Part shown: positions 1 to 64,000 of the stretch, piece by piece | How positions within the stretch are numbered: the first letter of the stretch is position 1 | How the letters are laid out: every line of letters starts with the position of its first letter | Virus record (IMG/VR): IMGVR_UViG_3300028883_000032 | Location: 124,001 to 188,000 of that record | Reading direction: 5' to 3' (one strand) | DNA length: 64,000 nt | Made by a program: the position numbers and the translations under genes | The notes under the pieces: model-generated | Database searches by the model: none | What the model saw: the letters and a program-made list of their open reading frames with translations, nothing else | Told to the model about the DNA's origin: nothing

Positions 1-16
1 TACTTTGACATAACAT

Positions 17-664
17 TTGAGTTTTAAAATGTATACAATTCCAACAGCACAAGAAGTGGTATTAGCAATTAGAACACGTAAATTTGTCTCATACAATGAG
101 AGTGAACTACCCGATATTTGCTTAGACCTATTAGAGTCCCTTACAGAGGGTAAATTTTACATTATCAAAAATGCAGGAAGTTTCGATGTTCCCGAAATAG
201 AGGACTTGGGGTTTGAAGTTTTCGTGTATCCTGATGGTAACGCTCATATATCGTGTAGAAATCCTCTTCCCGCTAAGAACAGTAATGCTCTTATCACAGC
301 TACCCAACTCCATCTTTATGGTAAGATAATTGGAATACCAAGGGATGTATCAGCCAATCATTCCTATATTTCAGATGATACTAGAGAATATGGGATAAGC
401 GACGAATATTGGCTATATGCCCACGCTTTTTCATCATACATGAGTGAAATTAGAAGTGTGTCAATTCACGGAAGTAAGGAATCTGAGGACATTCTAGAGA
501 ACACAGATCCAGCAAAATTTATATTGGAAGGACAGCGAGGAGAAGAATTCACTGCGGCTGAAACACTAGAAGGGATATTGCCGGGATTGGGTTATACTTA
601 TGAATTTAACAGAAATCCCGCTTATATTACATTATGTATACGATACCATCAAAGACAGAGCTAG
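17..664 (+). CDS. hypothetical protein (215 aa; likely start ATG 29, MYTIPT)
   Basis: Long ORF in a co-oriented, tightly packed run; no catalytic motif recognised. Confidence 0.65.
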   Translation: MSFKMYTIPTAQEVVLAIRTRKFVSYNESELPDICLDLLESLTEGKFYIIKNAGSFDVPEIEDLGFEVFVYPDGNAHISCRNPLPAKNSNALITATQLHLYGKIIGIPRDVSANHSYISDDTREYGISDEYWLYAHAFSSYMSEIRSVSIHGSKESEDILENTDPAKFILEGQRGEEFTAAETLEGILPGLGYTYEFNRNPAYITLCIRYHQRQS

Positions 665-984
665 ATTTAATACACGACATGTGGGATAGAATTGTAGGAA
701 ATAAAGCGGAACATTCCCTTTATAAGCAAAGCATTCGACTTAGAAGCGAAAGAGCCCCAACTCAACAGGAATTAGACGCCGAATACCACCATTTATTAAA
801 TAATATTATTTCCAAGTATTTAAGCACGGATTATGCGGAGGTGTCCGTCGCCCAACATAAAAATCTTAATGCCACACCATTAGGGAGCAGCTTTAATAAG
901 GTAGTGCAGACACTCACTGAATCTGGATTTAAGGTAACCGTTATTGAAGAATCCGACAGAATGCGGATAAAGATTAGGAGATGA
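634..984 (+). CDS. hypothetical protein (116 aa), MYTIP N-terminus shared with the upstream ORF
   Basis: ORF track; C-terminal helix-GF-strand-strand pattern like its neighbours. Confidence 0.6.
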   Translation: MYTIPSKTELDLIHDMWDRIVGNKAEHSLYKQSIRLRSERAPTQQELDAEYHHLLNNIISKYLSTDYAEVSVAQHKNLNATPLGSSFNKVVQTLTESGFKVTVIEESDRMRIKIRR

Positions 985-985
985 C

Positions 986-1414
986 ATGGCAACAAAAAAG
1001 GCAAGTAGTGGTTTAATTCCTACAATGGAAGAGGCTGCCAAAAAGTACGAGATAAACCATCGTATAGTGTTGGAGCAATTTGAAATTTCTTACTTCAACA
1101 GAGTTTACCAAGTAGCCAATGAATTTGTAGAGGAAGTTGTTAAAAAAATAACAGAAGAAATAATGTCTGGAAAATCCACCAGTATTAAAATTACTGCGAG
1201 CGATTTGGGTGAAGCGATAAGGGAAGTCCCGGACGAATATAATAACATCGCCGGTGAGTTAAAAGCAGAAGCCCGAAGAAGAGTTGTTACACCATTTCTT
1301 GAAGCAGGATGGGTTGTAGAACTCGAAGACAGGGATTGGAATCCAGATTTTACTTTAGCCATACTAGAAAAAAGTGCAGAGATACATAAAAGTGGGGACG
1401 AAGGTAGTTCTTAG
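986..1414 (+). CDS. hypothetical protein (142 aa)
   Basis: ORF track; SD-like AGGAG upstream. Confidence 0.7.
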   Translation: MATKKASSGLIPTMEEAAKKYEINHRIVLEQFEISYFNRVYQVANEFVEEVVKKITEEIMSGKSTSIKITASDLGEAIREVPDEYNNIAGELKAEARRRVVTPFLEAGWVVELEDRDWNPDFTLAILEKSAEIHKSGDEGSS

Positions 1415-1643
1415 GTATAAACGGCCCAAGAGTTTACATAAGTTTGAGCCGGGAATTTACACAATAAAAGCTTTCTATACAGCTAGAGGGGATAGAAGGC
1501 GTTGTAAAAATGTCCGTTACCTAAAACTTCAACACCCCGCAACACAAGAAACATTTTGGGCTCCCCATTGGTGTATTTTCATGGGTAGAAATACAGGATT
1601 ATCCATACTCGATGACGCTTTAGCATTTAGGGGGCTGCCTTGA
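1374..1643 (+). CDS. hypothetical basic protein (89 aa)
   Basis: ORF track; converges on the - strand ORF. Confidence 0.5.
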   Translation: MQRYIKVGTKVVLRYKRPKSLHKFEPGIYTIKAFYTARGDRRRCKNVRYLKLQHPATQETFWAPHWCIFMGRNTGLSILDDALAFRGLP

Positions 1644-2172
1644 GACCAAATGGGGTTGAATTTATAACTCTAGACTCGTCGGCCGGACCAAGGTCGGCGA
1701 GTCCGGAGTTTTGTAATTCACTAAGTCTTTTTAACCCATAATTTGTTTCGTCGGAATACAAGGATGCAAAAGATTCCCCCACATTACCGCAGGATTCCAG
1801 TATCCTATAAAATTGTTTTTGTTTCTTATTTAATTTAATGTCTTTCCATAGTTTAAACCTCGCGTCCCATACTCCTTTTATATCTTTAAACTTGTTTCTC
1901 GTACATAGTATTATTTTCATGTACCTATTTTCCAAACCATGTTTAATAGCAAAAGTAATTTTTATACTACTACCATGCTTTGTAGTATAGAATGGGCCGC
2001 GTATTCCAAAGGAAAGCTTGAACAACAATTTTCCTGCCAGATAATTTACATTCTTACCAACATCATATGGAATGACTACGGTAAGTCCCGCTTCTCCGGA
2101 TTTATATCCGTCAAGACTTGCCAAGCCGCAAGTATAAACTTTCTTAACTTCTAAAACGTCTGTAATCTTCAT
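1627..2172 (-). CDS. hypothetical protein (181 aa)
   Basis: Only long ORF over this interval; ATG start. Confidence 0.65.
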   Translation of the reverse strand: MKITDVLEVKKVYTCGLASLDGYKSGEAGLTVVIPYDVGKNVNYLAGKLLFKLSFGIRGPFYTTKHGSSIKITFAIKHGLENRYMKIILCTRNKFKDIKGVWDARFKLWKDIKLNKKQKQFYRILESCGNVGESFASLYSDETNYGLKRLSELQNSGLADLGPADESRVINSTPFGLKAAP

Positions 2173-2193
2173 ACCTAAATATACACATTTTAA

Positions 2194-2202
2194 GGCATAA
2201 GA
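2194..2202 (+). promoter_or_regulatory. GGHATAAGA promoter-like motif (GGCATAAGA)
   Basis: Intergenic copy upstream of ORF 2234. Confidence 0.6.
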
Positions 2203-2233
2203 TCAAGACTAGCGTATTTACGAGGACATCAAA

Positions 2234-2767
2234 ATGCTACTTAGTGAATTTAATGATTTTTGTAAATTGGGATCAACAGTATACATGGACCCCAACAGCC
2301 GATATTGCCCTTCACAAGCTGCAGCACACGAACAAGGACGGGTCTTAAATATCAGAAGTAAGGATGAAATAACCGTTAAATGGCTTGGACATAGCGACAA
2401 TGGCACACACTATTATAGTCATAAGGATTTACTTATTAGTCCTGACGCCGAAGAACTTCTTGTACCATACTTATCTCATGATGAATTCAGGCGACTAAAA
2501 CCGAGAGACAGGGTAGCAATGCACCCTAATAGTAGATATGCCGGTACACAAGCAGCTGCTTTTGAGGAAGGTACAGTAATTAATCACGCCAAGGGTAGTG
2601 CAATTGCAAGCATTAAATGGGACAATGGACATAAAAACGCATACAGTCGGGACGACCTAACTTCTACTACTACCAATACAATATCCACTAACAAGCGTAT
2701 AGAAGAAATTTCTGGGAATTTTCAAAACGCTCTTCAATTTATGGGAGAAATACTATGCCGTATTTAA
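2234..2767 (+). CDS. hypothetical protein with an internal tandem duplication (SH3-like beta domains)
   Basis: MDPNSRYCPSQAAAHEQGRV and MHPNSRYAGTQAAAFEEGTV repeats, each followed by V/IKW. Confidence 0.7.
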   Translation: MLLSEFNDFCKLGSTVYMDPNSRYCPSQAAAHEQGRVLNIRSKDEITVKWLGHSDNGTHYYSHKDLLISPDAEELLVPYLSHDEFRRLKPRDRVAMHPNSRYAGTQAAAFEEGTVINHAKGSAIASIKWDNGHKNAYSRDDLTSTTTNTISTNKRIEEISGNFQNALQFMGEILCRI

Positions 2768-3165
2768 AGATAGAAACAATGGATTGTGTTACTCATTCTG
2801 GGTTTGACACTCCCTCTGTGTCTCTTACTGATAAAATGGCTGTTATTTCAACAGCGCACCATTTAAGTGTAACCAGAGATGTTAATCCACACATACCTCG
2901 CAGCATAATATTTCCTCTAACGAAGTTTGTGGATACACATGGGACGGAGGTCGGTCCCCCTGATTCGCCAACACATCGTGAAGGCAATAAAATCTTTATT
3001 GCCCATCAAGACGCATATACAAAAATTTGGTACATGATTTGTGAAAATGGGTCATTTTTCATCGATTCATATGTTCCAGAGAAATTACAAATGTTTACTC
3101 CTGATGAAACAACACAGATGTTTAAAATATGTGAGGAAATCATCGATGCTATTACAATTTCTTGA
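2755..3165 (+). CDS. hypothetical protein (136 aa)
   Basis: ORF track; GGAG upstream; overlaps the previous stop. Confidence 0.65.
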   Translation: MPYLKIETMDCVTHSGFDTPSVSLTDKMAVISTAHHLSVTRDVNPHIPRSIIFPLTKFVDTHGTEVGPPDSPTHREGNKIFIAHQDAYTKIWYMICENGSFFIDSYVPEKLQMFTPDETTQMFKICEEIIDAITIS

Positions 3166-3340
3166 TTGGCTTAAACCACATTTAAAAGATCTGTGGTGGA
3201 AACTATTAGTGGTTATAGCAACATGTCTTGCTATGTTCTTGAGTGTATTGCTTGGATATTGGTCAGTCGCAACCTTCGGATTCGGGGCTATAATAGTTTG
3301 GGTGCTTGTGGTGGTTTGGTTTATTATAATAGTGGACTAA
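3146..3340 (+). CDS. small membrane protein (two TM segments)
   Basis: Hydrophobic C-terminal part of ORF 3041..3340; ATG 3146 follows GAGG. Confidence 0.6.
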   Translation: MLLQFLDWLKPHLKDLWWKLLVVIATCLAMFLSVLLGYWSVATFGFGAIIVWVLVVVWFIIIVD

Positions 3341-3341
3341 C

Positions 3342-3518
3342 ATGAAAATAATAATTGATACCATAGAGAGTAAACTCGCAAATTGGTCAGCTTGTCTACT
3401 AATAACTGTTTTTATTACAACAGTTGCAATTAGCGCCGTATGTAGTGGGATTCTTCTCTGGATATATATAGTTACCGTGGCTTGTTTAACAGTAATCTTT
3501 ATAGTGATCCGCCAATGA
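3342..3518 (+). CDS. small membrane protein (58 aa), MKIIID repeat 1
   Basis: Hand-translated MKIIIDTIESKLANWSACLLITVF...; ATGA overlap with the next ORF. Confidence 0.55.
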   Translation: MKIIIDTIESKLANWSACLLITVFITTVAISAVCSGILLWIYIVTVACLTVIFIVIRQ

Positions 3519-3616
3519 AAATAATAATTGACACCATAGAGCGTGACTTCCAACTATACATATTCGCGGCTGCAATGGGGCTTTTTATAATGCTATTTAA
3601 TAACGATGGCTTATGA
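3515..3616 (+). CDS. small peptide (33 aa), MKIIID repeat 2
   Basis: Hand-translated MKIIIDTIERDFQLYIFAAAMGLFIMLFNNDGL; ATGA overlaps. Confidence 0.45.
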   Translation: MKIIIDTIERDFQLYIFAAAMGLFIMLFNNDGL

Positions 3617-3663
3617 AAATAATCATTGACAGCCAAGAATTCATAAACATACTTTAAAGGAGT

Positions 3664-4542
3664 GTGGAGATGCTTTACGAGCAAGGACCGATAACGGAAC
3701 CAGTTCCCATTAACTTTGGAGCTATGTGGGAAGAATTAAAGCGTAAACCAAAAGTATTAAACCCGAAAGAGTCTACAATTCTTTTGGTAATTGACGCTCA
3801 AAATGGGTTTTGTTTGCCCAAACCTTGGGGACAGTTATACGTTCCGGGAGCGGAAAAAGACTGTGATCGCATTGCCAAGCTTATCCACACCAATGTGGAA
3901 AAGTTTAGCCAAATTGTGGCATCGATGGACAGGCATCTTATTATGGCGGCTTATCACCCGTCATTATGGGAAGATAATCCCGGGTTAAAATTCATACCTA
4001 AAGATAAGATTTTAGAACAAGCACGTAGGGACATACACACTGACCTACCAAGATCGTTGCCAACTCTTTTGGGGACACAGATTGGCATAGAGGGTGGAGT
4101 CATGGTATGGCCGTTTCATTGTTTGGGTATGGATACAAGTTCAGCACTACACCCCGCAGTTTTAGAGGCTATCACTTATTTTGCAATGGCCAAACGTGAA
4201 GAACCAATGTGGATAGAAAAAGGTACAGGTGCCTTTGCTCACCCATATTCCCCATTTCATCCAATTGTTGCTATGAGTAACATTGTTTACGGCCGTATCC
4301 AAGACACAGTTCTAAAAGCAAAGAGAATTGTGGTTGTAGGGGAAGCATCTACCCACTGTGTTCACGATACAATAGCTGACCTAGTTCCGCAACTGGAAGA
4401 AAGCACAGAGCTCATTGTATTAGAAGACTGCATGAGTCCCATACCCGGTTTCGAACAACAATGGGAGGATTTGAAAAATGAAATTTCCGGAAAAACAAGA
4501 GCCAAGGTCATCTTCACCACATCGTCCGTATTGGTTCTTTAA
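3664..4542 (+). CDS. pncA: nicotinamidase (isochorismatase/cysteine hydrolase fold)
   Basis: LLVIDAQNGF, GQLYVPGAE, WPFHC, IEKG and GEASTHCV give the D-K-C catalytic triad. Confidence 0.85.
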   Translation: MEMLYEQGPITEPVPINFGAMWEELKRKPKVLNPKESTILLVIDAQNGFCLPKPWGQLYVPGAEKDCDRIAKLIHTNVEKFSQIVASMDRHLIMAAYHPSLWEDNPGLKFIPKDKILEQARRDIHTDLPRSLPTLLGTQIGIEGGVMVWPFHCLGMDTSSALHPAVLEAITYFAMAKREEPMWIEKGTGAFAHPYSPFHPIVAMSNIVYGRIQDTVLKAKRIVVVGEASTHCVHDTIADLVPQLEESTELIVLEDCMSPIPGFEQQWEDLKNEISGKTRAKVIFTTSSVLVL

Positions 4543-4987
4543 ACCAATATATTCCATCATTCTTGTACTACTAGTAATTTTTTCACTAGTAGTATTTATG
4601 GTAGGAACGCGTTCCCTCAAAGACAAAACAATCGATGGAGTAGTTGTAATACCACACCATCAACCGGAAGGTCAGTATCATTATTCGGTAAGGTATGACA
4701 CACTAATAGCTTTTACTGCCCACGATGACAGTGTAAAAATTGTTTTTGCTACAACATGGCCAGCTGACCTTGATTCCATTTCCCTTAACTCACTCCACCG
4801 ACAGGCAATTATGTCTCTACTGGCGGAGTGTACCCAACACACTAAATATTGGTTTAAAAGCGGAAAAATTTATAAATGTAGTCGGATAGAGCAAGCAACC
4901 AATAGAAGGTTAAAGAAGTTTTGCAAGACACAACACTCTCCTCCTATAATTATTACAGTATTGCGGGCCTATTCTTTAAGCCCATAA
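4478..4987 (+). CDS. hypothetical protein with N-terminal TM segment
   Basis: ORF track; hydrophobic IILVLLVIFSLVVFMV. Confidence 0.55.
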   Translation: MKFPEKQEPRSSSPHRPYWFFKPIYSIILVLLVIFSLVVFMVGTRSLKDKTIDGVVVIPHHQPEGQYHYSVRYDTLIAFTAHDDSVKIVFATTWPADLDSISLNSLHRQAIMSLLAECTQHTKYWFKSGKIYKCSRIEQATNRRLKKFCKTQHSPPIIITVLRAYSLSP

Positions 4988-5002
4988 TCGTGGGCTTTTT
5001 TT
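4978..5002 (+). terminator. intrinsic terminator
   Basis: AAGCCC-ATAATCGT-GGGCTT followed by a T run. Confidence 0.65.
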
Positions 5003-5013
5003 ACCTTAAATAC

Positions 5014-5022
5014 GGAATAAGA
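5014..5022 (+). promoter_or_regulatory. GGHATAAGA promoter-like motif (GGAATAAGA)
   Basis: Directly after a terminator, upstream of the pgpA-like gene. Confidence 0.6.
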
Positions 5023-5055
5023 AATTATGGTACAAAAAACCGGGAGGTGGGTGTG

Positions 5056-5547
5056 GTGACCGAAATAAAGCCGTGGAAAGTGTGGCTTGTACGTGTAGTA
5101 GGCACTGGTTTTGGTATTGGGTATTTAAGGGGCGCAGGGACAATAGGGAGTGCTGTTGTTTCAGTGGTTTGGTGCCTATTATACCCATTACTTACGGTGT
5201 ATACTCAAATCACCGTATTAGCCTGGTTGGTACTACTAACTGTATTCACGGGGGACACAGCCGAGGAATTATGGGGAGCATGGAATACAAGCCGGGTCAA
5301 CCTTGGTAAATGGACGGGCATGTGGATTGTATTGATGTGCATACCTTATAACATATTCATCTACCTGTTTGCCTTTGCGGTTTTTCGTTGTTTCGACATG
5401 CTAAGAACCCTTCCCCCAACCAAATGGATGAACACCCACCTATCAGCCGGTTTGGGAATACTCTTAACTGATATACTAGCGGCAATATATACTATTATTA
5501 GCGTCAGGGTAAGCATAGCCATTGGCTTTCTTATAATGGGTGGCTAG
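5056..5547 (+). CDS. phosphatidylglycerophosphatase A (PgpA)-like membrane protein, catalytic acidic residues degenerate
   Basis: GTGFGIGY..GAGTIGS, FAVFRCFDMLRTLPP, GLGILLTDILAAIY; GTG start 5056 after GGAGG (ORF track starts at 4921). Confidence 0.7.
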   Translation: MTEIKPWKVWLVRVVGTGFGIGYLRGAGTIGSAVVSVVWCLLYPLLTVYTQITVLAWLVLLTVFTGDTAEELWGAWNTSRVNLGKWTGMWIVLMCIPYNIFIYLFAFAVFRCFDMLRTLPPTKWMNTHLSAGLGILLTDILAAIYTIISVRVSIAIGFLIMGG

Positions 5548-5568
5548 TAACCATACTCGGGAGACGTT

Positions 5569-5706
5569 ATGGATAATAATGTTGACGTTGAGAAAGAAGC
5601 AATCCTTTCTCAATTTCAGAATGGTGGGTTAGACCCACTCACGTTTGAAGCGCAGATGGCTCGCCTCGAAGCCAAGCATCGACCATTAGACGAAGATGGT
5701 GAGTAG
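5569..5706 (+). CDS. small acidic protein (45 aa)
   Basis: Hand-translated MDNNVDVEKEAILSQFQNGG...; GGAG upstream; ends before a terminator. Confidence 0.5.
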   Translation: MDNNVDVEKEAILSQFQNGGLDPLTFEAQMARLEAKHRPLDEDGE

Positions 5707-5711
5707 CAAAT

Positions 5712-5740
5712 ATCGCCCTTAATCGGGGCGGTATTTTTTT
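5712..5740 (+). terminator. intrinsic terminator, followed by the motif variant GGAATATGA (5741-5749)
   Basis: ATCGCCCT-TAATC-GGGGCGGT plus T7. Confidence 0.7.
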
Positions 5741-5779
5741 GGAATATGAATATAATAAACAAACTTTAAGGGAATAAAA

Positions 5780-6088
5780 ATGCAAGAAGGCTCACAGTTA
5801 CGTAATAGTGACATGGATACTCCCGACTGTGATATCTCAGAAGATTGGAATCCAACGCCCGTCATTAGTTCTTTTCAGTTTACTTTTACTCAAGACGGCA
5901 ATACACTAGGAACTACTAAAGAATTTGAAACTATCACAATAAAAACTGAGTATCAGATCCCCGGTGAATATCCGTTTTTTGTAATTGAAACAGAGGGATG
6001 GAGTGTAGATTCGGTAAAAGACTTGGAGACCCTGTTTAAAAATTTCCTGCATGTGGTAAAACATGCGATGGGGGAAGATAAAATCTAA
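5780..6088 (+). CDS. hypothetical protein (102 aa)
   Basis: ORF track. Confidence 0.65.
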   Translation: MQEGSQLRNSDMDTPDCDISEDWNPTPVISSFQFTFTQDGNTLGTTKEFETITIKTEYQIPGEYPFFVIETEGWSVDSVKDLETLFKNFLHVVKHAMGEDKI

Positions 6089-6094
6089 AGAGAC

Positions 6095-6565
6095 TTGGAG
6101 GAAATCATGGTAATAATTCTCATATTAATCATCTTAATTTTAGTGGTCTTACTAATTATATCATTAATAGCACATTCAAATACCAAGGAACAGGCAGAGA
6201 TAAACGAACTGAAAAAAGAACAGATAATACAAAACTTGCATGACTTAACAGATAGATATACCAACCTTAAAGTTCCCGACAATCAGGCTTCTCTACTCGG
6301 AAAAAAAATCTTGGTTACGGCCACAGTAATTGGTGAATATGGTGATCCAACAGCAAGGGAGCTCGTCGTTAAAATCAACGGACCTAAAGGGTATAAAGAG
6401 ATAAAACTTAATCAATATGTATTAAGGTATAGGCCAACCATGTATTGTTGTGGTAGTCGGTATCCGGATAAAAGCAACCCAATGGTGTTTGAATATATAG
6501 CATCTGAAAAAATAAGGCCCATCAAAAGCAGTGGGAGCTTTCAACAGGCCCTGGAGGAGGGTTAA
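6095..6565 (+). CDS. membrane-anchored hypothetical protein
   Basis: N-terminal hydrophobic helix; GGAGG upstream of ATG 6107. Confidence 0.65.
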   Translation: MEEIMVIILILIILILVVLLIISLIAHSNTKEQAEINELKKEQIIQNLHDLTDRYTNLKVPDNQASLLGKKILVTATVIGEYGDPTARELVVKINGPKGYKEIKLNQYVLRYRPTMYCCGSRYPDKSNPMVFEYIASEKIRPIKSSGSFQQALEEG

Positions 6566-6641
6566 TTAAGTATACATCAAATACTTGAAAAAATCAAGTA
6601 GGTTGTGTATATTTGTTTATCAACAAGAGGCGCGGTATATA

Positions 6642-6902
6642 ATGCCAACTTATACTTATAAATGTGAAGTTTGTGGGATTGAATCTGACCATTTTCATTC
6701 CATGAATTCAGAACCAGTAAATGTTTGTCCTGTCTGTAAGTCTGAAGGTAAGATGGAGAAATTAATAGGGCATAGCGTTTCTTTCATCTTTAAAGGGCAC
6801 GGTACCCACGACTCGGACAAAAGAATACGAATGCTTCAAGAGGAGGCTGCAAAAGGAAATGATGATCCTGAAAAGGGGTACAATATGACATTTGGAGCTT
6901 AA
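6642..6902 (+). CDS. FmdB-family zinc-ribbon protein
   Basis: MPTYTYKCEVCG...VCPVCKS...KLI...FIFKG.G is the FmdB pattern. Confidence 0.8.
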   Translation: MPTYTYKCEVCGIESDHFHSMNSEPVNVCPVCKSEGKMEKLIGHSVSFIFKGHGTHDSDKRIRMLQEEAAKGNDDPEKGYNMTFGA

Positions 6903-6903
6903 T

Positions 6904-7125
6904 ATGCCGTATGTAAATCCAAAATATCCTGAAACCTTCGTCAAACCAAGCAGAGTGCGGAGGTGGAAGCACAGTAGTAAGTTCAGGTTTTGTGAATCTG
7001 AGCCTTACAGACGAAGGGGAGATTTTGATGGAAGAAGTGTCAAATCCTCAGTTACAAGGCAAAAGTGGCCTATGTTATCAAAACCAAAAAGAAACCTGAT
7101 ACCAGAAATAGACAAATGGAATTAA
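6904..7125 (+). CDS. hypothetical basic protein
   Basis: ORF track (6892..7125); GGAG upstream of ATG 6904. Confidence 0.45.
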   Translation: MPYVNPKYPETFVKPSRVRRWKHSSKFRFCESEPYRRRGDFDGRSVKSSVTRQKWPMLSKPKRNLIPEIDKWN

Positions 7126-7406
7126 ACGAAAATCTAAATTTTCCCCTGTTTGAAAATGAGAAAGCTATGTTGGCTAATGGGAGAATAGGGGAAGAACAAA
7201 GACAGTATAATCATATTATGAAATCATGCATACAGGGGTATGATAGAGATATAAGACTAAAAAGCCAGACTATGACGTATGTCCCTATTCCTGATGATTA
7301 TTTTGAAGATGTAGTTTTGAAAGTAAGAGACCATATACGCAAGCAAGGGTGGCACTGTGAGTTGGAATCTGAGCTAGGGGCTGGTCTTATTATTCAAATA
7401 CCATAA
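7065..7406 (+). CDS. hypothetical protein
   Basis: ORF track; C-terminal helix-GW-strand-strand pattern. Confidence 0.6.
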   Translation: MAYVIKTKKKPDTRNRQMELNENLNFPLFENEKAMLANGRIGEEQRQYNHIMKSCIQGYDRDIRLKSQTMTYVPIPDDYFEDVVLKVRDHIRKQGWHCELESELGAGLIIQIP

Positions 7407-7443
7407 CAAAAATACACACTTAAGTAGCTACCATTGGTTATAT

Positions 7444-7515
7444 TGGGGTGTAGCCAAGTGGTACGGCATCGGACTTTGAATCCGATATTCGTGGGTTCGA
7501 ATCCCACCACCCCAT
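7444..7515 (+). tRNA. tRNA-Gln(TTG), CCA not encoded
   Basis: Acceptor TGGGGTG/CACCCCA, anticodon arm TCGGA-CTTTGAA-TCCGA, T arm GTGGG-TTCGAAT-CCCAC. Confidence 0.93.
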
Positions 7516-7535
7516 CACGCACTTTTGAGGAGAAA

Positions 7536-7928
7536 ATGGCAAAACAAAGTTTTATTATGCAGGCTTTTTGCAGCGACGAAATTGATGTATGGGATATGGA
7601 AAAAAGTGTTCTAGCCCAATGTTGTGAGGAAACCTGCGATAGTTGGGATACTATTCCTTCTGTTATGCAAACCCTTCTTATGGAAGGTAGTGAAGTAATG
7701 GAGCTTGGAAAGAGAAAGCTAGTAAGATTCTCGACTGACCCGCTTACACTCGTTTTACATAGACTACGCAACAACATTTGGATGTTTGAGCTACTTGATG
7801 CCGAAGATTACTCTACTGGAGAGACATACTTCTTCAAGGTGGAACAGTTGGAAGTAGCAAATGAAGTAGCATATAAATTACTGGTAGAGTACGAAGTTTT
7901 GGACGAGCTAAAAACTGAAGAAGACTGA
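7536..7928 (+). CDS. hypothetical acidic protein (MAKQSF...)
   Basis: ATG 7536 after GAGGAG; the longer 7434 start would run through the tRNA. Confidence 0.7.
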   Translation: MAKQSFIMQAFCSDEIDVWDMEKSVLAQCCEETCDSWDTIPSVMQTLLMEGSEVMELGKRKLVRFSTDPLTLVLHRLRNNIWMFELLDAEDYSTGETYFFKVEQLEVANEVAYKLLVEYEVLDELKTEED

Positions 7929-7983
7929 TTTTTATGGCAAAAGAAGATGACTTGAAATAATCTACTTAAAACGGAGTTTATTT

Positions 7984-8271
7984 ATGGCAGAGAAAAAAAC
8001 AAGGCATCAAGCTAAGAATGCGAGAAGATTGGCATACAAGTCTTCAGGTCAGGATGAAAAGAATAAAGAAAGACGAATTGTAAATTCAGTGTATTCTTTA
8101 GCTTTGGCTTTTGCTAAGAAAAATTGTTACGCTAATCATAAAGACTCCGAAGCTCGCAAAAAGCTAAAAAATAAAATACGTGCTTTGGTTTCTAAAACAC
8201 GTATCAGTCATCCCGAGCAATCGGTGTGGGTAAAAGATAACAGAGACTCAATATGTGAGCCTCTAAGATAG
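7984..8271 (+). CDS. hypothetical basic protein (95 aa)
   Basis: ORF track; GGAG upstream. Confidence 0.65.
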   Translation: MAEKKTRHQAKNARRLAYKSSGQDEKNKERRIVNSVYSLALAFAKKNCYANHKDSEARKKLKNKIRALVSKTRISHPEQSVWVKDNRDSICEPLR

Positions 8272-8279
8272 GAGGGGAT

Positions 8280-8498
8280 ATGCTAATGTCAGGATTGATT
8301 GATCCGGACGAAACCGTCCCATGTAAAAATCCAAAAAGAGGCAAGCCTCCCGTGTTTTACTCACTCGAAAAATTACAAGAATTATCTGAACATGGGCGCA
8401 CTATCATATATCACCCATCAAATCCGTGCGAACCAATCCCGCAAGACGAAAGGGATCATTATTTTCCCAATTGTCTTCCATCAGACTTGATGGGTTAG
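8280..8498 (+). CDS. hypothetical protein (72 aa)
   Basis: AGGAGG SD before ATG 8280. Confidence 0.6.
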   Translation: MLMSGLIDPDETVPCKNPKRGKPPVFYSLEKLQELSEHGRTIIYHPSNPCEPIPQDERDHYFPNCLPSDLMG

Positions 8499-8522
8499 AA
8501 CAAATCGAGAGACGACATGTCA

Positions 8523-8564
8523 CCCTCTGAAGAGAATGTAGTGCGCATAGATTCTCTTCAGGGG
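8523..8564. other. strong intergenic hairpin (possible RNA processing or regulatory site)
   Basis: CCCTCTGAAGAGAAT / ATTCTCTTCAGGGG stem, 13-nt loop. Confidence 0.6.
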
Positions 8565-8587
8565 ACTCTCATTTTCGGAGCACAATT

Positions 8588-8941
8588 ATGGCAACCAATT
8601 TAGGGCAACTACTAAGAATTAATGAAGTCGATGATCTGACGGACTGGATCAATGGTACAAACGAGTTGGAATTAAATGATGTAGAGTGGCCAGCCCCGCT
8701 AATGGTTTTAATTTTAGATGGCGCGACCGTTTTAGACTCAATACCTGTGGAAGAGCTGCCAGAGGGGTTTAAACAATCTGGAAGAATAGTAATTTACAGG
8801 TTGCGTGATGGGTCTGTACTCGAAATGAGTGAGGGTAACTCTGAATTTAGCCCAGAAGTATATTATTATTCTGCGGCTGAATGGCGGGCCATCGAGGAGC
8901 ATGCCGCCGAATTATTAAATGCGGCTTCCGAGGCCTCATAG
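8588..8941 (+). CDS. hypothetical acidic protein (117 aa)
   Basis: ORF track; GGAG upstream. Confidence 0.7.
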   Translation: MATNLGQLLRINEVDDLTDWINGTNELELNDVEWPAPLMVLILDGATVLDSIPVEELPEGFKQSGRIVIYRLRDGSVLEMSEGNSEFSPEVYYYSAAEWRAIEEHAAELLNAASEAS

Positions 8942-8949
8942 GAGGCAAA

Positions 8950-9093
8950 ATGTACTACGAACTTACGGATATGTTAATGTCGGTGTTTTTACACTACCCC
9001 GCATTAATATTGCAATACATGTATGAAGTATATAAAATGAATAGAATTAACATTGAAAGGCTTAAGCGACAATGGTTAGTGAAGGAGCAGTAG
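8950..9093 (+). CDS. small hypothetical protein (47 aa)
   Basis: AGGAGG SD before ATG 8950. Confidence 0.5.
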   Translation: MYYELTDMLMSVFLHYPALILQYMYEVYKMNRINIERLKRQWLVKEQ

Positions 9094-9353
9094 TAACTGA
9101 CAGAGTAGATCACTATGAAGTGATCAATTCTAATACAGTGTCAAGAACCTTGGATTTAAAAAGTCTGTCTACCGGAAAAATCCGCAGAAATCAACCAATT
9201 GGAAACTTCCAAGTTTTGGTTAGCGGGCGCAGGGAGACAGCAGCGGTTATCCGCCCAGAGGTAAGGTCATTTGGCACAGAACCAACATACCCGTTACACT
9301 ATGGTAGAGAACGGGCTACACAGAATGAAACTACGAAACGAGGAAAAGAAGGA

Positions 9354-10241
9354 ATGTTCGGAAGATCTTTTGAAAATCTCTTTAATTTGAATTTTGGTCC
9401 CGTGCACGGCGACCAGTTCAAAATCGCAATGACCCCGCAGGGTCCAAGAGTTGCAATTAAGAATAATGAAGGCGATTATCTCACGTTCGACGCGGAAAAT
9501 GAATCGCTGTTCAACGTTCTCAACTTTGCATTTGGTGGAAGGGATATGTTCTACATGGTCCCGGTAACGGAAGAAGGTATCAACCCCGGCGACGTCGTAC
9601 TCGTCAAGGGAAAGCCTGTTTTCCTCCATCACGTAATGGAAAATGGTAACTGGCGTGTAATTAACCCCGCTTCCAGCGCGGTTCATACACACATCAATCC
9701 GCAGAATATTCTCGGATTCCGCATCTTTACCAAGATTGTTTCAATCTCTGAGGTATTTGGTGCAGTTAACCCAGCCGAGGGCATGGATCTCGCTGGCAAT
9801 CCGCTGTTGGCCATGGCAATGATTGGAGAAGGCGGCATCGGTGAAAGCAACATGCTCAACATGCTTCTCTTAACCGGCCAGCTTAATCAGGGCGGTGACC
9901 AGAACGGTCTCATCAACTTGTTACTCATGAGCCAGCTTGTCGGGCGTGATAACGGGCGTGGTTTTGACCCGAAGATGCTGCTCTTAATGGGCGGAAATCT
10001 TGGCAACATCAATCCGATGATGCTTCTCGCCATGAGCGAAGGTGAATTTGGAATGAAAGACATGTTGCTGTTCAATGCACTGGGCGGACAAAAGGGTGAA
10101 GGAGCAGGAAACCTTTTCGGAAACTTTAAGTTCCCGTCATTCGCTGCCCCGGCACCGGCAGAAACTGATGCCAAACCGGCACCTGCCAAGAAAGCACCTG
10201 CCAAGAAAGCACCTGCCAAGAAAGCACCTGCCAAGAAGTAA
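9354..10241 (+). CDS. Gly/Met-rich conserved-type phage protein with a (PAKKA)4 histone-like tail
   Basis: MFGRSF start after GAAGGA; repeated NPMMLLAM-type helices; ORF track start is 9072. Confidence 0.75.
   Translation: MFGRSFENLFNLNFGPVHGDQFKIAMTPQGPRVAIKNNEGDYLTFDAENESLFNVLNFAFGGRDMFYMVPVTEEGINPGDVVLVKGKPVFLHHVMENGNWRVINPASSAVHTHINPQNILGFRIFTKIVSISEVFGAVNPAEGMDLAGNPLLAMAMIGEGGIGESNMLNMLLLTGQLNQGGDQNGLINLLLMSQLVGRDNGRGFDPKMLLLMGGNLGNINPMMLLAMSEGEFGMKDMLLFNALGGQKGEGAGNLFGNFKFPSFAAPAPAETDAKPAPAKKAPAKKAPAKKAPAKK
10179..10238 (+). repeat. 15-nt tandem repeat x4 (GCACCTGCCAAGAAA) encoding APAKK
   Basis: Read directly; the last copy ends in AAG. Confidence 0.95.
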
Positions 10242-10263
10242 TTTGGCAAATAACGATGTATAG

Positions 10264-10294
10264 AGTGGCCCCTTCGGGGGCCACTTATTTTTTT
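10264..10294 (+). terminator. intrinsic terminator
   Basis: AGTGGCCCC-TTCG-GGGGCCACT plus a T run. Confidence 0.9.
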
Positions 10295-10302
10295 AATTGG
10301 TT

Positions 10303-10375
10303 GCCCCTGTAGCTCAATGGATAGAGCGGGGGCCTTCTAAGCCTCAGGTTGTAGGTTCGAGCCCTACCAGGGGTA
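10303..10375 (+). tRNA. tRNA-Arg(TCT), CCA not encoded
   Basis: Acceptor GCCCCTG/CAGGGGT, D arm GCTC/GAGC, anticodon loop CTTCTAA, T arm GTAGG-TTCGAGC-CCTAC. Confidence 0.93.
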
Positions 10376-10386
10376 CTGGAGGAGAT

Positions 10387-10851
10387 ATGTGGTTGGTAGT
10401 CTGTCTAATTGTAGGATATCTCGGCCTTTGGGGCCTGTGGGTATCAATGAAAAAAGACTCGGAAACTCTTTTCGCAGTGTCATTAATTATCTTAGTCGCT
10501 TTCACAATACTGTTAATAGTAGGAGTGGTACAAATTTTTGATATAGTACCCAGCACCGATGTTAAGTATTCGTCGGAACCTTCAGTACGTTCTGAATTAC
10601 TGGATGCACTGCCATCAGGAACTCAAACCGAAACATTTGACAATGGTATGTTAATGGTTACTATCGACCCTGATAGTGCATCACACTCTGAATATTTGAG
10701 GTTCGATAATAAGTATGAGTATTGGGTAGAGGACTTTTACACCCCGCTTAACAAAGCCTACTCTAGATCGGTAAGTGGCTGGTATGGTGTTTTTATAAAG
10801 GATAGGCCGAAAATAAATTATATTGAAGTTGTAACAAAAGGTTGGAAATAA
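10387..10851 (+). CDS. membrane protein (two N-terminal TM segments)
   Basis: ATG 10387 after GGAGGAG; the 10297 start overlaps the tRNA. Confidence 0.7.
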   Translation: MWLVVCLIVGYLGLWGLWVSMKKDSETLFAVSLIILVAFTILLIVGVVQIFDIVPSTDVKYSSEPSVRSELLDALPSGTQTETFDNGMLMVTIDPDSASHSEYLRFDNKYEYWVEDFYTPLNKAYSRSVSGWYGVFIKDRPKINYIEVVTKGWK

Positions 10852-10856
10852 TACAT

Positions 10857-11186
10857 ATGAATAAAACAATTAATTTAAACATGTATGTGCATGTAATTCG
10901 GCATCTTCGAACTCTAAACGGGGATCCGTATGCTACGTTTGTGGCAATTTACCACCCAGCACATAATAAAATTACCTATGGTTGGGCTATTTCCCATGCC
11001 GAATTAGACACATTCTCTTCGAAGGATGGAGTTCAAATAGCTTTAGGAAGAGCCATTGCCAATAGACACGATCTTCTTGACAAAAAACATTTCATCCCGC
11101 CCGACTTGAGAACCTCTCTTCCAGATGCATGGAAAGATTTTCAAGAATATGCGTATGAACGTATCAATAAAGCAAGAACCAAGTAA
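10857..11186 (+). CDS. conserved-type phage hypothetical protein
   Basis: GWA.S..LDTFSSKDG..IALGRA pattern common in phage small proteins. Confidence 0.65.
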   Translation: MNKTINLNMYVHVIRHLRTLNGDPYATFVAIYHPAHNKITYGWAISHAELDTFSSKDGVQIALGRAIANRHDLLDKKHFIPPDLRTSLPDAWKDFQEYAYERINKARTK

Positions 11187-11198
11187 GGAAAATATCCT

Positions 11199-11456
11199 AT
11201 GGAGTTCTTAAAAAAGCTTTGGGTTGCGATTTCACACTCTTTAATTTTTGAAGTGTGGATAACTTTCAAAAAAATAACACAACTTGGCATTGAAGACCTG
11301 TTTATACTTATATTATTTGCCATAATAGGGGCAATTCTGTTATGGTTGGCCTTCTTCATTCTGAAGATTTTTATTCCCATTATAGGTGCCATTTTAGGTC
11401 TCTACTTTGGGATTAAGTTTCTTCTTGAATACAACGAAAAAGTAAAGAAGGAATAG
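11199..11456 (+). CDS. small membrane protein (85 aa)
   Basis: Hydrophobic segments; AAGGA upstream. Confidence 0.65.
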   Translation: MEFLKKLWVAISHSLIFEVWITFKKITQLGIEDLFILILFAIIGAILLWLAFFILKIFIPIIGAILGLYFGIKFLLEYNEKVKKE

Positions 11457-11655
11457 TTTACCTCCCGAGGGTCCCGTCCCGCTAGACTATGGGCCTCATG
11501 CATTCGTATCATCGTTAGGACAACCTTTAATTTCCACCTAATTCAGGAGGGTATCATGGAATACCCATCAGGTTTTGGTTAGTTAAAAAAAATACTACTA
11601 ACAAGAAAAAATTAAAGGTAAAACATCGATCTTTTTAATCTCGTGTAGAAGTACG

Positions 11656-11703
11656 ATTTTCCCATGTGCATGGAATGTATCCGTGGCATGGGAAAATTTT
11701 TTT
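11656..11703 (+). terminator. long hairpin/terminator
   Basis: ATTTTCCCATG / CATGGGAAAAT plus a T run. Confidence 0.65.
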
Positions 11704-11715
11704 ATCCTAAAACAT

Positions 11716-11724
11716 GGAATAAGA
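11716..11724 (+). promoter_or_regulatory. GGHATAAGA promoter-like motif
   Basis: Between the terminator and the cca gene. Confidence 0.6.
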
Positions 11725-11753
11725 CCTAAACTAACAGTTTACGGGAGATTGCA

Positions 11754-13415
11754 ATGTCTAAAAGAACACAAGCCCTTGTTCGAGCCATCAGTGCGGCAGG
11801 CGGACACGCGTTTTACACCGGTGGTTGGGTTAGGGATAAGGCTATGGGTATTCCGACCTCTGGAGATCTGGACATAGAGGTATATGGGCTTTCGAAAGAA
11901 GAATTGGAGGAAGTGCTGAAGCCATGGAATCCCGATCATGTGGGTAAGAGCTTTGGAGTTTTTAAGCTGAATGGTCTGCATGGCATTGATGTCTCCCTAC
12001 CCCGCAAGGATACTCAAGTAGACCCAAAAGATCATAAAGCTGTAATAGTCACTTATGATTCCAAGATGTCTACAAAAGAAGCATGCTTCCGTCGTGATTT
12101 TACGATGAATTCCATGTTGTTTGATCCTCTCCAAGAGAAAATTATTGATCATTGGGGAGGCCTCGTTGATATAAAGCGAGGTCAGATAAGAATGGTTTCT
12201 GAGCATTTCGGGGACGACCCATTGCGTGCATTAAGGGCTATAAAGTTTATGACCCGCACAGGATTTTCTTTGGAACCAAAAACAGCAGAAACTGTTCGAA
12301 AAATGAATACCTCTAAATTGCCCGCCGAAAGAATTTGGGGAGAGCTTTCGGACATGCTGGCAAAAGGAATATATTGGATAGATGCCTTAAACACATTAGT
12401 ATCCAGTGTCACAGGCAAATTCTGGTTTCCAGAACTTGTCGCATTGCACGGCTTGGAACAAGACCCAAGTTGGCACCCAGAGGGAGACGTGCTTACTCAT
12501 ACCGCGTTGGTGGTACAAGCAGCCTCTCAAATGAAAATTCCCAAAGACAAGAAGGTAAAATTTATGTTGGCAGCATTACTTCATGACTTGGGAAAAGCAA
12601 AAACAACGATACACAAAGATGGGCATATTAAAAGCCCTCTTCATGACCGCGTGTCCGCTGAGTTGGCCGAAGTACTTATGACCAGGTTACACGTGTCAAA
12701 AGAAATACAGAAATATGTGGTACCGATGGTGAGAAACCACATGTGGGCAGTTAGCTCCATGCCACATGGAAAGGAAGCCAAAGTTAGTGATGGTAAAATA
12801 CGCAAACTTTCTACTAAGGTTCCCAGCATCGACGATCTTATGGATTTGGCGGTGGCAGATAAAATGGGAACGACTGATGCTAGACTTAAGACCGAAACTT
12901 TGGATCATATCGAGTCAATTAGACAACGTGCTCGAAAGCTTAAGGTCCTTCATGCGGCTCCTAAGCCCATTATACAAGGTAGGCATCTTATTGATTTTGT
13001 TACTCCTGGTCCTCAGATGGGCGAGATACTCGCATGGTGTTACGAACAGCACCTGAATGGTAAAGTAACAAGCCCAGAACAGGGAATTGCCTTGTGGTGT
13101 AAACATCATAACCAAAAATTTGTAAAAGTCGGGTTCATACCGGGAGACGTACGCGGATTAATGTTGTCGTCAGATGCAACTGTGGCGCAGGTTATTTCGG
13201 CGGGACTAGTACCCACTGTCTATAACGAAGTACTGGTGCATCCAAGGCATGTAAAAATATCAAGTATCGGAGAGGATACCTACAAAAGCTGTAGTTTGTC
13301 CGATGTCCCTCGCCACATGGATAGAATATTGATTTTGGGAGTGCCTACAACTCCAAGCATGAAGTGGCAAGAAGGATTAAAAGAGCTCCTTGGGAGCCTT
13401 AAAACCACCGACTGA
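11754..13415 (+). CDS. cca: class II tRNA nucleotidyltransferase (CCA-adding type) with HD domain
   Basis: GGWVRD, DLDIE, RRDFTMN, DDPLRALR, ERIWGE, HPEGDVLTHT, LLHDLGK. Confidence 0.9.
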   Translation: MSKRTQALVRAISAAGGHAFYTGGWVRDKAMGIPTSGDLDIEVYGLSKEELEEVLKPWNPDHVGKSFGVFKLNGLHGIDVSLPRKDTQVDPKDHKAVIVTYDSKMSTKEACFRRDFTMNSMLFDPLQEKIIDHWGGLVDIKRGQIRMVSEHFGDDPLRALRAIKFMTRTGFSLEPKTAETVRKMNTSKLPAERIWGELSDMLAKGIYWIDALNTLVSSVTGKFWFPELVALHGLEQDPSWHPEGDVLTHTALVVQAASQMKIPKDKKVKFMLAALLHDLGKAKTTIHKDGHIKSPLHDRVSAELAEVLMTRLHVSKEIQKYVVPMVRNHMWAVSSMPHGKEAKVSDGKIRKLSTKVPSIDDLMDLAVADKMGTTDARLKTETLDHIESIRQRARKLKVLHAAPKPIIQGRHLIDFVTPGPQMGEILAWCYEQHLNGKVTSPEQGIALWCKHHNQKFVKVGFIPGDVRGLMLSSDATVAQVISAGLVPTVYNEVLVHPRHVKISSIGEDTYKSCSLSDVPRHMDRILILGVPTTPSMKWQEGLKELLGSLKTTD

Positions 13416-13432
13416 CAATCTGAAGCGGTGCT

Positions 13433-13480
13433 GCCTGGTACGCCGGGGACATGTTAACCTCTGTCCCCGGTAAGTCAGGC
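13433..13480. other. GC-rich intergenic hairpin with an internal loop
   Basis: GCCTG/CAGGC outer stem; CCGGGGACA/TGTCCCCGG inner stem. Confidence 0.6.
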
Positions 13481-13514
13481 TTTAATTTAACACTTAATTT
13501 AAGGGAGTGTAAAG

Positions 13515-13778
13515 ATGGAAAAATTACGAAATTATTGGTATTCGTATTGTGAAGCTATTCAAGATGCCGAAAGAACAGAGGGTAAAATTATTTCCACATC
13601 CTTGGTAATTATTACTCTTTTTATGATAGCTCTTGGTCTCATAGTAGTTTGGGAATTCCCCGGAACAGTAATAACAATTGCTGTAATAGTTATAGTTGTG
13701 GCAAAATTTAATGCATACATTTTGCAACAAGAGAGGCCTCGAGATGGAGATCGAAGTAAGGAAACATTACAAATTTAA
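13515..13778 (+). CDS. small membrane protein (87 aa)
   Basis: Two hydrophobic segments; GGGAG upstream. Confidence 0.65.
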   Translation: MEKLRNYWYSYCEAIQDAERTEGKIISTSLVIITLFMIALGLIVVWEFPGTVITIAVIVIVVAKFNAYILQQERPRDGDRSKETLQI

Positions 13779-14103
13779 ACAAACTTGCCCGTCATGTGGC
13801 GCTCGTTTGAGATCTTTTGTTCAGGAGCAGCAACACACCAATGGGTATTGGAACCAAATAGCCACCTATGAATGCGGGTATAAACTCCACTTTATACCCA
13901 ATTTCATGGGTGTACGGGTAGAATGCCGGTGTGAAAAATCCCCTGAAACTCTAGAAATCATAGAAAAGCGTAAAGAGGTGTTGGGTAGAGTCATTAACTA
14001 CGTGAGGAAGTTAAGGCTGGACGATCAGTACGCAGCCAAGATACTTCATGAGCTTGAACGTTTAGGTGAACCTCACAACATAACTCAAGGTATAAAGGTT
14101 TAA
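13744..14103 (+). CDS. zinc-finger hypothetical protein
   Basis: CPSCG ... YECG ... CRC; ATG 13744. Confidence 0.65.
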   Translation: MEIEVRKHYKFKQTCPSCGARLRSFVQEQQHTNGYWNQIATYECGYKLHFIPNFMGVRVECRCEKSPETLEIIEKRKEVLGRVINYVRKLRLDDQYAAKILHELERLGEPHNITQGIKV

Positions 14104-14125
14104 CAACCGATAGCGGAGATACATT

Positions 14126-15310
14126 ATGTGCAATGTAGTGACAGAACCAATCATAAAGTCAATTCTTGATAACGACTTATACAAGCTAAACATGCAACAG
14201 GCTGTTTGCCAGTTATACCCAAGGGCAGAAGCCGAATATAGGCTAATATTTCGTAGACCTGCAAAATTTACATATAAAATGATGCAGGAAATCTCTCAAG
14301 AAATACAGAACTTGTCAAAACTACAGCTAACAAGTGACGAAGAGTTGTTTCTTTCCACAACTTGCTACTATTTAACTCCGGTATATATTGAGTTTTTACG
14401 TGGGTTCAGATATGATCCTCGCCAAGTATCACTAAAATGGAATGAGGACAAGATAGATTTAAAAATCCATGGGCCTTGGTACCAATCGATAATGTGGGAA
14501 GTTGTACTTATGTCAATCATTTCTGAAGTTTATTTCAGACATGACACTACAAAAATCTATTCCCCCGAAGCAAGACGTGCAAATAATATTGAGAAGATTT
14601 CCAGACTTAAACAGCACGATATTCCCTTTGCAGAATTTGGAACCCGCCGTCGCCATTCTTATGCAATTCAAGAAGAATTCCTCAACCATGCCAGAGAATA
14701 TGGACCACCGCAATTTGTAGGAACTTCTAATGTACATTTTGCCCACAAATTAGACACAGTTCCAATAGGAACTACTGCCCATGAATGGTATATGTTCCAT
14801 GCAGCAAAATATGGCTATAAACTTGCCAATGTCATGGCTCTTAAGGCTTGGTCAAAAGTTTATAGAGGCCACATGGGGATTGCCCTTTCCGATACTTTTA
14901 CTACTAAAGCGTTTTTAGACGTATACGATACATACTGGGGAAAACTGTTTGATGGTGTAAGACAGGATTCCGGCGATCCTCTAAAATACTCTGATGATGT
15001 AATATCTCACTGGAGACATACTCGAGTAGACCCTGTCACCAAATCCATTGTATTTTCGGATGCTTTGAATATCGATAAGGCCATAGAGCTAAAGAGGTAT
15101 ATCGCCGATAGGTGTAGAATGTCTACCGGAATAGGTACCCATTTTACTAACGATGTTGGGGTAACTCCTCTTAACATGGTCATAAAGATGTCCAGAGCAA
15201 AACCTGAAAATATGCCATGGCAGAATACGGTTAAGCTCTCTGACAACATTGAAAAAGCCACTGGAGACGCCAGTGAGATTTCTTTTGCAAGGAGGGTATT
15301 GGGCGTATGA
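14126..15310 (+). CDS. pncB: nicotinate phosphoribosyltransferase
   Basis: LDNDLYKLNMQ, EFGTRRRHS, GTSNV, GTTAHEW, GVRQDSGDP, VFSDAL, GIGT, KLSD. Confidence 0.93.
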   Translation: MCNVVTEPIIKSILDNDLYKLNMQQAVCQLYPRAEAEYRLIFRRPAKFTYKMMQEISQEIQNLSKLQLTSDEELFLSTTCYYLTPVYIEFLRGFRYDPRQVSLKWNEDKIDLKIHGPWYQSIMWEVVLMSIISEVYFRHDTTKIYSPEARRANNIEKISRLKQHDIPFAEFGTRRRHSYAIQEEFLNHAREYGPPQFVGTSNVHFAHKLDTVPIGTTAHEWYMFHAAKYGYKLANVMALKAWSKVYRGHMGIALSDTFTTKAFLDVYDTYWGKLFDGVRQDSGDPLKYSDDVISHWRHTRVDPVTKSIVFSDALNIDKAIELKRYIADRCRMSTGIGTHFTNDVGVTPLNMVIKMSRAKPENMPWQNTVKLSDNIEKATGDASEISFARRVLGV

Positions 15311-15903
15311 ATAGTCGGATAGGAGTGTTTGGGGGATCTTTTGATCCCCCCGACAACGCTCACGGATACATAGCAGAGTATGTTCGCCAAGAGCTTAACT
15401 TTGATCGCATTATCTGGGTGCCAACACGTCAGAATCCCCAGAAACAGAAGGTAAAATCAACAATATTTGAGCGAATTCGAATGATCAGAATGGTCATAGA
15501 ATCGCTGGGATTAACAGAGTTTCATGGTTTAGACCAAAGGCAGTTATACAAAGATTTCCCCCACACTACTTACGGATTAATATCTTCCTTACAAAACGAC
15601 TTTTCACAGGACGAGTTGTTTCCAATCATTGGTTCTGATTGTGTAGAAAACTTTCCTAACTGGTCCGACTTTAACAAACTTGTGGGTATCTGTAAATTGG
15701 TTATTGTATGGAGACAACGAGAGAAACCCTCAGAGTTGGAATGTGAGGAGCTAAAAAAGTTTGGGGAATTAGTTATACCCGCTTGTAGCTTCGACATATC
15801 CTCTTCATGCATACGCAACATGGTAAAACATGCAAAGCCGATTAACGGATTGGTGCCCGATTCGGTAAGACGTTACATAAGAACAAGGAGGCTTTACAAG
15901 TGA
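15307..15903 (+). CDS. nadD: nicotinate-mononucleotide adenylyltransferase
   Basis: IGVFGGSFDPPDNAH, IIGSD, ISSSCIR, GLVPDSVRRYI; ATGA overlap with pncB. Confidence 0.88.
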   Translation: MNSRIGVFGGSFDPPDNAHGYIAEYVRQELNFDRIIWVPTRQNPQKQKVKSTIFERIRMIRMVIESLGLTEFHGLDQRQLYKDFPHTTYGLISSLQNDFSQDELFPIIGSDCVENFPNWSDFNKLVGICKLVIVWRQREKPSELECEELKKFGELVIPACSFDISSSCIRNMVKHAKPINGLVPDSVRRYIRTRRLYK

Positions 15904-16673
15904 ACAGCATTGAGATAAAGGGGCTTGAAATAATTGAACGCATTGGAGAATTTGTTGGAGACAAGCCCGTAGTAATTGGCTTGTCAGGTGGGGTAGACTC
16001 GGCATTAGTAGCCACAATGCTTTGTGATGCCCTGCCCTCCATCGACCACATTATTCCCGTATGCATGCCAAGCGACCAGTCACCTAGCCTCGATCAACAG
16101 TGTGTAGATGCTTTAGTAAAAGAATTGGGACTTAATGAGCCATTCACAATTCCCATTGGGGAATTGAATTCCGAATTCATTAAGCTCATTCTACGCACAA
16201 CGACTTATGACAAACCCACTGCCTTGGATCGCGGAAACCTGTCTGCACGACTACGGATGTCCATACTTTACTGGATTGCTGGCCACGTGAATGGCCTAGT
16301 GGCCGGTACAGGTAATCGTACCGAACATGAAATTGGTTATTTCACAAAATGGGGAGATGGTGCAAATGATTTTGAGCCCATTGCCAGCTTATGGAAATGT
16401 GAAGTTTATAGGTTAGCAAGGGCTTTGGGAGTTCCAGATATAATTCTCGATCGTCCTCCTTCAGCTTGTCTTTGGGAAGGTCAGACCGATGAAGAAGAAT
16501 TTGGGATGTCTTACGAGCAACTCGATCTACACCTTGATTGGCTGTCTGGAGACTACCATCCTTATACATGGTACCTTTCCAACAAGACAAAAATCAGTGT
16601 TGATACATTAAAACAGGTGATTCTCTTAAGGAATGGGTCTAGCCATAAAAAGCACATGCCACCAACGCTGTAA
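15900..16673 (+). CDS. nadE: NH3-dependent NAD+ synthetase
   Basis: GLSGGVDSA, NLSARLRM, GTGNRTE..IGYFTKWGDG, PPSACLWEGQTDE; no glutaminase domain. Confidence 0.93.
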   Translation: MNSIEIKGLEIIERIGEFVGDKPVVIGLSGGVDSALVATMLCDALPSIDHIIPVCMPSDQSPSLDQQCVDALVKELGLNEPFTIPIGELNSEFIKLILRTTTYDKPTALDRGNLSARLRMSILYWIAGHVNGLVAGTGNRTEHEIGYFTKWGDGANDFEPIASLWKCEVYRLARALGVPDIILDRPPSACLWEGQTDEEEFGMSYEQLDLHLDWLSGDYHPYTWYLSNKTKISVDTLKQVILLRNGSSHKKHMPPTL

Positions 16674-16692
16674 GAGAAAAACCATGAACAGT

Positions 16693-16720
16693 AAAGGGGG
16701 AACTTCGGTTCCCCCTTTTT
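16693..16720 (+). terminator. intrinsic terminator
   Basis: AAAGGGGGAAC-TTCG-GTTCCCCCTTT(TT). Confidence 0.9.
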
Positions 16721-16743
16721 AATTTTAATTTAGGAAAATAAAA

Positions 16744-17010
16744 ATGTCAATACGAGTTACTGGTAAAATAATAATTCCAGTAGAATGGGAATGGGATGAG
16801 GAGACATTTGAAGACGTCCATGCTGACGCGTATTGTTTTTCAGAAGACATAGTAAGTGACGCAAAAAGCAAGATACTGAAGCAGGTGACAGAAGTAATAA
16901 ACCCCGATTTGATTGGTCCTCTACAGTTTGAGGTTTTGTCAACAACAACGGACGAAGAATCAAGACTATATAAAGCAACTCTTACACCACTTCCACAAAA
17001 ACCCAAGTAA
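16744..17010 (+). CDS. hypothetical acidic protein (88 aa)
   Basis: ORF track. Confidence 0.65.
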   Translation: MSIRVTGKIIIPVEWEWDEETFEDVHADAYCFSEDIVSDAKSKILKQVTEVINPDLIGPLQFEVLSTTTDEESRLYKATLTPLPQKPK

Positions 17011-17016
17011 TTAATA

Positions 17017-17106
17017 GGAGGGTTGCTCGAGTGGTAAGAGGCCTGATTGCTAATCAGAGACCGGCCCGCAAGGACCGCGAGGGTTCAAATCCCTCACCCT
17101 CCTCCA
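17017..17106 (+). tRNA. tRNA-Ser(GCT), CCA encoded
   Basis: Acceptor GGAGGGT/ACCCTCC, anticodon loop TTGCTAA, long variable arm, T loop TTCAAAT, 3' TCCA. Confidence 0.9.
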
Positions 17107-17130
17107 CATAACCGACAAAACGAGAAGATA

Positions 17131-17874
17131 GTGAAAATACAAAAACCGTACTACGGCCATAAGACTAAAATACAAGAAAGACTAGCAGGGGTTAATAGAG
17201 AAAAAACAGTATTAGACAAAGATTGGGATGACATGCATATAAAACATAATGAAGTAATCCCAGTACAAGACGAGTATTGTTTAAACGCAATAGAAAAATA
17301 TAAGTTAACTCGCCCCATTGTTGAATTAACACTAACAGGCCCAACCTCTATTAGACCAGTTAGAACTTTTGCTGATAAAATGCATGTAATTGAGTACCAC
17401 GATAAAGTTGCTAACAAGTTTTTAGAGCAGTTATCAGAGTTACCACAAAAATACAAAAATAAAGTTGAAACTATTACCATTGGAGAATTCTGCCAATTAA
17501 TAAAACACCACAAACCATTTCACGAGGCTGGAATAAACTTTGTTGATTATGACGGTATGAGCTGCGGGGATTATAAAGCAATATCTGAAGTGTATAATGC
17601 CGTTATCAGTTTGTTCGATAAATCCCAAGTAGATTGGATGATACTTAGAACTACGTTTGTGGCAGCTAGATATACAACTTACTTGGATTGTGCGTATAAT
17701 CTGGACTTTTTATTTCACGATGCGACAAGGATAGGCCCACACATAAAATACAAAAATTATGTCAGTGCCGCGGTCCCCATGCTTACATCTCAATATTTGA
17801 TTAGAAGAACGGACCAAATAACGCCATTTCCAAAGTATCTAACAAAACCCCCAATACAAGGAATAATGCCATGA
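17131..17874 (+). CDS. hypothetical protein, possibly SAM-dependent methyltransferase-like fold
   Basis: GTG 17131 downstream of the tRNA; INFVDYDG strand-Asp motif is only suggestive. Confidence 0.55.
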   Translation: MKIQKPYYGHKTKIQERLAGVNREKTVLDKDWDDMHIKHNEVIPVQDEYCLNAIEKYKLTRPIVELTLTGPTSIRPVRTFADKMHVIEYHDKVANKFLEQLSELPQKYKNKVETITIGEFCQLIKHHKPFHEAGINFVDYDGMSCGDYKAISEVYNAVISLFDKSQVDWMILRTTFVAARYTTYLDCAYNLDFLFHDATRIGPHIKYKNYVSAAVPMLTSQYLIRRTDQITPFPKYLTKPPIQGIMP

Positions 17875-18128
17875 TAAAAAAGTTAGAAGGGGGCATGAAA
17901 TGGACAAAGGACAAACCACAGGTTGATGGGTGGTACTGGGTAACGAAGAACAATTTTTATAACATGGGGGTATTATTCATTAGAACGGACCCTGACGGGC
18001 GCGTTGCTATTTATTTTCCCACAGAAGACTGTAGCTACATAATTAGTGTAGTTGACACTAGTTTATATGAATTTGCCGGCCCAATTGAAATTCCTGATAC
18101 ATGGGAAACCAACTTATGCAACAAATGA
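17871..18128 (+). CDS. hypothetical protein (W..DKP.V.GWYWV type)
   Basis: ORF track; ATGA overlap. Confidence 0.65.
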   Translation: MIKKLEGGMKWTKDKPQVDGWYWVTKNNFYNMGVLFIRTDPDGRVAIYFPTEDCSYIISVVDTSLYEFAGPIEIPDTWETNLCNK

Positions 18129-18155
18129 CGGGTAATAGACAGATTGGAGCACTAA

Positions 18156-18497
18156 ATGACTAGAGGACATAAAATAGTACTTACAGTGTGCTTACTAATT
18201 ATAACGATCTTTTCTATTTACAATTTTTTGTGTGCAGTAAATAAAGTCCCATACGTTATTCAATTTAATAAATTTGACAAGCAATACTATGACGAAGAAT
18301 ATGTAGGACACGGAATAATTGTAGGCAAAGCATTGGAAGTAGATTCTAAACGAAATATAACATACCTTTATCTTTTGAGATACTCTACTAATCCCAGAAT
18401 AGAATATTGGTATGGGTGCACAGAAGACTTTTGGAATGCCATAACAGTACCAGAAGACGCTACTTGCACCCGGGGTCTTATTAAAATTGGAAAATAA
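18156..18497 (+). CDS. membrane-anchored hypothetical protein
   Basis: N-terminal TM segment; GGAG upstream. Confidence 0.65.
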   Translation: MTRGHKIVLTVCLLIITIFSIYNFLCAVNKVPYVIQFNKFDKQYYDEEYVGHGIIVGKALEVDSKRNITYLYLLRYSTNPRIEYWYGCTEDFWNAITVPEDATCTRGLIKIGK

Positions 18498-18500
18498 ACC

Positions 18501-18971
18501 ATGATAGAACGTCTTACTAGGTGCACCCATTGTGGAGATGTATACAGCTATCAAGCTTCCGGTGATGGGTGTAACAGAAATGAAAATGATCCGCATTATT
18601 GCCCAGTGTGTAAAACTACCATCAACGACGCACTATCCCAAATACCTCCAAAACGAGTTCCTAGAGACGTATTTACCAATGAGGTAACTCTTGAAACTCT
18701 CCAAATGTGGGAAAAGAATAAAACCCGTTCCAAAGGGTTTCCAGCTTTTCATAGAATAATTCCAGGAGGGATTCGCCAAATAAAAGATGGTAGTTTTGAG
18801 TATGAAACCGTACAAGAAGTTGTGGGTCAAGAAGATAAAAAGGGAAGGATATACAAATATCGTTATTGGAAAGATAAAGACGGTAAAAGAATATCTGAAC
18901 CCAAAATAACGGTACGTATGGAAATACATAAACCCACAGGAACAACAACAGGATATTGGAAAAAATACTAA
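18501..18971 (+). CDS. zinc-finger hypothetical protein
   Basis: CTHCG ... YCPVC. Confidence 0.7.
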   Translation: MIERLTRCTHCGDVYSYQASGDGCNRNENDPHYCPVCKTTINDALSQIPPKRVPRDVFTNEVTLETLQMWEKNKTRSKGFPAFHRIIPGGIRQIKDGSFEYETVQEVVGQEDKKGRIYKYRYWKDKDGKRISEPKITVRMEIHKPTGTTTGYWKKY

Positions 18972-19216
18972 TGGAAAACAAATATATAAGTTTGGACATA
19001 TGTTTAAATACTGGTTTTGAGGGAATGTATAATGGGGTTTATATATTCCCAAATAACAAGAAGGAAGACAACGCCAGGATCACTCCGGGAAAACTGCTTG
19101 GCCCAATACGCTCAACAAGGATATTAACCGTAGATGAGCGAGGAGCAAAAAATTTTATAAATGTTGCAGTTGAAGTTTTTGGAAAGGAAATATTGCATGG
19201 AAGTAGTAATAAATAG
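18956..19216 (+). CDS. hypothetical protein
   Basis: ORF track. Confidence 0.55.
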   Translation: MEKILMENKYISLDICLNTGFEGMYNGVYIFPNNKKEDNARITPGKLLGPIRSTRILTVDERGAKNFINVAVEVFGKEILHGSSNK

Positions 19217-19619
19217 ATGCTACGGTGGGTTTGGTCTTTCCCCAGAAGGTGAAAAATATTTTCTTAAGTTAAAAGGTAATGGATGCTATTTTTATAAAAG
19301 AGATTATACATCCAAAGAACCTAAATATGATCGTGTGGATAATGTAGAGAAAGATTTAACATTCACGCTTCTTGTCACATCCACAGCAGATCTTGGAAAT
19401 ACAACAAGAGACATACCACAAAACTTCTATTTTTGTTCTTATCTACTGGAAAGGGATGACCCAGATTTAGTAAAAACTGTAAGAGAGCTTGGATCAGAAA
19501 GAGCCAGCTCAAGTTTAGCAAAATTAAAAATTGTAGAAATACCAGATGGAATTTCATATGATATACAAGATTACGACGGTATTGAATGGGTAGCGGAGTC
19601 CCATCGAACTTGGAACTAA
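19197..19619 (+). CDS. conserved phage hypothetical protein (VVINRCYGGFGLS family)
   Basis: VINRCYGGFGLS ... RDDPDLV..V.ELG ... LKIVEIPD ... YDG.EW is a recurrent phage motif. Confidence 0.75.
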   Translation: MEVVINRCYGGFGLSPEGEKYFLKLKGNGCYFYKRDYTSKEPKYDRVDNVEKDLTFTLLVTSTADLGNTTRDIPQNFYFCSYLLERDDPDLVKTVRELGSERASSSLAKLKIVEIPDGISYDIQDYDGIEWVAESHRTWN

Positions 19620-19631
19620 CCAATTAATAAA

Positions 19632-19853
19632 ATGTATACAGAATTTGACGAGGTGAAAACGTCCGAAGTAAAAGTATACCCTGTGAAAGTAAGAGCATAT
19701 TGTCCTGAATGTGGTGACGAGCTTGATTTTACGGGATACAGCCATGTAAGGCAGTACACATCACATCAACATCGGTGCCATAAGTGTGAAAAATTGTACT
19801 CCCTGCGGCATCGGTACCCAATAATAGCTCACAGGGAAATAGACCAAATTTAA
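19632..19853 (+). CDS. zinc-ribbon protein
   Basis: CPECG ... HRCHKC. Confidence 0.65.
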   Translation: MYTEFDEVKTSEVKVYPVKVRAYCPECGDELDFTGYSHVRQYTSHQHRCHKCEKLYSLRHRYPIIAHREIDQI

Positions 19854-19855
19854 AC

Positions 19856-20185
19856 ATGAATTTTAATGAGTATCAATTTATGGCAACCGACTTAGCCGTA
19901 TACCCTGATGCGGGGTCTAACTTATATTATCCCGCATTGGGGCTTGCAGGAGAATCGGGAGAAGTTTGTGAACGAGTAAAAAAACTTATTCGTAATAAAG
20001 ATGGAGTTATGGATGAGTTTTTCAAAAACGGAATTAAGTTGGAACTTGGTGATGTTTTGTGGTACATTGCAAACATGGCCAGAGAAATAGGTGTTACCCT
20101 TGAAGATGTTGCACAATCAAATATTAACAAGTTAGTTGATCGCAGAAATCGCGGTGTATTAAAGGGTGAAGGTGAGAATCGATGA
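19856..20185 (+). CDS. MazG-like NTP pyrophosphohydrolase
   Basis: LGLAGESGEV..RVKK, ELGDVLWY, NINKL..R..RG. Confidence 0.88.
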   Translation: MNFNEYQFMATDLAVYPDAGSNLYYPALGLAGESGEVCERVKKLIRNKDGVMDEFFKNGIKLELGDVLWYIANMAREIGVTLEDVAQSNINKLVDRRNRGVLKGEGENR

Positions 20186-20445
20186 CGCAGAACGAAAGCG
20201 TTCAAAAAGCTCTTGATATAGCAAAAGACGCACTGCGAAAAGCTATGACTGGATATATTGGACAGTACACCGAAGAAGAAACACGGGAATTCCTTAAGCT
20301 GCTGTCTGAAAAAATTAAAGAAACTTCGGAAGAGTTAATAAACAACTTGGAAGTATTTGGTTCAGTCGAAGTAGAGGCTGATTACGATAAAGAACAGGTA
20401 GTCATTACTTACCACATAAAGCTACTAGATGACTTTAAGGAATAA
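20182..20445 (+). CDS. hypothetical protein (87 aa)
   Basis: ATGA overlap with the MazG-like gene. Confidence 0.65.
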   Translation: MTQNESVQKALDIAKDALRKAMTGYIGQYTEEETREFLKLLSEKIKETSEELINNLEVFGSVEVEADYDKEQVVITYHIKLLDDFKE

Positions 20446-20449
20446 ACAC

Positions 20450-20839
20450 ATGAAAATTGCTGTGGATTTACATGGGACAATTACTCGCTATCCTGAAAAG
20501 TTTATGTGGATGATGTCTAGTTGGATAACCGCGGGTGACGAAGTTTTTGTTTTGTCAGGACCACCAAAAGACGAAGTTCTGGCCGAATTGGAGTCCTTGG
20601 GATTTATAAGAGGTATCCACTTCAATCATGTGGTATCCATAGTAGACTACCTCATGAACGGTAAAAAAGTTCGCATGTGGCAAGATGAGAAGAATAGTTG
20701 GTGGTCTGAACCGGAACATTGGTGGTCTGCCAAAGCGGATTTGTGTGAAGAGTTTGGTGCAGATGTTCTCATCGACGATACCGCGAAATACGCTGAAAAG
20801 CTAGACACCAATAGAACCATGTTTTGGTTGGTTATTTAA
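20450..20839 (+). CDS. HAD-superfamily phosphatase-like protein
   Basis: KIAVDLHGTIT motif I (second Asp replaced by His), VLSG, K, LIDD. Confidence 0.75.
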   Translation: MKIAVDLHGTITRYPEKFMWMMSSWITAGDEVFVLSGPPKDEVLAELESLGFIRGIHFNHVVSIVDYLMNGKKVRMWQDEKNSWWSEPEHWWSAKADLCEEFGADVLIDDTAKYAEKLDTNRTMFWLVI

Positions 20840-20851
20840 CCATATAATTTA

Positions 20852-21289
20852 GTGGAAAAAATAAATATCATTTTTGAGGACAATCTCACCGGGAATGAAT
20901 ATAAGTGCATTGCTTCAGAGTGCAACATTAGCCGCACTAAAGAAATATTTACAGACCACTTCGGAGAACACGAAGTATGTGTGCCAGGAAGGACGCTTAT
21001 ATCTGGCAAGATAACAGGTCTTACCAATTTACCAATGGACGGAGTTTTAAACAAATCATTTACATGTAATATAAACAACATTGTCCTCCACGACTTATCA
21101 ATTGTTGAAGTACGTGATGAGACGCGTCTTTATCCTTATGGGTATTCAAGGAACATTGAATTTGTTGCGTGTTCTATGGAAACTGTGGACCCAAAACCAG
21201 ACTCCAAACAAAAAATAAGTATAGATGCGCTCGTAGACCTGTTTAAAACCATAGGAGTATTTTACCATGATTCGGCAATTCCGGGGTAA
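20852..21289 (+). CDS. hypothetical protein (145 aa)
   Basis: ORF track. Confidence 0.55.
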   Translation: MEKINIIFEDNLTGNEYKCIASECNISRTKEIFTDHFGEHEVCVPGRTLISGKITGLTNLPMDGVLNKSFTCNINNIVLHDLSIVEVRDETRLYPYGYSRNIEFVACSMETVDPKPDSKQKISIDALVDLFKTIGVFYHDSAIPG

Positions 21290-21698
21290 ATACAGCCCCT
21301 TTTCAAACTTTTCGTTTCATACTGTTGCTCTTGAAAACATTGTTTTTCCTACAGGTGAACATGCTTTTCAATGTTATAAGGCAAAAACGGAAGATGGTTT
21401 TGATGCTGTGTTGGAGGCACCAACCCCAAGTAATGCAAAGCGCATAGCTCGCCAAATTGATATGCGTGACGACTGGGAAGAGGTAAAAGATGAAGTCATG
21501 TACAACGTCATTAAGGCAAAGGTAGAACAGCACCGAGATGTTAAGGAACTGTTACTTTCCACGGGAGACGAAGAAATACAAGAAGGAAATACTTGGGGAG
21601 ACGAATATTGGGGAGTCTCCTTACCGTCTGGCAGGGGCCGAAACCAACTTGGAAAAACGTGGATGCGGGTAAGAAGGGAGTTACAAAATGCCCAATAA
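21267..21698 (+). CDS. NADAR (YbiA/DUF1768) family hydrolase
   Basis: FSNF, FPTGEHAFQ..K, AKRIAR, DWEEVK..VM..VIKAK, LLSTG, E.N.WGD.YWG, GRNQLGK..M.VR. Confidence 0.9.
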   Translation: MIRQFRGKYSPFSNFSFHTVALENIVFPTGEHAFQCYKAKTEDGFDAVLEAPTPSNAKRIARQIDMRDDWEEVKDEVMYNVIKAKVEQHRDVKELLLSTGDEEIQEGNTWGDEYWGVSLPSGRGRNQLGKTWMRVRRELQNAQ

Positions 21699-22170
21699 AA
21701 TAACTTGCGCTACCTTCATAATACATGATGGTTCAGTGGGAAAAGAGGTGCTTCTTGTACAACCTACAGAAAAACCATTTTGGGAACCACCGAAGGGGAT
21801 TAAGGATGTTGGAGAAAATATAAATGATGCAGCCATGAGAGAAGTTTTTGAGGAAACCGGTATCCAACTTCAGCATGACGCATTAATCCATTTAGGAAGA
21901 TACCCGTATTTAGTGGGAAAGGATATAGCGTTTTTTATGGCTTGTGGCTATAACGAGCTATTAAGGGCGCAGGAAAGGGTATGTAGAAGCTACTTCTATA
22001 AATTTGGAGAAGGGTTCATACCGGAAATCCAAAATTCTGCATGGTTTCAACTTTCCCAAGTAAAGCATCTTGTCACGGCAAACATGTTAAAAGCCATGAA
22101 GTTAATGGCGGAAAGTGTAAAACATCAAAATGAGAAAATTAGTAAGTATACAGAGAGTTTGGTCAGTTGA
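21688..22170 (+). CDS. Nudix hydrolase
   Basis: PKG(X5)E(X5)AAMREVFEETGI Nudix box. Confidence 0.9.
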   Translation: MPNKITCATFIIHDGSVGKEVLLVQPTEKPFWEPPKGIKDVGENINDAAMREVFEETGIQLQHDALIHLGRYPYLVGKDIAFFMACGYNELLRAQERVCRSYFYKFGEGFIPEIQNSAWFQLSQVKHLVTANMLKAMKLMAESVKHQNEKISKYTESLVS

Positions 22171-22231
22171 ACCGATTGAGGGCTCTGACTTTATTGAAAA
22201 AATAAAAGTCCTTGGGTGGACTTTAGTGGCT
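22130..22231 (+). CDS. RNA ligase exon 1 (34 codons, MRKLVSIQRV...LGWTLVA)
   Basis: Hand-translated; matches the missing N-terminus of Rnl2/DRB0094-type RNA ligases and ends at the P1 U.G splice site. Confidence 0.88.
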
Positions 22232-22388
22232 TAATTCTGGGTCACTTTAAACTCGCTCAATTGCTGGAAAGCTAAACCGCAGCAAACACCGTGGTAGGCC
22301 GATCAGCAGCCAGAGGTTATGGCGACATAGTCAAATGGTTCAGAGACTTATCAAAGTACTTGGCAGAGGAAATGGTAGAATTGATAGA

Positions 22389-22664
22389 ATGAAAATGAAA
22401 ACTTATAAACTAAAAGTACAGATTTTTGATAGTAAAAATCGCCCAAAATCAGATTTAAAGACAATTGCAAAATTTGATTCTAAATATGTATTAGCAAAAT
22501 ATATTGACACTTATAGTAAAGTAAAAAGGCTGACTGTAAATACTGTTCACACCGCAGATGGTAGCAAAATAATAAAAGGCCCAAAGCTTTTATACTTTGA
22601 CGAAAATGATAATATACATGAGCTATCTATCGAAGTTCAGGAAGATGGTGGTTGTGATGTATAG
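22389..22664 (+). CDS. intron-internal hypothetical protein 1
   Basis: ORF 22335..22664; ATG 22389/22395 lies just past the intron core. Confidence 0.55.
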   Translation: MKMKTYKLKVQIFDSKNRPKSDLKTIAKFDSKYVLAKYIDTYSKVKRLTVNTVHTADGSKIIKGPKLLYFDENDNIHELSIEVQEDGGCDV

Positions 22665-22893
22665 TAAATTCATAGTTGTCTTGTTTAAAACAGAATATAG
22701 TTTTACTGTGCATGTTAACAAAGACTTTTTTACAGTTAGTTTTGAATGGGAATCTAAATATATTGATTGCTTCAAAGGGTATGACAATATTGTAGGGGTT
22801 GAATTAAATTTTAAGAACAGGTATTTCTCCGCATATTGTCATATAAAAAACAAAATTTATAGCTTCACTTTTCCCCAAAATAATGAGGAATAA
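22657..22893 (+). CDS. intron-internal hypothetical protein 2
   Basis: ORF 22597..22893; MYSKF start overlaps the previous stop. Confidence 0.5.
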   Translation: MYSKFIVVLFKTEYSFTVHVNKDFFTVSFEWESKYIDCFKGYDNIVGVELNFKNRYFSAYCHIKNKIYSFTFPQNNEE

Positions 22894-22895
22894 GA
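22887..22895 (+). promoter_or_regulatory. GGHATAAGA promoter-like motif inside the intron
   Basis: GGAATAAGA 30 nt upstream of ORF 22926. Confidence 0.5.
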
Positions 22896-22925
22896 TAGTA
22901 ACCATAAAACTAACTGGGGTAAAAC

Positions 22926-23354
22926 ATGGCAGAGGAACAGGTGTTTTCTAACATTGGTAGAAAATGTTTGTTGGTGATCATGGTAATACTGTGCGGTGTT
23001 CAATTCGTGTATTCCCAGGATGCCATTAAAGTATCCGAAGATCGCGGCATAACCGCAGTGCAGTGCCTGTTGGCGTATCATGGGTATTTTACGTTCGCAG
23101 AATATGCAACTGGCAAATACAACAAAGTCACCGATTTGGCACTTAAACTCCACCTAATAAAAAATGGCATTGATCCCCATGACGAGGTTATATGCCGGAG
23201 ATTTATATACCAATCTGTCATGAAATACAAAGAATTTGTTGATTCGTCGCTAGTATCGACAGCTTTTAAGAAAAGAGTTAACGAAAGTCTGCGAGGGGTT
23301 ACTCCTTTCAACATCATAAGTGAAGAGTCTATTTGGGTTCTTGAGGAGGATTAA
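22926..23354 (+). CDS. intron-internal hypothetical protein 3 (signal/TM segment)
   Basis: ORF track; hydrophobic N-terminal segment. Confidence 0.6.
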   Translation: MAEEQVFSNIGRKCLLVIMVILCGVQFVYSQDAIKVSEDRGITAVQCLLAYHGYFTFAEYATGKYNKVTDLALKLHLIKNGIDPHDEVICRRFIYQSVMKYKEFVDSSLVSTAFKKRVNESLRGVTPFNIISEESIWVLEED

Positions 23355-23535
23355 AGTGACTCTGGAAGAAAAGTTAAAGTCAGAGACTACGGGGATGCTT
23401 CAACAAATACTGTCTTCCATTAAATTCTGCATTCGAAACAACTTGTACTCTTGGATTTCTCCAGGGCCTTACGGGTGTCCCACCATGGAGGACTGGTACT
23501 TGGAAGTCGAAGCAGAAGTTAATCAGAGGGCCTAG
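23320..23535 (+). CDS. intron-internal hypothetical protein 4
   Basis: ORF track; likely GTG start 23356 after GAGGAGG. Confidence 0.5.
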   Translation: MKSLFGFLRRIKVTLEEKLKSETTGMLQQILSSIKFCIRNNLYSWISPGPYGCPTMEDWYLEVEAEVNQRA

Positions 23536-23557
23536 CCCTCTTTTAACCAAAAAAATC

Positions 23558-23854
23558 ATGAAAGTAAAGCACGAAACAATAATACCTATAGGTTCCCCAT
23601 TAGTGATGACAGGTTTGCATGAAATCACCGGAGGTCCTTGGGAATGCACAGAAGAAACATTTAACTCCGTTGCCCTGCAAATTATAAACAGACAACGCGA
23701 GAACTGCGGACTTGAATGTATTGACAAGCTTCCGGTATTAAGGGAAGTTGAAGATATTCAAAAGGCTATTATTCCTCATGTGGATAAAAGGTTATTATAT
23801 GAAGCTGACGGGTTAGTTGTCAGGTTTGATTTTGACTTGGGAAATTGGGAGTAG
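23558..23854 (+). CDS. intron-internal hypothetical protein 5
   Basis: ORF track; TTAACCAAAAAAATC leader. Confidence 0.55.
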   Translation: MKVKHETIIPIGSPLVMTGLHEITGGPWECTEETFNSVALQIINRQRENCGLECIDKLPVLREVEDIQKAIIPHVDKRLLYEADGLVVRFDFDLGNWE

Positions 23855-23886
23855 TTTCACTCATTTTTATTTAACCAAAAAAAGAA

Positions 23887-24267
23887 ATGGCAAAAAAAAT
23901 AAATACCGAGCCTAGAACCATAACCGTAAAATTAAAAGAAAGTGGAGAAACAGTCCACCATATTTTAGAGTGTGGCAGTATTGATGAGTCTATTGACTTT
24001 TTACAAGATATTAAAAATAAATATCCTGAAATGTTCAATATAAGAATAGAAATTGAAAGCGAACCTGATTATTATGACAATGTTTATCAATATGTTAATT
24101 TTTATGGATCTAGGCTAGAAACAGCAGACGAAGTTGCTAAAAGAATTGGAATTGAAGAAGAGGCTGCTCGAAAGATAAGAGACCAAAGAAAAGCTAAAAA
24201 GAAAAAAACTGAAGAAGAGCAGCGGGCACTGTATGAAAAACTAAAAGAAAAGTTTGGGGATAAATAA
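23887..24267 (+). CDS. intron-internal hypothetical protein 6
   Basis: ORF track; TTAACCAAAAAAAGAA leader; charged C-terminal helix. Confidence 0.65.
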   Translation: MAKKINTEPRTITVKLKESGETVHHILECGSIDESIDFLQDIKNKYPEMFNIRIEIESEPDYYDNVYQYVNFYGSRLETADEVAKRIGIEEEAARKIRDQRKAKKKKTEEEQRALYEKLKEKFGDK

Positions 24268-24458
24268 TGTCAATAGAAATAAGTGATATTGCATTAGATA
24301 TGATTATAGATAAGAAATTTGTTGGAAAAACATTAAAAGAAGTATTAAAAAGTACACCAAAATATGAACACGAACACTTCTTAAAACATCTTGAGTACGC
24401 AGAAGAAACAGTTAATAATTGGCCTGAGTGGAAAAAAATGCATATGATGCTACAGTAG
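24267..24458 (+). CDS. intron-internal hypothetical protein 7
   Basis: TAATG overlap with the previous ORF. Confidence 0.55.
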   Translation: MSIEISDIALDMIIDKKFVGKTLKEVLKSTPKYEHEHFLKHLEYAEETVNNWPEWKKMHMMLQ

Positions 24459-24589
24459 AAGAAAAAATATTTACGAAGAATAAATAATGGAAATTATCAA
24501 TTAACACGGCGAGCTCTCGGTAGGTGCTGCCACACTGGTGACCGAGATGAAGGTATAGTCCACGCCTGCATGAAAATGTAGGGTTAGTG

Positions 24590-25570
24590 AGGAAAGGGGA
24601 ATTCAAAAAAGGTGATTTGTGTGTCTATTGCGAAATAGATTCCATCTTACCAGAACGCGAAGAATTTGAATTCCTACGCAGCAAAAAGTTTAGAATAAAA
24701 ACACAGAAGATTCGTGGGATATTGAGTCAGGGAATAGCTTTTCCCATTTCAGTGTTGAATAAAGGAAAAAGCGAAGTAATCGTGGAACTGGTATCCAGTG
24801 ATGATTCCAAAGATCCAGACCCATATATACACGTAGATGACGATTCAGGCCATGGGTCGGGCTCCACTTTCTTCTTGGGTGACGACGTAACTGCGTATTT
24901 AGGGGTAAAAAAGTATGAAGTCCCTATACAGTTTAAACAAGGCCAGTCCGCGGGGAACTTCCCAGCTTTTATACATAAAACAGATGAGACCCGCATACAG
25001 ACCTGTATAGAATGCTTGGAGGAGCTACATGGTAAGCCGTATTACATAACCACAAAAGTAGATGGAACTTCAGGAACATTTTATAGGAAAGACGACCACT
25101 TTGGGGTATGCTCGAGGAATTTCGAGAAAAAAGAAGGACAAAGCGTGTATTGGGAAGTCGCAAAAAAATACGACCTCAAATCCAAGTTGGAGAACTACGG
25201 CAAGGACGTTGCTATACAAGGAGAACTTGCGGGGCCGGGAATTCAAAAGAACAGGCTTGGGTTGGAAAGCACATCATTGTTTGTATTCAACATACAGGAT
25301 ATTTCGAAAGGTTGCTTTTTATCCTTCAACGAGGTCAAAGACCTTTGTAATGCCCTAGGTATCAACATGGTTCCCATTCTAGAAGAAGGTGAACACTTCA
25401 ATTATACTTTTGAGCAACTTTTGGAATTAGCAGAACACAAGTACCTCAATGGGAGTCATGCCGAAGGTATTGTGATAAGACCACAAGTGGAAGAATATTC
25501 TCGTACCTTACACGGTAGGCTATCATTTAAAGTTATCAACAATAAGTTTCTGTTAAAAGGCGGGGATTAA
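24590..25570 (+). CDS. RNA ligase exon 2 (Rnl2/DRB0094 family; spliced product 360 aa)
   Basis: GDLCVYCEIDS, KVDGTS (motif I), QGELAGPGIQKN, FVFNI, EGIVIR, FKVINNKFLLK. Confidence 0.9.
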   Translation, partial: RKGEFKKGDLCVYCEIDSILPEREEFEFLRSKKFRIKTQKIRGILSQGIAFPISVLNKGKSEVIVELVSSDDSKDPDPYIHVDDDSGHGSGSTFFLGDDVTAYLGVKKYEVPIQFKQGQSAGNFPAFIHKTDETRIQTCIECLEELHGKPYYITTKVDGTSGTFYRKDDHFGVCSRNFEKKEGQSVYWEVAKKYDLKSKLENYGKDVAIQGELAGPGIQKNRLGLESTSLFVFNIQDISKGCFLSFNEVKDLCNALGINMVPILEEGEHFNYTFEQLLELAEHKYLNGSHAEGIVIRPQVEEYSRTLHGRLSFKVINNKFLLKGGD

Positions 25571-25572
25571 TT

Positions 25573-25581
25573 GGAATAAGA
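25573..25581 (+). promoter_or_regulatory. GGHATAAGA promoter-like motif
   Basis: Immediately after the RNA ligase stop. Confidence 0.6.
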
Positions 25582-25700
25582 ACACATCCGGGAAGTTTAC
25601 CGCGTAGCTTTGTGTCCGGGGGTTGCGGAAACTTCCTACTCACTGATATTCTGCCGTGCGGACAGCGGCAGATGTTTTTTTGTAGTAACCAAAATTTGCC

Positions 25701-26048
25701 ATGTCGCAATATGTATATTTTATAGAAGCGACAGGACTTAATCGAGTTAAAATAGGCTATGCTACAAATCCAACAAAACGAATAAAGGACCTTGATACCG
25801 GAAGTGCGGTAAATTTGGAGTTGTTGGGAGTTGTTCCCGGCTCTTTGGCCAAGGAGCGCCAACTTCACCAAAAGTTCGCGCAGTATCGCATTAAAGGAGA
25901 ATGGTTCAATTATAGCGACGAAATAAAGGATTACGTAAAAGAGAATACTTCGTTAGAGTTGCAACAGCCTAAAAAACCGCAGACATTTAATAAAGCTAAT
26001 GCTGACATGTTTAAGGCGCTTGTAGCCTTGAGGATTCTCTCATCGTAG
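25701..26048 (+). CDS. T5orf172/MUG113 (GIY-YIG superfamily) domain protein
   Basis: VYFI....NRVKIGYA.NP.KRI..L.TG, ERQLH.KF..YRI.GEWF. Confidence 0.85.
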   Translation: MSQYVYFIEATGLNRVKIGYATNPTKRIKDLDTGSAVNLELLGVVPGSLAKERQLHQKFAQYRIKGEWFNYSDEIKDYVKENTSLELQQPKKPQTFNKANADMFKALVALRILSS

Positions 26049-26098
26049 ATCTTTGATCTACCGACGAAACGACTAATTTTTTAAACCAATTAGTTGTT

Positions 26099-26701
26099 TT
26101 GAGAAAACTACTTATTAAAGGCAATTCAAAGATGGGTAAGCAGGTTTTGATTTTTAACTTACCTCCAGGGCCACCTAAAATAGGTGGAACTTGTACCCCA
26201 TCAAGATTTTGTAATGCTGAGTGTTATGCAAGAAAAGGACAACATAATTTACCAAGCGTAATAGAGGCGAACAAATGGAGGTTAGATGAATCAAAAAAGC
26301 CGACATTTGCAGATAGTGTTATTAATGAACTTAAAGCTTCCACTAAGCCTTACGTACGCATTCATGCCTCTGGAGATTTCTATAATGTTAAGTATGTTAA
26401 TAGTTGGATAAAGATTGCAAAGGCCTGCCCAGAAAAGAAATTTAGGTTTTTTACTAAAAGAAGGAAAGGTAAAATAAAGGAGGCAATTAAAGAATTGGCC
26501 TCTTTAGACAACGTGGTTGGAAGCGAAAGTTTAGATCCGTCTAGACCTAACCCGGAACCTGATTTTCTTGACAGAACGGCAATGGTGGTCCCAGTTGGGT
26601 TTACCTCAAATATTGAAAAAGTATGTCCTGGAGGGTGTGATGACTGTGGTTATTATTGCTGGAACCAGCCTCCAGGGAATTTGAATTTGCCTTGGCATTA
26701 A
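26099..26701 (+). CDS. Gp88-like (radical-SAM-related, Cys-rich) phage protein
   Basis: GNSKMG..FNLP, TC...C...CYA, VRIHASGDFY, FFTK. Confidence 0.75.
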   Translation: MRKLLIKGNSKMGKQVLIFNLPPGPPKIGGTCTPSRFCNAECYARKGQHNLPSVIEANKWRLDESKKPTFADSVINELKASTKPYVRIHASGDFYNVKYVNSWIKIAKACPEKKFRFFTKRRKGKIKEAIKELASLDNVVGSESLDPSRPNPEPDFLDRTAMVVPVGFTSNIEKVCPGGCDDCGYYCWNQPPGNLNLPWH

Positions 26702-26702
26702 T

Positions 26703-26741
26703 TTGACAATTCTTATTCTATGTTGTATATTTGGAATAAGA
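26703..26741 (+). promoter_or_regulatory. tmRNA promoter: TTGACA-N17-TATATT overlapping GGAATAAGA
   Basis: TTGACA 26703-08, TATATT 26726-31, motif 26733-41. Confidence 0.7.
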
Positions 26742-26803
26742 ATGTGACTAGGTGGTACAGGACCTACCTACCACCGATATCATTTTTGTAGCCACTCCAG
26801 TCT

Positions 26804-27166
26804 GGGCTCGACTGGAATCGACGGGTGGATATTGAGAATTGGTTGCGTTACTAGTCCTGTCAAGGACGATAATCCATGACAATCGATAACTGGCGAAACT
26901 CCAGTCCTTAAGGCTGCCTAATCCTTCGGGATTATGCACATAAAAGCCACGTTGACCGAATCCGATTCCCGTTAGGGTTCGAATCAACGTCGAAAATACG
27001 GGATGCTGTCTTACAGGCCTCGCTATAAGACATAAGATTTAGAGGATGGGTAGGGGTGATGAAAGTCTGGTGCCTGATCCCCGCCGAGATGAAATATCCA
27101 GACTAGGTAACGTAGACGCTAATTCTTGAGCCTCTCCGGACCCGGGTTCGAATCCCGGCGAGTCCA
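26804..27166 (+). ncRNA. ssrA: tmRNA, tag (A)GETPVLKAA*, CCA not encoded
   Basis: 5' GGGCTCGACTGGAATCGACGGG; 3' CCGGGTTCGAATCCCGG-CGAGTCC-A; G3.U pair; ATAACT-GGC resume context; tag ORF 26892-26921. Confidence 0.93.
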
Positions 27167-27168
27167 CT

Positions 27169-27196
27169 AAGCCACTATTATTAGTGGCTTTTTTTT
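27169..27196 (+). terminator. intrinsic terminator after tmRNA
   Basis: AAGCCACTA-TTAT-TAGTGGCTT plus T6. Confidence 0.85.
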
Positions 27197-27238
27197 GTAC
27201 TATTAACAAACCCTTAAAATAGATTAGGAGTCACAAAC

Positions 27239-28459
27239 GTGAATAACTACTTCGTATTTCGCACGCTTAACCAAATAGCTCCGGGATTACGGGAGAATGT
27301 TCAAAAGGGCAACCCTGTTATAATATCGGGAACCATGCCACCAGCGGGGGCAACGTGGTTACAAGACAATTCCGATGAATGGCATCAAATAACACGAACC
27401 TGTCTTGATGAATCGTTGGAATTGTGCCCCTCGTTATTTGTATCCTTTAAAATAAAAAATGTAAGCGGTATATATTTTCAGCACCTCGAATATTATGATG
27501 AGAGAGAAATCTATACTATATTGTTTGGGGCTTCTGACGCCGAATATCGTGAAGTTATAAACAAAATTCTAGACGAAGAGCACCAAACCGAGGTTGAAGA
27601 AGCAAAAGAAGCAGGGGATACGAGAGAGTGGGATAACACTATTCTTGATGAAGGCACCAAGGAAGAAATTGATACAAAATTTAAAATATTTTTAGATTCG
27701 AAAGACATGTATGCAGATGAATTACGAGTTCCTTGGAAAATGGGAATGGTTTTTATAGGCCCCCCAGGCAACGGAAAAACCCGATCAATTCGTGCGATAT
27801 GTAAAAAGTATGGTTTAAGACTATCTTCCATATCTGAATATATTACCCCCAATGGGTTAAATCTCCCAAAGGCCATAGACGAGGGCAGTTCCACCGGCTT
27901 AATACCCATCATTGAAATAAATATTTGGGCAAAGTTATATGATGCCAAATATCCTGAATCTCCCAAACCTACTGTAATTGCCGCCGAGGATCTCGACAAA
28001 ACATTATACGGTTCTGGAAGAGATGCCGCAACAATAAGACTTTCTGATTTTCTAAATCAGGTGGATGGAATAAGCTCCACCCATGGAATAATACTAATTG
28101 CTACTACAAACCATCCAGGTGACTTGCCTGAAGCAATTTTCGGGAGACCGGGACGTTTTGACCATGTATGGGAATTTAATAAGCCCGGTAAAGAACAGTT
28201 ACAAAAATACTTTGAATCCCGTAATTTCACGGTAAAAGGTGAGACAGATTTGGCTGAAGTCGTAAGTGAAAACGAGATGTCAATGGCTTTTGCAGAAGCC
28301 CTAATCATTTCAGCAAAAACTACTTACAAGAAAAATGAGTTCACTGATGAGGAAATACTTCCTCTTATTCAGAGGTTAAAAGACCATCAGGAACTTGCTA
28401 AAAAGTATTGCGCTGATATAGAAAAAAGACAAAAGGATGGATTTGGTTTTTCTAATTAA
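27239..28459 (+). CDS. AAA+ ATPase
   Basis: GPPGNGKT Walker A, AEDLD Walker B, LNQVDG, ATTN, RPGRFD. Confidence 0.9.
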   Translation: MNNYFVFRTLNQIAPGLRENVQKGNPVIISGTMPPAGATWLQDNSDEWHQITRTCLDESLELCPSLFVSFKIKNVSGIYFQHLEYYDEREIYTILFGASDAEYREVINKILDEEHQTEVEEAKEAGDTREWDNTILDEGTKEEIDTKFKIFLDSKDMYADELRVPWKMGMVFIGPPGNGKTRSIRAICKKYGLRLSSISEYITPNGLNLPKAIDEGSSTGLIPIIEINIWAKLYDAKYPESPKPTVIAAEDLDKTLYGSGRDAATIRLSDFLNQVDGISSTHGIILIATTNHPGDLPEAIFGRPGRFDHVWEFNKPGKEQLQKYFESRNFTVKGETDLAEVVSENEMSMAFAEALIISAKTTYKKNEFTDEEILPLIQRLKDHQELAKKYCADIEKRQKDGFGFSN

Positions 28460-28464
28460 TTATT

Positions 28465-28743
28465 ATGGTAAATAAACAAACAAAAAATAAAACAGAATCT
28501 GAACCATCTGAAGGGAAAATATACTTTCAAGTATCTGAGGATACAGATAATCCTGATAAAATAAATGTTTACATTAACCCCGACGACCCAGGACCCCCAG
28601 ATATAATGGCTCAGATTTTAGGTAATGCCTCAAATTTTTACTTTGCGGCGTTTCACAAACAAAATAAAAATAAGATCATACCAGCCACTCCGGCTGATAT
28701 GGCAAAAATAAAATTACCACCTGTAAATCCGGGATTAAATTAG
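28465..28743 (+). CDS. hypothetical protein (92 aa)
   Basis: ORF track. Confidence 0.65.
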   Translation: MVNKQTKNKTESEPSEGKIYFQVSEDTDNPDKINVYINPDDPGPPDIMAQILGNASNFYFAAFHKQNKNKIIPATPADMAKIKLPPVNPGLN

Positions 28744-28756
28744 CCCGGATTTTTTT
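28726..28756 (+). terminator. intrinsic terminator
   Basis: AATCCGGG / CCCGGATT plus a T run. Confidence 0.8.
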
Positions 28757-28768
28757 ATCCCTAATTTT

Positions 28769-28777
28769 GGAATAAGA
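28769..28777 (+). promoter_or_regulatory. GGHATAAGA promoter-like motif
   Basis: After the terminator, upstream of the cold-shock gene. Confidence 0.6.
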
Positions 28778-28851
28778 AAATAATAAGTTGTTGGTAAAAA
28801 GCTTGGCATCGGAAGGCCAACACCAACGATAAGTTTTCACGAGGAGGTGTA

Positions 28852-29070
28852 ATGAAGGGGACAGTTGCGTGGTTTCGAGAGGACCACGGGTATGGTTTTA
28901 TCCAACCCGATGGCACAACTGAAAAGGAAAACCAGATCTTCGTACATTACTCCTCCATCAAGAGTAAAAAGAAGTTCAAAGTGTTGGTCATGGGTCAGAG
29001 GGTCGAGTTTACCAAGGAAGTGTCTCCGAAGGGGGCATCGGCAGCTCATGTAGTTGTTATTGATCAGTAG
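28852..29070 (+). CDS. cold-shock domain protein
   Basis: KGTVAWF...GYGFI (RNP1), IFVHYSSI (RNP2), GQRVEF; GAGGAGG SD. Confidence 0.92.
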   Translation: MKGTVAWFREDHGYGFIQPDGTTEKENQIFVHYSSIKSKKKFKVLVMGQRVEFTKEVSPKGASAAHVVVIDQ

Positions 29071-29614
29071 TATATTTGTGATGTTTTGGAAAATAAGGTT
29101 AAAGGGCAACAATAGAAAAACCCCCGTACATATTTTCGTTGACTGGGAAAACGTAAAAGGCGTTGTTCCTCCTCACGGGCGCTTTTCCGCAGATTTTTGG
29201 TACGAAAGGCTTTCCTCTATTGTTGGCAGTGATACCTATCCTGACATGCGTGTTTCCATATATATGCCGAAATATACCAGACATTTTCCTGTGTGGGAAA
29301 AACAGAAAAAGTTTTTGACAGAAATACGAAACCACAAAAACATGAGAGCTGTTCTAGGATACCAACTTTACGACCATTACAGGTTGAGGGAGAAACTAGT
29401 TGACACAACTCTTGTGAGAGATGTTGTTGAACTAGCCATTACCTCAAAAACAAAACTTGTTGTAATTATAGTATCCGGGGATGGTGATATGTACCCAGCT
29501 GTGGAAACTGCAAAAAAATATGGACACCGTGTAATAACGGCGTCCTCATCTTACTCCACAAGCAATTTAGTAAAAAAAGAAAGTGATTTACATGTCAGAC
29601 TTGAGCTACCTTAA
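29054..29614 (+). CDS. NYN (LabA/DUF88, PIN-like) domain protein
   Basis: IFVDWEN, EKLVDT, VSGDGDM.PAV..AK..G. Confidence 0.85.
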   Translation: MLLISSIFVMFWKIRLKGNNRKTPVHIFVDWENVKGVVPPHGRFSADFWYERLSSIVGSDTYPDMRVSIYMPKYTRHFPVWEKQKKFLTEIRNHKNMRAVLGYQLYDHYRLREKLVDTTLVRDVVELAITSKTKLVVIIVSGDGDMYPAVETAKKYGHRVITASSSYSTSNLVKKESDLHVRLELP

Positions 29615-29629
29615 CAGGTAGCTTTTTTT
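29604..29629. terminator. terminator at the convergence of the NYN gene and the RNAP gene
   Basis: AGCTACC-TTAACA-GGTAGCT plus T6. Confidence 0.7.
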
Positions 29630-32600
29630 ACCAGAATACTCCCTTTTCAGGATCAAACTGTGTAGCAAACTCGTTTGCATATAAGTATGCTGGCATGGGG
29701 TCATAGCCGTGTATATTTGTTTTGCTTGCTTTTGCTGCAGAGTCTTGAATAACCATTTTGATGTTATTACTAGTAACACGGCTTAACCAGTCGTCCCGTT
29801 CATGTGGTAAAACATTTATACTCTTGAAATAAGGTTTATATTCTATTTGTGGAAGCCCTTCTGCTTTTCTCTCTTTATTTTCCTTATCAACTACAGTTTT
29901 AAAAACTGTATCCCCCTTTATAAACCTTGAGTTATCTGGAGCATTTGTAATATAAGCGTTATCGCTTATACCCCTGATTATAGTTTCGAATGTACGCTTG
30001 TGGAATTTTCCGTCGTAAACGTTATCCATCCTATCCACAAGAGATTTTTGAGCAGTAATGAAGTCTGTTAATTCCGCTAATTCTTGCGGTTTTTTTGTAC
30101 CAGTACTTATAGGTTCTCCACGAGTAACTATATCGTCTATTTTAACCAGCAAGTCTCTTCCTGGTTTTACGTGGTGAAGTTTTGGACTATTACCATCTCC
30201 CATAATGGCAACTTCCCAACCTCCCGCCATTCCGGGTTTTATATTTATTACCCTACCTTCTATTTGTGCAAGTTCCGCTTTTCCTGGTAAAATTGCCGGG
30301 ACCTTTACAGTACGCTCTAATTCTGGGAATCCCGCTGTCACTCCTCCACCGGCTAGAGCGCTTCCCCCAGAGTGGAAAGTTTGCATGGTCAATTGTGTTG
30401 CTCTTTCAGATACAGCCTGTCCGTCTAAAACTCCAGCATTATAACCAATTTGTGGCAATTTTCCTTCAGGGGTTAGCCCATAACAAAAAGCACACATACC
30501 TCGTTCTGTTTCACAAGTTAGAGGGCTTCTAACCTTTATTAAACTGTTACCCAGTTTTTTAACCAAGTCAGGGTGGATTAAAGCCGTAATAGTATCCCCT
30601 ACTTCTACCACTCCCGGCACTCTTTGCTGGCTTATACGCCCTATAACGTTTTTGTCACTAGCAGATAACTCTATTCCATTTGTTGTACCACAATCTTGTT
30701 CGGTTATAAGCACGTCCTTCAGATTAGTTAAAAGCGCCTTATTTAAGGCACCAGTATCTTGTGTGTTTACGGCGCGATCAACGGTGCCTTTTCTTGCAGA
30801 ATACATGTGGTTCCAGAATGAAAAGTCGTCTACTCCCTCTGCCCAGGATTTTTCAACAGGAGTGGGGATTGGGCGCCCCTTAACATCCAAAAGAACCCCA
30901 GGCATGGTTAGTACTTGCCTAATACTGTCTGGTTTTCCCTGTGATCCAGAATCAAGCATGTGGAAAAACCTATTATCGCTTTTACGCGCATTTTCATATA
31001 ATTCTTTTTGAACTTTCTTGGAAGCTTCGTTATATATTTCAGCACGTTCCAGTGGAGTTTGGACACGGTTTGCTTTTTTGTGAGCAATTTCCATAATAGG
31101 ACCACGAGCACTACGGTCCATATCCAAGTCCGTTATACTCAAAGTTATAGGTTTACGATAAGAGTATTCTTTTCCAAGCTCTTTAAAGTGGTTCATCACC
31201 TCAGCAAACTTTTTAGGATGCCTATCGCTTATTTCCTTCATTATACGCTTAACCGTGTCAGCATCAAATACTAATGTTCTGTCTTTTAAGTCCTCCGGAA
31301 GCTTTTCTAAAACAAGCTCCTTACCGTAAGTTGTACGCCCTACTCCTGTTAATTCAACTTCCTCCGCTTCGTCAAGTTTGCCGTCTCTAACATCATCAGC
31401 CATTTTTTTGAATGTGCTATATTTTTTGCCATCATATTTTCTATCCACTTTTGTAAGATACCAAAGACCTTGTTGAAATATTTGACTAAATGAGCCAATG
31501 ATGGGCATAACAGGATCATCAAAATGGGGCCCATGTTGATAAATGTTTTTAGAAGGAATCATGCCAAACGCTTCACGAACGGCATCAGTGGATACAGGCA
31601 CATTAACTGACATGGCGTCACCGTCAAAGTCCGCATTAAAACCCTTAACAATAAGAGGATTTAATTTAATAGCTTGGCCATCAATGCGCTTTGGTATTGC
31701 AGCTTGTACACTATGTTTATGTAACGATGGAGCACGATTAAGTAGTACTGGTCTGTTCTCCATGGCCAAGTCTATTCCACGCAGGCCAAGTTCTGTTTCT
31801 TCTTGAATTTCCTTACGTGCAGTCAGGGGACTGTGACCACGTTTGGTCAGCTCCTGTACGGCAAATGGAAGATAAATTTCTTTTGCCATTCCTGTGGGAA
31901 TTCCTACCTCGTCTACTCCCAAGTTTGGATCAAGTGTAATGGTGCTGCGAGCAGAAAGATCCTGTCGTTTGCTCCAGACATTACTTTGTATAAAACCTTC
32001 TTTAGGTTCGGACCCAGATAGTGTGCGTAAGGCCCCCTCGTATTTTTCTTTCCCAAAGTGGGTTAGTTCTGTTAATCCCTGTAACTCCTTAAAATGATCG
32101 TAAAGCGACTTACGCACTTCATCAACTTTTATTTTCTCTGTGCCAATTTCCTTATCGCTAGCTAGGCCATCGTTAAGTTTCGATATGTCCCTATAATGAT
32201 AATTAATTGGACTTACCATTAAATCACCGGAAGGTAATGGGTAAACTGGCCTAAATACTGGAGGCATGACTGGAATTTTATTTGTGGTATAGGCTTCTTC
32301 CGCTGTCATTCCTAGTTTATCTAGAGCTTCTAAGTATCGTACGCGCTTATTAAGTTTATTTACGCGTGACTCCGGTGCGGTTTTTAATTCATTTTTTGAT
32401 TCCTGTAATTCTTTTTTTACATCTATAGCACGTAGGTCAGTAATTATTTTATCTATTCCACCCTCTTCCCCTTTAAGGCGCGCCTCATACTGAGGGCGGG
32501 TAATACCAAGCAATGATTGGATTGCTTTTTCATACATTGGAGAAGGCATGGTATCAGTTAATTCTATGTGGCTCCATTTTGTACCTCCATGTCCTCCGGT

Positions 32601-35600
32601 AATTTTTGAGTCAAACAACCCGCCTTTTAAAGTTGCTAAATTTTTACCCATTAGCATTTGTCCGGCATCGTCTAATTTACCGGCACTAATTTCAGATATT
32701 TTTTTATCCGTCAAAGGCATTAACTGAATTTCATTACCCTTTTTTTCACTATCAACCCCGGCGGCCTTCATGTAGGCTACCATTTTATCAAATACAAAAG
32801 ATTTTTGGGGAGTTGGTAGTGGCAAACCTAATTGTATTGCTCTCCACAGCTCATCATTCTTTTGTGATTTTATAGCAGTGAAATCTCTTAAATTGTGTTT
32901 TGCACCATGCGCTAGGAGAACATATGTTTGCATAGGATCGACGGATTGTCCCCCAGACTCTCCTCTACCGGGAGCCTCATTTACATTGTAGGAACCATAA
33001 CTACGGCTTTTTTCTTTATGTTCAACCACATGCATTAGTTTTAGTATGTACTGAGGACCAGTAAATACTTTCGATTTAAGAGGCTTACCGTCTTTGCCAT
33101 CTAATACCACCTCGTCAGGTTCAATTCCTTGTTTTTTAAGTTCGTTAAGGAGTATGTTTAATTTGTCCTTACCATCGAAATTACGAATGACGTAAGGTTT
33201 ACCTGTTTTTTCAGCAATTTTAGCCGCTGCTGTTTCTAACAATTGTGAGGGATTCATTCTAGAAGGTATTCCAAACGGAGACATTATCATGTCTACACGC
33301 TTACCACTAGCGGTATGTGGAGCCTCCTCGTCAGGTATGATCTTAACAACAATCCCTTTACCACCGTATCTGTTGGCTAGTTTGTCTCCCTCCACTAATG
33401 GGTGACTTACTTTCACACGAACTACAATTTTACGGCCCATTTTAGAAACATACATTACTTCCCCGGGCTCATCAAAATCATATACAACACTCCGGTCGTC
33501 ATATAATTTAGACACCTTACGGTTCATATTCTTTAGTATTCTCTGTTCGTCGGTCATTTCTCTTGGTTCAAGGTGTGCTATGAGTACATCACCCTTTTTA
33601 ACTCTTTCACCTTCTTTTATAATTCCTTCCGAATCAAGTTTATTATAACTTCCAGTATTTATAAAGGCACCTGGATATTCAGCGGCAAGCTTATCCTTAT
33701 TAAAAATACCATTAGTGGTTCTATGCGAAGTATAATTGTGCAGACTAGAATGTGTAAACTTTTTAGCAAACGAATCTGTTACCACCAACCCGTCTTCAAA
33801 TGAATAGCCCTTGTAAGGCATATAAGCTACTTGGACATTTGCGCCAAGACCTAATGTCTTTTTTCCACCAAAAGGTGGCTCAGCTTCAAAGTTATTTTTT
33901 GCTAATTCTTGTTTGGCCTTAACTACATCACCCGGTTTAACAGTAGGAGTACTGTGCAAGAACGACTCTTGGTTCATTGGAAAATAGTTATACAGCCCTA
34001 TTTTAAGGCTTTTTGACTCCCCTTCAGGTTTTATATGAATGTAGTCAGGTGTTACTTTAGTTACAACACCTGATTTAATGTCGTCGGGAACATATGGATT
34101 AAGATAGTCACCAATCGACTCATCAAAACTTTTATCGATTAATGGCCGACCAACTTGTACTAGAGGAGCTTCCCCATTATCAATGGTAAAAGCTTGTGAA
34201 GTGTTTTTAGCAGCCATTAGTGCCCTGTTTCCTTGGGTATGTTCTAAAAATGGCGTTAAGTTTGTTGGCCACCCAAACAGAGATTGAGGTTTAATGATGT
34301 AGCCATCAACATCTTTATGGGCAAAAACTTCTGCTTTTCCCTTATTATATCCCCGTATTACCCTTTTTGTAAAGTCCCCGTCATGTGGTATTGGTTTTCC
34401 ATTTTTTAAGACATACTGCTCACCAAAACCAACTCTCATGTTCCACAACTCATGCGGAGAGACGTACTTAATATCACCGTCTTTCATAATTACGGGAGTT
34501 GTCATCTGTCCTTTACTGTTTTTTTCAACAAACAGACTCAAAGGAAGAGAAATCCCCACTTTGGAACTATCCGGAGTTTGTACAGGATCAAGAAATCCAA
34601 TATGAGACGGATGGACGTTACGGGTTTCCATGGTTACCTCATGCATGGAAGGTATTCCTCCCGTACCTAATACTGAAGTTTTTCTCCATTCTGATAATAT
34701 TGAGACTGGGTTCGTTTGAGGAGGTGTCGCACTAAGGTCACTTGTAGTAAAGAAACTTTTTATGGGCTTACTATAAGTATCTGGACTTATAATATCCCTA
34801 ATCTGATCCTTTCTGTCCGTACGGAAACGTAAATTACCTGTAATTTGTTTGTCCTTTTTTTCAAGAAAGAACCCGAGTAGATCATCCACAGTCATGAGGG
34901 ACTTAAATACTAGCGAGTCACGCTCATCAGGATCTGCATCACCGCGTTGGACAGCCAGTAACTTTTTACTAACATCCATTAACGTATCTTTATTAACTTT
35001 TTTGTGTGATGCACCCAAAGTTATCAGTGTTGTATCTGGGTCGACTGCGGTTGTCTCAAAGTACTCATATAACATCTTTTTTGCTTCTTGTGGGGTTTTT
35101 GGTTTTTGATGTAAAACCTTTTCCACAAGGTTGACCCACATATCGGGCTCTTCTCCTTTATCGCTATTTTTGGCATAAAGGTCCTTGCCCCACAACTCAA
35201 GCATTTCTTGGTCTGTTACACCCAACGCCTTAAGAATGTTGTACAGTCTATAATTTTGATTCCCAGCACGCAATAGAAAAATTCCTTTTGTCGGGTCTAA
35301 AGTAAGTTTAAAATTAAAACCCTTTGCAAGATTAAATTGGGATTCAAAGTCACCATTATCTTTCATGCGTGTATATATACCAGACTTAAGGCGCAACTGA
35401 TTTGTTGTTTGGTATTCATTGCCGTCAATAATAGCACTAAATCTTTGTGTTTGTTTAGGTATATTGGCTATTTTTATTTTAGGTTTTTCATCAACAATGT
35501 CCCCTGTTTTTTTGTCGACAAGTCTTAAATGTCCGTAAACTGGAACAGACCAAGTACTACCACTAACTTTGGCTTTCTTTTGGGCTGGAAGATCGTTTGT

Positions 35601-35768
35601 GGGGGCGTCCTCGTCCCCTATGTCCAAACTAATCAATTCCAATTTTTTATTTTGTGCATCAATGGGGTATTGATTGGATATAAAATTACCAATTACATCA
35701 TAAATTTTAGAATTTTGAACATTAGGATTTAATGAGTCTTTTAATTCTCTGTCTGCATTCCTCATCAT
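29628..35768 (-). CDS. rpoBC: fused beta-beta' multisubunit DNA-directed RNA polymerase (2046 aa)
   Basis: beta motifs HPSHIGFLDPVQTPD, GDKLANRYGGKG, PFGIPSRMN, YILKLMH; beta' motifs HIEL, PVMPPVFRP, LLNRAPSLH, NADFDGD, ARKG, TQLTMQTFHSGG. Confidence 0.95.
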   Translation of the reverse strand: MMRNADRELKDSLNPNVQNSKIYDVIGNFISNQYPIDAQNKKLELISLDIGDEDAPTNDLPAQKKAKVSGSTWSVPVYGHLRLVDKKTGDIVDEKPKIKIANIPKQTQRFSAIIDGNEYQTTNQLRLKSGIYTRMKDNGDFESQFNLAKGFNFKLTLDPTKGIFLLRAGNQNYRLYNILKALGVTDQEMLELWGKDLYAKNSDKGEEPDMWVNLVEKVLHQKPKTPQEAKKMLYEYFETTAVDPDTTLITLGASHKKVNKDTLMDVSKKLLAVQRGDADPDERDSLVFKSLMTVDDLLGFFLEKKDKQITGNLRFRTDRKDQIRDIISPDTYSKPIKSFFTTSDLSATPPQTNPVSILSEWRKTSVLGTGGIPSMHEVTMETRNVHPSHIGFLDPVQTPDSSKVGISLPLSLFVEKNSKGQMTTPVIMKDGDIKYVSPHELWNMRVGFGEQYVLKNGKPIPHDGDFTKRVIRGYNKGKAEVFAHKDVDGYIIKPQSLFGWPTNLTPFLEHTQGNRALMAAKNTSQAFTIDNGEAPLVQVGRPLIDKSFDESIGDYLNPYVPDDIKSGVVTKVTPDYIHIKPEGESKSLKIGLYNYFPMNQESFLHSTPTVKPGDVVKAKQELAKNNFEAEPPFGGKKTLGLGANVQVAYMPYKGYSFEDGLVVTDSFAKKFTHSSLHNYTSHRTTNGIFNKDKLAAEYPGAFINTGSYNKLDSEGIIKEGERVKKGDVLIAHLEPREMTDEQRILKNMNRKVSKLYDDRSVVYDFDEPGEVMYVSKMGRKIVVRVKVSHPLVEGDKLANRYGGKGIVVKIIPDEEAPHTASGKRVDMIMSPFGIPSRMNPSQLLETAAAKIAEKTGKPYVIRNFDGKDKLNILLNELKKQGIEPDEVVLDGKDGKPLKSKVFTGPQYILKLMHVVEHKEKSRSYGSYNVNEAPGRGESGGQSVDPMQTYVLLAHGAKHNLRDFTAIKSQKNDELWRAIQLGLPLPTPQKSFVFDKMVAYMKAAGVDSEKKGNEIQLMPLTDKKISEISAGKLDDAGQMLMGKNLATLKGGLFDSKITGGHGGTKWSHIELTDTMPSPMYEKAIQSLLGITRPQYEARLKGEEGGIDKIITDLRAIDVKKELQESKNELKTAPESRVNKLNKRVRYLEALDKLGMTAEEAYTTNKIPVMPPVFRPVYPLPSGDLMVSPINYHYRDISKLNDGLASDKEIGTEKIKVDEVRKSLYDHFKELQGLTELTHFGKEKYEGALRTLSGSEPKEGFIQSNVWSKRQDLSARSTITLDPNLGVDEVGIPTGMAKEIYLPFAVQELTKRGHSPLTARKEIQEETELGLRGIDLAMENRPVLLNRAPSLHKHSVQAAIPKRIDGQAIKLNPLIVKGFNADFDGDAMSVNVPVSTDAVREAFGMIPSKNIYQHGPHFDDPVMPIIGSFSQIFQQGLWYLTKVDRKYDGKKYSTFKKMADDVRDGKLDEAEEVELTGVGRTTYGKELVLEKLPEDLKDRTLVFDADTVKRIMKEISDRHPKKFAEVMNHFKELGKEYSYRKPITLSITDLDMDRSARGPIMEIAHKKANRVQTPLERAEIYNEASKKVQKELYENARKSDNRFFHMLDSGSQGKPDSIRQVLTMPGVLLDVKGRPIPTPVEKSWAEGVDDFSFWNHMYSARKGTVDRAVNTQDTGALNKALLTNLKDVLITEQDCGTTNGIELSASDKNVIGRISQQRVPGVVEVGDTITALIHPDLVKKLGNSLIKVRSPLTCETERGMCAFCYGLTPEGKLPQIGYNAGVLDGQAVSERATQLTMQTFHSGGSALAGGGVTAGFPELERTVKVPAILPGKAELAQIEGRVINIKPGMAGGWEVAIMGDGNSPKLHHVKPGRDLLVKIDDIVTRGEPISTGTKKPQELAELTDFITAQKSLVDRMDNVYDGKFHKRTFETIIRGISDNAYITNAPDNSRFIKGDTVFKTVVDKENKERKAEGLPQIEYKPYFKSINVLPHERDDWLSRVTSNNIKMVIQDSAAKASKTNIHGYDPMPAYLYANEFATQFDPEKGVFW

Positions 35769-35783
35769 TTCTCCCGGATTTTT

Positions 35784-35792
35784 GGAATAAGA
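35784..35792 (+). promoter_or_regulatory. GGHATAAGA promoter-like motif, divergent from rpoBC
   Basis: 16 nt from the rpoBC start, on the opposite strand. Confidence 0.6.
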
Positions 35793-35877
35793 ATATACAT
35801 AAGGCTTTCAAATTCGAGCATTGGAAGCCCGCTTTGGGAGGGGGTATTGCCCTCTTCATAATATACAACACAGGAGG

Positions 35878-36057
35878 GGTTAATGCAAGTTCTAGCAGGC
35901 ATTTCTTCAAGAGTACGGCGTGAACACAACAGGACACGTGTTGATTCCCCAGGAAGGCTACGAAGAACATCAAGTTCCCGTGGGCCGAGAGTGAGAATTA
36001 ACGTTCCTGAAAACGTACACGCAATGTGCTTCCTGCTACAGTAAGAACTTCATTACC
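35878..36057 (+). ncRNA. candidate ~180-nt long irregular hairpin RNA (6S-like shape); alternatively a 53-aa Arg-rich ORF 35883..36044
   Basis: Nested pairings TAATG/CATTA, AAGTTCT/AGAACTT, AGCAGG/CCTGCT, GCGTG/CACGC, CAGGA/TCCTG, TTGAT/ATCAA; AGGAGG at 35872. Confidence 0.45.
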
Positions 36058-36162
36058 ACGGCTATTATATTATATTAAATTACTGGTGTGGAAAACATGT
36101 TTTCCACACTTGCTTTTTTACCTCAAAATGAGTATATTTGGGTAGGAAACCAAGTGTAAATT

Positions 36163-36501
36163 ATGGTAGACACAAAAAAAGAATTAGTAACTATAACAGA
36201 AACAGAGCTTTTACGTGAAGCATCGAAACTCATTCCTACTTCGCGGGTGGGAGATATCGCTGATAAAAGGCCCACTTATATAACAGTATTTTCTGATTCG
36301 GATGCGGAATGCTTTTTAAAATTTTGCATACCAGAAACCATACCAGAAGCCAAAAGAATTGAAATACAGGAAGTCATGACAATATATTTTGAAAACATGA
36401 TTAGCTTTCTAACATTTGGTAAATATAATAATAACTCTCTTTTAAGAGCTAAAAGGTATGTAGAAAGATCGGCCGACAACGGTAATGCCGTTCCAGAATA
36501 G
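36163..36501 (+). CDS. hypothetical protein (112 aa) upstream of the retron array
   Basis: ORF track; followed by a terminator. Confidence 0.65.
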   Translation: MVDTKKELVTITETELLREASKLIPTSRVGDIADKRPTYITVFSDSDAECFLKFCIPETIPEAKRIEIQEVMTIYFENMISFLTFGKYNNNSLLRAKRYVERSADNGNAVPE

Positions 36502-36523
36502 TCGCTTAACAGCGACTATTTTT
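36497..36523 (+). terminator. intrinsic terminator
   Basis: AATAGTCGCT-TAAC-AGCGACTATT plus T. Confidence 0.85.
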
Positions 36524-36525
36524 AT

Positions 36526-36534
36526 GGTATAAGA
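36526..36534 (+). promoter_or_regulatory. GGHATAAGA promoter-like motif (GGTATAAGA) for the retron ncRNA array
   Basis: Ends 4 nt before the first inverted repeat of unit 1. Confidence 0.7.
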
Positions 36535-36538
36535 TTTT

Positions 36539-36760
36539 AAGCTGTTAGAGCTCGCCCCTTATCCTCTAAGGGAACCATAGTGATTCGCTATGGTAATGTA
36601 CATTCAAACATAATTCAACACGGGCCTTTCGGCCCTATAACATGGTTATGTCCTCAAATTAGGATAGGATGATTTATAACGCCATCAAAGATGGCTATAA
36701 TGCGATCCTAAAAATTCTGATCGCCTCCTTCCCCGCGCCCTTCCGGCGATGTAACAGCTT
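36539..36760 (+). ncRNA. retron msr-msd unit 1 (222 nt)
   Basis: IR AAGCTGTTA/TAACAGCTT; G36548 opposite G36751; stem-loops CCCTTA/TAAGGG and ACCATAGTG-ATT-CGCTATGGT. Confidence 0.8.
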
Positions 36761-36805
36761 GTTCTAACCTGTCAATCTAACAGTTGACTACTGGTTTATA
36801 GATTA

Positions 36806-37225
36806 TGGAGAGGGGCTACCTCTAGTTTTTATACACTAGAAAGATAAGTGTTACGCTTATCTTGTCCTTTGTTCATTCCATAGCAGCATAATTCCACTTC
36901 TCATCCCCTCGACTTCGGCCGCGTTGGCCTCGTCTCAAGGATTCGAATTGGAAGCATTTACAATTTTATGCTGTTATGAATGAACTCGAGTTTTGCCCAC
37001 CAGCACCCAGTTATTTTCTGGGATCACAATTGCACACGCAGGCCGACGGCCATGGTCCCTGGGCCGGCTGCCTAACTGCAGGTATAATTCAACGTTTTGA
37101 AACGGCGCCAAAATTTAAACAAATTAAAAAGTGGCTAACGCACAATCGATGAGGATCCTCCGGATCCTTAAGGATCTAGCGCTAATGCATGCCTCTTTTA
37201 CTAAAAAAAGCGCTCGCCCTCTCCA
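36806..37225 (+). ncRNA. retron msr-msd unit 2 (420 nt)
   Basis: IR TGGAGAGGG/CCCTCTCCA; G36815 opposite G37216; stem-loops TCTAGT/ACTAGA and AAGATAAGTG-TTA-CGCTTATCTT; long hairpin 36871-36985. Confidence 0.78.
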
Positions 37226-37245
37226 ATAGAGTAACCTATGAACCG

Positions 37246-37335
37246 TCAGTTACAGAACCATTTGTGTATATTTCCCAATACACAACTGGGTGTTTCGCCC
37301 AGAAAGTGAAAAGAGTACTGATTATGTGTAACTGA
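37246..37335 (+). ncRNA. retron msr-msd unit 3 (90 nt, minimal)
   Basis: IR TCAGTTACA/TGTAACTGA; G37255 opposite G37326; stem-loops TTGTGTAT/ATACACAA and CTGGGTG-TTT-CGCCCAG. Confidence 0.78.
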
Positions 37336-37357
37336 ACCAACTTTGGTTGGTTTTTTT
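37335..37357 (+). terminator. intrinsic terminator between the ncRNA array and the RT gene
   Basis: AACCAAC-TTTG-GTTGGTT plus T5. Confidence 0.7.
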
Positions 37358-37376
37358 AGTTAACCAATTTTAACAA

Positions 37377-38306
37377 ATGACTAAACAATCTATAAGCATA
37401 TATAGTGTCCTTGATAAATCTCAAGAATATATAGAAGATATTATCTCTAACAAAGAAAAGCATTATATTACTTTTAGAATACCAAAACGTAATGGGCGTT
37501 TTCGTAAAATAGAGGCTCCTGACGACGCCTTAAAAGAGTTACAAACCACAATAAACGAAAAAGTATTTTCTATTTATAAACCCCATCGTATAGCGCACGG
37601 ATTTATTTCTAATAGATCGCCGAAAACAAATGCGGAAGCGCATGTGGGGGCAAAAATAATCGTGGAAGTGGATATAAAGGATTTTTTCCCATCCATTAAA
37701 AAAGACAGGGTTATTAAAGTACTTGAGTACTTATTTGTTCAAAAAGCTGGAATGTTTAAATCTTCCGCCCATAAGCAGGAAGCAATAAAAGTCATATCAG
37801 AATTAATTACTCACCATGATAGGCTACCCCAAGGAGCCCCAACTAGTCCACCGTTTAGTAATCTATCGGTGCTAGGAATGGATAAAGACTTATTAAAATT
37901 AGAAGAGCCTTATGGTGCAACCGTAACTAGATACGCAGATGATATCACAATGTCATCAGAATACAATGTACAATTGCCACAAGTTATCCCGGAATTACGT
38001 AAAATAGTGACCAAATATGGGTTTAAATTAAACAACGTTAAGACTCGAGTTATTCGACAAAATCGTAGGATGTTGGTAACTGGAGTAGTAGTTAACGAAA
38101 AACCGAACATTAGAAAGGATGTTCGACGTAGTTTAAGAGCTAAATTACATAATTACAATAGGGATCACACCCCTATCACCCAAGAAGAATACCAACGTAT
38201 TCAGGGGCAAATTGCTTGGATTAAGTATTTAAACCCTCTCCATGGAGATAGGCTCGGAGAACAATTGGACCGCGTTCAACGAGAAGAACCCACAGTAGTC
38301 TTATAG
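37377..38306 (+). CDS. retron-type reverse transcriptase (309 aa)
   Basis: IPKRNG..R.I.AP, AHGF, NAEAH (NAxxH), VDIKDFFPSI, LPQGAPTSP, TRYADDI, NNVKTR, VTGVVVN (VTG). Confidence 0.93.
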   Translation: MTKQSISIYSVLDKSQEYIEDIISNKEKHYITFRIPKRNGRFRKIEAPDDALKELQTTINEKVFSIYKPHRIAHGFISNRSPKTNAEAHVGAKIIVEVDIKDFFPSIKKDRVIKVLEYLFVQKAGMFKSSAHKQEAIKVISELITHHDRLPQGAPTSPPFSNLSVLGMDKDLLKLEEPYGATVTRYADDITMSSEYNVQLPQVIPELRKIVTKYGFKLNNVKTRVIRQNRRMLVTGVVVNEKPNIRKDVRRSLRAKLHNYNRDHTPITQEEYQRIQGQIAWIKYLNPLHGDRLGEQLDRVQREEPTVVL

Positions 38307-38309
38307 GCT

Positions 38310-38480
38310 ATGAAAAAACATAAGTTCTGGTGGATGTACAAATTCACTAACAGCATATTGCTGATGGTCCAGTATTTATTTTATAGAAGAGAGGGTGGTA
38401 TTGTTGCCTCATTTCAAAGCATTATTAACAATTGGGTTAAAAGAAACAGACCCGGACAACACGAGAAGAAAAAGAATTAA
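38310..38480 (+). CDS. small ORF (56 aa) directly after the RT
   Basis: Hand-translated MKKHKFWWMYKFTNSILLMVQYLFY...; starts 3 nt after the RT stop. Confidence 0.4.
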   Translation: MKKHKFWWMYKFTNSILLMVQYLFYRREGGIVASFQSIINNWVKRNRPGQHEKKKN

Positions 38481-38644
38481 TTATACGAAGGGTAGGGATA
38501 TTATAAAATGGTATCGTGCCCCTAGTATATCCGATGCAATGGGTATATCTCGTAAAACGAGATACTCAAGGATTAAATATATCACTGAAATAAGTCACGA
38601 TGATTATGTCAAAGGTGTAGCGCGCCACCACGAATATTAAAATT

Positions 38645-38653
38645 GGCATAAGA
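38645..38653 (+). promoter_or_regulatory. GGHATAAGA promoter-like motif (GGCATAAGA)
   Basis: Upstream of the structured non-coding region and tRNA-like element. Confidence 0.55.
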
Positions 38654-38777
38654 ATATGTGGCGAGGGCGGTGCCCACCAGAAACCTCGTGTTTCTGGCCC
38701 TAAAATATGTGGGACATAAAAAACATTTAGAAACTATTGAAGAAGTATTTAGTGCATTTAGAGAATATTAGATAAGT

Positions 38778-38850
38778 GTTACTGTAGCTCAATTAGTAGA
38801 GCGCCCCGCGATAAAACGGGGAGGTGTTGGAGCAAGGCCAACCAGTAATA
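38778..38850 (+). tRNA. tRNA-like element with a non-canonical T loop and an 8-nt anticodon loop (pseudo-tRNA)
   Basis: All four stems pair (GTTACTG/CAGTAAT, GCTC/GAGC, CCCCG/CGGGG, GTTGG/CCAAC); loops CGATAAAA and AGCAAGG. Confidence 0.65.
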
Positions 38851-38993
38851 GAGAGATTGTCCGCCGGGTCTAGCAAATAGATATTCGTAAAGGCAAGCTA
38901 GTACTTCCCCGCTGGGGTGGTCTCTCATTTTTTAGCCTATTGATTTTTACTACGGAAATGTGTATATTAATATACAACAACCAAGTATTATAT

Positions 38994-40340
38994 ATGGCTA
39001 GAAAACCTAGAATTTTAGCATGGTGTGATACTCCCACAGTAACTACCGGTTTTGGAAATGTGGCAAAAAATTTGCTTAGAGATGCCCATAAAGAGTTCGA
39101 TATTGATATAGTAGGTATTAATTACTGGGGGACTAAAAAATATGATACAGACAAGTGGTTCATTTATTCTACTGGACACAATATGGATCAGATGGGATAC
39201 AAAGTTCTTCCACTAGCCATGGAAAGCAGTAAACCCGATCTTGTTTTTTTATTCCAAGACTTGTTTGCTATCGATTTAGCATACCCATTAATACGCAAAG
39301 TAGATAAAGATACTCCTGTTGTCATATATTTTCCGATAGATGGTGGACCATTCAGTCGTACATGGGGAAATGTTTTAGAAGACAAAGGCATAAAGAAAAT
39401 ATTCACCTATTCTGAATTTGCAAACAGAGAAATACTTAAAGTAGTTCCAGATCTAAATAAAGAGTTAGAAATAATGTATCATGGAGTTGATGTGGATACA
39501 TTTAAACTTCTTCCCAAAGAGGAGGTGGACGAATTTAACCGTAGTAGGGGCTGGGATGGTAGGTTTGTAATGATGAATCTTAATAAATTTCAGCCTCGAA
39601 AAAATATCATGAACACAGTACTGGTGGGGTCACTGTTGGTTCATGGGTACAAGAAATGCAGATGCGGGCACTATTATTTATCAAAATATGATACTTGCGA
39701 TTTAAACGGTTGTGGTCAAGAGGACGTAATAGAAGAAGTTAAACCAAAACGTGATATAACTTTATATATGCACATGAACATAATGGAGCGTATAATGGGA
39801 CCATTAAGATCATGTGGGTTGTCTGCCATTGCATTAAATACAGGATGGACCGATGCCGATATAGACAAATATGGTACTTTGGCCCTTCTTGATCCTGAAA
39901 GGAATTTAGTATCAAACCCCTTCAGTGAAGAAGAATTAAATATGTTATATAACGCAATAAGCGTAAATATAACAACAACTTTGGGAGAAGGGTGTGGTTT
40001 ATCACTGTTAGAAAGTGCCGCCACAGGCACAACTAGTATAGCACCCAACCATAGTGCAATTCCAGAACAAATAGGTGACACCGGGCACCTTGTAAAAAAT
40101 GCAGCATACTTCTCTATGCACAATGATAATTCTCACATGCGTCCAATAGTGAGTGTTCCCGCGATGGTTGATGCGGTTGAAATTGAATATAAGAAATGGC
40201 TAGACAATGGCAGGGAAAAAATAATAAATTATGCTGCAATAGAACGGGTTCATGAGAAGTTTTTATGGGACGATAAACGTGAACAATTAATGTCTGCTTT
40301 TAGAGAATTAACCAAAGATGTAAACAATGAAAAAGAGTGA
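38994..40340 (+). CDS. glycosyltransferase, GT4 (GT-B) type
   Basis: ILAWCDTPTVTTGFGNVA, MYHGVD, NKFQPRKN, EGCGLSLLESAATG; Cys-rich insert CRCG..CDLNGC. Confidence 0.88.
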   Translation: MARKPRILAWCDTPTVTTGFGNVAKNLLRDAHKEFDIDIVGINYWGTKKYDTDKWFIYSTGHNMDQMGYKVLPLAMESSKPDLVFLFQDLFAIDLAYPLIRKVDKDTPVVIYFPIDGGPFSRTWGNVLEDKGIKKIFTYSEFANREILKVVPDLNKELEIMYHGVDVDTFKLLPKEEVDEFNRSRGWDGRFVMMNLNKFQPRKNIMNTVLVGSLLVHGYKKCRCGHYYLSKYDTCDLNGCGQEDVIEEVKPKRDITLYMHMNIMERIMGPLRSCGLSAIALNTGWTDADIDKYGTLALLDPERNLVSNPFSEEELNMLYNAISVNITTTLGEGCGLSLLESAATGTTSIAPNHSAIPEQIGDTGHLVKNAAYFSMHNDNSHMRPIVSVPAMVDAVEIEYKKWLDNGREKIINYAAIERVHEKFLWDDKREQLMSAFRELTKDVNNEKE

Positions 40341-40899
40341 ATTGTTAATTTATATACTGGGTAGAGCTAATAAGATAGTAAACATTACATATGACAAAAA
40401 TGTCGGCATAGAATATTTAGCACTCCAAGCCGCCATTGAATTATTTAATAGTTCTGATATAGGTCATAAATATAAAGCATCATATCTGGTAATGAATCCT
40501 AGTGATATTGCTGAACTAAAAAATAAAATGGGGCATGTGGAAGAAAGTTCAATAGAAGATGAGGCATATCCAATATTATTTGGTATGAAGATTATTGAAA
40601 CAAATGAAGTGTCTCCAGGATGTGTGATAGCTTCCGCATCAGAAGAATATTTGACCGAGTTTCCCAATACTGTTGCAAAAGCAGTAAAAGTTGATAAAAA
40701 CAAAATTAGTAAGTTTTACACTAACGCCACTGCCGATGAGCATGATGGGGAGGAAACTGACTTAATGGAAGTGCGTAATGTAATTTATTATCGTAAATTA
40801 GTTCCGCACAAGCCGGGATGGCGTGAAGTGATGATAGAAGGAAACCCTCCAAAGGAATTGAATGGCTGGCCTTATCGAGTTTTTAAAAAACCAGAGTAA
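40327..40899 (+). CDS. hypothetical protein with weak resemblance to an HK97-fold capsid fragment
   Basis: LVMNPSD..EL...PILFGMKIIETNEVSPG; resemblance by eye only. Confidence 0.5.
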   Translation: MKKSELLIYILGRANKIVNITYDKNVGIEYLALQAAIELFNSSDIGHKYKASYLVMNPSDIAELKNKMGHVEESSIEDEAYPILFGMKIIETNEVSPGCVIASASEEYLTEFPNTVAKAVKVDKNKISKFYTNATADEHDGEETDLMEVRNVIYYRKLVPHKPGWREVMIEGNPPKELNGWPYRVFKKPE

Positions 40900-40905
40900 C
40901 CAATT

Positions 40906-41199
40906 ATGCCTTTACCTTGTTGTGCACTATGTTATGAAAAATACTTAACTATTGATGACGTAGATATGGAGAAGTATGGTTCAGAAGGATCATTACCTTT
41001 AGAAAAGCGTAGGGATTGGTATTTTAAGGAGCACTTAAAAAAAGATGGTGAAGACTTAACTTTTCACCAAGACCAGTTCGATGAAGCTTTAGCTAGATAT
41101 CAGGAAAAATATGGCGATAGATACTGGGTCATGCACAAGGGCAAGAACGGGGTTTGTGACTGTGACTGTCATGTTCATGGGCTTAATTTACGGCATTAA
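40906..41199 (+). CDS. Cys/His-rich hypothetical protein
   Basis: CCALC ... CDCDCH. Confidence 0.65.
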   Translation: MPLPCCALCYEKYLTIDDVDMEKYGSEGSLPLEKRRDWYFKEHLKKDGEDLTFHQDQFDEALARYQEKYGDRYWVMHKGKNGVCDCDCHVHGLNLRH

Positions 41200-41204
41200 T
41201 TTAA

Positions 41205-41257
41205 GGTATAAGAATTTGTGTAACCCCACTAATTGGTGGGGTTTTTTCGGTATAAGA
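41205..41257 (+). promoter_or_regulatory. two GGTATAAGA motifs (41205, 41249) flanking a terminator (41222-41247)
   Basis: AACCCCAC/GTGGGGTT plus T4 between the two motif copies. Confidence 0.6.
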
Positions 41258-41290
41258 TTGTATCTTATACATTTACTTCTTGGAGGTCAG

Positions 41291-41476
41291 ATGTCAAAGT
41301 TTCAACCACTGCCAGCTCGTTGCCCCAATAAGAAATGTAAGGGGCGAAAACGCAAGAAATCTACGCTCGTTTGGCATGGAATCGGCATGAAATACGATGG
41401 ACACTGTACGTCGTGTGGTCATAACTTCAATATAACTCTAACCCATTCCCACCAGCAACGTTTAACAATGTGTTGA
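41291..41476 (+). CDS. small zinc-ribbon protein
   Basis: GGAGG SD; CPNKKC ... CTSCG. Confidence 0.6.
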   Translation: MSKFQPLPARCPNKKCKGRKRKKSTLVWHGIGMKYDGHCTSCGHNFNITLTHSHQQRLTMC

Positions 41477-41504
41477 GATTGGGTGAAAAAGAAAGTGAGG
41501 TCTC

Positions 41505-41846
41505 ATGGCGTCCAAAAAAAGGTGGTTGGAGGCTAGTGAAAAGATCGCTGTCCTCTGTGATAGAGAAAGTCAGCCGCGCATCTGCCCTTTTTGTTACCTT
41601 GCAAGGTACTCGAAAAATAGCTTTATTTGCGAGATGTGCGTCTATCAGTACATCTCTGAAGGGCTCGAAATAAACGAGAAGCCTGGGGTTAGCTCTCTTA
41701 ACGGCTACCACCACATCTGCCTTCATGTCGGACCCGCACTATACACCATACCGCGGGGGATATGGCACCGTACCGTTGTGCAAGAGAGGATCAAGGCCAT
41801 GCCTGACGAGCATCCGCTCTTCAAGGTGGGGAATGAAGAAACATGA
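41505..41846 (+). CDS. Cys-rich hypothetical protein
   Basis: CPFC ... CEMC ... HIC; GAGG upstream. Confidence 0.55.
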   Translation: MASKKRWLEASEKIAVLCDRESQPRICPFCYLARYSKNSFICEMCVYQYISEGLEINEKPGVSSLNGYHHICLHVGPALYTIPRGIWHRTVVQERIKAMPDEHPLFKVGNEET

Positions 41847-42018
41847 AGTTTTCGTAAGTAACCCGAAAGGGGAGAAAGGGGCCATAGGCTTAAAGCACAG
41901 TGTTTTATGCTTGGGATAAACGTCCGCCGGTAACCCCGCTGGGGCGCCCGAGAAAAATTGATCTGCGCTTCCCTACGGCATAAGGGGAAGCCTAAGACCA
42001 AATCTTGCCTACCTTACG

Positions 42019-42048
42019 AAAAAGGCTCTCATATTTGAGAGCCTTTTT
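42019..42048. terminator. bidirectional terminator between the converging arms
   Basis: AAAAAGGCTCTC-ATATTT-GAGAGCCTTTTT. Confidence 0.85.
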
Positions 42049-42233
42049 TAGTCTAAGTCTTCTTTAGCCCATTCCAAAAGAACATAGGCTTTTGGGTTGG
42101 TTCCTTGAGACATAAATATCCTTTTATCTAGAATAATAACTTCCGGATCGTTTATTAATGATTCTAACATTTGTTTTTGGTCGTCGATATCTATACAAAA
42201 TTTATCTACGAAATGGACTAAATTATCATCCAT
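42048..42233 (-). CDS. hypothetical protein (61 aa)
   Basis: ORF track; AGGAG upstream on the - strand. Confidence 0.6.
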   Translation of the reverse strand: MDDNLVHFVDKFCIDIDDQKQMLESLINDPEVIILDKRIFMSQGTNPKAYVLLEWAKEDLD

Positions 42234-42235
42234 TT

Positions 42236-42397
42236 TTACTCTCCTTCGCGGACAGCTTCGGCGAGTTTAGTTTCCTCTTGGGTGTCAGGTTTCCATTCAC
42301 CGGTTTTTTCTAGCTTTTTTTTCTCGGATGTAGAGACTTCTTTTTTTTCTCCTGTTTTGTCATTAACCATGACATTAACATCACCATATTTTTCCAT
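42236..42397 (-). CDS. small charged protein (53 aa)
   Basis: Hand-translated MEKYGDVNVMVNDKTGEKKEV...; AGGAG upstream. Confidence 0.55.
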   Translation of the reverse strand: MEKYGDVNVMVNDKTGEKKEVSTSEKKKLEKTGEWKPDTQEETKLAEAVREGE

Positions 42398-42409
42398 TGT
42401 TACTCCTGG

Positions 42410-44293
42410 TTACGGATTACCTTTTTTAGGGGCCGTATGTTTTTCTTGTTTAGCTTTAGCCACTTGTGCGTTAGCTTTTTGTTGATCTATGTCTTGCTTA
42501 CGGGACTGCTGTTCAGCTTCTATCATTTCTGGCATTGCGGCCATCATTGCATTTTGTATCATTTGTGCACGCTTCATAACAGCAGATGCAAAGTAAGGAG
42601 CACTTTTCTGCATATTTACAACAACTTGCTGTTGTTGTTTTGGTGGCATCGCGATTAATTGCAAAGCATATTTATGTATAATTTCACTAGTATCCTCGCT
42701 TGTATTTCCGGTTTCAATTTTTGTCATTTCTTCTGCCAGCTCTTCATCTATCATCTTTTCGTCGATTCTTGCTTTCTCATCAAGATACGCCCACTCTGCT
42801 CCAGCTTGTGCCCTCCCTTGTTCAATGAAGCCAATTGAAGCTGCGGCAGCATCGCCCTCCGCCACTTTTGATTTTAGCTTATTTTCAAATTCAATGTCTT
42901 TTTCTTTTCTATCTCTATCTTTATCAGGATCAATACCAAATTCTTGTAGAAGAGCAGTATTGGATATTTTCCCGGCCTCGTTAAGTTCAAAATGAAGTCT
43001 CTTCGATTCAGAATCATCGTTCATTTTAAATTTTGTCATTCTTAAACTAATTTTATTGTAGCTGAGAATCGCAGCTAGTCTTGGAATGAGAAATTGATTT
43101 ATGAAATCATGTAAATCTTCACGGTAGGCAATAAAGTCGTTTTCAACAATACGCAAGGATATACTAGACCCTGTCCATGAAGCTCCCCCTTTAACAAATT
43201 CAATAGGAACACCAAAGGAGTTAATAACAGTTTCCTCCAAAAATTTCATTTCAGGGGTGGTCATTAAAGCTCTGGCATCTCCTCCAAGAGACTGATATCC
43301 AATTGGTATTGGGAAAATTCCTATATGGTTAGGGTCCCTTTTCCATTTCTTTATCTGCTCTTCAATTTGACTTCTCCACTCACCAAGGTTCATTCCTATA
43401 ATTGGGTTATCTGAACCATTGCTGGCTGGGAATAGAGCTCGTAAAGGAACAACGTGTTCCATAGCTATCGCTTCATTACCGCGACGCAAAGTTTGCATGT
43501 AGTAAATAAGTCCAAGAGCGGGGAGAATCATTGGTTTCCCCCACGCCTCGTCGTCTTCGCTTAGTGTTGGTTGCTTGAAATGGTAAATATTTTTTGGGTC
43601 TAGTTGTATTTTCTTATTAGCCTCTATTGCCTTGATGAATAACCAAGGGGTTTTATCTACTATTGGTATGGTTCCTTTTTTTACGTCTGCCTTTAATTCC
43701 GGTTTAACATTATAAAAATAGTCGGCTTCTCCTGTAAACTCATCATAATCAATTTCAATTCTTTCTGGCGCCAAAGCGACAACTTTTACAGAATCTGCTG
43801 TTTTTTGTGGAACATCATCCACACCAAACTCGTTAATCTGGGCTTTACATTTAGGGCAAGTCCCCGAATACTTAAATTGCCTAAATTTACGATCCTTTAT
43901 TGAATGGAGTTGGTGCTTTTCTCCGCACGATGAGCATGTTAACCATCGTTTAAATTTAAGGTTAAGGAGTACAATACAGTTTCCAAACACCATAAAATCC
44001 AATCCAATTTTTTTCAATAGGGATTTTAGTTTGATTTCAAATTTTAAAAGATTCTCCCAATTCTCTTTTTCTTCTTGATCTGCGTATTTTTCTATTATTG
44101 GTTGTGTAATTGGATAACTTACCATTTTTCCTATTACACTTCTTAAAAATTCATTCCTATAAAAGAAAATTCTACAATGTTTAAAGAGAGTTTTAATATT
44201 CTTTGGCATATATGTTCGAGACATATCAAAGAATGGGCTAGGATATTTGTTACTGCTGTTTGATGATTTATCTATAAAATAACTAGTTGACAT
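42410..44293 (-). CDS. portal protein with a zinc-ribbon insertion
   Basis: Portal-like pattern (LKKIGLD..VFGN, IYHFK, WGKP, IPIGYQSLGG, INSFGVP.EF); CSSC ... CPKC insert; position at the head end of the virion module. Confidence 0.75.
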   Translation of the reverse strand: MSTSYFIDKSSNSSNKYPSPFFDMSRTYMPKNIKTLFKHCRIFFYRNEFLRSVIGKMVSYPITQPIIEKYADQEEKENWENLLKFEIKLKSLLKKIGLDFMVFGNCIVLLNLKFKRWLTCSSCGEKHQLHSIKDRKFRQFKYSGTCPKCKAQINEFGVDDVPQKTADSVKVVALAPERIEIDYDEFTGEADYFYNVKPELKADVKKGTIPIVDKTPWLFIKAIEANKKIQLDPKNIYHFKQPTLSEDDEAWGKPMILPALGLIYYMQTLRRGNEAIAMEHVVPLRALFPASNGSDNPIIGMNLGEWRSQIEEQIKKWKRDPNHIGIFPIPIGYQSLGGDARALMTTPEMKFLEETVINSFGVPIEFVKGGASWTGSSISLRIVENDFIAYREDLHDFINQFLIPRLAAILSYNKISLRMTKFKMNDDSESKRLHFELNEAGKISNTALLQEFGIDPDKDRDRKEKDIEFENKLKSKVAEGDAAAASIGFIEQGRAQAGAEWAYLDEKARIDEKMIDEELAEEMTKIETGNTSEDTSEIIHKYALQLIAMPPKQQQQVVVNMQKSAPYFASAVMKRAQMIQNAMMAAMPEMIEAEQQSRKQDIDQQKANAQVAKAKQEKHTAPKKGNP

Positions 44294-44817
44294 TATTTAA
44301 GCTCCTCAAGCTGCATCATGCGGGTATATAGCAAAAGTTCCGCTAATCTTTGTGCTTGAGTCATGGTTGGAGTATCCGCGTCTACGGGTGTTTCTGGGTC
44401 CATTATAATTTTAGCTTTTTCGTAAATAGTTGAATCTGCATCAGGTAGCCTATCACAACCGTAGGGGTAAAAAGAATGTATCGCCCCAGAATTAAAAACA
44501 TGTTTAATATAAGATTGAACTTCCCACGAAAACTCAAAATTTGTTTTTAGTAATCTACGCGCAAAGTCTATTGCATACCATATATGTTTTGGAGAAACCT
44601 CTTGAATTTCTGTGAAATCAACGGAAAGCCTGTTTATAGCTCTCACAATATTTTCAAATTGGTACATGTCCTCAAAAAAATATTGGGATTGCATAAGGGC
44701 CCTAGCAGCCATTACCCAAGCAAAATCTAGTTCATCTATATCAGGTGGAAGATTTATACGAATAGTTTCGGGCTCAAGTTCCTCTGAAGTTTCAATAAGA
44801 TCTCGAATAGTCATCAT
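44293..44817 (-). CDS. hypothetical virion-module protein (174 aa)
   Basis: Coupled to the portal gene. Confidence 0.65.
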   Translation of the reverse strand: MMTIRDLIETSEELEPETIRINLPPDIDELDFAWVMAARALMQSQYFFEDMYQFENIVRAINRLSVDFTEIQEVSPKHIWYAIDFARRLLKTNFEFSWEVQSYIKHVFNSGAIHSFYPYGCDRLPDADSTIYEKAKIIMDPETPVDADTPTMTQAQRLAELLLYTRMMQLEELK

Positions 44818-44819
44818 TA

Positions 44820-45143
44820 TTATTGGTTTTTACGTTCTACTAGCTTGTTAGATAACAAATTAAATAGAGCAAATGACGCGGCAGTTGCCGGAACATTTTT
44901 AATTACTTTGGGTATAACACCTTGATACATAACTTTTGTTTTACCAAAAGCGCCGTTTGCTTTGCGAAGTTTCTTCTGAATAATATGCCAATTACCAGTT
45001 TGCTTCGCAGTAGCATAGGTATCTATTGGGTGAGATACAAGTGTGGCTCCAGCTCCAGCTAATCCACCAATTACAGCATTCTCGGTATCAGTTAGTTCCT
45101 TCTTTTTGGTACCAACCTTGTTAAAACCTAAATTCCTAAGCAT
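44820..45143 (-). CDS. single-repeat mitochondrial carrier (SLC25)-like protein
   Basis: AVIGGLAGAGATLVSHPIDT...Q and MYQGVIPKVIKNVPATAASFALF match both helices of one carrier repeat. Confidence 0.7.
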   Translation of the reverse strand: MLRNLGFNKVGTKKKELTDTENAVIGGLAGAGATLVSHPIDTYATAKQTGNWHIIQKKLRKANGAFGKTKVMYQGVIPKVIKNVPATAASFALFNLLSNKLVERKNQ

Positions 45144-46264
45144 TATAGCTCCGAAAGCAATCCACTGCGTGTCGGCAAAGGTAAGGATTTTAACACATCT
45201 AGTCCTTCCGGCCCTGACAAGTCCTCAGCTGTATCTTTATCTACATAAGCACTAATATCTTTTTCAGATAGCTTCTGTAAATCTGCGGAAGTTACTAATT
45301 GCCCGTCCACGATAGCCTCGGCAATTTTTTCTGTCTTGAGAGTAGCAATTAACGGATCTTCAATTCTGGTATTATAAAACTTTCTCCCGCCCCACTCTTC
45401 ATCAAGTCTTTCTAAAAGTGCTGCTATTTTTATAGGACCAAATTCAGCCTTTTTCTCAATTAGTTTGTCATAGAGCCCCTGCACTTCGTGTTCTACTGGT
45501 GCGTATGACTTCCTTATATTGATGTGTTTACCAAAATTTTCGTTAAACTCATCAGCTATAAGATCGGAGTATTTATTAAATAAGCCTGCAATTTTGACGC
45601 CGTCTTCTTTAACTTCCTGCGCATCGACAGCCTTTGCCAAATTCATTGCAAATTCTAGCCTGTCTCCCAATTCTAATTCTATATAGTTATTATCAAAATA
45701 AGAATTGGCTGTTTTTACATATTCCGGGGAATCGAGTCTCCATCTTTTTTCTTTCGGTAATGCAAAGTCACTGCTGGCCTCCAAACCCGCATTTTTTTGC
45801 ATTAGCGAATTATTACGACGCTTCTTAGCCCAAGCAACTTTGTCTATTTCATCAGTATTTACAATGTTGCCATTATTGGGAATCTCCCCGACATACTGTT
45901 CAAGATCTTCAGGGAAGTCGAATCCCCAGCGTTTCGATGCCTTCTTTAAATAATAAGAAGCTGTTTTACATATCTCGTCTGGAAGACTATCGGCTTTTGC
46001 AGCTAAAAGTTTAGCATTTAATTCAGATAAATCTTTAGAAATATGTGCGAATTTATTAAAACTCCCAACCCCCGGAATTCGTAGGACAAGAGCCACGTCA
46101 TGTTTACCTAGCTCTTGTTGTTCTTCATCTGTAGGAACGTGTGCTTCTTTAATGGAATCATCCATGGAGTCCATTACTCCGATAATAAGAGTGGTGTCCC
46201 CACTAGACAGTTCATCCACTACATCGTACCTAAGCGTTGCCAGTTTGTTCATTTGATTCTCCAA
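45143..46264 (-). CDS. putative head-associated protein rich in K-x-A motifs (373 aa)
   Basis: 12 KxA tripeptides counted by hand; next to the portal. Confidence 0.6.
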   Translation of the reverse strand: MENQMNKLATLRYDVVDELSSGDTTLIIGVMDSMDDSIKEAHVPTDEEQQELGKHDVALVLRIPGVGSFNKFAHISKDLSELNAKLLAAKADSLPDEICKTASYYLKKASKRWGFDFPEDLEQYVGEIPNNGNIVNTDEIDKVAWAKKRRNNSLMQKNAGLEASSDFALPKEKRWRLDSPEYVKTANSYFDNNYIELELGDRLEFAMNLAKAVDAQEVKEDGVKIAGLFNKYSDLIADEFNENFGKHINIRKSYAPVEHEVQGLYDKLIEKKAEFGPIKIAALLERLDEEWGGRKFYNTRIEDPLIATLKTEKIAEAIVDGQLVTSADLQKLSEKDISAYVDKDTAEDLSGPEGLDVLKSLPLPTRSGLLSEL

Positions 46265-46929
46265 CTGATAAGTTCATTCATAATTATGTTTCCGGGACAA
46301 TCTGGTTTCTGGTCTTGTGCTTCACAATGCCCCTTCACATTAAGTTTACTAATAGAATATCGATTTGTCAATAGGTCCAATAGGCGTTTTAGACTTCTTA
46401 ATTGGGGAGGAGTAGGAACTTCTTTTCCTTTATAGCTAGGACCAGCAAAATCTCCTAACACTAGAACGCCTATCGCCGTGGAATTTTTACCTTTAGTGTG
46501 CCATACCAAGTCACTAACTTTGTTAGCTTGGTACAGCCTACCACTTTTACCAATAACAAAATGGTAGCAAATATGTGGACAACCATCCGGACTTATATGG
46601 TTTCTCTCCCAAGCAGCTATTGTACCATCATGGTCTCTATCGTGTGTTGGAGTAATGTGGTACTTATTAATAGCTTCTATTGTCCCTGTGGAGGCTGCTT
46701 GATGAACAATAATTGAATCTATGTTTGATACAGTCCTCTTACTCCACTTTCTTCCTTCTGGGTATTTTTCATTCCCGGAATGCCACGGCAATACATTTAT
46801 AACATTATAAATGGTTGGTTCTAGATCCCTCTTTACTTTTGGTAAAGATGGTAGTTCTTGCATGGTCTGTTCATCTTCTTTCTTATTAAATAAAACTGAC
46901 CACGGTCCTAACAAATTTCGTAAACTCAT
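46249..46929 (-). CDS. endolysin, N-acetylmuramoyl-L-alanine amidase (Amidase_2)
   Basis: IIVHQAA, ICYHFVIGKSG, WHTKGKN..AIGV..GDF, VKGHCE. Confidence 0.9.
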   Translation of the reverse strand: MSLRNLLGPWSVLFNKKEDEQTMQELPSLPKVKRDLEPTIYNVINVLPWHSGNEKYPEGRKWSKRTVSNIDSIIVHQAASTGTIEAINKYHITPTHDRDHDGTIAAWERNHISPDGCPHICYHFVIGKSGRLYQANKVSDLVWHTKGKNSTAIGVLVLGDFAGPSYKGKEVPTPPQLRSLKRLLDLLTNRYSISKLNVKGHCEAQDQKPDCPGNIIMNELISWRIK

Positions 46930-46941
46930 AACTCCCTTTGG

Positions 46942-47193
46942 TTAGTCGATAATGGTGTTTTGTTCAAAAACATCCATCTTGCGGTTGGCTAGTTTGGCAG
47001 TATCGTTTCTAGATTTATCAAGGAAAGAGTAACCTAAAAGGCTTGAAAAAATAAATACTAACGAGGTGTCTATAGCAATAGCTGGTAGAAAGGCTATGAT
47101 TATCGATGAGATAAATACAGCCCACAGCATTACTCTAGCCAAACTCCATTTTTCTCCGTCTAATGTTAATAAATCTTTTATTAGTTTCTTCAC
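46942..47193 (-). CDS. putative holin
   Basis: 83 aa, two TM segments, charged C-terminus, next to the endolysin. Confidence 0.65.
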   Translation of the reverse strand: MKKLIKDLLTLDGEKWSLARVMLWAVFISSIIIAFLPAIAIDTSLVFIFSSLLGYSFLDKSRNDTAKLANRKMDVFEQNTIID

Positions 47194-47205
47194 TGCTTAC
47201 TCCTA

Positions 47206-47979
47206 TTATCTAAATATTGGATATGTATACTCTAGTTCAACTAAAGCCTGCTTATTAGTATTTAGTTCTAACATTAATTTGGCCCTCTGAAATTCGATAC
47301 CACCTAGAGCACCGGCACCCCATATTTTGCCTTTATCCATCACCCACCCAAAATTTCCGCGGGCCCCAACAAAAAACCCCAATTGTTCCCGCCAAGACGG
47401 TTTATATGGGTTAACGGATATGTTTGTTTGTTCGAAACTTACTCCCGGTAAGTTACTTTCTATATAACCTGTCCAAGTTTTATTCCTATTTTCACTCAAG
47501 GTGAAGGAGATAGGAATACGAGCGGAAATATCCTTCAAATATACTCCATATGGGTCTTCTATTTGAAAGGCCCCTCTTATACGATACACATTTTCGTGAG
47601 CAATGTCAAATGCCCTTATCGGAATAGTATCTGATAAAGTTTCGTATGTGGTGTCGGAGGAATCGATTGGTTGGGACGAAAACCAAGAATTTATGGTTTG
47701 CTTCATCTCTGCCATTGTTTGGGCTTGAGCTCTTATAGTTCCACCATTTTTAGCAATATCATCCTTTGCTTCCTTTGTAAGAGCCTCGATATTACCAGCT
47801 TGAATTGCTAGTTTACTAATAACACCATCAGCGAGTTCTTGCTGTTCTTTTATTTGAGCAAGTTGGTTATATAACCCAATACGTTCACTATCTGCTTTTT
47901 TATTTTGGTAATACCCAATACCACCTTGAACTAATACTAGGCCTACCAATACAAGCATTATTATATATTGTAATTTCAT
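47206..47979 (-). CDS. spanin-like membrane-anchored coiled-coil protein
   Basis: N-terminal TM segment plus coiled coil; lysis cassette context. Confidence 0.45.
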   Translation of the reverse strand: MKLQYIIMLVLVGLVLVQGGIGYYQNKKADSERIGLYNQLAQIKEQQELADGVISKLAIQAGNIEALTKEAKDDIAKNGGTIRAQAQTMAEMKQTINSWFSSQPIDSSDTTYETLSDTIPIRAFDIAHENVYRIRGAFQIEDPYGVYLKDISARIPISFTLSENRNKTWTGYIESNLPGVSFEQTNISVNPYKPSWREQLGFFVGARGNFGWVMDKGKIWGAGALGGIEFQRAKLMLELNTNKQALVELEYTYPIFR

Positions 47980-47982
47980 ATT

Positions 47983-48486
47983 TTATGGATGGTTTACATA
48001 CAACGTATCGTTATCATCTATGTAGAAAAACGCATTTTTATTTGAGTCATAATGATAGCTTTTGCTATTATGCATCTCTTCTTTTAAGCCGTGCTTGCTT
48101 ATTTTATAGTCTATAAGATTAAAGAGGTTTAACCCCAATGAAACAAGTAATACGATTAATACTGACCAAAATTGACTATTAGCGCGTTTTTGGGCTTCTA
48201 TTAATTGCGTACTTTCTGTTTTCCACAATGTATTATCTTTCCCAATCCCATCAAGTTTTACCTCAAGCGGAGAGTTAGCAACACTTAAATCGATTCCGGC
48301 ATTTTTTAATGCTTCAGTTTGTGCTATCACAATAGCTTCTAACTTTGGCAAAACCGTTATCGCATTTTTAAGTTCATGCTGATTTTCAGTAATTTGTGCA
48401 ATTAATCGAGCAACTCGATTACTAACTTCTATTGATTGCACAAGGTTTTGAGGATCTATTAATATGTGATTACTAGCATCCGCCAT
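47983..48486 (-). CDS. coiled-coil protein with C-terminal TM segment
   Basis: FWSVLIVLLVSLGLNLF; lysis cassette context. Confidence 0.6.
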   Translation of the reverse strand: MADASNHILIDPQNLVQSIEVSNRVARLIAQITENQHELKNAITVLPKLEAIVIAQTEALKNAGIDLSVANSPLEVKLDGIGKDNTLWKTESTQLIEAQKRANSQFWSVLIVLLVSLGLNLFNLIDYKISKHGLKEEMHNSKSYHYDSNKNAFFYIDDNDTLYVNHP

Positions 48487-49294
48487 ATTTTAAAGATCCC
48501 TGTATTTGGTTATCCATATAAGCAATTAGCGACGACATCTCTTGAGATAATTTTGTTGGCGTATTATAAATACGTCTTCCAGAGATAGCTACGCCCCCGT
48601 TGTATTTATAGATCAGAAAATTGTAGTATCTCATTTTTTCTCCTTCTGCCGATTCCTTTAAACTTATAGGGAAGTTTGTTAACTCCCTTGATTTCCCCGT
48701 TAATAAAACTTGGGGTAAAAATTCAAGTAGGTTTTCTATTAAACTGTGCGTACATAGCGAATTTACTACATTCCATTCTCTGTTTTTAACGGAAACACGT
48801 GGCTTATCATCTACAAACTCTATAACCCCAAAAAGGTCTTCCATGTTTTCTACTATGCTGTGTAATTTTTTGTTAGCATTTATTAATTCTTGTTCAGTTA
48901 ATTTCTGTTCTGTTATGTCTTTAGAAATTACTACAAATAGACGCTCACCTCTTAAAACAGTAGGATACGCCGACATATTAAATACCTTATCACCATTTTT
49001 ACTATGATACTTATACTCTAAATTTTTAATTGGTTGACCTGTCTTTGACAGATTTTTTAAAGCTTGTTTTACTTTTGGGACGTCTTCCTCAAATACATGA
49101 TCAAACGGGTTGATGTCATCGGAGTACCCTAGAATATTATGCAACGCTGGGTTACCCCATATGGTTTCCCCATTATTGTTACAAAAACTAACCAAGTCCG
49201 TAGAGTGTTCAAACAATATTTTAAAGTTATTGTTTATCTCTTCTGCAACATCTTCAAATTTTCTTACTTGTTGGGTTTCAAGCTCTTCTGCCAT
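48473..49294 (-). CDS. PAS/PAC sensory-domain protein
   Basis: DLVSFCNNNG.TIWGNPALHNILGYS, DHVFEED, KNGD, VISKDITEQK.TEQEL; likely start MAEEL 49294 (ORF track 49351). Confidence 0.85.
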   Translation of the reverse strand: MAEELETQQVRKFEDVAEEINNNFKILFEHSTDLVSFCNNNGETIWGNPALHNILGYSDDINPFDHVFEEDVPKVKQALKNLSKTGQPIKNLEYKYHSKNGDKVFNMSAYPTVLRGERLFVVISKDITEQKLTEQELINANKKLHSIVENMEDLFGVIEFVDDKPRVSVKNREWNVVNSLCTHSLIENLLEFLPQVLLTGKSRELTNFPISLKESAEGEKMRYYNFLIYKYNGGVAISGRRIYNTPTKLSQEMSSLIAYMDNQIQGSLKYGGC

Positions 49295-49354
49295 CTTAAA
49301 ATTCTCGCACTGTTTATAATATATAATACACAATTTTAGTGTAAAAATCAAATA

Positions 49355-51337
49355 TTATTTTGCTAAATACGCTATATACTGTGTCCCACTTCCTCGACCA
49401 TGTGTTATCCACATCCTGTCTCCATCAAATGACATAGGTACCGTGTATCCTGGGGCAACTGTTCCAGCATACTTTGGGATATCGTAGCTATCTGCACATT
49501 CCAGAGTCCTAGGATTCACCACAAAAATTTTGTAAGCATCATACGTTGTTGGCCCACCAACTGCATGCGCATAAACCCACAGATTTATACCGTCAAATCC
49601 TATATTTAACGGTTCGTAGGGAGTTGAGAGGCTCCCCAAATCTATGTATGAGTTAGAGAGTTTTTCTGCCACAGCCCCACCCACTAAATTACCTACAAAT
49701 CTTCTTATATAATAACACGTTCCGGCCGCAGAGTCTTCGGTTATGCTCCAAATATACTGTCCATCAAACACACACGGCGGAGGAATTAAAAATACCTCTG
49801 TTAAGTATGGCCCAACAAATGTTCCTGTAGACGTTTTTAAATGAAAAACTGATTTACCGGCTCCCTCCGCAACTAACACCCATACAATTTGATTTCCAAC
49901 ATAAACTAGTTTTGTTATACTTGTAACAAGGGCATCAAAAGCGCTTGCAACTATACTACCGTCAGTAATGTCAAACGTAGTGACTTCTCGCCTAGTTTGA
50001 TCGTCGTTGTGCCATATTACGTACACATATTGGTCTTCCATATTAAATTGGATCAACCTACCACCACCTACAGAGGCCCCCCCGCCCAAATCTATAGCTG
50101 AAAAATCGTCCCCACCGTATGTAGTGTCAAACTCCTGATTAAATGTGAGAGAACCATCTGTGATATCAAAATCTTTAATACTGTCCATATCCAATACATA
50201 CAAATGCTTTGTATTATCGGAAGTATTTATTCCATAACACAAGGAGTGAGGCCCGTTTAAAGCCCCTGCTCCATCTGGAGTGTAGTCGGTTTCAGATATT
50301 TCTCCAGTGACCCCATTTCTAGAAAATCTAACTATTTGGTCTGTATCAAAGGCTACTCCCCAAATATACCCGTTACCATATCGTATTTCTTTTACCTCGT
50401 CACTTGCGGTTATAGCTGTGTAATCAGTTCCAAGTCCCAATCTTGATGTGGATCCGTATAACTCTACTGCCATTTCTGGAACTAATATAGACTTGTCGTC
50501 TCTGTTTTCTATTAATTTGCCGTATCTATTGAATATTTGTGAAGACGTATCTTCGTCTAATAAAACAGTTGATTTGACCCCTGTTCTGCTTCCAAGAGAA
50601 CCTACTCCAATAGTTGTCATGTCTGTTTTTAACGAGTCCAAGTCCAAGAAATCGTCTTCATGGGGATTTGTTTGTGTAGTTAATGTTAAAACAGTCGAAG
50701 CCCCCCGATTAGAACCATCAGGAGCAATACCTACTAGTCTAAAATCGTATTCTGTGTCAAATTCAACAGGAGTTACCAATGTGTTGGTCTGTAATTTATC
50801 GTATATAGTTTCAAAAGTTGACCACGTTTCAGATGTTTTAAGTTTATATTGCACTCTTACAATTGTAACGTCTCCAGTTGGACTGGGAGACCAGGTAATT
50901 CTCACAGCAGGAGTTTCACCGTCTAACTCATCCTCCACACTTAACAATCTTGGCGGCGAGGGACGCAAATATTGAGAAACAACATTAAACAAATCAGGAT
51001 TACCAATACTTATATTATACTGGTTGTTTCCTACCCACTTAATGTTTTTATAAATAACAGAATAAATGCTATCCCTTAATCCTGTTACTGCGTATTGACC
51101 ATTTTCCCCAACTGTGAAGGACCTGACGACTTGGCCAGACGCCTTTCCCGTAATACGGTTATAAACTCGCCTTAAATTGTCAACAAGAGAGGCTTGAGCA
51201 CCAGGAACTAACCCAGTAAACACATGTGAGTGAGTTTGAACTGGGTTAGTTGGGTTTAGTTTATTCGCAGCATCTGCCTGTACAACATGGTGGTCAGACC
51301 CCATTAAGGGATCTATTCCGCTAGGTGTAGTTGCCAT
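49355..51337 (-). CDS. tail fibre/receptor-binding-like protein (FN3 plus beta-propeller)
   Basis: PSPP.LL.V, ITWSP, DTEYDFRLVG (FN3); FDG..W propeller-type repeats. Confidence 0.65.
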   Translation of the reverse strand: MATTPSGIDPLMGSDHHVVQADAANKLNPTNPVQTHSHVFTGLVPGAQASLVDNLRRVYNRITGKASGQVVRSFTVGENGQYAVTGLRDSIYSVIYKNIKWVGNNQYNISIGNPDLFNVVSQYLRPSPPRLLSVEDELDGETPAVRITWSPSPTGDVTIVRVQYKLKTSETWSTFETIYDKLQTNTLVTPVEFDTEYDFRLVGIAPDGSNRGASTVLTLTTQTNPHEDDFLDLDSLKTDMTTIGVGSLGSRTGVKSTVLLDEDTSSQIFNRYGKLIENRDDKSILVPEMAVELYGSTSRLGLGTDYTAITASDEVKEIRYGNGYIWGVAFDTDQIVRFSRNGVTGEISETDYTPDGAGALNGPHSLCYGINTSDNTKHLYVLDMDSIKDFDITDGSLTFNQEFDTTYGGDDFSAIDLGGGASVGGGRLIQFNMEDQYVYVIWHNDDQTRREVTTFDITDGSIVASAFDALVTSITKLVYVGNQIVWVLVAEGAGKSVFHLKTSTGTFVGPYLTEVFLIPPPCVFDGQYIWSITEDSAAGTCYYIRRFVGNLVGGAVAEKLSNSYIDLGSLSTPYEPLNIGFDGINLWVYAHAVGGPTTYDAYKIFVVNPRTLECADSYDIPKYAGTVAPGYTVPMSFDGDRMWITHGRGSGTQYIAYLAK

Positions 51338-51340
51338 AAT

Positions 51341-53473
51341 TTATAATGATGTGATTGCATCGTTAAGTGAACGAATATTATCAACAGTTGGTAGAGATGC
51401 AATTTGTTGTGATACATCCGATACTGCTTTGCTGACTTCTGTTTTCAAAGCTGTTAATTCTGCTACTTTTGCAGTTCGTAAAACAACGGCTTCGGCATCT
51501 TTTAGATTTCTTAGCGTATTACCAGAAACATTATCAACAAGCGTGTTTGTAACTATTTTAAACCCATTACTCCAAGGGCCCGCTACTCCAAGTTCGGATA
51601 TGGCTTGGACAAAAACGATATAAACTTGATCTATATTTACATCTATCCACTGTGTTGTAGAACTTGTTGTACTTTGAAGCTCGGTGCGGTAGATAATAAT
51701 TGTATCACCGGTCTGTATATCCGATACTGACATAACCAATTCTAAAGTAGTAGAATCAACCACACTGGCTACAATATTTTTTTGAATTAGAGTGCCCGAT
51801 CTATCAACTTGGACGTAATCCCCCACTCTGGCAATGGAACTAATTACAGTATCCACTACTAAATATTTTGTTGAAGCCGTAACCGAGCTAACAGTGATGG
51901 TGGTTCCTTCATGCTGAAGCACCTTCTTTTTTTGAGCCTTTTCTGTTGTAAAGTTATCAGTACGCAATACTGTACTGACCTCGTCATCTAAAAATGTAGC
52001 TGGCTCCTTTGTGCTTGGATCCACCTCTGTGGCTGAACCAACTAATTTACAAATTTTTACATTATAATATTCAATTTTCTCATTATCTATTAAAGTGGGT
52101 TGTCCCCAAGTAATTTTTACCCTGTATCGGGGTTTAGCGAGGTCGGGTTGTTCTTGTAAAAGTTCACTATTAGCAGTTATATCCGCAGCAAGTGCATCAA
52201 GGTCACTTCTTGCATTACTGGCTTCAGTTACTTTACTGTCCGCTTGTGTATCAACGTGAGTAATAATGTCCTCTATACTATCTTCGAGCATGTATAACCC
52301 ACAAGCCTCCGCAGTAGCCCAACCCGCATCCACAATAGTTTGTGCAAATCCAGAAATTGATAACTGGTCAGGCCCATATAAACTTGTCTGATCAGTCCAT
52401 AGCTGATAACCACTAACTGATCCAGTATTTGCTGATCTCCAAGCTAATTGGTAGTTTCTTAGTCTGCGTAATTGTGTATTAGCTGTTGTTGCTTTTGTAA
52501 GATCAAATTCTTTGATTCTATGAGACGTAACTTTGTCTTGTAGAGATCTGGTAATTGTATCATCTTGCTGGACTTGATACAAGTGTCCTGAAATAGAGCT
52601 TACTTGGTTTGGCTCAGAGGGTACCTTAGTAGTGGTTATCCATCTATCACCTTCTCCATCAGAATAGTTTAAAATACCATGATTCAAGCAAAGGTTAAGA
52701 GCTGAAGCGGAAGCTTCTACATCTGAAGGATTAAAAGTATCTGTGGAATGGCTGTGTCTGTTGTCGTGTGCAAAGACCAGTCCTGATAAAGAAATATCGT
52801 AATCCGAGTCTAGTTGTCCTGCAAATGTAACAGAGTGGGCTTCTAGGCTATCGTTAATAACCAGCCCATTCATGGTTAAAGTACCGGATACGGTAGTGTC
52901 TCTATCTGTTCTAACCACATCGTCTTCGTAATACAAGGCTTCGTTCCAACGCAATAGATTTGTATCGCGTAAATCAGTAGTAACATCCATGGTGGTGCCA
53001 CTTACTGTAAATTCAGCTAGGGCCAATCCAGATATTCCCGGATCAACAGTAGTAAAATCATAATAGTCTTCTGATCTAATCGGAGTACGAGCAGAGTCTT
53101 CTCCGTACTGTATGCCAGCCACTTTTTCCGTATATTCAGTATATATGGCTCTCGGCTTTATATATAAAGTATATGAGCCATTCGTAGTTAATGTGGCAGT
53201 TTTACCGGGAGCATAAACTGTGAGTTGGTGTCCTGAAGGTGTAATAGCCGATCCGGGGTTAATGAAAAGCTCATTATTCCCATCACCAACCTCTACCTTT
53301 AAAGCAGTCTCTGTGGCCGGAATAGAACCATTTCTATATTCTGCAACTACACCAAATTCCTTGAAAAGTTTTTGGTATAGTCTTTTAAACTCACTATGAA
53401 TATTATCTTGCAGATCAGAAATATTATCTGGCATGTTTTGTTTTGTACCGGTAGCTAAAATTATTCGGTCCAT
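51341..53473 (-). CDS. tail/baseplate-associated structural protein with a C-terminal FN3-like domain
   Basis: V.ITWG.P, YIVFVQAISELGVAGPWS. Confidence 0.6.
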   Translation of the reverse strand: MDRIILATGTKQNMPDNISDLQDNIHSEFKRLYQKLFKEFGVVAEYRNGSIPATETALKVEVGDGNNELFINPGSAITPSGHQLTVYAPGKTATLTTNGSYTLYIKPRAIYTEYTEKVAGIQYGEDSARTPIRSEDYYDFTTVDPGISGLALAEFTVSGTTMDVTTDLRDTNLLRWNEALYYEDDVVRTDRDTTVSGTLTMNGLVINDSLEAHSVTFAGQLDSDYDISLSGLVFAHDNRHSHSTDTFNPSDVEASASALNLCLNHGILNYSDGEGDRWITTTKVPSEPNQVSSISGHLYQVQQDDTITRSLQDKVTSHRIKEFDLTKATTANTQLRRLRNYQLAWRSANTGSVSGYQLWTDQTSLYGPDQLSISGFAQTIVDAGWATAEACGLYMLEDSIEDIITHVDTQADSKVTEASNARSDLDALAADITANSELLQEQPDLAKPRYRVKITWGQPTLIDNEKIEYYNVKICKLVGSATEVDPSTKEPATFLDDEVSTVLRTDNFTTEKAQKKKVLQHEGTTITVSSVTASTKYLVVDTVISSIARVGDYVQVDRSGTLIQKNIVASVVDSTTLELVMSVSDIQTGDTIIIYRTELQSTTSSTTQWIDVNIDQVYIVFVQAISELGVAGPWSNGFKIVTNTLVDNVSGNTLRNLKDAEAVVLRTAKVAELTALKTEVSKAVSDVSQQIASLPTVDNIRSLNDAITSL

Positions 53474-53476
53474 TTT

Positions 53477-54613
53477 TTATACCCCTACGGTTTTCATAAA
53501 TAAATGTTTTCCTACAAACCTATCTATTGATTCGTCGTATAAAGTCGAATCATATCCAAACACCCCAGATATGGAAGTGGGTTCTGTAAATACTACGGTG
53601 TTTAATGTGTTCACTCCATATCCGTCGTCGTTTTCGATTATTAATCCACTATTACTAGTGTAATCATGAAGTTGCCAATTGTCAACAATTACTTCATATT
53701 GTTCTATTGTCCCTGAAGAACAGGCCTCCAGTACCCCATTTCCCGATTCAAAATACATAGTTTGGGAGCCGATGGTAATTTGGTCATGTGGCGTACCGGA
53801 CAACTTTGTAAGAGTACCAGAATTATAAGAGAAAGGGTAACCCTTTGCAATACCAATAGCATTTCTCACTGCCTTTAATGTTGGTTTTTGCTTTGACCAG
53901 TAATGTAAAGCCTTTATGATTTCTAGATAATGGTTGGCTCTATCCACATAACCATCGTAACCAGAAGTTGTTGTCCAAGTGTCATAGTTGGCATCTTTAA
54001 ACATTTTTGTTGTCATGCCAACTCTAGCTCCCCACAAGGAAAATAGTACAGGGTTTATTGATTCGGTTTTCCCTATATAGATCTGAGTTCTGTATAGGTT
54101 GGGGTAATCCAAACTTAAAGTAAATGGGTTGGTTGAATTTAAAAATAAAAGCGTATTTAAGTCGTGTATTATGTAATCTACACCTTCCATTAAATCTTCT
54201 TCAACCCATTCATTACTTGCATCTTGCCAATATATATTTTTAACGTCAGTAACTCTTAATATATAAGCATTTAGCGGGAACCCGATAAATCCAGAGCCAT
54301 CTGTAGCGGTGTATCCCGATACAGAAGAGTCATCAACCGTGTTGCAGTTTATCAAACTTCCATACATATCGTCGTCTGTGGTGGCATAGATAACATCATA
54401 AAAGTCGTGCCTTGAATCCCATACAGCTTCTATGTCATTAATAAACATACTATTATGAACTTGATCTAAATTACGACTTAATTCTGTTAAAACAGATTTA
54501 TAACCATCCCACACGGCTTCAATGGCGGCTTTATCGGTAACACTAAAATTACCAAATACCGTTCTGACATTGTTCCAAAGTTCCGAAACATTACTAAATG
54601 GGAAAGAAATCAT
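53477..54613 (-). CDS. putative baseplate wedge protein
   Basis: Position after the gpJ-like genes; LWG..VG, KPT...R.AIG..GYPF pattern. Confidence 0.5.
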   Translation of the reverse strand: MISFPFSNVSELWNNVRTVFGNFSVTDKAAIEAVWDGYKSVLTELSRNLDQVHNSMFINDIEAVWDSRHDFYDVIYATTDDDMYGSLINCNTVDDSSVSGYTATDGSGFIGFPLNAYILRVTDVKNIYWQDASNEWVEEDLMEGVDYIIHDLNTLLFLNSTNPFTLSLDYPNLYRTQIYIGKTESINPVLFSLWGARVGMTTKMFKDANYDTWTTTSGYDGYVDRANHYLEIIKALHYWSKQKPTLKAVRNAIGIAKGYPFSYNSGTLTKLSGTPHDQITIGSQTMYFESGNGVLEACSSGTIEQYEVIVDNWQLHDYTSNSGLIIENDDGYGVNTLNTVVFTEPTSISGVFGYDSTLYDESIDRFVGKHLFMKTVGV

Positions 54614-54615
54614 AA

Positions 54616-56457
54616 TTATCCTACTTTGGTTACACCATATAATTCAGTGGTGTCTGTAAAGAAAGCTTGAAGCCCGCTTAAGCTCACTGTATCAGTAAAA
54701 GCATTGTCCTCTAATAACAAAGTGCCAGTATAGTCATAGGCAGTATATTGTAAATCCAAACTTGTCAGATTTACGTAATCTACCCCATTATTATACAGGT
54801 GGTTAATTAAATCTGAGACTTCAATTGTGTCTTCTTTTGCATTTACCCAATTTTTTATTGCCGTCTTAACTGCCTCCTCGGAAGCAGTGCCCCTATATTC
54901 CAAAGAATTGGCTGTAATAATCAGCGGAGGTCTTATTTTTAATAAGGTGTTAAGGCCGGGGTTACGGTGAGCCCTGTCAGTCAAGAAACTCTGAACTTCC
55001 GTTCCTTGGTCATAATACCTGTAAAGTACTCTAGCGGTCATTGGAGTCCAAGCATCACTAAAGTTTATTTGAAGTGAGGCTTGGGAGCTAAACGCATATT
55101 TCGAATCAGACACACTTACGGTATAATCTGTGCCCCGTGTTAACTCGGCCCCAGTGGCGGCGGAACTAACTGAGATAATGTCCATAACTGGTAATGAAAA
55201 GCCGTTAGCCGAACTAACATTAACTGTACCAGAAGAATTTGGTACATCTATTGTAGCTTGTAATATCCTACTGGGGGCATTAACATATATATCGGACATT
55301 CCACCAATGTGTATTCCGTCCGTTTGTACATTGTCAATTTCAACATAATGGGTGTTAATTGTGCTTGAAGAGGTTGCTTCGGTAGGAACAGCAACCAAAG
55401 TAACATAGTTGTCACCATCAATGTATTCAGTTAGCTCATCGTAAGATGCTGTTATTTCTTGTTGTGAAGATGGGGAAGAAGAGGAAGCGGTATTCGATCC
55501 AACTAATTCCCAATTTCCGTCGGTGTTGTTCCATATAAATAGTTTTGCTCCCGTCCCGGACGTAACCCCATTATCGTAGGTTCCCCATCCGCGCCAATAT
55601 ACATGAAAAGGATCCCCAGCCGTAAACTTCGACGGGTCTGCATCTAGTTTCATTAAGGAAGACGGGTAGTCATTACCTAGTGAAGCCACCACTAAATCAT
55701 TATAATACCAACGACTATTTTTAGTACCTAAAACAGATATTCCAAAGTTTTCTCCTGACGCATTGGGGGAGTACAATGGGTCTGATGAGCTCTTCTTCAA
55801 TACATACCCATATTGATTATCGGGCGATCCCGTAACAGAATCTGCATCATAAGGAAGATCTACAGCTTGTGAGTAATTGGCACTATCGTCAAGTATCCAT
55901 ACCGTTACCTGGTAATTGGTGGTAATTTCTATAATAAATTTATACCAAGTGTTTATTTCTATTATTCTGCGGCCAAATGTTAAATTATTATCACCGCCAA
56001 TATAATTATTGATTCCGCCGTCCGCTAAAATTAAGTTTTCGCTGTTAATGAAAGTATCTGTACTTAAAAAACTATTATCCACAATAGCTAAGTTGTAATT
56101 TAACACGGCAGCTCCCTCTTGACTAGTGGAGCCATTAATGGTAATATCTTCAGACGTATCTACTGCATCATACGAACTTGTCCCGAAAGTACTTTTTCTC
56201 CAAGCAAGTCCAAGCCCTTCTGGTCCAAAAACTTCTGAACTTTGTCTTCCGACCGTAATATAACTCATTACTCCGTTATCTGTACTATCATCCGTGTAAA
56301 ATCTTCCACGTATTTGGATGTTACTCTTTCTTGCGATTGCTCGGTGAAATACAGGATAGTAATTTCCGGCGTTGTCGATATTAATAGTCTGTTGTATAGA
56401 CGATAATAGAGTAGTAACGCTTCGACTATCTGAAGCTGACATAATTGTAGAAGGCAT
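54616..56457 (-). CDS. baseplate protein carrying the gpJ-like C-terminal part
   Basis: HIGGMSDIYV, AVKTAIKNWVN, IEVSDLI..LY..GVDYV. Confidence 0.6.
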   Translation of the reverse strand: MPSTIMSASDSRSVTTLLSSIQQTINIDNAGNYYPVFHRAIARKSNIQIRGRFYTDDSTDNGVMSYITVGRQSSEVFGPEGLGLAWRKSTFGTSSYDAVDTSEDITINGSTSQEGAAVLNYNLAIVDNSFLSTDTFINSENLILADGGINNYIGGDNNLTFGRRIIEINTWYKFIIEITTNYQVTVWILDDSANYSQAVDLPYDADSVTGSPDNQYGYVLKKSSSDPLYSPNASGENFGISVLGTKNSRWYYNDLVVASLGNDYPSSLMKLDADPSKFTAGDPFHVYWRGWGTYDNGVTSGTGAKLFIWNNTDGNWELVGSNTASSSSPSSQQEITASYDELTEYIDGDNYVTLVAVPTEATSSSTINTHYVEIDNVQTDGIHIGGMSDIYVNAPSRILQATIDVPNSSGTVNVSSANGFSLPVMDIISVSSAATGAELTRGTDYTVSVSDSKYAFSSQASLQINFSDAWTPMTARVLYRYYDQGTEVQSFLTDRAHRNPGLNTLLKIRPPLIITANSLEYRGTASEEAVKTAIKNWVNAKEDTIEVSDLINHLYNNGVDYVNLTSLDLQYTAYDYTGTLLLEDNAFTDTVSLSGLQAFFTDTTELYGVTKVG

Positions 56458-56468
56458 ATTTAATATCC

Positions 56469-57725
56469 TTAAGTTACAGTAGAATTTACTGGTGGCAGAC
56501 CAGCTATTTGGGTAACCATACTCATAATTTGATTAGCGTCTCCTAAAGTAATTATGATTGGCTCGTCCGCTTTAATTATAGCTCCTGTGGAACTTCGCAC
56601 CTGCCTACCTAGGCGAACTTCTCCGTCCAATACCTCAATTTCATTTGGGTGCTTTAGTTCACCGGAATCGGTGTTACTATCACTGTAGCTCCAAATGACA
56701 CTGGTAGATGCTCCTGCAAAACTTTCATTTAACAAGTGCTCGATTCCGACTGTTTGGTAATAGGCATCATTGTTTTTCCAAACGGATCTATACCACGCAT
56801 CACTCCATTCAATACTCCAGCTTGAAGGATCAGGTAAATCCGTAGCGACTAAACCGCTTCCAGTTGGAACTAAAATACTCAATAAACTCCAATAGCCTAT
56901 GCTTCTATTTGCTGGCGGATCTATATACCCAGAAACAGCACCAAAAAAATCAGAAGTAGAAAAAGTTGTTGGTAGCATGTTTAGATTTTCAGAACTACCC
57001 GATACAGTATATGCAACATCTCTTGTCATTTCTTCATCTCCGACCCCCTTCACCACAACATCAGTTAGGGTTGGAAAATTTCGCATTAAAGATGCACGTA
57101 TACCATCTGATGAGGAGATGCTCTCGTTTATACCTGTTGTTAAAATTTTAGATTTAAGCTGGGTATTTGTATCTCTTGTGGTCCCTCCGGTTATACTAAC
57201 TGGATTATCAACCAGAATATAACCAGTTTTTAACCCCTTTACAATTTTTATTGTGCCCGGGTTAGTTTCTCCCGAAGAACCATAAGATTCAGCTGTAATT
57301 GGAATAGATCCAGTAGAATATAAAGGATATCTTTCAATATTCTGACGCATCTGTTCTTCAGTTATACTGAAGGTTCTAGTGGGATGATACTTCTTACCAT
57401 CTTCAGTTTCAAATGTTATATCTGTAGTGAATATTTCGGTTCGCGGAGATTGGTAGTATACATACACGTTACCGGTGGCCTTGCTCCCAACCGTACGATC
57501 AACGTAAAAGTTAGCGGAAAATTTATCCATGGCAGATTCAGATATCGCATTTTCATCTTCCATGGTCATCTCACGCATTTTTTGCTCGTGATCTTCTTCA
57601 TATGGTGCCAGTATTGTGCTTAATGGACTGACTTGAAGATCTATCAGAGGGGATGACTCGGTAACACTTATAGTGCTATCGTGTTCTTTTAGCTTCTTTT
57701 TTACATACTGTACTATATTGTTCAT
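56469..57725 (-). CDS. baseplate gpJ-like protein, N-terminal part
   Basis: FYVDR..GSKATG.V, I.AESYGSSG, VDNP..ITGG..RDTN.QL. Confidence 0.7.
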   Translation of the reverse strand: MNNIVQYVKKKLKEHDSTISVTESSPLIDLQVSPLSTILAPYEEDHEQKMREMTMEDENAISESAMDKFSANFYVDRTVGSKATGNVYVYYQSPRTEIFTTDITFETEDGKKYHPTRTFSITEEQMRQNIERYPLYSTGSIPITAESYGSSGETNPGTIKIVKGLKTGYILVDNPVSITGGTTRDTNTQLKSKILTTGINESISSSDGIRASLMRNFPTLTDVVVKGVGDEEMTRDVAYTVSGSSENLNMLPTTFSTSDFFGAVSGYIDPPANRSIGYWSLLSILVPTGSGLVATDLPDPSSWSIEWSDAWYRSVWKNNDAYYQTVGIEHLLNESFAGASTSVIWSYSDSNTDSGELKHPNEIEVLDGEVRLGRQVRSSTGAIIKADEPIIITLGDANQIMSMVTQIAGLPPVNSTVT

Positions 57726-58141
57726 AGCTTAATAACCTCAACCTTATTTGCCTCTGTTAAGACAGCTAAAATAACTTCCCAAGCTAAATTATTAGGATCG
57801 TGTCTAATGTTCACTATTTCAATTCTTCTTAATTTTTCTTCGGGATCTATGTTTTGAGTTTTTTGTTCACGCAATATTTGCTCTTCAACTTCGTCTATTG
57901 CTAAAGCTATTTCCACACGAAATATCTCTTCTTGGTCCGGCGTGTACGCTAAACCAACCATATCGCCAACCCTATTGCCGGTGGAAGGGAAATCTTTATT
58001 AGAGCCTTTAGCACTTAATAGGTTTAGATACAATTTTTGTAATAAACTTATTTTATTATTTGACCTTTTTTGACCCTTTTGGTAGTCAAGGGTTACCTTT
58101 TTAGTAACCGGGTCAATGCTGATAATGTCAATATCTTTCAT
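57722..58141 (-). CDS. gp25/gpW-like baseplate wedge protein
   Basis: LL..KGS..DFP..G, EEKL.RIEI pattern; directly upstream of the gpJ-like gene. Confidence 0.6.
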   Translation of the reverse strand: MKDIDIISIDPVTKKVTLDYQKGQKRSNNKISLLQKLYLNLLSAKGSNKDFPSTGNRVGDMVGLAYTPDQEEIFRVEIALAIDEVEEQILREQKTQNIDPEEKLRRIEIVNIRHDPNNLAWEVILAVLTEANKVEVIKL

Positions 58142-58144
58142 TAT

Positions 58145-60106
58145 TTACGCCAATTCCGGTGTGTTTGCTAACCAAGGTGATACAGAATCCTCATTACTAT
58201 CTTCAGAAAATTCAAAACCGGCATTTGGGTCTTCATCTGAAGTAAAAGACTCATTAATAGCAGTAGCCCTGTTTGATGCCAACTCATCTTGTTGTGCTAG
58301 CGCAACATTTTCTACTTCTGGAGTATGGTCTGCCATTTGCGATGCCGCTGCCTGACTTTTATTTCTAGAAGATAAATAGCATGTCGCATCAGCGGCAGCT
58401 TCCCCTATACTAACAATTTGGCCAGCTAGAGACATAGAAGCGGACATTACATTTACAGCGGTTCCAATAGCATTTCCCAAATCTCCGCTTGAAATAAATT
58501 TACCAACAGAACCTCCCATGCTTTCTAAAAATGCAATTGCTTCTCGTATTAGGGGGCTGTTTTCATCGAACTTATTCAAATAACTTAAAGTAACCTTATC
58601 TTGATTAATTCCGGCTTCTATAACCCTTCTTAAATCTGACATCCTAACGACAGCATTTATTAGGGCTTGTTTTCCCAGCCCTTCTGTCACATTACCTTTT
58701 ACATTTGATACTACTGTGGATATTAAGTCTATTATTGAACTTAAAAACATTGCTTTAAGAACATGATAATTATTATCAAAATCGTTTTGCGACTGCAAAT
58801 ACTTAATTATTTCTTTAAATTGCGCAGCTTGCTCTTGCACCGCAGCAAGATCGGCTGCCGCTGCACCGATAAACCCACCACTTTGTCCTGTTTGCCATAT
58901 AGCTTCTAAAGCAATAGTCCACCCTGGAATAGCTAAAGCAGCCTCTGTCTTTTTAGGGGGTACAGATTCTGTTTTATCTTCCATCTCTTCTCTAACGTCT
59001 TTTACTGTTCCTCTTTCTCTAATAATGAAGTTAAGTAACAAATTCATTGTTGTGCTTAATCCACTAATTGTGGCATCAAGGTTTTTCATAGAGTTTAATG
59101 TTAAGTTAACAGCTACGCCTTGGGCTTCCAAACTTGGCTCGCGGGTTTCTACTGTAATTTCGTTTAATTTATATTCTCCAGTATCCGTGATTGTCCAACT
59201 TTTGCCACCGCTTGCAAATTGCCATGTACCATCAGAAAAAAACGACTGAACTGACATATCAGGATTTGATGGTCTGTCAACAGTTAGTTTCAATAGGTTA
59301 ATAACGTCTGGAGTGGGAGTAACGCGATATGTTGCTCCTAAAGCTGCCAATCCCATCAATTTTACTGTGTCATTTAGTCTCCTAATATATTGTTTATAGT
59401 GCTCGTCTAGGAATTTTTTAGTATATGCCCAGTTTGTTTTTATATTTGGGTCTCCCTCGTCGTTATCTGTAAATTCATTAAAACCGCTCTTTAGAGTTCC
59501 TTGTATGGTATCTCCGCCCGTTTGTGTGCGTGCCCTACCTGTCCCGCCATTAAGAAAGTCAATGGCTGAACTTACATTATCCATTGCGCTACTGTGCAAA
59601 CTCGAAGCAAAAATACCGGTTGTGCGAGCTCTCTCGTATACGGCCGAAATTGTTTTTTCTGCCGATTTAAGTTTTCTCTCAGCAGCTCTTACGCGATCAA
59701 TAATGTTGGTTGCCCCATCAAAGGTTCCAAGATAGGCTAATTCACTTAATGCCCCTATTAGTGCATTCACCATTACAATTGCATCTTCCGCCGTGCTAAT
59801 TCTTTGTTGTACCTGTTGCTTCGCAACTCGGTTAGCTAGTGCAAATAATGCTAATTTCATTTGTGGTAACAAAGTCATGGCCATAGCAAACATTGCAACC
59901 CCTCCGGATATTATTTGGCCTAATCCGGTTTCTGTTAAAACTGTTTGTATAGCTTGAGATAGTAAAGTAGATGCAGCACTAGAAAGTAGACCCAACAGAG
60001 CTTCAACTCCTAACCACCCATTATCAGCAGCATTCGCTAAAAGGGAAGCTTCTCTATCACTCATGTACTCTGCATATCTCTGATTTAATCTGTCTTGGCA
60101 GGACAT
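58145..60106 (-). CDS. Ala-rich alpha-helical virion-module protein (653 aa)
   Basis: ORF track; helical composition; function not assignable. Confidence 0.6.
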   Translation of the reverse strand: MSCQDRLNQRYAEYMSDREASLLANAADNGWLGVEALLGLLSSAASTLLSQAIQTVLTETGLGQIISGGVAMFAMAMTLLPQMKLALFALANRVAKQQVQQRISTAEDAIVMVNALIGALSELAYLGTFDGATNIIDRVRAAERKLKSAEKTISAVYERARTTGIFASSLHSSAMDNVSSAIDFLNGGTGRARTQTGGDTIQGTLKSGFNEFTDNDEGDPNIKTNWAYTKKFLDEHYKQYIRRLNDTVKLMGLAALGATYRVTPTPDVINLLKLTVDRPSNPDMSVQSFFSDGTWQFASGGKSWTITDTGEYKLNEITVETREPSLEAQGVAVNLTLNSMKNLDATISGLSTTMNLLLNFIIRERGTVKDVREEMEDKTESVPPKKTEAALAIPGWTIALEAIWQTGQSGGFIGAAAADLAAVQEQAAQFKEIIKYLQSQNDFDNNYHVLKAMFLSSIIDLISTVVSNVKGNVTEGLGKQALINAVVRMSDLRRVIEAGINQDKVTLSYLNKFDENSPLIREAIAFLESMGGSVGKFISSGDLGNAIGTAVNVMSASMSLAGQIVSIGEAAADATCYLSSRNKSQAAASQMADHTPEVENVALAQQDELASNRATAINESFTSDEDPNAGFEFSEDSNEDSVSPWLANTPELA

Positions 60107-60879
60107 TAAAAGTATTCCATATGGTTTTCTACATCAACAGCTATTTGACTTCGTATTTTTCGTACTTGCGATTCAGGCATGTTCAGTCTGTCTGCTATTT
60201 CAGCGGTCGTCAATTGTGGATTACCTCCCCAACCAAAGGTATACTCCATTATTTTCTTTGTTTTATTGGGGGCCGTGTGATAAATAAGTCTAGCTATTTC
60301 CAGAGCTTTATTTTTAGAATGAAATCCTGCATCAAAGAAAGAACTGGTATCTTCTTTTCCGGTTCCTATGCTCAAATCTTGCCTTAATTCGGCATTCATT
60401 CTTTCGACTTCTTTCGGGGACCAAGCCAAGGCGTCAGCTATTTCGTAAGTTGTTGGAGGCCTGTTTAACTCATCTTCTAGATTTGATTTAATGTTCTGAA
60501 ATCTAGAAATTGCAATCCCACGATGTTCAGGTATTTTTCCGACATTTTGATATTGCAAAACGTATCTTTGAAGATGCTTTAAGTGATTAGTTACGTGTGT
60601 ATTTAAAGCTGCACCTTTATTAGGATCGTAGGTATCAAAACTTTTTACTGTAAGTCTTCTCGCCTCTGATTCTAATGCAGGTCTTGGTAATGGCGCACCA
60701 GTAAATTTATTTACATTACTTTGTATAACAGGATCGAGGCTTTTTAATAGATAAGGCACAACGGCTTTATCACCCATATGATACTGCTTCCAGAGATCAA
60801 CTTCGCGTTCTTTGAGCTGGGATCTAGACAGATCCACCGGTATTTGAAAGCTCTTCATAAATTCTATTTCCTTCATCAA
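60106..60879 (-). CDS. sigma70-family RNA polymerase sigma factor
   Basis: Region 2 (KSFDTYDPNKGAALNTHV), region 3 (LNRPPTTYEIADAL), region 4 HTH (LTTAEIADRLNMPESQVRKI). Confidence 0.85.
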   Translation of the reverse strand: MMKEIEFMKSFQIPVDLSRSQLKEREVDLWKQYHMGDKAVVPYLLKSLDPVIQSNVNKFTGAPLPRPALESEARRLTVKSFDTYDPNKGAALNTHVTNHLKHLQRYVLQYQNVGKIPEHRGIAISRFQNIKSNLEDELNRPPTTYEIADALAWSPKEVERMNAELRQDLSIGTGKEDTSSFFDAGFHSKNKALEIARLIYHTAPNKTKKIMEYTFGWGGNPQLTTAEIADRLNMPESQVRKIRSQIAVDVENHMEYF

Positions 60880-61726
60880 TGGCCGCAGTTATATCTTCAA
60901 GATATGCTGCTTGTAGGTCTTCATTTTCAAAAATAGTTTCTCCGCCGCTTGTAAACGTGGAGGAAACGACCTGTCTCCAATTAGATGTCAGTTCTGCTGA
61001 CTGTTTTTCTAAATATGTAATCTGCGCATCATACCCTATTATACTATGTATCAATTGGTTTATTAATTGCGCATCCTGTTGTCCTTTACTTTTCTCTTCT
61101 TGCAGCCTATCGTCTTCCTCCGCCCTAGCTTTAATAATATCAGGAAGTAACAAATCCTTTGAGACATCAATACCAAATTGGTACATCATGTATAATTTTT
61201 CATTATGCAGTACTTTATGTTTTGTAACAATCATTTGCATATTGAAAGACGATGTGTGAGGAGAAGCAGCAACCTTGTTAATACTAAAATTAGTTGGGTA
61301 GAAATAAATTAAGTTCTCCCCTACTACTAATATAGCAATTTTTTTCTTTCTTGCAAGTTGTGTTCCACGTAAATGTTTATCCCAAAACTCTCTCCACATG
61401 GATTCCCACCTATATTTATTATGCGGTTTAGCTTCAAGAAGTGTTCCCGACAACCCATAAACTTTTGTTTTCTCATCAAAGAAAGATAATACAGATGTGC
61501 CACTAAATGTTTCCATAACTTGAACCTTCTCTATATGCGTTTCTTGAAATTGCTGCAAAATAAAATGGTCAGTTAGGAGGATTTCAGTAGATGGCATGTC
61601 CTCTGTTACAAAAGCAGGATTTGGTACTACCAGTATCATAGCTGGTTTTTTTATCAAAGATATATTGGATAATGAAGGTTTGGAATCCCACCCATCTTGA
61701 ATTGAACTTAATGGTAGGTTAGACAT
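60824..61726 (-). CDS. tail tube-initiator/baseplate-like protein
   Basis: ET..EKVQV.ETF....SFF.EK.KVY.LSG.LL pattern; context. Confidence 0.5.
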   Translation of the reverse strand: MSNLPLSSIQDGWDSKPSLSNISLIKKPAMILVVPNPAFVTEDMPSTEILLTDHFILQQFQETHIEKVQVMETFSGTSVLSFFDEKTKVYGLSGTLLEAKPHNKYRWESMWREFWDKHLRGTQLARKKKIAILVVGENLIYFYPTNFSINKVAASPHTSSFNMQMIVTKHKVLHNEKLYMMYQFGIDVSKDLLLPDIIKARAEEDDRLQEEKSKGQQDAQLINQLIHSIIGYDAQITYLEKQSAELTSNWRQVVSSTFTSGGETIFENEDLQAAYLEDITAAIDEGNRIYEELSNTGGSV

Positions 61727-63746
61727 TATATACGTTTCCTTGTATTATAGCTTGATACACTCGATCCTGTCTTTCCTTAACAAAAGGCTTTCCTTCGGCC
61801 TCGTTTCCCCAGGAGTTATAATCCCCATCATCCACAGGAGAATCGCCAAGAGAGGTGGCCATGTATGTATGTTCTTCTGAATTTAATGGTTTAGTTGGAT
61901 CGGCTAGCACAAAATTCCAAAAATCTGATTCCTTTACCAAACTTCGTTTTAACAATGGTTTTATTGTTCTGTTAATATCTGCTTCAGATACTCCTTGAGT
62001 AATTGTTTTAATATAAGTTACAAAAGCTTGCATAACTTTCGTAGGATCATTTGTTTCTTCTGTTACTTTATCTAAGTAGTCTTTTAAGTTGGAATCCTCT
62101 AATTCTCCAGTAATTTGTGGATAAGTTTCACTGTAAATTTTGGATGCCCCATATTTTGAGTCGTCAAACAAAGCAGGAAATGAGGGTATGTAGTCATTGT
62201 AATATAACCCAACATTTTTAGTTTGTGAAGAGCCTATAACAGCATTCTCGCTTACTAGTTTTGGTGCTCTTATGCTAAGTGTTTGAGTTGCTGTTCCTCC
62301 AGCACTTATTATAGTAGTAATCCCAGCAATGGTGCCATATACAGAAGGGAATATGGGGTCAACTATTAAAGCGGGAAAGCCAACTAGCCTGTGCGGGCTA
62401 TAAACGGTTGTAATATCAAAAGTTCTGTATCTATACCTTTGGTCAAAAAATTTCAAATCAACCATTTTTTGGATAACCCCATCTCCTGCTTTGGAGTCAT
62501 CTTCTCCAGTAAAAATGTCATCAATGATGGTTAAATCATTTATACCTAGTATTGGGCCTTCGGGATCTTCTGTTGGTTCCTGATTGTTTTTCTTTGCAGA
62601 ATATACATCTGCCAAAGTATACGCTAATCCGCTGGATGCCTTTGCCCTTGTGGCATTGATTCCTCTTATCTTTTCTTCGTCGGTCATTTTTCCACTTAGC
62701 TTGTTTTCGGATTCTCTAAAAATTAACTTTGGGCTTACCCACTCATGTAAACCAAAAGCATTTTCTGCCGCTCCAAGCGATATTTGGAGTGGGTCAAGAC
62801 GCATTATGTGACGAGTTGGCTCACTAGCCATATTCCGCGCATAAGACATGCGTACGACTTCGTTTGGTAAGACTACATTGCATAAGGCAGGTAAAAAATA
62901 ATCAGTTCTTGGTTTTATGAACAAGCTTATTGGCGCTTTATTTCCTGTATCATCATCTGTATAACTTGGTGCTGCTACTGCATTGAATTCATAATTAAGA
63001 AACGATGTTAATTCTGTTAATATGGAATTTAATGGCACGTAAACTGGCCATCTAACCACATTATCTTTTAACAATTTATTTAGTGCTGCTTGACTTATAT
63101 TATCATTTCCTATATTATTGTCTAAAGTTATAATTCTATTAGAGATCTTTAGTGATTTATCCAGTAACTTTGGATAAGGGTTGTTCGCTAGAACTAGTGG
63201 TATTAAACCGTTTTCTCCTGTAAAGAATTCTTTTAGTGTTGACCCTTCATTAAGAGCGGTTACTAAAACAGATGTGGCTGTATTAGTAGGCACTTCATCT
63301 GACATCACTAGTTTTTTAGGGGGTCTGGATCTTTTGCCTCCGTCTACTCCCCCGGAATCCATATCCCCATTCATAACAACCATGTGGCCATCAAAGGTAG
63401 CTGGATTTTGAATTGTTCCCTTTTTCAAGTAAGCTCTATTTAACTCATCTACCAAACTAGTAAATGTTGCCTCAATACCCCTGTTGGATCCAGAACGAGA
63501 AAAACTTATACCGGCTAAACTCCCCTCAAAAATCAGGTAGTATTCCGGCTCTCCCCCATCGCTGGTAGCATCGCTATAAAATACATGCGCTAGTGTCTTT
63601 GGTAGCATGTATAAAAACGCATCGCTAAGAGGTAAAGATACAACAGCTGATGGCGGGCCACCAGTGCTCTCCTGAATAGAAATACTGTTAAAGGGTACTT
63701 CCAACCCTTCCAAATATAATTTACATTGTATATAACTTGCTGACAT
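61719..63746 (-). CDS. baseplate hub-like protein (gp27/gp44/VgrG-type)
   Basis: KLYLEGLEVPF.SISI, HVFY, LIFEG.L.G.S; context. Confidence 0.6.
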   Translation of the reverse strand: MSASYIQCKLYLEGLEVPFNSISIQESTGGPPSAVVSLPLSDAFLYMLPKTLAHVFYSDATSDGGEPEYYLIFEGSLAGISFSRSGSNRGIEATFTSLVDELNRAYLKKGTIQNPATFDGHMVVMNGDMDSGGVDGGKRSRPPKKLVMSDEVPTNTATSVLVTALNEGSTLKEFFTGENGLIPLVLANNPYPKLLDKSLKISNRIITLDNNIGNDNISQAALNKLLKDNVVRWPVYVPLNSILTELTSFLNYEFNAVAAPSYTDDDTGNKAPISLFIKPRTDYFLPALCNVVLPNEVVRMSYARNMASEPTRHIMRLDPLQISLGAAENAFGLHEWVSPKLIFRESENKLSGKMTDEEKIRGINATRAKASSGLAYTLADVYSAKKNNQEPTEDPEGPILGINDLTIIDDIFTGEDDSKAGDGVIQKMVDLKFFDQRYRYRTFDITTVYSPHRLVGFPALIVDPIFPSVYGTIAGITTIISAGGTATQTLSIRAPKLVSENAVIGSSQTKNVGLYYNDYIPSFPALFDDSKYGASKIYSETYPQITGELEDSNLKDYLDKVTEETNDPTKVMQAFVTYIKTITQGVSEADINRTIKPLLKRSLVKESDFWNFVLADPTKPLNSEEHTYMATSLGDSPVDDGDYNSWGNEAEGKPFVKERQDRVYQAIIQGNVYNV

Positions 63747-63747
63747 A

Positions 63748-63960
63748 TTAGTACATACTGCCTTCTGGAGACACGTAATTTTTGGTTGTTTGAGCCCATG
63801 GGGCGCGTTTAAGAATTGATATTAAATCTTCCAATTGCATGCTAAGAGTAAATTGCATTTTACCTGCTGCATCCAAATCTGCATTTTTTAATTGGTCCGC
63901 TAAAGAACCTTTAGCGGCATCTTCTGGAAGAGACTGAACCAAGCTATCAAATCTATTCAA
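63748..63960 (-). CDS. hypothetical protein (70 aa)
   Basis: ORF track; abuts the hub-like gene. Confidence 0.55.
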   Translation of the reverse strand: MNRFDSLVQSLPEDAAKGSLADQLKNADLDAAGKMQFTLSMQLEDLISILKRAPWAQTTKNYVSPEGSMY

Positions 63961-64000
63961 GGATGAAAATACTGTTTCTGCTTGCGAGGTTAGTTTTTCT

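Follow-up and report, generated by a model that had tools for sequence, protein, structure and literature searches.

A single carrier repeat in a tailed phage genome

Mitochondrial carriers of the SLC25 family are built from three tandem repeats of ~100 amino acids, which together form six transmembrane helices, and belong to the inner mitochondrial membrane of eukaryotes. What, then, is a protein that resembles just one of these repeats doing in a bacteriophage? The gene in question lies in the window (the whole stretch of 64,000 nucleotides analysed here, from a phage genome of 206,856 bp), where it begins with an ATG at position 45143 and ends with a TAA stop.

44820..45143, minus strand: gene for a stand-alone SLC25 (Mito_carr) repeat, 107 aa (open reading frame and PF00153 match)

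The first-pass annotation had described this open reading frame as a single SLC25 repeat in a phage head module. Both peptides that it quoted are present in the product, and the strand, which it did not give, is minus. The profile search that it proposed gave a match to PF00153 (Mito_carr) with an E-value of 4.7e-9 and a score of 36.3 bits, above the gathering cutoff of 22.3, in an alignment spanning residues 20-103 of the protein and positions 6-94 of the 96 in the profile. In six-frame searches of the whole 206,856-bp genome this was the only match to PF00153, and a profile of the phage family likewise found one match only. The protein is therefore a single stand-alone repeat, and the genome that encodes it is that of a tailed phage.

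Of the 404 matches that an exhaustive phmmer search returned at E ≤ 1e-3, almost every one is a carrier. A profile made from the phage proteins alone matched every solved carrier, with E-values from 1e-11 to 4e-17, including UCP2 (3.8e-17) and AAC1 (3.6e-15), in both of which each of the three repeats was matched. Because of these two results, we consider the likeness to carriers to be far beyond chance. A word-indexed protein search hit only the query itself, and when IMG/VR was scanned for peptide patterns of the window protein and of one relative (P0009) nothing turned up, the family alignment being too variable for such patterns. Neither tblastn of the protein against 50,697 GenBank phage records nor megablast of the region against GenBank phages gave a match, and no PHROGs family, whether of head/packaging/ejection or of lysis function, matches the protein at E ≤ 0.01. 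One marine-sediment DNA run alone contains the sequence, and no RNA run that would indicate transcription of the gene is listed.

A conserved family in uncultured aquatic phages

At least 16 protein clusters make up the family of this protein (the window protein and at least 15 relatives); their members are 99-122 aa long, and all lie on contigs of uncultured aquatic phages. Identity to the window protein is 28-46%, yet start position and length are common to the 16 clusters and their motifs are invariant, so we conclude that the gene is under purifying selection. In a phylogeny with carriers the phage proteins form one clade (support 90/83). There is one intact copy per genome in both of the complete ~210 kb genomes searched. 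Gene order is also conserved on independent contigs from different samples, which excludes contamination or mis-assembly; the gene-neighbourhood check called for in the first-pass annotation was thus passed.

Carriers are overwhelmingly eukaryotic and short metagenomic matches to PF00153 are usually fragments, several of which we encountered here, so it was natural to suspect a chance match, eukaryotic contamination, a broken piece of a three-repeat gene, or a functionless capture in decay. The E-values, the synteny, the conservation of length, start and motifs across 16 clusters and the intact copies in two complete jumbo genomes refute this suspicion as far as sequence analysis can, as does a Pfam search that found no carrier similarity in the open reading frames flanking the gene, and we regard an artefact or relic as scarcely credible. 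The product of the open reading frame is almost certainly one stand-alone SLC25 repeat, encoded by a genuine, conserved late gene of a tailed phage of ~207 kb.

Packing motifs are kept and gate motifs are lost

We compared the 16 phage proteins with 244 true carrier repeats in the odd-numbered-type helix, and with 252 true repeats for the acidic residue of the even-numbered-type helix. The parts of the window protein are as follows.

45099..45143, minus strand: conserved basic N-terminal leader, ML..LGF.K.g.KKK, residues 1-15 (family alignments)
44997..45089, minus strand: odd-numbered-type helix, residues 19-49, with G26, G30, P39-x-D41, A44, K47 and Q48 (AF2 helix and motif statistics)
44928..44990, minus strand: lysine-rich matrix helix and loop, residues 52-72, in which the canonical E-G has become K (AF2 helices 52-61 and 64-72, column statistics)
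44826..44918, minus strand: even-numbered-type helix, residues 76-106, after Y73-x-G75, with K79, K82, P85 and F94-N95 (AF2 helix and column statistics)

The glycines of piGpixpiG, which are inter-domain packing motifs in SLC25 (PMC7611774), are found in 16 of 16 phage proteins (G26 at P-13 and G30 at P-9), compared to 91% and 82% of true repeats, and the residues flanking them are small in 81-100% of the family. The Asp at P+2 (D41) is also universal (16/16). The glutamine brace is retained as Q48 (P+9), with Q in 14 of the 16 phage proteins (88%) and in 75% of true repeats. Around the matrix-helix signature [DE]G....[YWF][KR]G, the family keeps L72-Y73-x-G75, K82 and P85, but the E-G is replaced, and position 68 is K in 12 of 16. 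G75 and K82 are present in all 16 proteins, P85 in 13, and an aromatic residue at position 94 in 15; position 79 is K in 15 and R in one, and this K79 is specific to the family.

The matrix network is highly conserved across SLC25 (PMC7611774). Its motif, Px[DE]xx[KR], is broken in the window protein, which has P39 and D41 but A44 at P+5; none of the 16 phage proteins has K or R there, compared to 95% of the 244 true repeats. A basic residue is found instead at P+8 (K47 in the window protein) in 75% of the phage proteins and 5% of true repeats. The first-pass annotation was right that Ala replaces the signature K/R, but the Lys that it placed two residues later is three residues on. The motif of the cytoplasmic gate, [YF][DE]xx[KR], reads F94-N95-L-L-S98 in the window protein. 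Its acidic residue occurs in about one of the 16 phage proteins, compared to 176 of 252 true repeats (70%), and its K/R is kept in nine of the 16. Judged by its sequences, then, the family has kept the motifs that build the fold and pack the helices and is without the salt-bridge partners of both gates.

Compared with the ADP/ATP carrier and UCP1/2, the phage proteins have the same repeat unit, helix layout, proline kink, Asp, glutamine brace, piGpixpiG, Y-x-G, K/R..P and helix hydrophobicity. They differ in being encoded by bacteriophages rather than eukaryotes and in having one repeat per chain rather than three, in the shift of K/R from P+5 to P+8, in the near absence of the cytoplasmic-gate acid and the change of the matrix E-G to K, and in an extra basic N-terminal leader and about twice the net charge. 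The leader is family-specific and is absent from true carriers. Its LGF.K motif stands after the repeat in P0045 and P0049, and at the locus L010 it occurs also within the downstream open reading frame. We considered whether LGF.K might be a targeting signal common to other proteins, and rejected this because the carrier-like protein is its sole bearer in the window's genome.

Predicted structure and proposed membrane insertion

The AF2 model of the window protein (pLDDT 84.4) has helices at residues 19-49, 52-72 (52-61 and 64-72) and 76-106, which correspond to the kinked odd helix, the matrix helix and the even helix expected of one repeat. The input alignment for this model contained true carrier repeats, so the structural support is partly circular; a single-sequence AF2 model had a pLDDT of 58.8 and was unusable. 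The shapes closest to the model are SLC25 repeats, with TMq 0.5-0.68 in AFDB Swiss-Prot and TMq 0.62-0.68 (rmsd 2.7-3.8 Å) in the Atlas, although these matches are weak by E-value. Foldseek against the PDB found nothing significant, BFVD gave only a Yasminevirus carrier at a non-significant level, and a wide VIA-align search returned generic helical hairpins, also non-significant, with UCP2 at rank 17 (Z 5.5). Because of these results we treat the structure searches as corroborative only. Of the monomer comparison suggested in the first-pass annotation, the helices and the nearest AFDB and Atlas shapes came out as expected, and the PDB and VIA-align comparisons did not reach significance.

Helix hydrophobicity in the phage proteins is close to that of true carriers (1.06 versus 1.02 and 0.60 versus 0.67), and both helices of the window protein are weakly hydrophobic (maximum KD19 of 1.17). 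The loop has a net charge of +8.3, compared to +4.2 in true repeats, and being twice as positive it fits the positive-inside rule. Net charge across the phage family is +9 to +23, more than double the value for true repeats. Since both termini are basic too, the topology is not clear-cut. We propose that the protein enters the inner membrane of the host in such a way that the lysine-rich loop faces the cytoplasm, which would be the same orientation as in mitochondria.

How could one repeat make a carrier-like structure? Self-association through the retained piGpixpiG and the small-residue interfaces could produce a barrel of six helices that is symmetric and carrier-like; the simplest such assembly is a homotrimer. 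We infer an oligomer because the packing glycines are invariant and because each of the two complete genomes has a single copy of the gene. We give a homo-oligomeric membrane barrel about an even chance of being correct, and a homotrimer is a plausible form of it. There is a conceptual parallel in an unrelated fold: the single-unit SemiSWEET transporters of bacteria oligomerise, rebuilding the internal-repeat fold of eukaryotic SWEET. Oligomerisation and transport have been demonstrated experimentally for SemiSWEET, whereas for the phage protein both are putative.

Because the whole family is without both gate networks, a pore formed in this way could not be a canonical carrier. Instead of alternating-access exchange, we would expect the protein to offer, within the membrane, a hydrophilic cavity or groove lined by lysines. 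A comparable change is known in the MTCH1/MTCH2 insertases, gate-less SLC25 derivatives that work through a membrane groove: they keep the SLC25 scaffold and its helix prolines, have lost the gate salt bridges, and have exchanged gated transport for a hydrophilic groove (PMC13274618). They differ from the phage protein in having about five helices per chain and in residing in the mitochondrial outer membrane of holozoans, and among the 404 phmmer matches we saw no specific sequence affinity to MTCH proteins.

Instead of a gate-less groove, the barrel might be a homotrimeric solute transporter, the product of an auxiliary metabolic gene, that moves a small symmetric anion, for example phosphate, or nucleotides across the host inner membrane. 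Marine phages often carry phosphate acquisition genes. Three copies of the invariant K82 would form a ring around the cavity, K79 would lie one turn away, and by register count, without an alignment, we take K82 to occupy the position of the contact residue R79 of AAC1. The carrier ancestor is also thought to have been fully symmetric (PMC12410006). The absence of both gate networks from a family of 16 speaks against transport, as does the location of the gene in a structural, late operon and not among early or metabolic genes, and we think this explanation improbable.

Genomic context

The neighbouring genes, all in the same orientation, are listed here from the portal gene upward.

42410..44293, minus strand: portal protein of 627 aa, the operon's final large gene (Atlas structure and tblastn)
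44293..44817, minus strand: acidic 174-aa partner, downstream of the carrier-like gene (homologues at the same position in relatives)
45143..46264, minus strand: acidic 373-aa DUF6582-type scaffold-like protein, upstream of the carrier-like gene (Pfam, Atlas neighbours)
46249..46929, minus strand: Amidase_2 endolysin of the lysis cassette (Pfam Amidase_2, 2.8e-17; PHROG amidase/endolysin)
46942..47193, minus strand: 83-aa holin-like protein with two transmembrane segments (two hydrophobic segments)
47206..47979, minus strand: Rz-like spanin (PHROG)

The genes are tightly packed. The TAA stop of the 373-aa gene overlaps the ATG of the carrier-like gene, which has GGAG upstream, and the 174-aa gene begins 2 nt past the carrier-like gene's stop; promoters and terminators are no more frequent in the operon than expected. 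In the main lineage the order is an acidic scaffold-like or actin-fold protein, the carrier-like protein, an acidic protein of 160-174 aa, and the portal. The carrier-like gene of this lineage is, by its sequence arrangement, translationally coupled in a tight late operon. The acidic flanking partners (net charge -21 for the 373-aa protein, and -14 to -16 for the 174-aa type at all loci) are charge-complementary to the basic carrier-like protein.

The identity of the portal protein comes from Atlas matches to Portal_Mu/Phage_portal clusters (TM 0.57-0.72) and from tblastn matches to the annotated portal of Salmonella phage Arash (5e-64), to Vibrio phages (1e-70) and also to the portal of Bacillus phage G; it is 42% identical to a 629-aa protein at the locus L006. 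The 373-aa protein matches DUF6582 weakly, but its homologue at L006 is above the Pfam cutoff, and its Atlas neighbours are viral DUF6582/DUF2213 clusters. Homologues of the 174-aa protein occupy the same position at L003, L006, L012 and L014 (28-48% identity), but Pfam, PHROGs and the Atlas assigned it to no family or fold. PHROGs gave no match for either of the two acidic proteins or for the portal. The "head module" of the first-pass annotation is therefore half right: the portal is one gene downstream and the scaffold-like protein is adjacent, but a lysis cassette (46249..47979) lies directly upstream of the 373-aa gene, and the major capsid/head gene is ~80 kb away. The window's genome also encodes baseplate and sheath proteins and a giant RNAP-like protein.

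This context is not uniform across the family. An actin-fold (MreB/FtsA-like) gene overlaps the start of the carrier-like gene in about half of the lineages, but we rejected an actin-fold (Volactin) partner as an obligatory companion, since the window's genome has none. At L018 the gene downstream of the carrier-like gene is an HNH endonuclease insertion. At L010 (the P0146 lineage) the neighbouring genes carry no functional annotation, and no similarity between them and the genes of the window was detected, so the linkage to the portal is not family-wide. In the cultured phages Arash and Vibrio D181, whose portals are related, tblastn found no relative of the carrier-like protein, and no co-oriented gene lies upstream of the portal; the protein is thus not generally needed by this type of portal.

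Candidate roles

With the gene next to an endolysin cassette, could the protein act in lysis? A gate-less oligomer of two-helix hairpins might leak ions late in infection, acting on lysis timing or depolarising the membrane like a holin, antiholin or pinholin. The small two-helix protein with charged termini has the right form, its gene is probably co-transcribed late, a single gene separates it from the Amidase_2 endolysin at L002, at L006 and in the window, and leakage would be more likely with both gates lost. However, the 83-aa protein at 46942-47193, with two strongly hydrophobic segments, beside the endolysin and near a spanin, is a better holin candidate, and a conserved gene of ~360 aa (373 aa in the window) always separates the carrier-like gene from the endolysin. 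At L012-L014 there is no adjacent endolysin and the portal linkage persists, and the protein matches no PHROG lysis family. We judge a role in lysis to be a poor prospect.

Position between a scaffold-like protein and the portal would fit a part in prohead assembly. The protein's job would be tied to the portal or prohead, and most likely it would be a membrane-bound platform or chaperone for portal initiation, like T4 gp40/YidC. T4 proheads begin on a membrane-bound portal, for which the phage chaperone gp40 is required and in which YidC is involved (PMC9958956). T4 gp40, gp67 and gp68 are small late proteins tied to the portal or prohead, and the phage protein is like them in position and logic only. 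Argued in this way from analogy, a portal-platform function is possible but rather doubtful. The broader reading that we prefer is of a carrier-like membrane protein that has no gates, forms homo-oligomers (probably trimers) and takes part in the assembly of the portal or prohead; we put it forward tentatively, at somewhat below an even chance.

The position of the gene fits equally well with a protein of the prohead core that is loaded together with scaffold and portal, leaves with the DNA upon ejection and afterwards inserts into the host inner membrane as an oligomeric pore or anchor. In T4, the genes of the small core proteins gp67 and gp68 lie between scaffold and portal. Some phages package and eject giant RNAP-like proteins, and the window's genome encodes one, while a net charge of +9 to +23 would suit co-packaging with DNA or with acidic core proteins. 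Against ejection, a six-helix barrel is narrower than dsDNA requires, contractile-tail phages generally need no separate channel-forming ejection proteins, and the more positive loop is in keeping with entry into the membrane from the cytoplasm; there is also no match to a PHROG head or ejection family. Both gp67 and gp68 are prohead core proteins in T4 (PMC9958956). We regard packaging and ejection of the carrier-like protein as unlikely, although less so than a role in lysis or solute transport.

SLC25 homologues encoded outside eukaryotic nuclei have been reported before, in Legionella (LncP, Lpg1137) and in giant viruses (mimivirus, Yasminevirus) (PMC3252375, PMC5621508). Those proteins are full three-repeat carriers that act in the mitochondria of a eukaryotic host, whereas the phage proteins have a single repeat and come from viruses of bacteria, where there is no mitochondrion. 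An effector for eukaryotic mitochondria, comparable to LncP, was set aside on account of the single repeat, the structural operon of a tailed phage and the lack of a secretion context. The family instead places the SLC25 fold in an unexpected setting, in phages of aquatic bacteria, beside a portal gene and often an actin homologue. From this linkage to portal and actin we suspect that, in a group of large uncultured marine phages, a step of assembly or infection takes place in association with a membrane and has so far gone undescribed.

Evolutionary origin

Biologists have long explained the three-fold pseudo-symmetry of mitochondrial carriers by the triplication of an ancestor with two helices. 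We know of no natural single-repeat form of a carrier, and found no report of one in the literature that we searched. The ancestor has been described as "likely to be fully symmetric" (PMC12410006). A conserved lone repeat that retains the packing motifs makes the ancestor hypothesis testable, through trimerisation, the ligand of a symmetric cavity and the action of a gate-less fold.

The first-pass annotation had suggested that the protein bears on the origin of the triplicated fold. Its relevance to that question is real, but neither phylogeny nor AU tests assign it to repeat 1, 2 or 3: grouping with R1, R2 or R3 was not rejected (p = 0.16, 0.50 and 0.64, respectively). We looked for signs that one particular carrier repeat, from a eukaryote or a giant virus, had been captured recently, but the phylogeny gave no supported nesting of the phage clade in any carrier subfamily. 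The family is monophyletic, old and not nested in carrier subfamilies, and it is conceivable that its members form functional, fully symmetric homotrimers in bacterial membranes. It would then be a lineage that predates the eukaryotic triplication or is independent of it, and a living model of the long-postulated single-repeat SLC25 ancestor. We think that this speculative reading has little chance of being right; if true, it would suggest that viruses of prokaryotes already possessed the fold when mitochondria took it up. A three-repeat protein from a giant-virus-like contig, P0028, is a weak sister of the phage clade, and the highest identity to any three-repeat protein among the matches listed is 39%.

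A stand-alone carrier repeat in a phage genome

The first-pass annotation had reported a single repeat of the mitochondrial carrier (SLC25) fold, and the ORF is real: both of the peptides quoted there are present in its 107-aa product.

44820-45143 (-): carrier repeat gene; ATG at 45143, 107 aa

A search with the Pfam profile PF00153 (Mito_carr) bore out the assignment, with a significant match (E = 4.7e-9, 36.3 bits against a curated cutoff of 22.3 bits) between residues 20-103 and profile positions 6-94 of 96. The source record is a 206,856-bp IMG/VR viral genome with a CheckV completeness estimate of 100%. Searched in six frames, the whole record contains exactly one match with PF00153 and likewise one with the phage-family profile described below; a second complete genome that we searched also has one carrier copy.

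A word-indexed protein search with the carrier protein returned the query alone. By an exhaustive HMMER search against 1.84 billion representatives we found 404 matches at E <= 1e-3, the bulk of which are three-repeat carriers of 250-400 aa with ~30% identity. A separate set consists of proteins of 99-122 aa that align with the carrier protein end to end. Among the matches listed, the nearest relative is protein cluster P0003 (46% identity, E = 4.9e-21), and the top identity of a three-repeat protein is 39%. A profile search brought in further members, giving a phage family of 16 clusters in total, in whose alignment G26, G30, P39, D41, G75 and K82 are invariant and K14 and K79 nearly so. The members were recovered from aquatic metagenomes, Tara Oceans surface samples among them, and no source names them beyond "hypothetical protein"; the window sequence is present in one marine-sediment run.

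A profile built from the 16 phage proteins only matches every solved carrier–for example, UCP2 (3.8e-17), AAC1 (3.6e-15), UCP1, AAC2/3 and the GTP/GDP carrier–and in the two printed alignments (UCP2 and AAC1) it matches all three repeats of each. These matches make the homology of the phage family to the SLC25 repeat secure. Full-text literature searches returned no account of a carrier that is encoded by a phage or has a single repeat. What is new is the single-repeat architecture, bacteriophage as the host domain, and a distinctive gate-less motif pattern. The non-eukaryotic carriers Legionella LncP and Lpg1137, and those of giant viruses, are three-repeat proteins aimed at eukaryotic mitochondria, whereas the phage proteins have a single repeat.

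Packing and gate motifs

In SLC25 carriers, Px[DE]xx[KR]xxxQ forms the matrix gate and Q brace, [YF][DE]xx[KR] forms the cytoplasmic gate, and the piGpixpiG and pixxxpi motifs pack helices from neighbouring carrier domains (PMC7611774). As a reference for the 16 phage proteins we took 244-252 single repeats ("true repeats"), cut out of 84 three-repeat carriers that the same search had returned, and counted positions from the kink proline (P39 in the window protein). Glycine is present at P-13 in 100% of the phage proteins and 91% of true repeats, and at P-9 in 100% and 82%. The kink proline and an acid at P+2 (Asp every time) are also at 100% in the phage family, and Q at P+9 is at 88%, versus 75% in true repeats. 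L-Y-x-G is kept, its glycine in 16/16, and position 82, which by our own register count we take to be that of AAC1 R79, is K in all 16; P85 is found in 13 of them and an aromatic residue at position 94 in 15. In contrast, K/R at P+5 occurs in 0% of the phage proteins and 95% of true repeats, and K/R at P+8 in 75% and 5%, respectively. The matrix-helix E-G of true repeats is replaced (by K in 12/16), the cytoplasmic-gate acid is kept in ~1/16 as against 70%, and the nearly invariant K79 is specific to the phage family. In the window protein, P39-x-D41 is followed by A44 at the K/R position; the annotation was thus correct in substance that alanine replaces the gate residue, but the next lysine (K47, at P+8) lies three residues after A44, not two. 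On these counts, the phage family keeps the fold-building and packing residues, whereas in each gate salt bridge one of the two partners has been lost systematically.

We infer that the product is an inner-membrane protein. It would self-assemble into a symmetric carrier-like barrel, since constraint is strongest on the packing motifs and the gene is single-copy in both complete genomes searched; three subunits would restore the six-helix fold. A main rival is that it is a true symmetric anion transporter, but the gates have been lost and the gene is set in a structural operon. We favour a barrel that would not be an alternating-access exchanger, since neither gate network can form; its cavity would carry rings of K79, K82 and D41.

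The phage proteins also have a basic N-terminal leader, ML..LGF.K...KK or a ..EK.A.KKKK variant. The LGF.K leader is placed after the repeat in P0045 (C-terminus) and P0049 (residues ~150-160), and at one related locus (L010:10530-10560) it recurs within the ORF that follows the carrier gene, at a distance of 159 aa from the stop of that ORF. The leader behaves like a movable short module.

Predicted structure and charge

An AF2 model of the carrier protein, made from an alignment of 56 sequences (16 phage proteins and 40 carrier repeats), has a pLDDT of 84.4 and helices at residues 19-49, 52-61, 64-72 and 76-106; from the single sequence the model was poor. About two dozen of its best 30 matches in AFDB Swiss-Prot are SLC25 proteins, each aligned over one repeat, with TMq up to 0.68 yet E-values of just 0.07-1. 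An Atlas search gave eukaryotic Mito_carr clusters (TMq 0.62-0.68, rmsd 2.7-3.8 Å), and Foldseek PDB, BFVD and VIA-align wide searches gave no significant match. Given these non-significant searches and the carrier repeats in the AF2 alignment, we treat the predicted structure as consistent with the assignment and not as independent evidence.

The phage helices match those of true carriers in hydrophobicity (mean Kyte-Doolittle 1.06 versus 1.02 for odd helices and 0.60 versus 0.67 for even ones). Compared with true repeats, the phage proteins are much more basic (pI 9.8-11.2; net charge of the whole protein +9 to +23). The core has a net charge of +9.7 versus +4.2, and the excess, chiefly lysine, is located in the matrix-side loop (+8.3 versus +4.2). 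This fits the positive-inside rule of bacteria for a loop that faces the cytoplasm, an orientation as in mitochondria; the predicted topology is not clean because the termini are basic too. High basicity would also suit a packaged core or ejection protein, another main rival, as would the position of the gene, comparable to T4 gp67/gp68. Throughout the main lineage, the protein encoded upstream has a net charge of -11 to -27, and the 160-174 aa protein encoded downstream has one of -14 to -16. Because these flanking products are strongly acidic at all main-lineage loci, a complex with the basic carrier protein is suggested rather than proven.

The late operon

Judged by its genes, the window's genome is that of a large contractile-tailed phage, which also has a glycosyltransferase gene, three tRNAs and one tmRNA.

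Genome 74.8-76.4 kb: tail sheath
Genome 88.4-89.3 kb: major head protein
Window 56469-57725: baseplate wedge

The carrier gene is one of the last genes in a long late operon on the minus strand, which reads, in the direction of transcription, baseplate/fibre-sized ORFs, PAS, 167-aa protein, Rz-like spanin, 83-aa holin-like protein, Amidase_2 endolysin, 373-aa acidic DUF6582-type protein, carrier repeat, 174-aa acidic protein and 627-aa protein.

60106-60879 (-): sigma-70-like factor, regions 3 and 4, within the late structural operon
48473-49351 (-): PAS-domain protein, within the late structural operon
47983-48486 (-): 167-aa protein, C-terminal hydrophobic segment
46942-47193 (-): 83-aa protein, two hydrophobic segments (two-TM, holin-like)

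The PAS and sigma-70-like genes sit among tail-fibre-sized and baseplate genes. The 83-aa and 167-aa proteins flank the spanin, upstream of the endolysin; neither small membrane protein has a family match, and the pair probably comprises a holin and a component associated with it. The third main rival, that the carrier protein is a lysis-timing leak, is weakened by this better holin candidate adjoining the endolysin.

The upstream TAA overlaps the carrier ATG (TAATG), GGAG lies 7 nt upstream, and the next gene begins 2 nt past the carrier stop; these junctions indicate translational coupling of the carrier gene to its neighbours. Promoter-like and terminator-like sites show no enrichment. The 627-aa protein is the portal: its structure matches Portal_Mu/Phage_portal clusters in the Atlas (TM 0.57-0.72), and tblastn matches it to Vibrio phages (1e-70) and to proteins annotated as portal in Salmonella phage Arash (5e-64) and Bacillus phage G. 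Placing the gene in a "head module" therefore holds only in part. Next to it are the portal and a scaffold-like protein, but directly upstream comes the lysis cassette, and some 80 kb separate it from the capsid gene.

Synteny and a possible role in portal assembly

In the main lineage the carrier gene is linked to the portal, as seen on independent contigs of relatives.

Gene order around the carrier gene in relatives (carrier clusters in brackets)
L002/L003 (P0003): Amidase_2, 367 aa, carrier, 173 aa
L006-L009 (P0009, contigs up to 94 kb): Amidase_2, 357 aa DUF6582, 134 aa, 342-aa actin-fold, carrier, 160 aa, 629 aa
L012/L013 (P0155, Tara, 106 kb): 356 aa, 125 aa, actin, carrier, 162 aa, 634 aa
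L014 (P0030): actin, carrier, 172 aa
JGI contig (P0034): 322 aa, carrier, 162 aa, 628 aa
L018 (P0011): DUF6582 protein, carrier, HNH endonuclease insertion
L018:1531-2523: HNH homing endonuclease (phrog_559, 7e-59), inserted right after the carrier gene
L006:6980-8008, L012:5949-6977, L014:187-1209: actin-fold protein, 340-342 aa, in relatives only

The downstream 160-174 aa proteins form one family (28-48% identity), whose usual place in L018 is taken by the HNH endonuclease. The window's portal and the L006 629-aa protein are 42% identical (E = 7e-167). Residues 119-152 of the former (window ~43840-43940) are a CxxC...CxxC zinc-ribbon-like insertion with a weak DUF4379 match (E = 0.006); the L006 portal is without its cysteines. 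The exception to the shared gene order is P0146, a divergent lineage on a 215,016-bp IMG/VR genome, where the neighbours have no detectable similarity to the window's genes and no functional annotation. When cultured phages with a related portal were searched by tblastn, none showed a relative of the carrier protein, and the genes that lie upstream of their portals are on the opposite strand.

The actin-fold protein matches Volactin (E = 1.2e-70) and, more weakly, MreB and FtsA in Pfam. In about half of the lineages its gene is immediately upstream of the carrier gene and abuts its start or overlaps it (by 8 nt in L006 and L012); the window's genome has no Volactin homologue. A phage actin homologue in a portal-proximal late operon is unusual in itself.

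We favour, by analogy, a role tied to the portal or prohead, in which the carrier protein would be a membrane platform or chaperone for portal initiation. The portal initiator gp20 of T4 is inner-membrane-bound, needs the phage chaperone gp40 and contacts YidC (PMC9958956). A second precedent is MTCH2, which is a gate-less SLC25 derivative and acts via a hydrophilic groove like YidC-type insertases (PMC13274618). The coupled MreB/FtsA-like actin gene fits a membrane-organised assembly step.

Phylogeny of the repeats

We built a 98-column tree from the 16 phage repeats plus 135 repeats of 45 carriers, in which the phage family forms a single clade (support 90/83, present in 91% of bootstrap trees). 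Its weakly placed sister (89/81) is repeat 1 of two carriers that are short and long-branched; one of these two (P0028) is on a contig with giant-virus hallmarks. In AU tests, grouping the phage clade with any of the three carrier repeats was not rejected (repeat 1, p = 0.16; repeat 2, p = 0.50; repeat 3, p = 0.64). Nothing in these sequences indicates recent capture, and nothing indicates antiquity.

Other genes in the window

26804-27169 (+): tmRNA; ARAGORN tag peptide GETPVLKAA; Rfam RF00023, 111.8 bits, E = 7e-43, full-length model
29628-35768 (-): 2046-aa ORF, RNAP beta-like; matched along its length by several PHROG "RNA polymerase beta subunit" families
37377-38306 (+): reverse-transcriptase-like polymerase; phrog_2825 at 6.5e-66
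38777-38851 (+): tRNA-like gene with a four-base anticodon (ataa); ARAGORN

The four-base-anticodon gene has no Rfam report at the gathering threshold and may be a frameshift-suppressor-type or degenerate tRNA. The matches along the 2046-aa ORF suggest a fused giant RNAP-like protein; in phage Arash, a distant cultured relative, the RNAP beta gene is two genes downstream of the portal. The reverse-transcriptase-like gene, which matches RVT_1 in relatives, and the glycosyltransferase gene are kept a few kb from the portal in L006, L012 and the JGI contig of P0034, and Hc1 histone-like and GP88 genes are also nearby in relatives.
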